Shown: positions 1-49,389, counted from the first letter of the stretch. The stretch: 49,389 nt of DNA from Sphaeroforma arctica JP610 (GCF_001186125.1 NW_014040195.1:12286-61674); one strand, 5' to 3'. A program made the numbers and translations. Notes: generated by a model not told the origin, from the sequence alone.

Positions 1-210
1 GTATATATGTATGTATATATAAATATATGTATGTATGTATATATGTATGTATGTATGTACATATGTATGCATGTTTGTATAAATGTATGTATGTATGTAT
101 GTTTGTTTGTATGTCTGTATGTATGTATTTATGTATGTATGTATGTATGTATATAAATATACTCATATATATATATATATATACGAACCTATTTATATCT
201 TTAATATATG

Positions 211-244
<34 letters not shown>

Positions 245-417
245 CATGTAGGCATATATGTATAAATGTATGTATGTAGGTATGTATGTATGTATGTATG
301 CATGTTTGTATAAATGTTTATATGTATGTATCTATGTATCTATGTATCTTTGTATGTATCTATGTATCTATGTATCTATGTATATTTGTATACATGTATA
401 TTTATATATGTCCATAC

Positions 418-467
<50 letters not shown>

Positions 468-486
468 TAAATATATATATATATAT

Positions 487-521
<35 letters not shown>

Positions 522-546
522 CGTACATATATATAAATATGTATGT

Positions 547-629
<83 letters not shown>

Positions 630-750
630 GTATATATAAATATATGTATATATATATATGTCTCTGTGTGTGTGTATGTGTGTGTATATAGAAATATATA
701 TGCATATATGTATATATATGTTTGTGTGTGTGTGTGTGTGTGTGTATGTG
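1..750. repeat. Compound microsatellite (TATG)n/(TA)n/(TG)n
   Basis: Directly visible; the ORFs called here are Y/I/V/C/M low-complexity artefacts. Confidence 0.97.
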
Positions 751-1219
751 TTAGAATCTCATCCTATGTATTTGCCGATATAGTACTAGATTATATCTCA
801 CCATGCTCGTCATATCCTACGGATCTGTTCTCCACCAGGTATTTGAGCGCATAGAGGTGATGGAAACCGGGTTGCTCAGGACTGGCGTTGGGGTACGGGG
901 TGGCCATGGTGGACAATTAGACAGGAACAAGGATTACAATCGAGTGACCCCTTCGCAAGAGATACCGAGCGACCTATTGGAGCTGTCCATGCCCAGGTGT
1001 GCTTGGCTGCTACAGCGTCTGTGTATTGTTTCTGATCTGCCTGAGGTATCCGTCACCGTGTACCACGTACCTACACAAGTTTGCGTGAGGTTTGTATAGG
1101 TTACTACACCGGTGTGTGGCATGTATCAAACTTCACGTCAGTGAAAGCCTGTGAGGCCTGGCGCTCAAAGTGAATTGTATCTGCTATATGGTTAGTGACG
1201 GGTGTTGTGTCAATGCCCT

Positions 1220-1800
1220 CCATTCGACTCGATTCTTATTTCAAAACCCTCTTGTCCTTTCTCATTTCTTTCTCATTCGACCCAATTCTTACACCAATAC
1301 CCTCTTGTCCTTTCTCATTTCTTTCCCATTCGATCCAATTCTTAAGCCAATACCCTCTTGTCCTTTCTCATTTCTTTCCCATTCGACCCAATTCTTACGC
1401 CAATACCTTCTTGTCCTTTCTCATTTCTTTCTCTTTCGACCCAATTCTTACGCCAATACCCGCTTGTCCTTTCCCATTTTATTCCCTCTCGATCCAGTTC
1501 TTACGCCAATACCCTCTTGTCCTTTCTCATTTCTTTCCCATTCAATCCAATTATTACGCCAGTGCCCTCTCTTATCCATTCCCATTTTCCCATTCGACCC
1601 AATTCTTACGCCAATACCCTCTTGTCCTTTCTCATTTCTTTCCCATTCGACCCAATTATTACGCCAGTAACCTCTTGTCCTTTCCCATTTTTTCCTTTCG
1701 ACCCAATTCTTGCGCCAATACCCTCTTGTCCTTTCCCATTTTTTTCCCATTCGACCCAATTCTTACGCCAATACCCTCTTGTCCTTTCTCATTTCTTTCT
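1220..1800. repeat. 53-bp minisatellite, about 11 copies
   Basis: Unit cattcgacccaattcttacgccaataccctcttgtcctttctcatttctttcc recurs at 1274, 1327, 1380 and onward (period 53). Confidence 0.95.
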
Positions 1801-1815
1801 CAATGCCTTGCACAG

Positions 1816-2227
1816 CACTCGCGTGGTGCGGATCATCCCAGACATATCAAAAAGCCATTCCTCGAACTCCATCCTAAACCAAAGTTCGGGTCAAGTTGGG
1901 GCTTCTTTCACTTCTGCTAAGCCGAATACCGGTGTGAGCCAGGATAAGCCTCGCGCAAACACCACTAACCCAGGCACAGCCAATTCGAGTGGCATTCGAA
2001 ATCTGCAATTCGGAGCGTCTACCACTACAGCCGACAGCCGGCGTGTGCCCATGAATGATACCAGCAACACCCGCAACAGTAGTAATAGAAGTAGTAGTAA
2101 TAGTAATAGTAATATTAATAGTGCGGATAATTACAACCACAACAATTTCGTAAATATGTATAGCCCCAAACCTCAAGAAGCCAAGTCGAAACAGGCGGCA
2201 CCCAACACGCCCTTGTTTATCAGGAGG
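1816..2227 (+). CDS. Probable internal exon, Ser/Asn-rich low-complexity protein of unknown identity
   Basis: Open frame (IIPDISKSHSSNSILNQ...KQAAPNTPLFIRR) between cag acceptor candidates (~1815, ~1842) and a gtatgt donor at 2228; no family recognised. Confidence 0.5.
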
Positions 2228-2228
2228 T

Positions 2229-2665
2229 ATGTGAATTGTCCAGTATATAGACATACTATCCGCTACTGTTGTACTGATTACTCTCTGTCATATACTTGTA
2301 CAAGCGTAGTACAGATGCAAGTTAAAGGTATAGCACATCTACATGTTAAAGGCGTAGTACAGATACAAGTGTATGTTTATCGATTATGGGGTGTGAACTG
2401 TCCAGTATATAGACATACTATCCGCCAGTATTGCACTCATGACTCTCTGTCATATACATGTATAAGCGTAGTACAGATCAATGTTGAAGGCGTTGTACAG
2501 ATACAAGTGCATGTTTATCGACTATTGTATGTGAACCGTCCAGTACATATGCATACTCTCCGCTAATATTTCACTGATGACTCTCTGTCACATATACATG
2601 TGTAAGCGTAGTATAGATACGCATGTTAAGAGTGTAATGCGGATACATGTGCATGTTTATAGATT
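2229..2665. repeat. Three imperfect ~140-160 bp tandem copies, intronic
   Basis: gtgaa(t/c)(t/c)gtccagta...catact...ctctctgtca recurs at ~2231, ~2393 and ~2531. Confidence 0.85.
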
Positions 2666-3289
2666 TTTAGTTCGTGAATAACCCTTCATCTTTCTTTCGA
2701 GGACAATCGTGAACGCTTTTAGAGTATGTTTTAATTGAAAAGCTCACATCATTTTGGTATAATCTCCCAAATTCCCTATTAGTTTGGGCCGTTCTTTGAT
2801 CGGCGGGTGTTTCGAGACCTACGAACCCGATTTTGCGCTGCAAGCCGTTCCAGAAAGAGACTTCCTGCCTATGTTTTGCCGTGATCTGTTGCTGACAGTA
2901 AAGGTACGCAAACACTTGTTTTAGACGGTTAGTTATATACGGTCTAAGCCAACCTGGTTATAGTGGTGGCGTGGATATACAGGGGTGACAGGAGTTAACA
3001 TACGATTCGTGTGTAATAGCAGTACATGGTGCAAGCAATGAAAATGATACCTATACATAGGCAGTTTCAGCACAAGCGTAGACGTGGGAAAGTAAATGGT
3101 AACGTTTAGGACTTTTGTCCAATCTAAGTCTGTCGAAGAGAACACACTCTACAGCCACAGACAGCTACAGCTCCGACAGAAATAACAATCTTATATATAT
3201 ATAATATATATATGTGTGTGTGTGTGTGTATGTATGTGTGTGTGTATATGTATATATATAGATATATATATATATGTGTGTGTGTGTGT

Positions 3290-3322
<33 letters not shown>

Positions 3323-3788
3323 ATGTATACATGTACTGCATTTGTGTGCAAGAGTGGATATGGATGCATATTCCTTCACATTTGTGTTAGGTGATAGCTT
3401 ATGGCTTGTAGTACTCCATACATTTGATGTAGTAGACCCACAAACTATCCGTCGGGAGTCAGTGTGTCCCAAAGAGATTGGTAGCACCGCGCACAGTCAC
3501 ACGTGTGTCATTTCGTGCCTCATTGACGGGTCAGATTGTATAGAACCCTTGTCAAAATATCGGCCTTTATTCATTTATTTTAATGGATATGCCAAATTCA
3601 TAGATGTGACATCCAGAAGGAAATGAATTATATCTTTAATATACTGACCCGTGGACAAGACAATTGATAAATGTTAGTCTCCGGGCGTACTGATTCGTAA
3701 ACCCTAAAATCCTAAAACCGAACAACTATATACCTACACACCACCGGATGACTCATCGTTCATTAATCGTTCTAAATATATATAACAG

Positions 3789-4057
3789 TCCCATAAACAA
3801 GACAATGGGAGACTTCATGTACCAAGGCGATCTGTGGCAGCTCGCAGACACGGCATGGGGGGAGACCCAGGGGATGGTGTACAAACGATTGTTCGGGTTT
3901 CTGGTTCTCCATTGGTTAGTAACTCCGGTAGGTATATTTGGGCTGTATATATACACACTGTTTAAGTTATATTTGGTATATATGCACTTGAAGTCATATT
4001 TGATATATATACCCTGGAAGTAATATTTAATATATATATATCTATATATACCTATTA

Positions 4058-4115
<58 letters not shown>

Positions 4116-4995
4116 TTAACTTATACTTAACTTGAACCTCATTTATACTTAATTTATATTTAATTTATACTGTTACTATATAATATTACACGTAGTCTCT
4201 AATACCTACGCCTCACCACTCACTATATATTGACTAGGTTTCTACTTGCCTATATACTATTATAACATAATAACATAAGTGGTCTCTAATCTCTATGTCT
4301 CACAAATTTGCGTATATATAATACCCCCCTTGATGTTTCACGTTTGGTACATATAAGTCCACAAAAATGCGGCTACCGTAATCAACTCACCCACATCTTT
4401 CACGTTCCCTTATCACAGATCTGTATAACGCTGCCAGCGCCAACCGGAGTCTATCTACCCCTCTTGGGCATGGGGGCGGCCATAGGTATGTAGTTTGTCA
4501 TTATCACACCATCACAGTCGAACTCACTGTTATGGGCTGTTGTATATATACGTTTGTTTGAGTATGTATATCCTATAGATTGGGTGCTATTGGCATTCTT
4601 TGAATGCTTTATGTATAGGTCGATAGTTCTGTTCTATTTATAGCTCTGTCCTTTATTTATCTATAGACTGGGTATTCTATGCTATTTATAGGTCGGTTGT
4701 TCTATTTATTTACGGTCGGTTGTTCTATTCTATTTATAGATCGGTTACTCTATTCTATTTATAGATCGGTTGCACTATTCTATTTATAGACCGGTTGCTC
4801 TATACTATTTATTGATCCGTTGCTCTATTCTATTTATAGATCTGTTGCTCTATTCTATTTATAGGTCGACTGTTCGGCGAACTGATCCATACGAAGTTCC
4901 CCAGCATACACCGTGGAGGTTACGCTGTTGTAGGTGCTGCCGCAATGGGCGGCGGAGGCACACGCACCATATCATCTGCGATGGTGCTCTGTGAG
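3789..4995 (+). CDS. CLC-family voltage-gated chloride channel/transporter, partial (exons 3789-3927, 4419-4485, 4865-4995)
   Basis: Exons join in phase via GT-AG introns to give ...VLHWLVTPICITLPAPTGVYLPLLGMGAAIGRLFGELIHTKFPSIHRGGYAVVGAAAMGGGGTRTISSAMVLCE, matching CLC motifs (PxGxFxP, GAAxGRLxGE, YAVVGAAA, T-S-A---E). Both ends of the gene are missing. Confidence 0.88.
4615..4864. repeat. ~25-bp minisatellite in a CLC intron, ending at the splice acceptor
   Basis: Unit approximately tagatcggttgctctattctattta, about 9-10 degenerate copies. Confidence 0.85.
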
Positions 4996-5074
4996 GTATG
5001 CAAATGTATACATCTGTTGTTGCGTAGCTATCTACGTTGCTCGCTAAGGATATTAACTACGTGGTCATAGTTTA

Positions 5075-5094
5075 NNNNNNNNNNNNNNNNNNNN
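5075..5094. other. Assembly gap (20 N)
   Basis: Run of N. Confidence 1.
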
Positions 5095-5324
5095 CGTATG
5101 TATGTATGTATGTATATGTGTGTATGTATGTATTTATATATATATTATATTTATTATAAATATATATATATATAAATATGTATGTGTCTGTGTTTGTGTC
5201 TGTGTCTGTGTCTGTCTGTGTCTGTGTCTGTCTGTGTATATATAGTATATATATATATATATATAGTATGCTCACGCGTGTACAACTGCATTGTTTAATT
5301 GATTCCTATTATGCCTACCGTCAG

Positions 5325-8019
5325 GATTCTGTGATTGAAGAACCGGTGAGCCATGCCGTGGGAGTTATAGCCGACTCCAAATCATACGAGGTCACAGTCC
5401 TGTCCACCAGACCGGACCTTGACGTTGACCCGCATCTACTGTCGTATGTATCATGTTTTCTCGTATGTAACATCTCCTTTCGTATGTATCATGTTTTCTC
5501 GTATATAACATCTACTGTCGTATGTATCATGTTTTCTCGTATATAACATCTCCTTTCGTATGTATCAAGTTTTCTCGTATATAACATCTCCTCTCGTATG
5601 TATCATGTTTTCTCGTATATAACATCTACTGTCGTATGTATCATGTTTTCTCGTATATAACATCTACTGTCGTATGTATCATGTTTCTCGTATATAACAT
5701 CTACTGTCGTATGTATCAAGTTTTCTCGTATATAACATCTCCTCTCGTATGTATCAAGTTTTCTCGTATATAACATCTCCTCTCGTATGTATCATGTTTT
5801 CTCGTATATAACATCTACTGTCGTATGTATCATGTTTTCTCGTATATAACATCTACTGTCGTATGTATCATGTTTTCTCGTATATAACATCTACTGTCGT
5901 ATGTATCATGTTTTCTCGTATATAACATCTCCTTTCGTATGTATCAAGTTTTCTCGTATATAACATCTCCTCTCGTATGTATCATGTTTTCTCGTATATA
6001 ACATCTACTGTCGTATGTATCATGTTTTCTCGTATATAACATCTACTGTCGTATGTATCATGTTTTCTCGTATATAACATCTACTGTCGTATGTATCATG
6101 TTTTCTCGTATATAACATCTACTGTCGTATGTATCATGTTTTCTCGTATGTAACATCTCCTCTCGTATGTAACGATCCTGTAATGGTTGACTATGGCCGA
6201 GTGGGATAATGGAGTGCAACAGCCCATTGAGCTTCCCTTGTCTCTTTTGAATATCTTATTTGCTCAGTGGCACCGGTCTGCAACGCAATTGCACGGCCTG
6301 ACGTCTTCTGAGAATTAAACATCGTTATACATCGCATTACTTTGCGTTGCAAGTATGTATGGCCTGTCGGGTTGTCTCGTCTTGAGGGGGAATGATCTAG
6401 CAGATTCCCACGCATACTATCTGCAGTGTCGCTCTCACTCTATTTATAACTTAATCTCTCCCTTGATACTTCTTCCAGTTCAGCATTTACGCGCATATGG
6501 TGGCTATGCTGCCATAGTGGACGTGTACCATAGTCATACCTGTCGGATTTTAAAGTGAACATGCACGTTCAAATCGTGTATACATACATATGTTTCTAAC
6601 TATCGGTAGACCTGCCCTAATACATAAACGGTCGCCGTATGGTATAGATGCCCCGTATTACCTGGCAAGTATCAAGTACCGGTTGCTGCCTATTATTGCT
6701 GAACTCTTTCTACATGCAACATGCGTCCCATGTAGAGATGTGGAGGTTGCCTCGCACATAGACACGACCACGGCAAAGCCCTCAGCGCTGATTACGTTCA
6801 TGCTGCAAGCGGTTACAGACATGTGGAACCTAGGCTTGCCTTCAGAAACCGTATGTATAAACCCAGTTAATGTGTGCAGTAAGTGGACCCGTATTTGAAT
6901 GTATGTGAATGTGTGTGAATTCTACCGATCAAGCGATAGCAGATATGTTTGCGATTTCAAAAACTAAACTCAGATTAGCGTATATGTGGTTGTGTGACTA
7001 AGGTGAGTAGACGTATTTTTAAGTGTGACTAAAGGATGTAATTATTTCGATGTATACATATACAAATTTATGACTACTTGTACAGTGCAATTATACAGTG
7101 TGTGTGGACAGTTATATGATAATAAAAGGTACTGTGGGAGTACTATTTATCGGTGCATATGCTGCGTATGCTGCGTATATCATAGTGATAACCTCTCGCA
7201 TTGAGTGCATATTCACACATATGAACCTGTTGTCAGACATCGAGTTGATCTGAATCAGTGACACATCGAAAGCGTATACGGCTCTTTCACTCAACCCTCA
7301 GCAACCACGTTCTAAAGAAAGTGTACCAGTCTTACTGCTGATCTGATTCTTCGACGCAATCCAACCTGTCTTACAGTGCTTGTGGCACCTCGAGGACCAT
7401 TTGCAGAACGTTTATTTCAAGAGCAAGGTACTGGCAGAGGTCATGGCCGATCTCAAGGCCCAGGGCCAACCCATCACAAAAGCCAGCTTAGCTACAGCCA
7501 TCGGGTGTGTCATATGTGGCATTAGGCACCATGTACATATTCACATATAAATATACATTTGTGTTATTTCGCTACAGCAACATATGCATGCTGGTGTACA
7601 AGTATTGTGGCAGTTACAGACATGCACTCCACAAGGTTATTCACCACATAACGTAGATATGCTTCCCCGCGAAAAAAAAAATTTACCCAGACCGAATTCT
7701 CACTGTATGTCAGTTTTTATGCGCACTCAACTACTACACTCCAGACCATACGGAATAAGACCCACTCACTGTATATACCGGCACACTCCATGTCACCTTC
7801 GGACGCAACCATATAGTCATGCATGATCCTATGCTTATCATTTATGCTGTTCTCTTATGTGCCTTCGTGGGTTCACATATGGCCGGTTGGTCAAATGATT
7901 TCGGTGCCTGATACTAATGAGACATAATCTGTCCCTCCAACCACAGAGTGGATGCGACTGATATCGCGCTTCTCCTCACAGTGATGGATACCTACATAAA
8001 TAATTCACCCGCTCGGTAG
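5325..8019 (+). CDS. FNIP: Folliculin-interacting protein (FNIP1/2-like), C-terminal part (exons 5325-5443, 6736-6850, 7377-7504, 7947-8019)
   Basis: In-phase spliced product DSVIEEPVSHAVGVIADSKSYEVTV...KPSALITFMLQAVTDMWNLGLPSETCLWHLEDHLQNVYFKSKVLAEVM...AIGVDATDIALLLTVMDTYINNSPAR* matches the FNIP C-terminal domain as recalled (LDEPIAEAVCIIAD; HLEDRLQELYFKSK; SDLPLL). Confidence 0.88.
5433..6170. repeat. 38-bp minisatellite, about 19 copies, starting inside an FNIP exon
   Basis: Unit catctactgtcgtatgtatcatgttttctcgtatataa at 5433, 5471, 5509 and onward. Confidence 0.96.
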
Positions 8020-8538
8020 CGGCGCTTACCGACGGCTATTATAGTCGGCACTTATATCTGCTGACAAGATGTGTAAATAGTGGACTTCAGGTGAAACTTA
8101 CAGAGTACCATGGTGCAGAGTATAATAAACAAGCAACTAACTCTGTTGGGTTCAAATGAGCTGTCAGGGTTTTTGAGGGCATGGATCAAACACAATTGCT
8201 ATGAGACTTGTCGAGAAGCAACTTACCATATTAGAGATATATATTATCTTACTATTCCATAACTTGTATAAGATAGTGAATCTATCTTGTTGGCCGTTTT
8301 ATTGCGTGCTCCTACGACTGCGACAGTATACGTGCGTCCTTAGGGTATTGTGCTGTGTCTGTGGCTACTACATCACCTGTGTTATGTAAATCTAATATGT
8401 TGCGTCGTAGATTTCATTTTGGGCTGGCTCATAGTCGTAGACGACCTGGATATGCAAAGGCAATATTGGCAACCTGTGCGGCAAGTATTGCGACAGTGGC
8501 AAACTTCATGGTGGGTATATAAAGGTAGTAGTAGATTG

Positions 8539-11200
8539 TTAATGAAATAGTATTGTGATGAATGACACCAGTAACTCCTTCATCGGTGTAGCATAATTCT
8601 GTTGCGCCTGATTCAGGGTTTTACTGTAGAATATAAGGTAGTGTTTCTTCGAGTTCACCCATTGAAATAGCGCTCCCCGCAAACCGTAGTCACCAGCATC
8701 GGTTTCTAGATTCAGCGGAACGTAATCCACCGGGAAGTTCAGAGCTACTGTGTTCACGATCGCGTCCTTCATAGCCACCCAGGCTGCTGTATGTCTGTCT
8801 TCTAATCGGTCCCCGATTGGTTCGTTGGGTTTCAACTTACAGAATTCCCTTAACGGTGTCACAATGTGGGCGAAGTTCGGTAGATGTTCGTAAAGAAAAT
8901 TCGCAAGTCCTAGTGCCGAAGCAATGTCCTTGTAGCGTTGCGGCATCGGCCAATCTAACAACTTAGCTTGCTTTTCATGGTCGACATCGATTCCTTGGGC
9001 CGATACTTTCTTCTCGAGGATCATAATTTCTGCTATCGCAAAATGGCACTTCGCTGCATTTAGCTTGAAACTATGGTAAGTCAACCGTCGGATCACCTCT
9101 TTCGTAATACGTATGTGTTCCTCGAAGTCATCCCCTACTATCACGATGTCGTCTATGTATTGATGGACCGGCATCCGTCCAGAATCGTGCTGAGAGTTCT
9201 CTGAAACGGTTGAGTCAGCACATGGAGCCCAAAAGGTGCTCAGGTAAACGAGAATTGATAGCGATCATGCGTGAAGCTAAACAAATACTGGGAATCGAGA
9301 TGGATTGTGAGCCGGTGGTAAGCAGCCGAGATGTCTAACGTCGTGTAGCCTCGCTGTCAAAAGTGGGGACAGCTAACAACGGCAAATTCACTGTCGTAGG
9401 AGTAGTCCGGTTAACAATCACCTAGTCCTAGAACCATTTCTGCACCTGCTCCTCGACATATGGAAGCCATCCGTCCGACACAAAATTCTGAATAGATCGT
9501 CGCATACTCATCGCTTGGTCCCTCGTGACCGGAATAGCCACTTTACTACCTGCAAGGCGACAACGGGCGTTGTCGGCAATTGCCGCGTTATCATCGAGTT
9601 CTGACTGCAGGCGATCCCGTACCCCGGCAGGTTCCGTAGTATTTGGGGCCTGGCGACGTGGAAGAGGTGTCAATAACTCGTCTAGTTCCGTAGGATCAAT
9701 TGGTACCAGAGGGGATTGTATGCCTCCCAAGTATAAACCCAATCCAGGCATAATATCCAGACCTAATATCATATCAATACCCTCCGGTAAATTCATCAAC
9801 TCTAATGATCCCTGAGTAATCTCAGTCCCATATCGAATTGGTAAGATCTCCGTCGTGCCCAGGCGCGGGGTACGCACCGCCTTATCTGCCAAATATATAT
9901 ACGTCCCCGGTGGTGCTGGGGTGACGGGCCGGTTAAGAAGATCTGCGGATGCCGTTGAGATGCAACTTATGTTCGCCCCGGTATCAACTAGTGCCCGGAA
10001 CGTACGTCCGTTCAACTGTAACTGAATATAAACCCTATTATCTGGTTAATAAAATTGGCGCGGATGGCTAATACCCTACTCGAAGAGTCACTATACGTTA
10101 CAGTCAAATCTTCGTCCGACACCCTGATGTCCTATTGCTGTGATTCTGTTGACGACCAATAGTCCCTGTTCGGCTGTGAGGTTATCGACTCTGGTGTCCC
10201 GTACTCACTATGAAGGATAGGATTGATATAGACCTCTGTAGCATTCGGTAGTGGTGTGATGCTTCCCTCTTCCGAAACCATATTATTCTGCGGACCCCCC
10301 CCCCGACGCCGTGCTAGATGATCTGTCTGTTGTCGTCTGTGTTGTCCCCGACGACTGCAGTCCTGTGCCTCTCGCGGTCCTCTCGTCTGATCTATTGGGC
10401 GTCCCCTATTGCTCATGGTATCGGATTGGGAATGAATATTGTTCCGATAATTATGACAACGTGGGATATGTCGTAAGCCGGGAGGTGCCTGTGCCTGACA
10501 CCCGGAGCACACCGTGACCTGTGATGGTACCTGTGGTCTATGTTACCAAATCTCTTGTTGCCGCTGGGCAGTCTGCAGATTCGGACGACTATTCGTGGGT
10601 TCAGAACGTGACGTCTCACCCCCGTGCGGCCATCGATTCGCTAGACGAGCCGTTGTACGGAGCTGTGCTTCTTGTATATCCGGACTTAGTAATTGGAGCA
10701 ATGCATGTGTTTCCAAAACTACAACGTGCGTTCATATGTCCGTACCCCTAGACAATCCTATAGTAACTGTACAATACAGTGGTTAAGTAGACTCTGCTTG
10801 AAGTCTGCATCATTCTGACTACGTTCGTGCGCACGACGGTGGTTCTCCATTAGGTATGTCATCCGTTCCATGATGGGGACATTCGTCAGTTTGATGTGGC
10901 CTTTAGCTAGTTTCCGGAATGTCAGATCTACCGTTGCCTGAGTTTCATGTGCACAAATCTGGGTGATCTGCAACTCTGGTTTCCAATCAACCAATCTATT
11001 GTGGCTAGACTTTATATACTCTAGTGTCGACTGTTCGGCCTTAAAATGATTTAGTACATTGTAGAACCAGCGTAGACTCCTAATATATGTGCATTCTTCC
11101 ACGTTTCCAACAGTGCCCCCTTCGTATCCCTTTCTATGATATTGCTCAGGTTGTATCTGTTGGATGGCCACTCCGGCCAACTCCGAGGCTCCCTAGGTTC
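8539..11200 (-). mobile_element. Degenerate Ty3/Gypsy retrotransposon 1 (gag-like, protease, RT, partial RNase H; 3'-truncated, no integrase)
   Basis: Protease ALVDTGANISCIS (ORF 10015-9428); frameshifted RT with APFGL and YIDDIVI; RNase H LETDAGDYGLRGAL...YSKTLNQAQQNYATPMKELL, which then breaks off; stops and frameshifts throughout. The 5' boundary is approximate. Confidence 0.9.
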
Positions 11201-11222
11201 CTTCTTGCCCATTGGTCGCGAC

Positions 11223-12475
11223 TCATGTGTGGCGCGCAAGGTTTCTAATACTCCCCGTAGTGCTTCGGCTCTCATCGACGGTATGTACTTCGCTCTCAAC
11301 AGGTTGTTGTGTTGACGATGAAGTTATTTGTAGTTGTTCTGGGTTGCTCGACTGGTGCGTCACAGTTGGCTGGGCTTGTTGGCTAAGCATCACTTCCGTT
11401 GTCGATGTTGTCCTTGCGTCTGTTTGGAAATCACCATTCTCGATTTGGAGGAATGTACTATTGTTCGTAGTGTCAGGTGTTGCGATAGCGGTTGTACATT
11501 TGTTGTCATCCCAGACAAAGAATTCATCTTCGAAAATATAGACGTCTCGGCTTTGTATTGTACGCTTGGTCAGAAATGAGTATATACGATACGAGTCCGG
11601 TGTTGTGTCCAAGGGTTGCGCAAGAAGAATGCCATCCAGTGCTTTGTCGTCGAGTTTGCCGTCTGGATCATGGTTCATGCGCACCGTGCACAATGGTTGA
11701 TGGATCACTTTCATCTGAATCTAATGCGATGAGATACGTGGTGAGCTCATCATACGACATGGCCATCATAGCGGGTGTCTTTTAAGGTAATCTTAACAGT
11801 CTGATTATCGTCGTTTACAGCCTGCCGTAGAATAGCGCATAGGCTGTTGTTAGACTTCGTACCTCCGGCGTTTTTGAATTTCACATATGCCGTGTTGAGA
11901 CGACTGATAAGGCTGGCGTAAGATTCGTTCCGTTCTTGCGTGATGCGGTTCAGGTTTCCTTCTAATGTCTGGATATCATCTTCGGCTAGGGCTACTAACT
12001 TGCGTTTCAGTGCGGCAAAAGCTTCCCACGGCTTATCAATGAATTGGCTGATCTCCGTCTGCAGCAGTGGAGATAAGGTGCGGTCGATAATCCGATAAGC
12101 CTCAGTGATTTCCTTGGGTGTCCATCGGTTGCCTCTAGACGGGGTCGGATCGGTCAATATTGTTGGGATTCCTTCACAATTCACGGATAGAATTGTCTGG
12201 GTTTTCCAAGGAAGCCAGTCAACCTTCGATTCGAGAATAGGGTGGTCTTAATATCCTTAGAGTTCACAGTAGGCATATTGATAGCGCGAGATCAGAGTGA
12301 CCTGATAAGTTGATAGAGTGCAATGTAGTATACTTTAAATAAAGTGCAAATGTATTTATTTATTTTTGACCTCACCTTTGGTTTTATACCCAAGGTGTTT
12401 GTGCTAGTGTTCAGCCGCTTGGGCTGGCCAGGGTAAAATTTCATATGGCCAGTATGAGAAACCTTATGCGTAACA
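11223..12475 (-). mobile_element. Internally deleted Ty1/Copia element (putative LTR, gag, post-integrase SH3 region)
   Basis: Gag-like DWLPWK...KPWEAFAALKRK...QERNESYASLISRL (12184-11750) directly followed by the Copia post-integrase motif KLDDKALDGILL...YRIY...SRDVYIFED (11714-11223); protease, integrase core and RT are absent. Confidence 0.82.
12303..12475 (-). repeat. Putative short 5' LTR of the Copia element
   Basis: On the minus strand it begins TGTTAC (12475), contains TATAAAA and AATAAA, and ends near ...TATCA just upstream of the gag ATG; no second copy is present to confirm it. Confidence 0.45.
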
Positions 12476-12936
12476 CTTTAACACTTCGATGCTATTCTAT
12501 TTCAACTTCTCTGCAACTAAATCTCACGCTGATCTCATAATGCCTTTCCGCATAGGTTGTGACTCACATAGAACCGCAGCTATTATAGAGTGTTGCGGAT
12601 GACAGGCTTAATCAACTCTCGGAATCGGTTGAGAAACTTATCTGCTCTCGGGAATCGGTTACGTAATAACTCAGCTCTTGTGAGTAATTTAAGCAACTTG
12701 ATTAGCTCTCGGGAGTGAGCTAACTCTGAAGACTTAGCTCGCGGGAGTGGGCTAACTCTGATGACTTCCATAAATCAAAGATGGTATCTTGCTGTAAAAT
12801 CTGGCATGAGACCTGTAGTCTCTCAGTGGATAACCCCATTTTTCGTAAGTTGGTGTTCCTGACATCTATGCACCCTGGATATGTTTCATACCTTAGGTAT
12901 AAAACCAAAGGTGAGGAAAGAAATAAATACATACAT
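12350..12936. repeat. Inverted repeat pair (12350-12396 / 12890-12936) with a 21-bp perfect core
   Basis: cctcacctttggttttatacc (12370-12390) is the exact reverse complement of ggtataaaaccaaaggtgagg (12896-12916); imperfect similarity extends on both sides. Confidence 0.9.
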
Positions 12937-13104
12937 TACATTTACCCAATTGGGATGACAATCGTCGGAAACCAGTTAAGACTGGGTATGTTATCCAGAC
13001 GCATGAATCACCCAAGATTATAATACCAACCACTATCCGAGGAACAACGCACCGAAAGGCCTCGACCATGGACTTTACAAGGGGTAATAAACACCCCCGT
13101 AAAC

Positions 13105-14322
13105 GTGTTCACGAAGTCGAATTTAATCGCTTCGATCGCACAGCACTACATCAACCCGCAGAGGATTTTCACTCTGACGAGGAGACCGAACTTAACAAAT
13201 CGGTCGACGATTAAAATGGAAATCGCCCACGATGTGCATCATGCTGAGGATGTATCATATTTTGCTAATATGATTGCGATTAAGCAAAAGCGCATCGATC
13301 AGCTACTTCAGGCCCAACGTGGACAAGACCACAGGGATAACCAGAAGTACAAACGACAGAACAGTCGACTTAAGTCGAACTGGGATGCCAACAATAGGCA
13401 GGTCGAGTTTATGAACAACCATGACCTCGACACGCTAACCGGTACGCTTAACGCGTTTACGGTCATGCTGCAGACGAATGATATCGCTCCCCAGCAATGG
13501 ATCTCTGCTTTAATGCAAACGTCTGACCCTACAGGTACAAGTTATTTGATCCTGCAGCGACACCAACATGAGCTAGACACTTGTCGTGACTGGCCAGCTG
13601 TGTGTTGGTTGGTTACATCCTTGTTAAGTAAGGACATGCGTAGCCCAGGACTCAGTTCAATTTTATCTGAACCAGTTGAAAACACGCCCATTCAGAGTTA
13701 TATTCTGAAGCTAGATGCTGACCTGAAACGTCCAGATATAACAAAGGACAAGGCACAGCGATGGTACGAGTTCCTGGTTATGCACGTGTTCTGTAAGAAC
13801 ATAGGGAATATCGACCGTGAGAGCCTGTACACCGAGTTGCAACGTAAACACGCGACTGAGGCTCGAGACAAGGGACATGAAACAAAGTTTCATCTATCCC
13901 GACTTACGTGGGAACAGTTTTATGATACTGTATTCACCCTTTTCCCCGCACACCGAGTAACATCGAAGGGAAAAGTGGCTGTTAAGAAGCCGCGGGAGCA
14001 CACCGATCACGGATATGTATCCAGGCAGACCTCAAACGAGAGACCCAAACATACACGTGCTCGCGACTCCACTCTATCCACGCGACCCAATAAACGGGCA
14101 CGCGCGGAGGCGAAGGACAAGGAACCTCCATTTAAGGAGATTAAGAATTGTGCCGACGCACAGTGTGGGTATGACATATACTAATTGACCCCTGACGGTT
14201 ATTGGAATGGCAGGCATGCATCCACCTGTACACACTTTCTTATTAAGTGCGACAAGTGTGAGAAGACCAATGGCTATCACACTAAGTCTTGTGACAAAAA
14301 GCCCAACATTAAGTTGGAGTGA
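13105..14322 (+). pseudogene. Gypsy-2 gag
   Basis: ORF 13105-14184 continues in frame past a TAA into CDKCEKTNGYHTKSC (14248-14292, zinc-knuckle-like) up to TGA 14320-14322; the true start is probably somewhat upstream, behind a frameshift. Confidence 0.75.
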
Positions 14323-16160
14323 AGGTACTACCAGGTACAATCGTTACACAGACAATACAACGACTCTTTAGATGAGCGTGTAATAATCCCTGTATATTGC
14401 AATGGAAATAAAATCCTTGCGTTGATTGATCGTGGTTCAGAAATTTCATGTATATCCGATCGCTTTGCATTAATGAAAGATATCGAAAGGAGAACACAAA
14501 CAACTCACCTCATTTTAGCTAATGATAAAACTGCTAAGTGTGATACCCTGGCCACGGATGTTAAAATCTCCCTGGCCGATGATAGGAATATCACTACCCA
14601 AGCTGTGATAGTTAAGATGCCACAGAAGTACGACTTAATAGTCGGAATGAGTGACTTACTCACTCTAGGTATAACCTTAACTGGTTTACCAAATAACATA
14701 AATCCATTAAAGATCAATCAGACGATAACTGTCGGAAACCATATAAGCCCCCGTCAGATACAGTCAAGCCATTAATACCTGACTTTGCGAACAAAATCAT
14801 GGATCTGATTCTAGTTAATAAGAAGATAAAGATCACAGATTGGGCAAAATTCCGTTTTAACGACGGGTATGTCAGCCTTGACTTAACCAAGGTGGACCTT
14901 ACACAGTTAAAGTGTCCCTCAAGGAACTATGTATCCTGGAGACACGAGGCTGTGGTAAAAGAACAAGTTGAGAAATGGCTAGCAGATGGAGTGATAGAAA
15001 TTAACTATCAACAGACGCCAGTTAACTTGGCACTGCTAGCCATAGACCAACATCACTCTGACGGATCATTTAAGAAAGTCAAAGTATGTTTAGATATGAG
15101 TCCGATAAATAAATTATTGCCGACTCATAGCTTTCACTTACCTCGTATTAACGAGCTACTGCGAAGGATGGAAGGTGCTACAATATTTACAACTATAGAC
15201 CTTACACAAGGATACCATCAAATGCAGGTATATGAACCACATCGTAAATACTTTAGTTTTACGTGGAAAGGTAAACAATACAGGTTCAGAGGTGCACCTT
15301 TCGGGTTACACTCTTTACCAGCATTCTTCCAACAAGTAATGGAGCAAATGTTTGCAGACATGCCTAACGTGCAAGTCTATATAGATGACATAGTCATCTT
15401 TTCTAAACTAAGGGCGAACACGCCGCATTAGTCAGACGAGTCCTTAAGAGACTCAATGAGCAAAACTTCAAGACTAACGAGAAGAAATGCCACTTCGCAA
15501 TGGGCGAAATACAGCTCTTAGGCTACCATATATCTGGGGAAGGTATTAAGATCGACCTCGGTAAGGTAGAACACCTGTTAGATTGGCGAACACCAACTAC
15601 AGGAAGAGATGTTAACAGCATGTGTGGGTTTGTAAACTTCTTTTCAGATGGAGTACCACACTGAGCTGACTACCTTAAACCTTTTGAACACTTAAGATGT
15701 CATAAAGGCAAACTAGGAGACTTGTGGACTAAAGAGTGTGATGACGCATTTAAAGCGCTCAAACACGCAGTCCAGCAAGCCCCTGTTGTACAAGGGCCAG
15801 TCGATGTCGTGCCGTTTGAAATAGCAGCGGACGCCTCCGACTTAGCCTTAGGAGGAGTATTATATCAGGTTATAGATAACAAACCTAGATATATACAATT
15901 CTTTAGTCGAGCAATGAATGCTTCACAGTTGAATTATCCAACTGTTAAACAAGAGCTATTAGCCATAATGGCAGCTCTAACACACTTCCGAGATTACTTA
16001 TACGGAACAGCATTTACGCTGATGTGTGATCAGAAATCTCTTCAATATATGAAAGAGATGAACCCCGACTCACAATTACTGAGTCGCTGAAATATATAAC
16101 CATTTACCGGATATGTTATCACGCTTCGTACCGGACTTTAATAAATCCGGACGTGAGTTA
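14323..16160 (+). pseudogene. Gypsy-2 pol: aspartic protease, reverse transcriptase, RNase H
   Basis: ILALIDRGSEISCIS (the D-T/S-G site reads DRG); IFTTIDLTQGYHQ, APFGL, VYIDDIVIFS; EIAADASDLALGGVL, NYPTVKQELLAI, CDQKSL, NHLPDMLSR. Frameshifts near 14780, 15420 and 16095. Confidence 0.93.
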
Positions 16161-16166
16161 CTAGCC

Positions 16167-16570
16167 ACTGACTGGAAATGTAATCCCAGGTGGTTTGAAC
16201 TGACTCAAAAGATATTTGGGCCACATACCATAGATATGTTTGCTGCACATCATAATGCACAACTATCGAATTACAGGACTTTAAATCATCCTTTGGGAGA
16301 CGCCTTTCAAATAGACCTCTCCAAACATAATGCGTGGGCTAATCCACCATGGCAGTTAATTGCCCAGCTATTAAATTATGTTCGTATACATAAAGCTACC
16401 ATCACGTTGTGTTGCCCATTACGGAGTAAAGATCCATGGCTCAATAAATTAATAAGCATAATACAATGCGAGCCAATATATTTAGATAGGAAAGTATATA
16501 TTTTCCTATATCAGGGTACCCGAGCCGTCCAGAAGACACCCTGGAGACATACTATTATATGTCGTATAGG
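16167..16570 (+). CDS. DNA N6-adenine methyltransferase domain (phage Dam / DIRS1 MT type) within Gypsy-2 pol
   Basis: TDWKCNPRWF...FGPHTIDMFAAHHNAQL...DAFQIDL...AWANPPWQLIAQLL...ATITLCCP...PW follows the DIRS-MT consensus (DW-L---F; GPH-IDLFA---N-QL; DAF; YANPPW-LI). Catalytic NPPW at 16341-16352; no stop in ORF 16113-17222. Confidence 0.88.
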
Positions 16571-17029
16571 TCCCATTGGAACAACCAAATGGACCCCTTC
16601 TGAGACCTTCCTTAACAAGGTCAAAGAATCAGAGATTCCACTCTCTACTAAATTGAACGTTGAGCAGTTTAAAGGCAACACAGCACTTGAAGTCTGTGCA
16701 CAAGAAATACAATCTACTAATGACACTACTGTTAAGAAGCGTCAGTCTCTAGCTAGGACTCTGTTTAATATCATAAAGTCCAAGCCCGAGGTCTTTCAAC
16801 CCCTATTTCTAAAGGGATTAATGAAAGACAATTCTGAAGCGTATACACATATAATGCGACTATCTATTAAGTCAGGTGTATCTAACGCACATGAGCGCAC
16901 TTATGACACTCATGCGAAAGCCGGACAGGAGTCTGGAAACACTACAGACTTAGAGACCACGCAAGTGGATTTTCAACACTCTACCTTTATTCTGGAAGAG
17001 CAGAATGATGAAAACATTCTTGCTTGGCT

Positions 17030-18441
17030 GAAGCAACATCATAAGCTGAAGCACCAGAACGTAGTAGAAGCACTTAAAGATGCTAAGCGACATGGGATCG
17101 CGCACCCTAAGCTGGCAACTTTAGTTGACAGAGTATATCAGTCATGTACAAACTGTGATCTCAATCAGATCAAGCGCTATGGTTTCGCACCGCTTAAGAG
17201 TGTGACTGAAGATGTTCCATAGCGCAGGGTCATCATTGATCTGGTTGACCTGCCCACGTCCGAGCACACAGGCGACCGATACGTATGCCACTTCTTTGAT
17301 GTGGCGTCACGGTTTAATTTGCTCTATCCATTAAAGGATAAGAATACGCAGATCGTGGCAGAAGTATGTTGCCAAGTCTTTGCTGACCACGGGTGGCCGG
17401 GTATTATGTGCACTGATAACGGTAGTGAGTTCTGCGATGACGTAATGGAATCGCTAGTACTCGTATCAGGCATATGCCATAAGAGAGGTGTGCCATATAA
17501 CCCGCAAACGAAAGGCGCGAATGAAACGCGCCATAGAAGACTTAAGTTTTTCTTGCGTACTGCATTAAGGATGATGCAGATGATTGGCCGTACCATATTA
17601 AGTGGGTACAAACACAGATGAACGAGTGTGCTGATCCGGTTACAGGAACTACACCCGGCCACTATTTTCGTAGCAGATATAGTGAGTTGCAAATTCCTTT
17701 TAACAAGGACGAACCTGATCACCATGAGTTACCATGGTTAGAGAAGGTACAACGTATTTATAACGTTGTATATCCTTGCTTGCGAGAAATACGCAATATA
17801 GCTTTATTAAAAAGGCAGAAGCGTTGGAACACTACCAAGAAGATAGCAGAGTATCAGGTTGGTGACAGAGTTAACATTCGCCAACGTAATTCCGATGCTA
17901 CTGTATTAACATCTAAATGGATAGGTCCCTATATAATCTCTGTAGCAGACATTAAAAGTGGAACGTACGAGGTAAATAACCCCGATGGTTCTAGTGCGCT
18001 TAATATAGGCACAAGTCGTATTCCGACTACAGAGATTATACTCGCAAGAAGACATGATTCTAATGCCCCTCTTGATCGTTCTGAATTTAAAGACATTATA
18101 TGGAGAACGGATAAGAGAGGCTATACATACTATCGTACACGCTTTATAGACGGTACAATAGGCGAGTTGACTTCAGATGCTTTCGATAATCAAGACTATT
18201 TAAAAGCCTTTAATCGAAAATGACGTAAAAGCCCGCATAAGTCACAAGCTGAAAAAGATTGCATGTTTCCATCGTCTGAAGGAACGGAACTTAAAACTTA
18301 TCCGCCAACAGCATTTATCCCGAGCCTTAATGCTCATCCTTCATATGTGCTTAAGACACTGAAGAGTAAGAAACGTCCAGTCGACCACCACGGACCTACG
18401 GGACTTAAGCCCAAAACTCACAGGGTAACCGAGAACACTTA
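17030..18441 (+). pseudogene. Gypsy-2 integrase (HHCC finger, DDE core, GPY/F module, chromo-like tail)
   Basis: H-x4-H...CTNC (17037-17156); IIDLVD (D at 17238), TDNGSEF, PYNPQTKGANE; YQVGDRV...KWIGPY. Stops at 17220 and 18221 and a frameshift near 17560; the frame stays open after 18223 until ~18441. Confidence 0.9.
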
Positions 18442-18573
18442 ACTTCTCCGCCTGAGAAACATTAACTATATGTTATGCTACTTAATGTTTCGACCCGTTT
18501 TTCTTTCTCGCTTTTTGACCCATAATCAGCTTGAGTGAGCAACTTGCTTCTCTTGGGTCTCAAAGCTGGGGGC

Positions 18574-19395
18574 TGTGTAATAAGCCGGGCCTCCACATTA
18601 GACTCTATGTATAAACGTACACTTAAGCAGTACGCAAATTATAAACGTACTCTTAATAGTACGAGGCACTTAAGTTTCCTAAATGTACTCTTAATAGTAC
18701 GAGGAACTTAAGTCTCTTAAATGTGCTCTTAATAGCACGAGGAACTTAAGTTTCCTAAAATGGTTTTTAATGGTTTTATTAATTATTACCTTTTCCATTT
18801 AACATATCAGATATTTGGATGAGGCCATTAAAAGGCCTCAGTAAAATACCAAACATAAAAGAGTTGGTCTTGTTCTATTAAAAGAGCTATATTTACATTC
18901 CAATTTTATCTATATCTGAATACTTCGGTAGCGAGATGGCTCAACCGAATATAGGTTTCTAGGGACTATTAACATTACCTAGTTGATCCTCCGATAAGCT
19001 AACCAGATGTGCCAGTCTGATGAAGGCTAAGTCGGTATTTCTTGATAGTGGCAAGTTATTTGTTAAGACAATAACTAAAGACGTCAAGAGTATTTAATTT
19101 TTTCTTCTTTCTAAAGATAGGATTTTATGAGTCTCTCGGATTCGCCCCAGAATAGAGCGACAACGAAACACTAAATAAAATCCCTTCGGCGGAAACAGTA
19201 CTGAGAGGATTATATATAGGCAATGTCTCAGCCTCACGATCCCTCAGAGTATTGCTGTTTTCACGAGGCAAACCTAACTTTATTAAACGTCTCATTTCGT
19301 TTATTTATATCGATATTTACACGATATTTAGAATTTACCTACGCGTTTATTTATTCTAAGGCATTAGTATCGCCTTTATTAGACCGAATCTCACA
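18574..19395 (+). repeat. Putative 3' LTR of Gypsy-2
   Basis: Starts TGTG/TGTAAT right after the purine-rich aaagctgggggc; has 38-bp internal tandem repeats (~18640-18758), a TATATATA (~19211) and ATTAAA; ends ...CTCACA where the hAT reading frame resumes. No matching 5' LTR in the window, so the end is inferred. Confidence 0.55.
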
Positions 19396-21668
19396 ATGCA
19401 AAGAATTGGTATCAAACACTCAAAACTGAAAAGAAACGTGTTGGTGACGAGGGAGTGAAGCACAAGCAGCTAAAGATACCCCTTTCTTAGAGAAGAAGAC
19501 TGACAAGGTAGTGTCACAATTCTCGCATAGAAAAACTGAGGCAGACATGCAGTGGGCTACCATGACCTGTGTAAACGATGTACCTTTTGCACTCGGTCAT
19601 AAACCGCAATTCCGTGACTGGTTTCATTTAGCGAAGCAAGTTCCGGACACCTTAAAGTCTAGATACAATCCGCCTGCACCGGCAACTGTTCGCAAGTACT
19701 TACCCATCATTAAGGCAGGTATAAGAGCTAATTCACTCCGACGTTGGCATGTGGCTTGTTTCTACTACAATGGTCCCTTTACCGCAGTAGAAAGCGATCT
19801 TTGGAAGGATGCGAATGGTACTAACTGGCTAGGTTCGCATGTTCATTTCAACGACCCAGAAACCTTTGTGATGCAATCTGTATTCATCGGATTACTAGCT
19901 GTACGAGGTGGACACTCAGGCGAAAATTTAGTAAAAATGGCAACGAGACATTTTAAATGACTGGAAGTTGTTGGATCCTGTCCCTAAAGCTTCTTTCCAG
20001 GCGGACAAGAGGTCGGATGGAAAGTTAGATCTGAAACAGATCTTTTTCAGCGGTACCCCGGATAATGCAGCGAATGTCATGAAAGCCATGAAAGACACTG
20101 CTCTCTACACACTTGGTTGTCTAGCACATAAGGTACAGCTATGCCTAAAGAACGCAGTTGGTGGTGATATCAAAACAGCAAGTGATCAGGTTAGACTGTT
20201 GTGGGGAGAAGGTCTACACAATGAAAATGAAGATCTCCAAATTGATATTCTGGAGCGGAATATAAATATGAATACGGATCTTGCTGATCTTGCATCCACA
20301 ATGGAAGCTTACGATATCACGGCGGTAGAGGCATTAATAACCAACATTGCGACGAGAGCTGTATATTTCAATAAGAGTACTGTAGCTAGTGACAAACTAG
20401 CTTTAGCCCAGCAAAAAAAAAACGGTCACGAGGTGAGGAAGGCTAGGACCAATGGATCAACACGATGGTTAGGGCTGTATCAGATGGCTAAAAGAGATGA
20501 TCTAATTGATCCTGAAGTAAACACAATTTCGGAGGATCCACTGGAAAACCGTACATCTGGGTTGTGGTATGGGAGAGATGGCAAAAATAGGAAAAAGAAG
20601 TGCGAATCGCCAATAATTGTGAAGACACTACGACGACAGTTTATTGGAGTTTTGCGGCCACTTATGGTACTACAAATTGTGATTCAAACAGATCGCAATG
20701 TTTAGCTGACGATTGATTGTTTATTCGCGATGGCTATCGACCCTGACGTTCAATCCGGCCCAGACACAGCCTCGGCGATATGCAAAGAGTCGGATCTGGA
20801 GAAACCTATTCGCAATATGCGCGTTCGTATAAGAGAATTGATGAGGGGTTGCTTTCCATCGATCCCAGAACCTCCAATGCTAGCAAACTACTACCTACAT
20901 TGCTTGCACAAGGATATGTCAAGCGTAGAACTCGAAGACGATGACCTAGACAAGGTTATGAACATTGCTAGAAAAACTGTTAAGGAATGGGCTTTACAGT
21001 TATTGCGTAACAAGCACAAGAATAAAACGAGTATAGAACAGAGCGATAATGAACCGCCTAGTACTTCGCTTACGAGCAAAACAACAACTTCAGTACAGGG
21101 CAGTTCGAAAACCAGTTCGGTATCAAAGTCATCTTTGGATTGGCTAGAGATTATGGCGGAAGACACAGAAGCAAGTCCAGCCAGTAAGCGTCGCCGACTT
21201 TTGCAAACTAAGAGAGCACAAAGGAATGTTGTGGTGGACACCTCTTCTGAGACACCTTTAGAGGAAACTATGCACCGGGGGATGGAGAACAGTGTAGATA
21301 GGGAACTAAATACATGGGAAAATCTGCCAGTTCAGCTGTCCATCACCTTAAGCGAAGGCAAGTTGATGAATCCTACTTTGCAGGCAACAGAGTACTGGTT
21401 GAAATTTCGGAACACATTGCCCATACTGTACATGGTAGCTTGTATATCCTTTTCATTCAAGCCTACATCATGGCAATCCGAGAGCGTCTTCCCATTATCC
21501 GGCAATCTCCTCGATGATAGTCGGAAAGCGTCCTTCAAAGGAAGTACATTTGAAAATATGACCTTCGTCAAGGGCAATGCCAGTCTGATGCCCCCTCTTT
21601 CTGAACTGGTAGATAGTTTGTCGGAAAGCACTCAGACGAAGGAAAATGCAGCAACAAATACTAACTAG
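19396..21668 (+). pseudogene. hAT-superfamily DNA transposase, 5'-truncated and disrupted
   Basis: ESDLWKD (first D), GTPDNAANV (second D), CLAHKVQL (CxxH), STRW, and the C-terminal dimerisation domain EYWLK...LPILY...PTSWQSESVF-LSG; frameshift near 19960, TAG at 20703; no BED finger or TIRs found. Confidence 0.9.
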
Positions 21669-21746
21669 AACAAAGCTCAATAAAAGTCAAACTACCTATA
21701 TATAATACCTTCAATATCGGATGTCCATGCGTGTATGTGTGCACGC

Positions 21747-21810
<64 letters not shown>

Positions 21811-22188
21811 ATGAGTGCGTGTGTACGTGTGTGTTCTTGTGTGTATACGTCTTACTGTCTGTGTATATACGTACGTATTTTCCTTGACGTATGAGACCAA
21901 ATATTAAGATGTGCTACCTTGCTACACTTCACGAGTACGGTGAAAGATCATGTATAATGGGATATACCAAATAGGACGAAATAACATTAATAGATGCAAA
22001 CCGACATATTGGACACTCATAAAAACACTTCTTTACAATGCATGCCAATTCCATGTTTTGTCTCCTGAGCGCATCGAGGTCACGGAGGGCGTAAACCACA
22101 CTTGTCACTTATCCTGCCAGAAGGTGCATTGTGAACTTTATATTTCACAGGCATACACATGATTGCTCACACCTATCAAGACGACTCG

Positions 22189-22990
22189 TCAGTCACAGTA
22201 TTCACACTTCTGACTTCTGACTTCACAGACCACAGACCACAGTGGCGCAGTTCGGTGAGATGAAGAGTCAAGGGACAAACGAGTAAATAATCGAATATAT
22301 AGTGACTCTTTCTCACTCACTCTCACTCTCTCCCTACTAGAGTAGAGAGTAGTAGAGAACAGTAGGTAGATTATAGAGAGAGTGAGAGACTCTGAGGCCT
22401 GAGCAAGACTGAGTGAGAGGCTGCGCCCGCTGCGGCCTGCGGCCCGCGGGCCGCGGTCACGGGCAGAGACAGAGAGAGCGAGCATGTGCATGAGTATTGA
22501 TGAGTCATGACTCATTACCACTGATGAGTCACTGATGAGTCACTGTCCACTGAGCCACTGCGTGTTGAAACTGGACTCCGTGACTCAGTGTTCTATTTTT
22601 ATTGTTCACTATTCAGCGTTGACTATTCAGTATTATTCATTGTTCAGTGCCGTCTTCAGAGTTCAGAGTTTAGAGTTCAAAGTTCAGAGTTCAGACTTCC
22701 GTGAAGTTCAGACTTCAGGCCCAGGGCTCAGGCCTGACTTCCACTCATCACTGTTCACTGTTCACTGTTCACAGTTCACTGTTGACAGTTGACAGTTGAC
22801 AGTTCACAGTTGACAGTTGACAGTTCACTGTTCACTATTTGTTCACTGTTCACAGTGTTCAGTCACACTGTCACAGACTCTCTAGAGTAATAATTAGTGT
22901 TGACTCACTTGACTGTTGAGAGTATTCTCAGTGTTCGTGTTCACTGTTCTGACTGTTCTGAACTAGTGAACTTCTCCAGTTCTCACTTTC
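22189..22990. repeat. Low-complexity region of short TCAG/CACTG/GACAG motifs with a central GC palindrome
   Basis: Runs of the 7-mers ttcactg/ttcacag/ttgacag (22750-22870); perfect palindrome gcggcccgcgggccgc at 22439-22454. Confidence 0.7.
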
Positions 22991-22999
22991 TACATATAT

Positions 23000-23210
23000 T
23001 TAGTAAGGTTTAGAGAGAGGGGGTGTGTGTGTTAGGGTTTATGGGGGTTCGTGTTTAGGGAGGATTCCGGTTTAGGAGGGTTGTGATTTAGGAGTGGATT
23101 CGGGTTTATGGGGGTTGTGATTTAGGAGTGGATTCGGGTTTAGAGGGGGGGGTGTGGTTAGGATTTAAGGGGGTAGTTAGGGTTTAGGGGGAGGGTTCAG
23201 GTTTAGGTGG
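23000..23210 (+). repeat. Degenerate telomere-like G-rich repeat (TTTAGG/TTAGGG) with ~34-bp higher-order period
   Basis: ttgtgatttaggagtggattcgggttta at 23081 and 23115; several ttaggg/tttagg units. Confidence 0.75.
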
Positions 23211-23269
23211 TCCTCAGGACCTCAGAACTCAGGTGACTCATGCAGAAGTACAGCGATGGGTGATTCGTC

Positions 23270-25400
23270 ATGCTGTTTGAAATCCCAGACATGACTGACC
23301 CCGATTTGCCCCAATATTCGACCAACATGTATCACGCCAAGGCCAACCCGTGTCCGGGCATAACCTGTAATCACTTCAATTCCTCAGACTCGGATGACCC
23401 AATTGTATCAAGTCACACCAACAACGGTCCCCAAGGCACTAGAATCACGGAATACGAGTCCAGCACTGCGTGTGACAACGGCGACACGGTCATGTAACGG
23501 ACCAGACCCTGCACTCATCCACAGGCCTTGAGTTCACTTACTATTATGGTGGTCACATCCATTTGGATAGCCACCATAACGACTCGTGCACATGGAACAA
23601 CACCCCTAGTGTATATTCTGACCACATTGTGATCAACTGTGTGTTCACTTGTACTGTTGGTTAACTTGTAACCATCACTAAGATCTCTCAAAATTCCACC
23701 ATAAACCAACCTGCCCACGTGACCTCGACAGTGGTCACCGAACATCCGCACACTAGAGTAACTGTGACTCGAAATATAAAATCCAATGTCTCATTATTGT
23801 CAATATATTTGACGGCAGTCGTCCTCGCGTTGGTAACGGATGCTCTAAATCTTGCCTCACCTCGGACCAGGATCGTGATCACTGTTGCAGGAAGACCATC
23901 ACGCGCAGAAATGTGTACACAAACTATTTTGAAAACACCACGCCAAAATTCTGGACCGAAACAACCTACTATCGGCGCACATGTGGTGGCTATATTTTAG
24001 TGAAATCTAGCGATAGCAACCACGTGGACACCACAGTCAAGCCATGCGCTGTGACCGACGAGAATCACTGTCACGAAACGCTGTCCTCTTCTCGGAAAGA
24101 CAGCACCACCGTCAAGACTGTATGCAACAGTTCTATTTGCACAGATACCACGACACGCACAACGCCGCTTGATAGTCACGGGAATCTGAACCAGGGGTTG
24201 ACCCCCACAGAAGTCCAGCAGGTATGCAATATCATGTATGAGGGTCACCCAGCCATTATGACCGACACGAGAACCACCACGAGTGACAACAGCACTCTGG
24301 CCCGAAATGTGGTAGCTACGATTAATTGTTTGCACACGGGATATTCACCAGTTACGCACTTTCATATCGGTGTCGAGGGTAACACCAGCTCCGAATGAAC
24401 ATCTGATTTTGTTGGTGGCGGTCATGACCTTAGTATATCACCGGTACCCCGAGTCTCGTGCGAGTATAACAAATGGTCTACCTGGTCTGGATGTGATGTC
24501 CTAGGAGTATGCGAGTCTAAGCGAATTTTGGACATGCTACCCAACCAGGAGGTAAACTGCATCGAGCAAACAAACACCACACAGACCAATCTCTATAAAA
24601 AGCGGGGATGAGTCGATATTCCGTTGGCATCTAACCCGTACCTACGGAACCCATGTCCACCCATACATGACACCAAATGCCACGGTCCCAATTGAAGTCC
24701 CTCATACGGCACCTTCACCTCTTGCTATTTCAGTTCCAAGTATTATTCCCATGTCTACACGGGATCTTCAGCCGAATGCCACGCCACCCATGGTCCTCAA
24801 GTCCCACATATGACACCTTCATCTCTTGCTATTTCAGTTCCAAGTAAGATTCCCATGTCATCGAATCCACCCATGTCTACACCAGGTCTTTAACCTGAGC
24901 GAGTCCCGAAGCCCATAGTCGAAGGAACCCCAGAAACATTAGAACACAAGCATGCACCAAGCCCATCCAAGAGTTCTGTATCTAAAATCTGCCGTTCAGA
25001 TTATAAGGGAAAATGTTGCGGTGATATCAAGTTTGACAAGTGCGATGGCCACTACAAGCGCGACCTCAAATGCTGCAAAAACTCGTACATACGTGATTGC
25101 TGGGGCAATTGTAAGTGAAAGTCCACGTCGTGCTGCTCTGGGTCTATCTTCAAGGTGGATCACTCTGATGAGCATTTGGTGATGTCAAGACCGACAAATG
25201 CGGTGGACACTATAAGAAAAACACTAAGTGCTGCAAGAATTCACGAAAGTGTGAAGGCTATGCCACATTCAAGTACTCCTCTTCTCAGTGTTGTTCCGGC
25301 AAGGTTGCCGGATCGAATGATAAGGATGTAGATTGCTATAACAACAAACGACGTTGCGCAAAAATATACCTGCCGTATTCAAAAGTTTTGAAATTATTAT
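23270..25400 (+). pseudogene. Decayed, apparently intronless gene for a Cys/Thr-rich extracellular-type protein (TSP1-like motif, Pro/Ser linker, dicysteine repeats)
   Basis: ORF 23913-24398 continues past TGA into PVPRVSCEYNKWSTWSGCDVLGVC (W at 24474); downstream are two related units, CCGDIKFDKCDGHYKRDLKCCKNS and GDVKTDKCGGHYKKNTKCCKNS; multiple stops and frameshifts. Confidence 0.6.
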
Positions 25401-26066
25401 GCATGAACGTACTTTATTTACTCGTACATTTCTATCAGTCTTCTGGTTGCTATCTATATGCAGCGTAGACAGATAGTGCTGCCCGTGCGGCTACATTGGA
25501 CTCGAGATTATAACTTGCATGCGCAATGTAAACATACACTTGTGCACATGTAGAGTTCCAGTATATATAAACAGCAACTTGTCGTTTCAGTTCGCGTTCG
25601 ATCCCAATATCACCAACAACTAACAAACCAAACTGTATACCATTGTAATCGCTGTCGCCGCCTCTCCTACTACAGTCGACGTCTATGAACAAGAGATCAT
25701 CTGTGGCGGAAGGGATTTCCCGGGGCATCCTTTGACCACTGCTACGGTTTATTTAACTACTTGAAAGTACTCTATTGTTGTCTCGCTGCGATTCATTCAT
25801 TTTCAGCAGATGCATTCGACTGGCTGAACTACTGGGCTACAGAGCAAGTTACTCATCGTGGCATGGTCCTTGGCGAGCAGCCAAACAAGCACGCTCACAT
25901 AGATATTTACAAGCATCGTCCATTAGTTTTATTTAAATCGAATGAAGTCAGAGAATTGGTCTTACAATTGCCGACTCTACCTCAGTACTATGCATCACAA
26001 GAACAATTGTATGAGGAAGCCTGCAGCACCAAGTGAGGGCTCAAGAGAGTCCCAAAGAGGGTGTAC

Positions 26067-29000
26067 CTACATGTACACACTCAATTTCGACACTTGCTCA
26101 GGGATACAACTGGACATCATCCGCACCTCCGCAATGGTTGTCTCGCGAAGATCTGCCACAGGAAACGGGACAAATAGAAATTAGAACAAAATATAGAAGA
26201 TGATTTTAGAAATAGAAAGTAGAAGTTGCATATATATATACATATATACATACATACATACATATATATATATTTAATTACATAAATATATATAAAGACA
26301 TAGATACACACAAACACAAACACACCCATATATATATATATATATGTGTGTGAAAACATGTATGAGTCACTAATGCACGCTTGCCGAATCTTCCACACAC
26401 ATACACGCCAACAGCTATTAAACACATAATCAAGCCACCAGTAACTCCTATCATCCACGGCCTTCTTGCTTTCATACGCACTTGAAAAAGCATATATTAT
26501 GAGATGCACAATTGTATTGCGCCGTTCAGCTCTTCACTTTATCAATACACAACATTGACACCCACAATCTACCTCCCATTTTACCTTATTTATGAATAAT
26601 CCCTTTTGCCATACACCTAAACAAAAAAACACAAAGTATACGTCACATGCATAATCGCCCTTTAACATATTCACAGTTCCTTTCACAAACGGACTCGCAT
26701 TTCTCACATACATACATAGTTTGGCACAAAAGCACACACCCTTTGTATCTGGCCTCTTGTTGCACGAGTGGTGGTACAGCAGGAAGCGTTCAACCTCTTT
26801 CTCTGTGAAGGCACGGGTCTGCACCTTGACAAGCTCGGGCAATTCCTTAATGGTATTGGCTACAAGATAGTTACGAAAAGGTTTGGCAGGATGATATGTT
26901 AGCTTCTGGACGTACTATGTGAGTATGTGTTGGTATAGATCTATATGAATATATATATATATATATATATGTATATACATATACATATACATACACATAT
27001 ACATTATATACGTGCCTACATACATACCTACACACACACACATATAAATAAATATATATTTATATGTGTGTACGTATGTTTGTATTTGCGTGTGATGAGC
27101 ACAAATTTTGGTTCGCTGGCTACGGTGGGAGCGCAGGCACTCACCCAACATTGCCAAACGAATCCATTCCCATCAAACCTGACTAGAATCAAGAAAACAA
27201 ACTCAACTATATTCCAGATCAGCAACTTTGGCAAGATGCTAAGCCTTCCCTGCTGGACTGTTGTATTTGAGCCATTCATGATCTGAAGGTAAAATTGTTT
27301 TACGATTCAATACACCGATCGCCACGCAATAGGCCTGCCAGCAAGTGACGGTATCTCTAACTTACAGTTAAAAGGATCGATGGCAGCTGCTTCCTTGATC
27401 ATCCCCTTGATCTCAGTCGAGAACTTTGTGTTGGTTTTGATCCCGGTATTCGTCAGACCCATCAGCAGCGTTCCCCGAGCCTAAAAAGTATATGTATGAG
27501 AAAAAAAATCTATGAAGAATATACTTATATATAGTCGTGTCAGGTGCGGCAGTACAGTTCCAGGAGCCGAGCGAGGATGTGAATATGTCTCTCCTGTAGT
27601 GGAGTGGACTTCATGTATGTGCGGACCTCTACTTTCTTTTCTTTGTAATGAAAACATACATACAATTTCTGGCGTGGTATATTCTACTTAAACTTGTGGA
27701 ACCTTGAAGAAGTTCATATCCACGTGCAAAACAATAAGACAACGCATCATATATATATATATATATACATTCTGATAATATAGGTTCATGGAGTGCAGCA
27801 GGTATATACGCAGAAATTAAAATCACATGGCATACCATGCAGATAAATAGATAGGTCACCCTCCACAGCCAGAGTACGCGGTCTATAAGGTAGACAATAT
27901 TCAATAGCACTCTCTCATACGACTACAGAGTACACTTACGTGGCATAAACCAAGCATGATATGATCAAGTGATATTAAAAGAAGAGGATTGAATAAACAC
28001 TGTAAGACAACCTACAATCCATACATCACCAGCTTCAACCAATTATCTCCGACAAGATCCAAACCTCATACAATAAAAGAAACTTTACCAGCTTGTACTT
28101 GTCATCGAGTAGCCGGATTACTAGCTGTGTGATTGCCATGTGAAGTCCATGCAACCGGCGATTACGGTTGTCTGGTTACGAGCAGAGAACGAATAGAAGA
28201 AGTTGTCAGTACCCACGTGGTGGTGCCAAGATATTAAGGCTAGAGGGCTATAACCTCAACTCAAAAATAAATATATATGTGCAAATAGAGAGACTGCGTG
28301 TGTGACAAGAAGGCATATATATATATATATATATATATATGTAGCATTGATGTGCAACGTCGCCACGACCAAATGCGTGGCAAAGTGCAGAATACATGCC
28401 TCGCACCTTTGAGATAACTTTTTTGTGCGGAAGTCGTTAGAGTTGTACAGTACAATTGCCTCGATTAGAAGATGTGGTACAGTGCATATACGCTCGTCCC
28501 AGATCCAACACAAACCAGGCACAATGGGACACATGTGCGAAGCAGAAGGTACACACCTCTTAACTCTGACACATTGTAGAACGCATTGAAATCGTCCACG
28601 GCCACAAGCACGGGCTTGTCTGTCATTAAGCGTAACTCCTCCATCAGCGCGGGCAGTACCTATGGGGATTGATGCCAGTGAGTTTGTATCGATACGAGTG
28701 AGACATGGTGGCATAGTAGCTGCTGAAGGCACGTCCGTTGATAGAGCTCCATGCACATCGTGGCCTACCATGCTGGTACATATCATGCACCCCCACACAT
28801 GCCTGGCATGGTTGCTATCCCTACCAGATATCGGGTGGTATTATAATGCAGTCCAGAGACACTGAAACGCAATGGTAGTATATGGTGGGAGTGTAGGTAC
28901 CAATATCATTGGCAGGGGTGTTGGTACCGATACCATTGGTAGCGCCATGCTTGCGTCGTAGCCCGCATACATTTGTACACCAGCATACACACGTACACAT

Positions 29001-32000
29001 ACAATACAGAACACCAATCCATCGAAGTACACGTCCACACTGTTTCTCAGACCTAAATACATCCAGGCGCTCTTGGTGTCGCACAGTCGCTGCCAGAATT
29101 GCCATACTCGAAGATTCTGGGCCACATGGCAGTACTATAATACACACAGACACACACACAACACAGACATAAATATATACATACATACATACATACACAC
29201 ACACACATGTATATATGTACATATAGATACACACACACACACATATACGACACAAAAAGTATAGGGCTATGAAAACTCACCTCTCTTGCAGGGGGGTAGT
29301 CCTCGAGGATTTCCAGATCCAAAGGCCCAGCTCCCATGCGCGCCAAGTCCAAAATGGAATCCCTAGGGGTACCAGGGCCGGCCGCTGCACCCTCAATCTC
29401 GTACTTGTGCTAGGTAGTGATAGAAAGTATCAAAGTGTACAAGGTTAAGGTAGGGATAAGGAATATGTAGACAATGCCTTGTTCAGTACGCTCTCAATCT
29501 TGTGCTTGTGCCGAGTGAAGACAAAGATTGGCACAGTGCGAGGTGTTATGGTAAGCAAGTGCCAGTCAATTTGATAAAATTGATAACAAAAATGCCACGG
29601 TGTGAGAGGCTATGGCAAAAATGGCTAAAGCACAAGTCCTTGGGCAATGATTGGACTATACAGGGTTCACATACTAGGTTGAGAGTGCACAAAAGGGGCG
29701 GATGCATTCCGTACGAACAGACAAAGGTAAGTGCAGCAGACATGTAATTCTTGCTATCTACCTTCTTCGTCACGTTGCAAGGTTTCATGGTACAGACGCG
29801 GGGACAGGTGTAAAGCCCAAAGACACCCCTTGCCCGAATGATACATAGAAACCTCTGTACATAGCCACATACCCGATCCCAATGCGAATACACCAGACAC
29901 CTGAAGGACTTCGCTTCAACTTGGCCACATACACCATCGCATGTAACATAAACATGGATAAACACACTCGACTCTCCCCACACCTACAGGCCCTATCCCC
30001 CCCCACACCTTCAGCTTGATGTCCTTCAGCATCGCATGGTCGTTGATCTTCAGGAAGTAGTCGATCAGATCAGTCGCATCGAACGGCTGGTCAAACCACG
30101 GGTGCACCGCCGACTTCACTACACGGTCCGCCTCGTACATCCAGAACGTCGCCTTCGGAATGTGCAGCACCACGTGGCCCTTATCTGCCAGGGTTTGCGC
30201 CACGTGCGCGATGGTTGCGCTCTTGCCTGTGCCTCGCATACCGTTGACCAGCACGCCGAATCTGCGGGCGCGAGGGTGTACGGGTGTGTAAATGTGTTGG
30301 GGCCGATGTGTAAATTATAGAGCATAGGTTGCGATGGTGACAGTGCAAATACAGTACACATTATCACTGGACGATACATATGAAGGTCGAAGAGAGAGCT
30401 CCTGAGGTACGATAGTCACAAACACCGAGGCCATTGCGTGCCGGTAACGTGTCGCACATGCCATTTGTGAGAACGCCAAATCTGTTTGGGGCGAATAAAT
30501 GTGATACATTTTATCACACACACACACACACACATATATATATTATGTATACCTAGATATATATATACACACAAACATACGCACATACATACATACATAC
30601 ATACAAACACATATACATACACACACACACACACACATATACCTTGGGTAGCATCTTCACACTCAATACATATGAATCACAACGTGACAACGACTCACTT
30701 CTTATCTCGGTTCTCCGTTCGCTCGTGATTGCGGATGTGCGCCAAGACCTCCAAGGCCGGTTGGCGGATCATGAGAGAGTTCTTACCGAACAGCTTGAAC
30801 TAAAAACAGGAGCGGAAAATCAAAAAATCAGAAATGGTGGTCAGAAATGCGGTAGTCGGGTGCAGATTTGGGGGTGAATTCAATCCGACAAATAGAACTC
30901 CATATCGGATAAGGCGTGTGCGGGATACGCTTTGATATGATATATGTTTAACGCATGCCAGTCCTACTCAACGACAGACAAAACTGCGGTTGCCGCCAAC
31001 CCAATCCGCAATACGACAGATGCTGTCCGATATCGCAGTATTGTTCGTTCCATAGGCCAGTGTCATGTTCAGCGTATCTCTACGGATTATTTTGACATGT
31101 AGTAATATTGTACAGACGCCGTATGTTACACACTAGCAGCACAATAGTACGCATCGGGGCCAACATGCCCTTCAGCCACATCACATTTTGCTCAGCCCAC
31201 TTGCCACATATGAGAATACATATAAATGTTCATTTATGCATACGTACACACACACACATATACATATACATACATACACACACACACAATCTATATAAAT
31301 ATATAAACAGTGAATCTGTATTACAAAAAAATAAATAAATATAGGTATAAACACACACACACACATAATATATATATATATAGACAGATACCTATTTTTG
31401 TAAATATGAATATACATTCGTATCGATTGCTAGTAGTGCTGCACCAGCCAGCTGGTCTTGCATGTCCTTAGACCAGACCATCTTGGCCTCAACGTCGCAT
31501 ATATATATATACATGTATATCAAAACATAAAGATACATACATACACATACACATACAACTAACACTGTACATTCATATTGATTCATTCATACCTAGCACA
31601 GCCGTGCAACACACCTGATCCTTCATGCCCTTTGGCCAGACCACATCTTCCTTCGCCTTCTTGCCTCGCTTCTCATCATCCTCGCTGCTCCACTCGTAGA
31701 ACTGACCTATTTGTCCCGCACTGTGGTACTTGAACGCTAGAGGTGTCGTCAGGGGCACATTGCCAATCTCAATGGGTTCGTTAGAGGCCCTGTGTATGGA
31801 TGATGTATCAAAGTGGCAAAGCACATCAATAGACGAGAAAGGATGAACGATAACCATCTCGTGCGAATACGGCGACACTCAAAACATTACACATGTCATG
31901 TCGTGATATTCTACTAGGTACATGTCTATATTCTATCATAACCTTTTAGATACATCTGTTTCCACTGCAAGTAACCGCGCAAGCACACACAGTATCAATG

Positions 32001-35000
32001 GAGTAACGCCAACAGGAGCATCGTGATCAGTGGCCCTTTCTTTGAAGGAGACTCCACTTCTACGCCATCAGCCACGCACCACAACATGATACACGACACG
32101 AGCCACACATCTGCCACATCATCCCCCCGCAACGCAGAATACATACGGAACAACTCCGCCAGGGGCATCGTGGTTGTGCCCTCCTTTGTGCTGGGCCGCC
32201 TCTTCCTCAGGAGCTACAGCGGCGGGCTGTGCGAGCCTGTCTTTGCCGCCAAAGACACCGGTCCCTCTATTGGCGTTGGGGGTGTACCGCAATTGACTCG
32301 CCGGGGTTGCGGCGCTGTTGCGATTGAGGAAGAGCGACGACACATCCGAGCCACCAGATTGGCTGTTGGGGGCTGTGTTTAGGCGCCCGAACAAAGGCTT
32401 TTGGTTGAAGGGAGTGGTGGACTCTGGGGTAGTTGCTTGCACCCTGGCGTTTTGATTTGTGAATGCGTTGGGTCTCTGGTTTGGTGTTGGTCGATTTGAT
32501 TGGCTGCTATTGATAGACGCGTTCTGTTTGGCCGAGCCGAAAGCTGGTTTTTGATTGGCTATATTGCCGAAAGCACCACCACTGGGTCGATTTGATTGGC
32601 TGCTCTTGTTGGACGCATTCTGATTGGCGCTGCCAAACATACCATCCGGTCGATTCCCCTGGGCGCTATTTTGAGAAGCGTTCCCATTAGCCGAGCCAAA
32701 TGCCGGTTTCTGACTCTGGAAGTATGATTTCGGAGGGGGAGGTTGGCCCGATTGTGGTTCTGAACTTCTGAAGAAAGGTGCGGCTTTCCTTTGTTCACCG
32801 GCTGTGGGGGGTGCAGGGGAGGCACGTGGTGGTGGTCGAGGCCCTGGTACAAGTGAGGTAAGCATACTAACGGGTGAGAAAGGATCTTTGTCTACGCTTC
32901 AGCAGATACAGGCGAGGTAGGACTACCTACACAGCGCGAAGAGATGCGCAGAGATGCGCTCGTCTCTGGCGGGCAGGTGGTATGACTGACTGACGATAAT
33001 ACTGCAGATCCAGTTCAGAGAACGAAGTTCATGGGTGTGTTGAAGTCCATTAAATCTTTCTATGAGGATAAACAGTCAGACATGGGTCGATCCTTCGTTC
33101 AGCTACGTACATGTCTGGTTAATGGTTGTAGATACTGCGACGATTTTGGATGGTGCGCACGAGCCATTACTTTCTAAAGAATATAGCCGTTTAATTTTGT
33201 ATGTGTGCTTTCAGCTTTGGCTAAACCAAAGCTGTACCCTACCGACACGATCATTTCAATCCTAAAAGAAGGTATATTGAAACCATGACTGATTATCTAC
33301 AATCGTGCACGTGAGAATTAATACTTGCTACAATATGTGTCTCTTAAAGAAAATCTGAATGCCCATGTAGGTGAAACCCATACAACAGATATACATCCCA
33401 CACGTATAGATGCAAAAGTACTTCAATACCTGATGTAGCAGGTTTGTTTGACCTTCCCGCAGGTCGCGAATTCTGTGCTGCATTTCGCTGCGCCTCTAAT
33501 CTCCGCTTCAACTCCTCCAATCGAGAACCTCCTCCTCCCTACGATATCACAAATATTGGAGCCACAAATTGAGCACACCCTGTCATATCTATAAGCTCAT
33601 AGTGACTGACAGTGCGTTGGTGGGTGATGTATTCATGACTATGTCCGTTCCGTGATAGATACATGAATGTGCTTGTCACTTCAAAGTCCGGCAGACGCAC
33701 AAACTTATTGATGCACGAGGTCGCAGTGTCAAGCCTACATTGTAATTACGGCCTCATTTATATACTATATCGTAGTGTAATCATGTGTCCATATATAGAT
33801 ATACATATTAATGCATATGCATATACATACACATATACGTAAACATGTACATAAAACTATAAAAAATATAGATATATACGTACCTATATGTATATATATA
33901 CATACATACATACATATAAACACACATATTTGCATATACAAATATACATCAAATACATACATACATATGCATATGCATACACACACACACACACATATAT
34001 ATATATGTACGTGTATATGTATATGCATATGTAGTATATGGATACGTAAAGGTATACGGATATGGATATGCATATATATATATACATACATACACACACA
34101 TACATACACACACATGTAATATATATATATATACCTTACAATATATATACTCTACAATATATATATGTTTATACCCTACAATATATATATATATATATAT
34201 TTATACCCTACAATATATATATACATGTATATATATATTTATACCCTACAATATATATATACATATATATATATTATATATATACATACGTGAACGTGTA
34301 TATATGCATATAAAAGTATGCGTCAAAGCGATCCAAGGTACTGTAACAAAGCGTGTGCGACTTGAGGGGTACTGGCGCTAGTGTTACTGAGCCCAGTCAA
34401 AATCATATACAGCAATATTTCCGTGGCGTTTTCCGCGTAAAATACCAATCCGGCACTCCACACATGGAAAAAAGAAAGTATACAGTCTCTCTCTATGTGC
34501 AAATAGTACTACAAAGGCTCTCACACTATGCATACACGGCTAGTTACTGAAACGCGCGCAACCAATACTCTGGTGCCGCTCGCTTTAAAGGCTCAGTGGC
34601 TAATATAGCTAAGGCGTGGGTCGATAACGTTAAGTAGACTGTATACTTCACGAACGTTGTACGTTGAGACAAATGTTGTGCGTGTACACTCAGAGAAGAA
34701 CACATGTCCACCAACTTCCATTGGTGCTCGCAACAGCAACGCACGCGGCTATGCACGTGGGCTTTCACAGCTGTGGAGCATGCACATTGGCAGGGCCGTA
34801 AGCGCAGTCTCTCTTTTGTTTAATCATTATGTACATGCACACTACCAGTGGTTGTTCACAGACACAAAGGCAGCAGTTGAACATTGGCAAACTTATAGGA
34901 TGTCATAGTTGATCTGTGCCTGATTGATTTTATACGTCTACAAATATCGTGTCTTTAAAGTAGCTGTCGTGCGGACATTAAGTATAGAATTGTAAATGCA

Positions 35001-35119
35001 ATATATATATATATATATACATACATACACTATAATATAAATATACATACACGCACAAACACACACACACATATATATATACATGCATACGTATATATAT
35101 ATATATATACATGCATGCG

Positions 35120-35155
<36 letters not shown>

Positions 35156-35698
35156 AATAATAAAACCACCTACATATGGCTGCCAAGTTTGCAGCCACAC
35201 ACCAGTCCTCCGTGTACACAAATATGCCAAACCTACCTTGTTGGGCGTGTCGGAGTAATGGCATGCGCGCACTCGTGTCTGAATCTGTGTGGCCGTTGAG
35301 GTTCGCTGGAAAATCCTCTGTGATAACGCAATTTGCAAATAGAATGAGCACAACAACGACTAAGCCAGCAACTTGAGGGTATTTACGTATCCGGAATAAG
35401 TAGAGGTGGTGCTGACGCAAACCGCAAAAAAACTAAGGAAATAAATTCAATATATACACAGCATTGACATAAGAATGGTGGTGTACACGTGCAGTTACAA
35501 TGCGGATGAACGAATATTTGTATGTATATAGATGTATAGATGGGAGATGATTGTATATAAATACATACAAGCACATAGGTATGTAGGTATGCGGACACGG
35601 TCGTTGTAAAGAAATAAGCGTATACACATAGATGACTATACCTATATATATGCATGCATATTGAAGTTTACACATACAAATCCACATAAATAGGTATA

Positions 35699-35729
<31 letters not shown>

Positions 35730-35924
35730 AATATACATCATATACCTATTTATTTGCATACATGTTGAAGTTTAAACATATATAAACACGTAAATAGATA
35801 CACCATATATATATATATATATACACATACATATAAACAAATATGCATGCACATACACACGTACACAAACACTCACTCACACATCTATACACACACATAT
35901 ATATATATATATATATTATATACG

Positions 35925-35958
<34 letters not shown>

Positions 35959-36305
35959 TATATACTAATATATATACACACACACACACACNNNNNNNNN
36001 NNNNNNNNNNNNNNNNNNNNNNNNNNNNNNNNNNNNNNNNNNNNNNNNNNNNNNNNNNNNNNNNNNNNNNNNNNNNNNNNNNNNNNNNNNNNNNNNNNNN
36101 NNNNNNNNNNNNNNNNNNNNNNNNNNNNNNNNNNNNNNNNNNNNNNNNNNNNNNNNNNNNNNNNNNNNNNNNNNNNNNNNNNNNNNNNNNNNNNNNNNNN
36201 NNNNNNNNNNNNNNNNNNNNNNNNNNNNNNNNNNNNNNNNNNNNNNNNNNNNNNNNNNNNNNNGGTCCGACTCTAGAGGATCCCACTATATATACAATTA
36301 TATAT

Positions 36306-36349
<44 letters not shown>

Positions 36350-36914
36350 TTATACACCCACACCCACACACACGCGCATATATATATACAAACACACACA
36401 CACACATAAGCACACACACCCACACCCACACATACAAACACACACACACACACATATATATATATACATACTTATCTACGTTTCGAATTCATGTGTTATC
36501 TATATTCATAGGTGTGTATTTCTGATGGAGAGACGAATCTTTCCATATGGTTCATATCTTACAACGATCTATATATGTGCACTTTAAAGTAAAGATCGAA
36601 GTACGTGCACATTTATTATAAGTGTAGTTGTAATTGATTCGAAAGTCAAAATAGAATTGAAGTAGACGAAAAACATGTTCTTGTAGGGTTGTACGAACTT
36701 GAGGAACACATTCTATATCTGACACGATAGTGTAGACGACAACAACCCATATCAACTCAGTACTATCGGTCGACACTTTTGGCCAAGAAGAAACATAGCC
36801 CATATTGAACTAGCTTTATGTTTCCCATTCAAAATACGTGCGCATGCGATATGTGTGATGCTACATGCTTACCGCGCGAACACTCAGGACGGGTCTGGCA
36901 GCCGAGGAATTCAT
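26067..36914 (-). CDS. DAP3: Mitochondrial small-subunit ribosomal protein mS29/DAP3, 13 exons, 697 aa (36914-36873, 35317-35237, 33538-33430, 32843-32147, 31789-31615, 30799-30699, 30261-30009, 29409-29281, 28659-28557, 28171-28089, 27480-27366, 26859-26740, 26152-26067)
   Basis: All junctions are GT-AG and phase-compatible (2094 nt total). Presequence-like start [40 protein letters not shown]3 motifs [10 protein letters not shown]-loop [30 protein letters not shown]. The first three small exons are less certain than the core, and intron 1 spans an N-gap. Confidence 0.88.
33790..34312. repeat. Intronic (TA)n/(CATA)n microsatellite tract
   Basis: Directly visible; similar tracts occupy most DAP3 introns. 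Confidence 0.9.
35992..36263. other. Assembly gap
   Basis: Run of N. Confidence 1.
36264..36286 (+). other. Cloning-vector remnant (fosmid polylinker)
   Basis: ggtccgactctagaggatcccac directly after the gap resembles the SalI-XbaI-BamHI-CAC (Eco72I half site) arm of pCC1FOS/pEpiFOS-type vectors, with one extra base. Confidence 0.9.
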
Positions 36915-37400
36915 AGTGCTGATCAAAAACCCGAGCTCTAATGTATGGGATATTGTGACAATGCCGTTATGTGGACACTGGTGAAGGCACACCTGGATAG
37001 GACGTGTAGTAGTAGTTCTTACGCATATACGTGTCTGCAGCACCCACTCTCTACTAGCTTTAATTAAACGAGCACACGCAACTGTGAATAAATGAAGTAT
37101 TTACTGTGGTGCTTGCCAAATAGGCGCTCTTATTTATTTATTCTCAGAAATCACTCAATATGTAGTCTCAATTATGTACATATTGCCTTCTTGCGTGGAG
37201 GTCGGAGAAAAGTTCGGTACCTGTTCGGATGTCCCACGCGAATCATTCATTTGCCGAGGCGTCTATCAGACCTCATCAAGAGTAACTCACAGGTTCAACA
37301 CAGCTCAGGGTTATGTATTTATGTTTATATAAACATATCACTTGATATTGTATACAGTACATACATGCATATAATACATAGGTCGCGGAGGGTATAGTGT

Positions 37401-38915
37401 ATGAAAATGTCGAAGTTCCAATCGCTGGGTCTAGATCCCCGGCTAGTCAAGACACTCGCGCGAGCAAAATTCTCTGTGCCCACAAGAATACAACAATTGG
37501 CCATACCCCATCTATGCAACGATGCGAAGAGTCACACACTGTTGGGTGCAGAGACAGGTAGTGGTAAGACATTGGCGTATCTTCTACCGACACTGCAACG
37601 CTTAATAGAGTCCCCCAGATATATGAATAACAACTTAGATAATGACGCAGATACAAATATAAATAGAGAGAAGGCCCTGATACTACTACCCACGAGTGAA
37701 CTGGTCACGCAAGTGTACAACGTGGCTTCGGTGTTTGCTAAAGGGGTGGATGTGGGTGTGAGCATGGCCAGTCGGTTTCATCGTATGAGTGTGTTTGAGA
37801 ACACACGACTGATTGTGGGCACACCTGCTGCATTGCTTTCTTACCCACATTCTGATCGCACTGAGGGGATCACGAAGCTCGTGCTCGATGAAGCGGATCT
37901 GCTGCTGAGTCCGAGCATGTTGCCATCTGTACAGGTATGTGCATGTATGTGGGTCGAGTGATCACTATAATATATGCCATCGCGCACTGTGTTAAGATGG
38001 ACGTGTGTCTATTGTACGTGCCTATCCTGTTCTGTACAATTCCAAGTTCGCACTTATCGTAGTTTGTATATACATTCCTTATCCTTGCTAAGCAGTCACC
38101 TCCTCCCGTTGCATGCACAGGCACTCTTGGCCGACATAGGGCACACACCACAGACCATCCTCGCAGCAGCCACGCTCCCCACAGCAGGCACCAAATCACT
38201 CGACAACACCGTCAATCGGATGTTCCCCAAAGCAGTCCGACTCAGCACAGAGGGATGGCATCGCACCGTATCACACCTAGCCCAGGTGATGGTACGCGTG
38301 CGAGACGAGGACAAGGCCGCCCTGATTGCCGATGTACTGAAGCGGCATATGGTGTCGCCTATAGTGCAGGCGGATTTTGTGCACATCAAACAGCTTGGCA
38401 ATGCCGCAAGCGCTAACCAGCCAAAGGGTGTGCGAGCGTCAACGTCAATGCCGCGTGTGCTGGTATTCGCCAACACCGCCCAATCGGCCGAGGATGTGTA
38501 CCGAGCCCTCGACAAGGAGTTGCAGTACGCGGGGAAGGCGCATGTGTGTGCACTCTTGCACGGTCAGCAGGACAGCGAACACAGATCCAAGGCCTGGGCC
38601 TCGTTCTTAAAGGGTGAGGTGTCTGTGCTAGTATGTACGGATGTTGCGGCGCGAGGCTTAGATGTGGACGACATCGATCTGGTGGTACAGTACGATTTCG
38701 CACTGAACGCCGTCGATTACCTACACAGAGTAGGTAGAACGGCCCGTAATGGCAAGCAGGGGGTGGCTGTAAACCTGGTTAATGTCGCAGATGAGGCGCG
38801 AGCGAGTGCTATTGACAAGTTTAATGCCGTAGGGATGGAACCGGTGTTTAGTCGGAGGAGGAGCTTTCGCAAGCACATCAAGAAACAGGCAGATAGAATC
38901 GCTGGGCGTGTGTGA
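37401..38915 (+). CDS. DEAD-box RNA helicase, DDX28/Mrh4-like (exons 37401-37934, 38121-38915; ~442 aa)
   Basis: Q motif PTRIQ, AETGSGKT, PTSEL, DEAD, AAT, VFANT, LHG, TDVAARGLD, HRVGRTAR; C-terminal FSRRRSFRKHIKK. Phase-0 intron gtatgt...cacag. The subfamily assignment is inference. Confidence 0.93.
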
Positions 38916-41900
38916 GTACGGGTTGAATAGCACCCACCGTGCTTTAAACGTTTACAGAAATTGCTGAGACAATTGGGCGATAGGTTATCGAGATCATTGG
39001 GCCTTGTCTGGAAGGGCATCTGCGAGAGTTGTGACTCACGACGCCTACGGATGCATGTGACCAAGAACGTTTACGCTATCTGTATCAAGAATGCAAGAGA
39101 GTGTCCTCCTGCTTTCTGAGAGGGTTCGGTGTTGCCCGGCCTACGTAGTTATTTGGGTCATTGGGAGATCTCAACTCCTGGTGATATGTATTTTGTATTC
39201 CCCCCCCACACCACACATGTCTATCTATTTGTAACAGTCATACTCCTGGACCACCAGAACCCCTCCCCGCTCCCTTAATGATAGACTAGGCATATACAAA
39301 CACAGGGCAGCATGTGCTAAGGACAATAGTCGAGGGGTGGTGAGTGTATACATGCGGTAGACAAGGTACTGCATCATAGTAGTATGACTACAATTGCTAG
39401 AGTGAAATATCATGCTACCAACCATTTACGACTTAATTACCATCTAGCACTTGGTCTTATTCTATCCCAGGCTTGGAAAAAGCATATTCTCATTCATTCC
39501 ACATATGGCACTATAATCATGACTGTCCCACCCCAATAGACTAATGTGGTGAGGAGCATCTGATACCGACAGGATAGCATCTATGTTAGACCCCCCCCCA
39601 AAAAACCCCCTAAAACCCCATTTGTCATCTGAATCTGTGAAAGGTAGATTGCCCTTTTTTTTTACACCTATACCTTGGAAAACATGAGTCATCTGTCTAT
39701 TACACAGTTCAACTTCAAAATAAAAGATTCTTCTAAAGCATAGTACTTAAAAAAATAATGGCTCGAACTGTAGTATATACTTATATAGATATTTTAGGAG
39801 ATACTACTTCATGGTCAGGATTTAAAGAAAAAAAAGGGAAAATGAGAATATAACCAGTAATCTTTTATTGAACAGATTATTTATACTGAGTGGAAGCAAA
39901 TTTTAGGTACAGTACTTCTTCAAGGTTTCATCATATATTTCTTTACATATATTCTTTTCGTATCTACTATAAATTGACATCCAAAAGAGCAAACACTTCG
40001 GTCCCTCATAAGCGACAGAGGCCGTTCAGCCTAAATTCTTTGTCAATCTATTTTCATTATCGACTGCTGGGAGTGGATGTCCGAGTTTCTTATTCGGTCG
40101 GAAATGAAAGAACAGTCCAGAATGTCGCCACTTTCCGCTGCCTTGTTTGTACGTAGAGCATTTACACCTTTACCCCAAAGTTAAACAGGACCTCTGTCAC
40201 GATGAAATGCTGTGAACGAACCATTCCACCGGTGTTCACTCGATTGTCGTGCTATTATTTTTATTTTCCATTCATATCTTTGTGGGTGATGCCGTGTGCT
40301 ACTAGGTTGTTTGGGCGAGAATGGGATCTGCGGAATCCCTCAACGGGGGAATCGCACCCACGAACTAGCGAATAGAAGTGCTAATGGTGACCTATCCTTA
40401 CTCTATTTATATCTAGCTACACCGTACACCAAACACCTAAAGTACTCTGAATACCTATAGTTTTCTAAATACCCACGATAGATTTCAATCGGATTTGTTC
40501 TTACCTTTGTCCACTAGTTTCTCATGGCGTGGTATTCTGTTGGAGAGACAAAAATCTCTTCGTTCCTATGAATAGACATGTCATACATAAAGAGGAGCGC
40601 GATATGAATTTAAAAGTAATGGAAGTGGAAGTGTATGATTGTTCATCGGTGTACTCAAATCCTGGAACGGAACGGAACGATTTGAACGTGTTCTACTTTC
40701 ATTTACGAGTGTTGTACTGGTATCTCGACATACTATCTTCTGAGTTTGCAGATTCGAGTTCCAGAGTGGGAGAAAATAGATTTCTGGTGATTTCTGGGCA
40801 CACACAGTAGGGCTGTTCAGGAATATCTTCATACTATGTGTTCATATACTGGGCCAAGCATTGGAACATGTCAATCGTTAATCTTGAAATGCACATTGAA
40901 AACTGTAACTTGCTGACTGCAGCTTTGAATGAACCAGCAACGCGCACGTGTGTAAATTTATTACTTGCCTGCCAATGCGGTGCGCCCCAATACAAATGTG
41001 ATCATATTCCTGATGCAGTACATTCAGCATATGTCAAGTTAATTTAATCACTACAGTCTTGGCGTTCTCCAGAGACACCGAGGAGACTTCGCCGCTAATA
41101 GTCCAGTGTATAGTGCACGGTGATTTAATAGATACGTACGGATGCGTAAAAAGTCAGAGATCTATGGATCGGGGATAACTTTTTAAACTACCATAGTCGC
41201 TCTACAATACGCTGCATCGCATCAGAATAAACGTTCTAAAAAACAAAGCGATTCAACGAGAACGCTCTGCTGCCTATTTATCGTGAAGGTATCACAACAT
41301 AAACGGTAGGTACTCGACAACAACGTTTAATCAATGTGGAGCCAGAATTCGCCGAAAATGAGACACATTCACACGCGCAATATAGTAACCAATATTACGA
41401 GGTCGGATTGTACCAATGCCGCACGTGATGTGCTGCCAGCAGACACAGTACGTCAATCAGATAGGATTAAAGGTAGATGAATCACATTATCAATCAGATA
41501 GAGCTAAAGGCAGATAAATCTTTTGTATAGGACGGATTAGGGTGTGGATTACACCACCATTCACGTATATACAATACAGTGTTTTGTGTCCGTTGGAGTA
41601 CTTCGGATGACGAATAAGGTATAGAATCCTCGAGGGGACTCTTCTCGGCATAGATGTGCTACGTGACACACGCCTCTTGTTGAAAAATCATGCACATTGC
41701 TGGTCCAGCGGCTATCGCACAAGCACAAAGTTTTAACCACAGAGCTCTTGAGAAGTACTCGATATTTCCATACTCACGTTGGCCCGGGCGCATTGCGTTT
41801 TGTGCCATACTGCGGTGATTGTGTGGTACGGTCTCGTTCGTCTGTGGGGTGTCGTAACGTGTAGGGAGAATAACACCGTCTAGTGCACGCAGCCTTAGTC

Positions 41901-41931
41901 ACCAGCTTGTTGCGACGTATGCAAAGCACAC

Positions 41932-43934
41932 TCACGTCTGCGGTATACAGGGGGAGGGGTACTGCTCAACACTGAATATGCTCACGGTACCATCTGATTG
42001 GCTGGTGACCACGTGTAAAGGTCGAGCGGATGGCCCTCGAAGCGCTGGGTCATCGGCTGGGTGAGGGCTTATTGAATCTACAGCGAATTCTCCTAGGCAC
42101 ACCCCGTTGACCCAATTGGAAGTAGGTATGTCTTGTACCATCTGAGTGCGACGAGTGGCAAGTCGAGGATTGAGGTATAAGCACCGTTGTATGATTTGTT
42201 AAACATATGTTTGTGACATCGTGGGATGGGGTGCAATTGGGCCCAGAGGTCGATCCGGTCGCTTGAACCCAGACATTGAGTAGCTAATACAGCGACTGCC
42301 ATGTCAAACAGCTGCTGGATGGGCATACACACGCACAGACACTGATGAGGGGTCGACTATTCATAGTCAGAAGTGCAGACTAACATGAGGTGTCGATAGA
42401 CATCTGCGTGACGAGTTATCACTCCGCAAGAGAATCTGATGCATCATATACTTCTCTCCCTGGGCTACGTCAGTACCAGTGACCACACTCTATTGCGAAT
42501 TGAACAACAAGCAATAGGACACGAATAACGTTTCTTGCGTTATAGAGAACCAGCTCAGAATAGAATACAGACACACTACATATACATGAAAGATGTCCTG
42601 GAAATAACACTTGTGCCAGTACTAAGGCTCTATGATCGAGTTAGTTCTAGCACACAAATAACAAGCTGCGCATATACCTCTTTGTCCAGGAATACCTTAA
42701 TCGTATTCCAACGCCCCACCATCACAGCCCCATCAACGGCGCTGCCCATAGCCATCAATGGAATCCTCTGAATGTGCGTTACGGCGTTAACGTGGCGGGC
42801 ATATGCATGCACCTGTGTGCATAACAAGTGGCAGCAGAAAGCCAGGTCAGCACTGTATGTAGGTATGTCTTATGGGTTTAGGAAGACCCCACTTGGTCAA
42901 GTTCCATCCAGAAAACTATTAGTTCTTGGAGAGTCTGCACGTGTGCTTGTTTCTTACAGACAAAATGAACAGGACGTAAGAGACCTCTTGGACACATACG
43001 CCGTAGCCTACCCACGGGGTTCAGTTGCAGATTATGATGCAGATTATGTAGCGCCTATCTGCACACAACACGTACTCGTGATCATTCACTGATTACAGTA
43101 AGGTAATCCATGCCGCGTATCAGAGCCTCGGATGATTTCAACTTTGTAACCAACGATAGGGTATTGACAATGCCGAATTGTATGCACTAATACGGCCATT
43201 GTTGTGACAAAATAGAAAATGTTTCAGGTCGCACCAAGAGCGAGAGAGGAAAGGATAGCGCATAGAGTGACATAACCGACTCACATTTGAAACTATCGCA
43301 GAGAATACTAAAACAGAGATACATATCCATCGGTCCATTCCAGGGCAGCAACAGAGGGGAAGATACACGTGTTCTCTGGCAAGCTCCGTGAAGCAGAAGT
43401 ACGTGCCACAATATAGTGTGACGACTACACCACACCACACTGGTCATACCTTGAATCGATGGAGGACGAAGGCATCGCCAGCCTCATCCACGAAAAGCAA
43501 CTGTTGTGTGTGGGACTCTCCTCGTGATGCGTCTATATTGAGAAACCAACCCGTTTCCATCGCAACCACAGGTTCGTTGATTTTTACAGAACAGACAAGT
43601 TTGCCGTCGCTGATACAGTGTAGATTCTGAGCAGAGGGATCATAAACTCATCAGGCTGAGAACATGAAATAAGCTCGTAACCGTGTATGTATAATTAAAT
43701 AGAAGTCAGAGGAATGGTTAGAGGGGGTTTAGGAGACACAGTATCCAGCTAATAAAAATATAAAAACCGGAATTGACTTCCTCTATACCCGTTGCATGCG
43801 CACTACGATCAAAAAGTGTTCATCCAAATAGAGCTCTTTGTAGAGCTAGCTGCACTTACAAAAATCAACACAAAATCTCAAGTAAAATAAATAGCTATCT
43901 ATCTCTAAGTCACACACACCCGTATATTAAGTCA

Positions 43935-43970
<36 letters not shown>

Positions 43971-44528
43971 GTATATAAATAAATATATAGATAAACACAC
44001 ATACATACATACACAGATACACAGGCACACACAGACACAGACACACACACATATATATATATAATAAAACTAGATAAACACACATACATACATACACAGA
44101 TACACAGACACACATAGACACACATACACACGTCACATATAGTATATATATAGATATATAATATACTANNNNNNNNNNNNNNNNNNNNNNNNNNNNNNNN
44201 NNNNNNNNNNNNNNNNNNNNNNNNNNNNNNNNNNNNNNNNNNNNNNNNNNNNNNNNNNNNNNNNNNNNNNNNNNNNNNNNNNNNNNNNNNNNNNNNNNNN
44301 NNNNNNNNNNNNNNNNNNNNNNNNNNNNNNNNNNNNNNNNNNNNNNNNNNNNNNNNNNNNNNNNNNNNNNNNNNNNNNNNNNNNNNNNNNNNNNNNNNNN
44401 NNNNNNNNNNNNNNNNNNNNNNNNNNNNNNNNNNNNNNNNNNNNNNNNNNNNNNNNNNNNNNNNNNNNNNNNNNNNNNNNNNCCCATAACCCCCCCCCCA
44501 GACCCCCCAGACACCCCCATGCATATCA

Positions 44529-44603
<75 letters not shown>

Positions 44604-45740
44604 GTATATACGTATAAATACGGAATGTAACTATACATAAATGATTCATTGTCGCACTATCTGTGTAGGGGTGAATATTATTTTCTATCGACCTACAGCA
44701 TCAACAGATTTTTCTGGCGAGCACAGATACTGGCTGTACAAATTACCACATATGAATAGTATGGATGGAATGATAAAGCCACCCTTGAACATAATACTCC
44801 CATACTTTGCGCAATCTTAGACGCATAGAAATCGATTGCACACAACAGGCATACGCTTCACCCAAGCAACCACCTACAGCAATGCATAAAGGACACCCTA
44901 GTTAGTACTGTCACTGCTCAGTCCGAGTAAACACGCTCCCGTTCATACTTCCATTCACATATATACCGAGTACTGACCAAGAGACACACGAATTCTCACC
45001 TCTTCCCCATCGGCAACCACAAGCACATGCGTACGTACACCATACTCATCCAGCATGCTCAGACTGGTCATAGCTCTAATACCGCTGTTCATTCTATCCG
45101 TATACGTTATATGATGCGACAGCTTAATTCTCCACAAAGTGTCGAATATCGACCCCAGTCCCGTAATTGTACCCGTACTATCCGCTGCTACGATGGAATT
45201 AAACCTAGGTTTATCTGTGCCTGTGTACACATCTGTGTCAACACAAACAGCAACTACACTGCTTCCATCGTGCAAGCACTTCTGTCTGAACAATCGATTG
45301 TCTGACAGCACAGATAAGACGCCGTCTGTATCGCCCGTCACTATGTTCACCTCCCCAAATTCAAACAGATTGTGTGCGAGCACGTGTGACAGACACCCAC
45401 CCTTGATCTCCACCTTATTAACCTTCTGGTTGTGTGCAATCGCATTCGAGTGCTTTGATGGTACTGCATGTCGACTGAGGTGTACATCCGCATTCGCATG
45501 TGCATTCATAGTATCATAAGAACTTTTCGCTGACGCCACCTCAGCGTCGCTTGATTCCTGTACATCCCTCTCGTGTGGGTGTGTGTGCACGCGTGCTAAA
45601 GCTGGCCTGTAGTATAAGACCTGCCCATTGGATGTGCCCAACACAACACTTTCGTGCGAGGTCTTAAAAGGCTTGCCGACAGTCATAGATGTGATATGGC
45701 AGTCAGCTACCACACTGGTGGTCACAGGCTTTAAGATCAT
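41932..45740 (-). CDS. Uncharacterised beta-propeller (WD40/FG-GAP-like) protein, 4 exons (45740-45000, 43626-43450, 42767-42678, 42141-41932), ~405 aa
   Basis: Phase-0 GT-AG junctions; blade-like motifs VVLGTSNGQVLYY, IVTGDTDGVLSVL, IVAADSTGTITGL, LLFVDEAGDAFVL, VVTSQSDGTVSIF. A missed small exon is possible. Confidence 0.72.
44169..44482. other. Assembly gap flanked by CA/TA microsatellites
   Basis: Run of N. Confidence 1.
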
Positions 45741-46506
45741 GTTGCTGATGAGGTGACACTATACAGTTTGAGAACTGTAGGGTACATACGCGTATACGAC
45801 ATAGATATACCGCACAATCCAACGAGAAGATATACTACAAGGGGCCATCTATAAATACATACATTCTTTAGTATTATATAAACGTAAGTCCGGTATATAT
45901 ATTCATATTTTTAACATAAATTTTTAGGTTTTTTCAATGTATTTTTTTTGTGTTTAATCGGCGTTTTCAATATGTACCTGTCAAATCTCCACCAATCGAC
46001 ACGTCATCAAATTTATGGCGGGTCACAATAGCCAATAATATTCACGATTGATATCTGTCATCACTTGTCAAACCAGCATCATGCAGATCTTAGCTCATAT
46101 TGATACATGGGTCTAAATATTTACAAGTTGTATATAAGGCAGTATAGCATAGACGTTCACATCGCAGTAGCTTCTACATAAACATAGTCTAATCTTAATA
46201 GACGTAGTAAATTAGAAGTCGTGGTCGACTTTATGCGTACTTGAGCCGTAATATCTGCATGGCTTGTGTGTGATCTCCTATTCCTTATATAGCGTAGCAC
46301 TGTGTAATTCGACCATAGGTAGACCACAGAGAAATTTAAAACTAGTAGACAGCACAGTCACTAATACACGGTTTATTTCCTCATCGCACGAAAAGTCAGT
46401 TGTTTATAGTTAAGAGAAGACACAACACAGAACAGCGACTGGTACATGCCGAGGTCGACAGTACCCAAGAAAGTGATTCTGTCGAAATAGCTATCAGACT
46501 ACAATC

Positions 46507-47430
46507 ATGGACCGCAAGAAGGTACTACTTGTTGCTGTTGATGTTTCAGTTGTGTTATACGTTGCTATCTGTGAACTATAGCTCTACAATACATGTGGCT
46601 TTTACCGTGACCGCACTCCTTTTCCATGGACCACGTGGTTGTTCTTCACCCCGAAGTAAGATCCTACGTAACCATTACTGTGAATGTTCGCTGTGAAGAA
46701 GCTGGGTTAAGCTTGAAAGCGTGTGCATGTATCAGCTGACTGGCTGTCCGCTACTGTTGTATTATCAATATTGTACGCGAGTCATACTGAACCGACAAGG
46801 ACATCTGCATATACAAACATACCCCATTCAATTCGGTTGGAATACGATTGTTGTGTGTCGCTGTCTTTGAAGTTCAAATCCTGCGTGCTAGTGGAATGCG
46901 TGGCTACAAGGAGCATCACCTCGCTTTCGCACGAACTTAATGGATAAACCGTCTCTTTAAATCTTAATCTATTCTGTTGCTATGCATAGTCTTACTCAGC
47001 GTCACAACTTATCTCCTTGTATAGTCTGGGACTATTGAGTCCTTCTTCAAACCAAAAGCCAAGACTCAGACCCTTCCAAGCGCAAGAACCAACAGACCTA
47101 CCGCAGCAGCGACCTCTCAATGCAGGATGTCAAGTGTGGGTGGCATCGATAAGCATCCTGCACAGCCCGGGGGTGGTGCGAAGAATAGTGCCCTAGCCAA
47201 TAGCAGCGGTACTGTGAAGTTCGGTACCAGCATGTGCAGGGTGAACGGTGGTGCTAAACCCAGCCTACTAAATATGGTCAGCAAGAACGGTGGTGCTAAA
47301 CCCAGCCTACTAAATATGGTCAGCAAGAACGGTGGTGGAGTAGACAAGGGGACACACGGTGTACAAAGCGCCACATGCTGTGATAACGGACAGGCGGCAA
47401 GGAAAGCTGCCGCGATTGCCCGACGTACAG
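46507..47430 (+). CDS. 5' part of a gene of unknown function with an N-terminal PIP-box-like motif (exons 46507-46521, 47025-47430)
   Basis: ATG in acaatcATGG context; MDRKK|gtact...atag|SGTIESFFKPKAK...; exon ends at a gtatgt donor; contains an in-frame 42-bp duplication (NGGAKPSLLNMVSK twice). Downstream exons unresolved. Confidence 0.5.
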
Positions 47431-47749
47431 GTATGTGAACGTACAGTATATATACGAACGTAGTTGGGGAAGTTCGGGACTTGGTTTCGATAACTGCGCC
47501 AGAGGATGGTCTGTGCTGATTGATTGTAGCTGCACATGGGCTATTGTCTTCATGATGATAGGGTGAAGGGTTTGTTATGCAAAGTCTAGTCATTTGTTGG
47601 GGGAATATTAACCAGGATATCTCGCAGCATGAGGCAGAGAATCAGTGATGAAGATAGTAGGGCCTACTGACCAGTCTCGCCACACACTTTGTAGTCCGCC
47701 ACCGTTCCCATAAACGAGTATTACGTACGTGCAAGGGTTTAATCTATAG

Positions 47750-48500
47750 AATGCGGAATATATACTTACTTTTTCGATAGTGCTTGATATACATTTTATA
47801 TGATAGTAGACTACTCAATTTACACTGTATAAAGTAATAGAATACTCAATATACACTTAATATCTCGATCGAATCTATAGCATAGACGTAATGTATCAAT
47901 AGAGATTCTAATATACACTTAATATATGACAAAAAATACTTAATATGCACTTAATATACCAATCGAATATTCTGATACACTTAATATAGCAACAGGATAC
48001 TTAATATACACTAAATATTGCAATGTAACACCTATTTTACACTTTATAGATCGATCGAATACTTGATATACATTTAATATATCAATAGAGTGCTTAATAT
48101 ACATTTAATATGGCAATATAATATGACTATTATACACTTAATAGATCAATCGAATACTTCATATACACTTAATAGATCAATCGAATACTTCATATACATT
48201 TAATATAGCAATCGAATACCTCATATACACTTATTAGATCAATCGAATACTTCATATACACTTAATATAGCAATCGAATACTTCATATACACTTAATATA
48301 GCAATCGAATACTTCATATACACTTTATATATCAATAGAATACTTCATATACACTGCATATATCAACGGGATAATTAATATACACTAAATATAGCAATAG
48401 AATATAGCTATTATACACTTAATAGTTCAATCGAATACTTGGTATACACTTAATATAGCAGTCGAATACTGCATATACACTTGAATTATCACTAGAATAC
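47750..48500. repeat. 31-bp AT-rich minisatellite, degenerate at the edges
   Basis: Unit aatcgaatacttcatatacacttaatatagc at 48241, 48272 and onward. Confidence 0.92.
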
Positions 48501-49140
48501 TGAAAATGATCATACGGCTATCGCGCACAGCTCTATCTCTTTCCAGGAAGCAATCGATGCAACCCCAAGTAGCCCAGCCACCAAACGGGACAGTTCGGTC
48601 CCAATCGTCGAGGCAACAAGTTAATTTAGTGCGCAAACCAATGAAATCCAGTAGCGGAGTGAGTAGCGTAAAGCAAAACCCTGGTAAGTCAACAACTACC
48701 TACTTTATATCCACCCGTTTGTATTCTTTCTATCGCTACTGTGTACGGTGTGTAATAACTAACAAACGAACCTTATAACCATCCCTTTTTGCGTTTGTAT
48801 GTTTTCTTCAATCTGTGTCCGAGTGTGTTTGCCATTGCCCTCTGATTTGAAATTGCTCTTCACTCAGTGCCACAAGTCTAATGGGACTGCCTTATATTTG
48901 ATATATGGGCCGTGGTTGTTCTGCGATACATATTTGTAGACCGCAGAGCTCAATACACATCCGCTATGCGCAAAGGGTTTCCTGACTGGGTAACTATAGG
49001 TTTAAAATTCGACCGACTGCTCGATCTTGGACACAATACGCTCATAAAGCTGAAAGGCCTAATCGCATCTCCCGTGTTGTATATATGCGCACCTACTGCG
49101 ATGTTAAATACAATGCACAAGGCGTTAACCTTACTTAATC

Positions 49141-49389
49141 ATATGTCCCGTCTTACCTACGATGCAGCTCACACATCACATGTTCCGTCTTACATACGAT
49201 GCAGCTCACACAGTACATGTGTCGTCTTACATACGATACAACTCACACATCACATGTGTCGTCTTACATACGATACAACTCACACATCACATGTTCCGTC
49301 TTATATACGATGCAGCTCACACATCACATGTGTCGTCTTACATACGATACAACTCACACATCACATGTTTCGTCTTACCAACGATGCAG
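49141..49389. repeat. 37-bp minisatellite running off the window end
   Basis: Unit acatgt(t/g)(c/t)cgtcttacatacgat(g/a)ca(g/a)ctcacacatc at 49141, 49178 and onward. Confidence 0.95.

What the first reader, a model, noticed from the sequence alone, without database searches (positions are those of the whole stretch)
16113..17222. Ty3/Gypsy LTR retrotransposon carrying a DIRS/phage-type DNA N6-adenine methyltransferase between RNase H and a DDE integrase
Seen: one uninterrupted ORF runs from the end of RNase H (PDMLSR) through a complete methyltransferase-like domain (DW, GPHTIDMFA, DAF, NPPW at 16341) into the integrase HHCC finger, so the domain is part of pol and not a separate insertion with its own ends. 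Known: this MT domain follows RNase H in DIRS1-like elements, which integrate with a tyrosine recombinase; canonical Gypsy pol is PR-RT-RH-INT with no MT. Inference: this is a Gypsy lineage that captured a 6mA writer, possibly by recombination with a DIRS element at the RH boundary, and could methylate its own cDNA or insertion site, for example to mimic the transcription-associated 6mA of many unicellular eukaryotes or to evade host silencing. I do not know of a described family with this architecture, but I cannot search to confirm that.
Basis: partly seen in the sequence, partly recalled or inferred. Interest (0 to 1): 0.92.

Follow-up and report, generated by a model that had tools for sequence, protein, structure and literature searches.

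The report
Decayed gypsy retrotransposon carrying adenine methylase
This is a broken copy of an abundant gypsy-type jumping gene of a single-celled relative of animals whose polyprotein carries a phage-like domain predicted to methylate adenine; the design is real but was described in this same group of organisms in a 2026 preprint.

Summary
A Dam-like methyltransferase domain (16164-16574, NPPW at 16341) lies in frame between the end of RNase H and the integrase zinc finger. Two intact relatives carry the reverse transcriptase, RNase H, Dam and DDE integrase in one ORF. The domain is conserved (65-73% identity, against 25-33% in the next linker) and variants shared among copies are mostly synonymous. 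This copy is dead: stops, frameshifts, a deletion at the RNase H end, no 5' LTR. A neighbouring host gene is nearly identical to Sphaeroforma arctica, and the RT and methyltransferase trees place the element with Abeoforma and S. arctica sequences. It belongs to the 'Ichthyosporean DAM-LTR lineage' of bioRxiv 10.64898/2026.05.21.726589, so it is not new; the scan also noted this kind of element in other genomes. Methylating activity is unproven: the preprint's E. coli test was negative. One addition: that preprint says the lineage lacks chromodomains, but the integrase tail here is predicted to fold as a divergent chromodomain without a full aromatic cage.

The parts
13024..14322 (+). gag-like frame (first ATG 13216; internal stop at 14182; Cys/His-rich end; TGA at 14320, after which the protease frame continues in phase)
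   Evidence: No Pfam gag match; gag is inferred from position.
14371..14712 (+). Retroviral-type aspartic protease
   Evidence: Pfam gag-asp_proteas E 4e-5; tblastn to P0002 residues 20-133.
14709..15661 (+). Reverse transcriptase (YIDD), in two frames; frame changes near 14712 and 15407, stop at 15662
   Evidence: Pfam RVT_1 E 8e-17 and 2e-4.
15665..16124 (+). Ty3/Gypsy-type RNase H; stop at 16088 and about 47 nt missing before its last motif (NHLPDMLSR)
   Evidence: Pfam RT_RNaseH_2 E 1e-30. Contigs of other copies leave the window sequence at 16089-16092.
16164..16574 (+). Dam-like N6-adenine methyltransferase domain (DMFA motif, DAF, NPPW at 16341)
16575..17039 (+). Poorly conserved linker
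   Evidence: 25-33% identity among family members.
17040..17156 (+). Integrase HHCC zinc finger
   Evidence: Pattern match; Integrase_H2C2 weakly in P0001 and P0002.
17223..17570 (+). DDE integrase core (D 17238, D 17415, E 17523; D-35-E); in-frame stop just before it at 17220, frame change near 17568
   Evidence: Pfam rve E 7e-9.
17843..18050 (+). Integrase C-terminal SH3-like (GPY/F) domain
   Evidence: Model residues 1-69 match SH3/Tudor-type barrels, among them MLV and foamy virus integrase C-terminal domains. Ty3 7q5b also matches the model.
18062..18223 (+). Predicted divergent chromodomain, first and last aromatic-cage positions lost
   Evidence: Pfam Chromo does not match.
18574..19200 (+). 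Likely 3' LTR after a G-rich tract; right end not determined (at least 19200)
   Evidence: 10 contigs with unrelated upstream sequence begin at 18575 in run X5, and cover continues to the end of the stretch laid. No second copy in the window.
12349..12937 (.). About 590-bp stretch bounded by 48-bp inverted repeats, standing where the element's 5' part should be
   Evidence: Self-BLAST, 90% match between the arms. Contigs of other copies go on with different, mutually alike sequence before 12941.

Best explanation
This is a decayed copy of a multi-copy Ty3/Gypsy LTR retrotransposon family of a Sphaeroforma genome whose pol carries a conserved Dam-like domain between RNase H and integrase, a domain that in active copies likely methylates adenine in the element's newly made DNA so that the new insertion would look like the host's 6mA-marked, transcribed chromatin. 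Shown: domain order, one continuous ORF in two intact relatives, conservation, many related copies, kinship with Abeoforma and S. arctica sequences, and the breaks in this copy. Inferred: the domain is made as part of Pol and packaged with RT and integrase; it binds SAM through the DxFA region and uses NPPW; host AMT1 would maintain the mark after integration; the divergent chromodomain would help choose the insertion site. I put the identity at about 0.95 and the cDNA-methylation mechanism at about 0.5.
For: P0001 (1376 aa) and P0002 (1400 aa) have RT, RNase H, Dam and rve in this order without a stop; P0002 also has the protease. Identity of the domain among window, P0001 and P0002 is 65-73%, similar to RT (61% between P0001 and P0002) and far above the linker (25-33%). 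Of 20 listed differences inside the domain, those shared by only part of the copies are 9 synonymous to 4 non-synonymous (27% synonymous expected, p=0.0016); those private to this copy are 1 to 6, as expected of neutral decay. 1073 proteins match the domain at E<=0.001. NPP[W/F/Y] is in 133 of 160 aligned segments. In the RT tree (58 rows) the window groups with P0001/P0002 (0.976) and then with the Abeoforma element (0.992); all 14 integrase-bearing rows plus the window stand apart from 43 rows without integrase (0.962). The methyltransferase clade includes four Abeoforma proteins and one S. arctica protein. The host helicase is 178/178 and 270/276 identical to S. arctica SARC_05600. The preprint reports more 6mA and more expression on DAM-LTRs than on other LTRs in S. 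arctica and A. whisleri.
Against: No activity was shown: the preprint's E. coli assay was negative. P0002, an intact ORF, has CPPW, and 27 of 160 segments lack NPP[W/F/Y]. The Pfam Dam score is below the curated cut-off. The internal region shows no ApT excess (observed/expected 1.00). Support for the 17-row methyltransferase clade is moderate (SH-aLRT 83). The private-versus-shared contrast alone is not significant (Fisher p=0.057), and only differences above 10% share were listed. The 6mA-expression link in the preprint is a correlation and could reflect insertion into already marked chromatin.
Confidence: 0.8

Rival explanations
1. Same element, but the domain does not write 6mA on the cDNA. 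It is kept as a nucleic-acid or SAM-binding module, or it modifies the element's RNA, and the 6mA on genomic copies comes from host AMT1.
For: Negative E. coli assay. CPPW in intact P0002 while the rest of the domain stays conserved. 2 of 30 relatives also match PCIF1_WW, a family I recall as belonging to an RNA cap methyltransferase. DIRS elements keep the domain in hosts without AMT1 or 6mA.
Against: NPP[W/F/Y] is kept in 133 of 160 segments, including the window and P0001. The best library matches are DNA adenine methyltransferases.
Confidence: 0.4
2. A one-off: a DIRS fragment nested in a gypsy copy, or an assembly chimera.
For: This copy is broken right at the RNase H end, and the window is a nest of elements.
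Against: Two intact ORFs have the same order. 18 of the 151 proteins P0001-P0151 have the domain and an integrase core in one chain. One 695-nt contig of run X16 runs from the RNase H tail through the domain into the linker with 16 differences, and contigs in runs X10 and X11 span 16103-16642.
Confidence: 0.01
3. It is a DIRS-type element and the integrase belongs to something else.
For: RT-RNase H-methyltransferase is the DIRS pol order (PMC3266345).
Against: A protease, a D-35-E integrase and an LTR-like end are present. The RT groups away from the 43 integrase-less rows. No tyrosine recombinase match in any ORF of 80 aa or more within 12.7-18.2 kb.
Confidence: 0.01

Closest known systems
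Ichthyosporean DAM-LTR lineage (Fernandez-Moreno et al., bioRxiv 10.64898/2026.05.21.726589; whole main text read; figures and supplements not seen)
   Same: Ty3/Gypsy organisation with a Dam domain, reported from Sphaeroforma arctica, Abeoforma whisleri and Pirum gemmata. Here the host is Sphaeroforma and the nearest named relatives are Abeoforma and S. arctica proteins.
   Different: The preprint says the lineage lacks chromodomains; here a divergent chromodomain fold is predicted at the integrase end. The main text does not give the domain order for this lineage, and I could not match this family to its listed families.
DIRS1-like retrotransposons (PMC3266345, passages read)
   Same: Methyltransferase domain directly after RT and RNase H; homologous domain.
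   Different: DIRS1-like elements use a tyrosine recombinase and inverted terminal repeats. This one has a protease, a DDE integrase and an LTR-like end.
Chromoviruses with type II chromodomains (PMC6317226, passages read)
   Same: Chromodomain after the integrase C-terminal domain, lacking the first and last aromatic-cage residues.
   Different: No Pfam Chromo match; placement among chromovirus clades not tested; ordinary chromoviruses have no Dam domain.
KnitGypsy-Dnmt3 (PMC5890265, passages read)
   Same: A DNA methyltransferase inside the Pol of a Gypsy element.
   Different: A cytosine methyltransferase, unrelated to Dam, in a charophyte alga.

Membership tests
Ty3/Gypsy LTR retrotransposon | Order protease-RT-RNase H-integrase | tested here: met
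Ty3/Gypsy LTR retrotransposon | HHCC finger and D-D-35-E integrase | tested here: met
   rve E 7e-9.
Ty3/Gypsy LTR retrotransposon | RT and RNase H of Ty3/Gypsy type | tested here: met
   A profile of the relatives hits Ty3 Gag-Pol first in the PDB (E 1e-167). The RT tree separates them from DIRS-like rows; no named Gypsy references were in that tree.
Ty3/Gypsy LTR retrotransposon | Two LTRs, primer site and target-site duplication | tested here: inconclusive
   Only a likely 3' LTR; the 5' end is replaced in this copy.
DAM-LTR, ichthyosporean lineage | Dam (PF05869) domain within an LTR-type pol | tested here: met
   E 6.6e-6 for the domain alone; P0001 E 7.4e-6.
DAM-LTR, ichthyosporean lineage | Ichthyosporean host | tested here: met
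   Host helicase 448 of 454 aligned residues identical to S. arctica.
DAM-LTR, ichthyosporean lineage | Groups with Abeoforma and Sphaeroforma sequences in DAM and RT trees | tested here: met
   RT 0.992; methyltransferase 0.94 for 18 rows in FastTree and SH-aLRT 83 for 17 rows; names.
DAM-LTR, ichthyosporean lineage | No chromodomain (as the preprint describes it) | tested here: inconclusive
   No Pfam Chromo match, which fits the preprint's profile screen. Fold and language-model searches point to a divergent chromodomain here, and a profile finds one in Abeoforma P0006, so the description may need revising rather than the membership.
N6-adenine DNA methyltransferase (Dam-like) | Asn-Pro-Pro-aromatic motif | tested here: met
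   NPPW at 16341; P0002 has CPPW.
N6-adenine DNA methyltransferase (Dam-like) | Methyltransferase fold | tested here: inconclusive
   The single-sequence model was unusable (pLDDT 41); no fold search was run on this domain.
N6-adenine DNA methyltransferase (Dam-like) | SAM-dependent adenine methylation | not testable with these tools
   Preprint: negative in E. coli.
DIRS1-like retrotransposon | Tyrosine recombinase in place of a DDE integrase | tested here: not met
   DDE integrase present; no recombinase match in the element's ORFs.
Chromovirus | Chromodomain at the integrase C-terminus | tested here: inconclusive
   Fold and ESM evidence for; sequence-profile test not above shuffles for this family.
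Chromovirus | RT falls within the chromovirus clade | not tested
   No reference chromovirus set was available.

The most novel reading that the evidence does not exclude
The ichthyosporean DAM-LTRs are not chromodomain-free. They end in a divergent chromodomain, eroded to a cage-less form in this Sphaeroforma family, so each element carries both a 6mA writer and a chromatin reader. They may share a single Dam capture with other RNase H-Dam-integrase-chromodomain elements, which would lower the published count of independent captures. The fold alone I put at about 0.75; a shared single capture is neither shown nor rejected (AU p=0.28).
Probability: 0.35. Interest if true: 0.45.

Novelty: already known. 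Interest (0 to 1): 0.27.

Why it matters
Retrotransposons that carry their own adenine methyltransferase may exploit a host mark of active chromatin, which is an open question. But the architecture, the host group and the hypothesis are already in a 2026 preprint, and this copy is dead. What this work adds is modest: independent confirmation, signs of purifying selection on the domain in this family, two intact ORFs as a natural NPPW/CPPW pair for an activity test, and a probable correction that the lineage has a divergent chromodomain.

Tried and rejected
No whole genome is held for this window, so copies could not be counted and flanks could not be read. The homologue search at near lengths found nothing; the search at longer lengths found P0001 and P0002. 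A single-sequence fold of the 379-aa ORF was unusable (pLDDT 41). PDB sequence searches with the domain and with a 30-row profile (best E 0.9) found no meaningful hit. The 41-row profile was dominated by RT and integrase. A metagenome scan with P0002 found no relative among 39 pattern matches, so a proper dN/dS on intact ORFs was not possible. No RNA holder on record was listed; this says nothing about expression. Contig depths are not copy numbers. A chromodomain profile did not score the window family above shuffles (13, 7 and 15 of 200 shuffles reached the real score), and hhalign gave 0.6% with a 4-sequence profile against 72.7% with a 10-sequence one. A bootstrap IQ-TREE run timed out and gave topology only. 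FastTree put 15 integrase-bearing rows in one clade with the window (0.977), but the IQ-TREE quick tree put P0022, P0029 and P0125 among DIRS-like rows, so deep relations are unresolved. The ESM Atlas search with the domain returned eukaryotic clusters, one set with Dam on 11% of members: a lead only. No tRNA in the window. Look-ups of earlier findings by sequence and by place were empty. Six paper searches listed no earlier description of Dam in non-DIRS LTR elements and no title reporting a chromodomain in this lineage; most listed papers were seen as listings only, and Repbase, GyDB and subscription journals were not searchable.

Full report
Observation. Pfam Dam matches residues 31-94 at E 3.3e-5, and E 6.6e-6 when the domain is scanned alone; both scores lie just under the curated cut-off. 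PHROG 111, a phage DNA methyltransferase family, matches at E 1.8e-4. The domain finds 1073 proteins at E<=0.001 among 1.84 billion. Of 30 of those scanned, 29 match Dam, many above the cut-off.

The element. Around the domain lie a gag-like frame, a protease, RT, RNase H, an HHCC finger, a D-D-35-E integrase core, an SH3-like C-terminal domain and a likely 3' LTR from about 18574. The copy is dead. It has stops at 14182, 15662, 16088 and 17220, frame changes near 14712, 15407, 16090 and 17568, and about 47 nt less than the intact relative at the RNase H end. No 5' LTR is in the window; a 590-bp stretch with inverted ends stands there.

Relatives. P0001 and P0002 are uninterrupted pol ORFs with RT, RNase H, Dam and integrase in that order; P0002 also has a clear protease. 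Identity in the methyltransferase is 73% and 65% to the window and 68% between them. The linker behind it is 29%, 25% and 33%, and RT is 61% between P0001 and P0002. Public runs hold many diverged copies: 55,703 contig pieces of run X1 lay on the 7-kb stretch, and all 30 bins had cover in three of four runs, 29 in the fourth. Contigs bridge the RNase H tail, the domain and the linker. Of 26 listed differences, 20 fall inside the domain. The 13 shared by only part of the copies are 9 synonymous to 4 non-synonymous, against 27% synonymous expected (p=0.0016). The 7 private to this copy are 1 to 6. This fits selection in the family and neutral decay of this copy, but the sample is small and limited to differences above 10% share.

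Host and lineage. A DEAD-box helicase at 37401-38912 is 178/178 and 270/276 identical to Sphaeroforma arctica SARC_05600 and 62-69% identical to the next hit. The host is S. arctica or a very close relative. Among the 22 relatives looked up, the organism-named ones are four Abeoforma whisleri proteins and one S. arctica protein. In the RT tree the window joins P0001/P0002, then a 9-row group with the Abeoforma element (0.992), and all integrase-bearing rows stand apart from 43 DIRS-like rows (10 near-duplicate cluster members left out). The methyltransferase trees give the same group with moderate support (150 of 160 and 60 rows). 'DIRS-like' here means RT or RNase H plus methyltransferase with no integrase; their recombinase genes were not seen.

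What is known. A search found bioRxiv 10.64898/2026.05.21.726589, whose whole main text I read. It reports Dam domains in Ty3/Gypsy elements, at least four transfers from DIRS elements, and an ichthyosporean lineage in Pirum, Abeoforma and S. arctica that 'lacks chromodomains'. It finds more 6mA and more expression on these elements than on other LTRs in S. arctica and A. whisleri. It finds no added 6mA when the domains are expressed in dam-deficient E. coli. It proposes that the enzyme marks reverse-transcription intermediates and that host AMT1 maintains the mark. The DIRS background is in PMC3266345 (passages), and 6mA on transcribed genes of ichthyosporeans in PMC12695648 (passages). The finding is therefore a member of a described lineage. 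The scan's own notes list 23 findings with the same words in at least 3 genomes; I saw these after reading the preprint.

Mechanism. The most likely reading is that the domain is translated as part of Pol, travels in the particle with RT and integrase, and methylates adenine in the new DNA, so the insertion starts with a mark that this host uses on active genes. Anatomy and conservation are shown; catalysis, substrate and benefit are inferred. Against it stand the negative E. coli test, the CPPW motif in intact P0002, 27 of 160 segments without NPP[W/F/Y] and the lack of any ApT excess. A binding role, or an RNA substrate, remains a serious rival.

A possible correction. Behind the SH3-like domain lies a segment of about 50 residues at the place where chromoviruses carry their chromodomain. 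The ESM Atlas returned Chromo clusters first for the P0002 segment (score 0.91, 21 of 30 hits in that set; shuffled proteins reach 0.9 in 4 to 10 of 100). An AlphaFold model of window 17843-18220 from 13 sequences (mean pLDDT 78) matches the HP1 chromodomain over 49 residues at 1.9 A (Z 6.6), Chp1 (Z 6.4), Polycomb (Z 6.2) and the Chp2 chromoshadow domain (Z 6.7). Foldseek gives HP1/CBX chromodomains at 1.5-1.9 A, probability 1.00 but E 0.14-0.23. A profile from four canonical chromodomains finds the Abeoforma element P0006 at 19.6 bits, but it does not score the window family above shuffles. Z under 8 can be a common arrangement, and the alignment used for folding held relatives with clearer chromodomains. 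In my alignment the first and last aromatic-cage positions are lost in this family (cage positions recalled from HP1), as in type II chromodomains (PMC6317226, passages). I put the fold at about 0.75.

Verdict. Real, conserved and well explained; already known at the level of architecture, lineage and host group. The interest lies in the untested activity and in the chromodomain detail.

Noticed in passing
window 14320-14322: The gag-like frame ends in TGA and the protease frame continues in phase. Whether this is a family-wide read-through stop or damage in this copy was not determined.
   Followed up: partly
window 8539-10045, - strand: Fragment of a second gypsy-type element (protease, RT, part of RNase H), 21-38% identical to the Dam-bearing family. 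Its frame ends inside RNase H, so whether it had the domain cannot be told.
   Followed up: partly
window 10758-12247, - strand: Likely Copia-type fragments (SH3_retrovirus E 9e-7).
   Followed up: no
window 19448-21668, + strand: Broken hAT transposase directly behind the 3' LTR (Dimer_Tnp_hAT E 7e-6).
   Followed up: no
window 12349-12937: MITE-like stretch with 48-bp inverted ends, itself repeated in the runs.
   Followed up: partly
P0038, P0042 (not in the window): Polyproteins with the order protease, endonuclease/exonuclease/phosphatase, Dam, RT, RNase H, integrase finger: a different and unusual arrangement. Hosts unnamed.
   Followed up: no
P0017, P0011 (not in the window): S. arctica SARC_09892 is sister to another Dam-LTR pol and distinct from the window's family, so S. 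arctica seems to hold at least one more such family.
   Followed up: partly
P0002 (not in the window): Intact pol with CPPW in place of NPPW; 3 of 160 segments have CPPW.
   Followed up: partly
window 29916-30314 (-) and 37398-38915 (+): Host genes: an exon of mitochondrial ribosomal protein DAP3 and a two-exon DEAD-box helicase.
   Followed up: partly
window 36264-36285: Next to a run of N lies a short stretch that looks like a cloning-vector polylinker (recalled, not tested; seen).
   Followed up: no
window 1167-1852, 5319-6293, 47783-48531, 49101-49359: Minisatellite arrays with periods of 53, 38, 31 and 37 bp.
   Followed up: no
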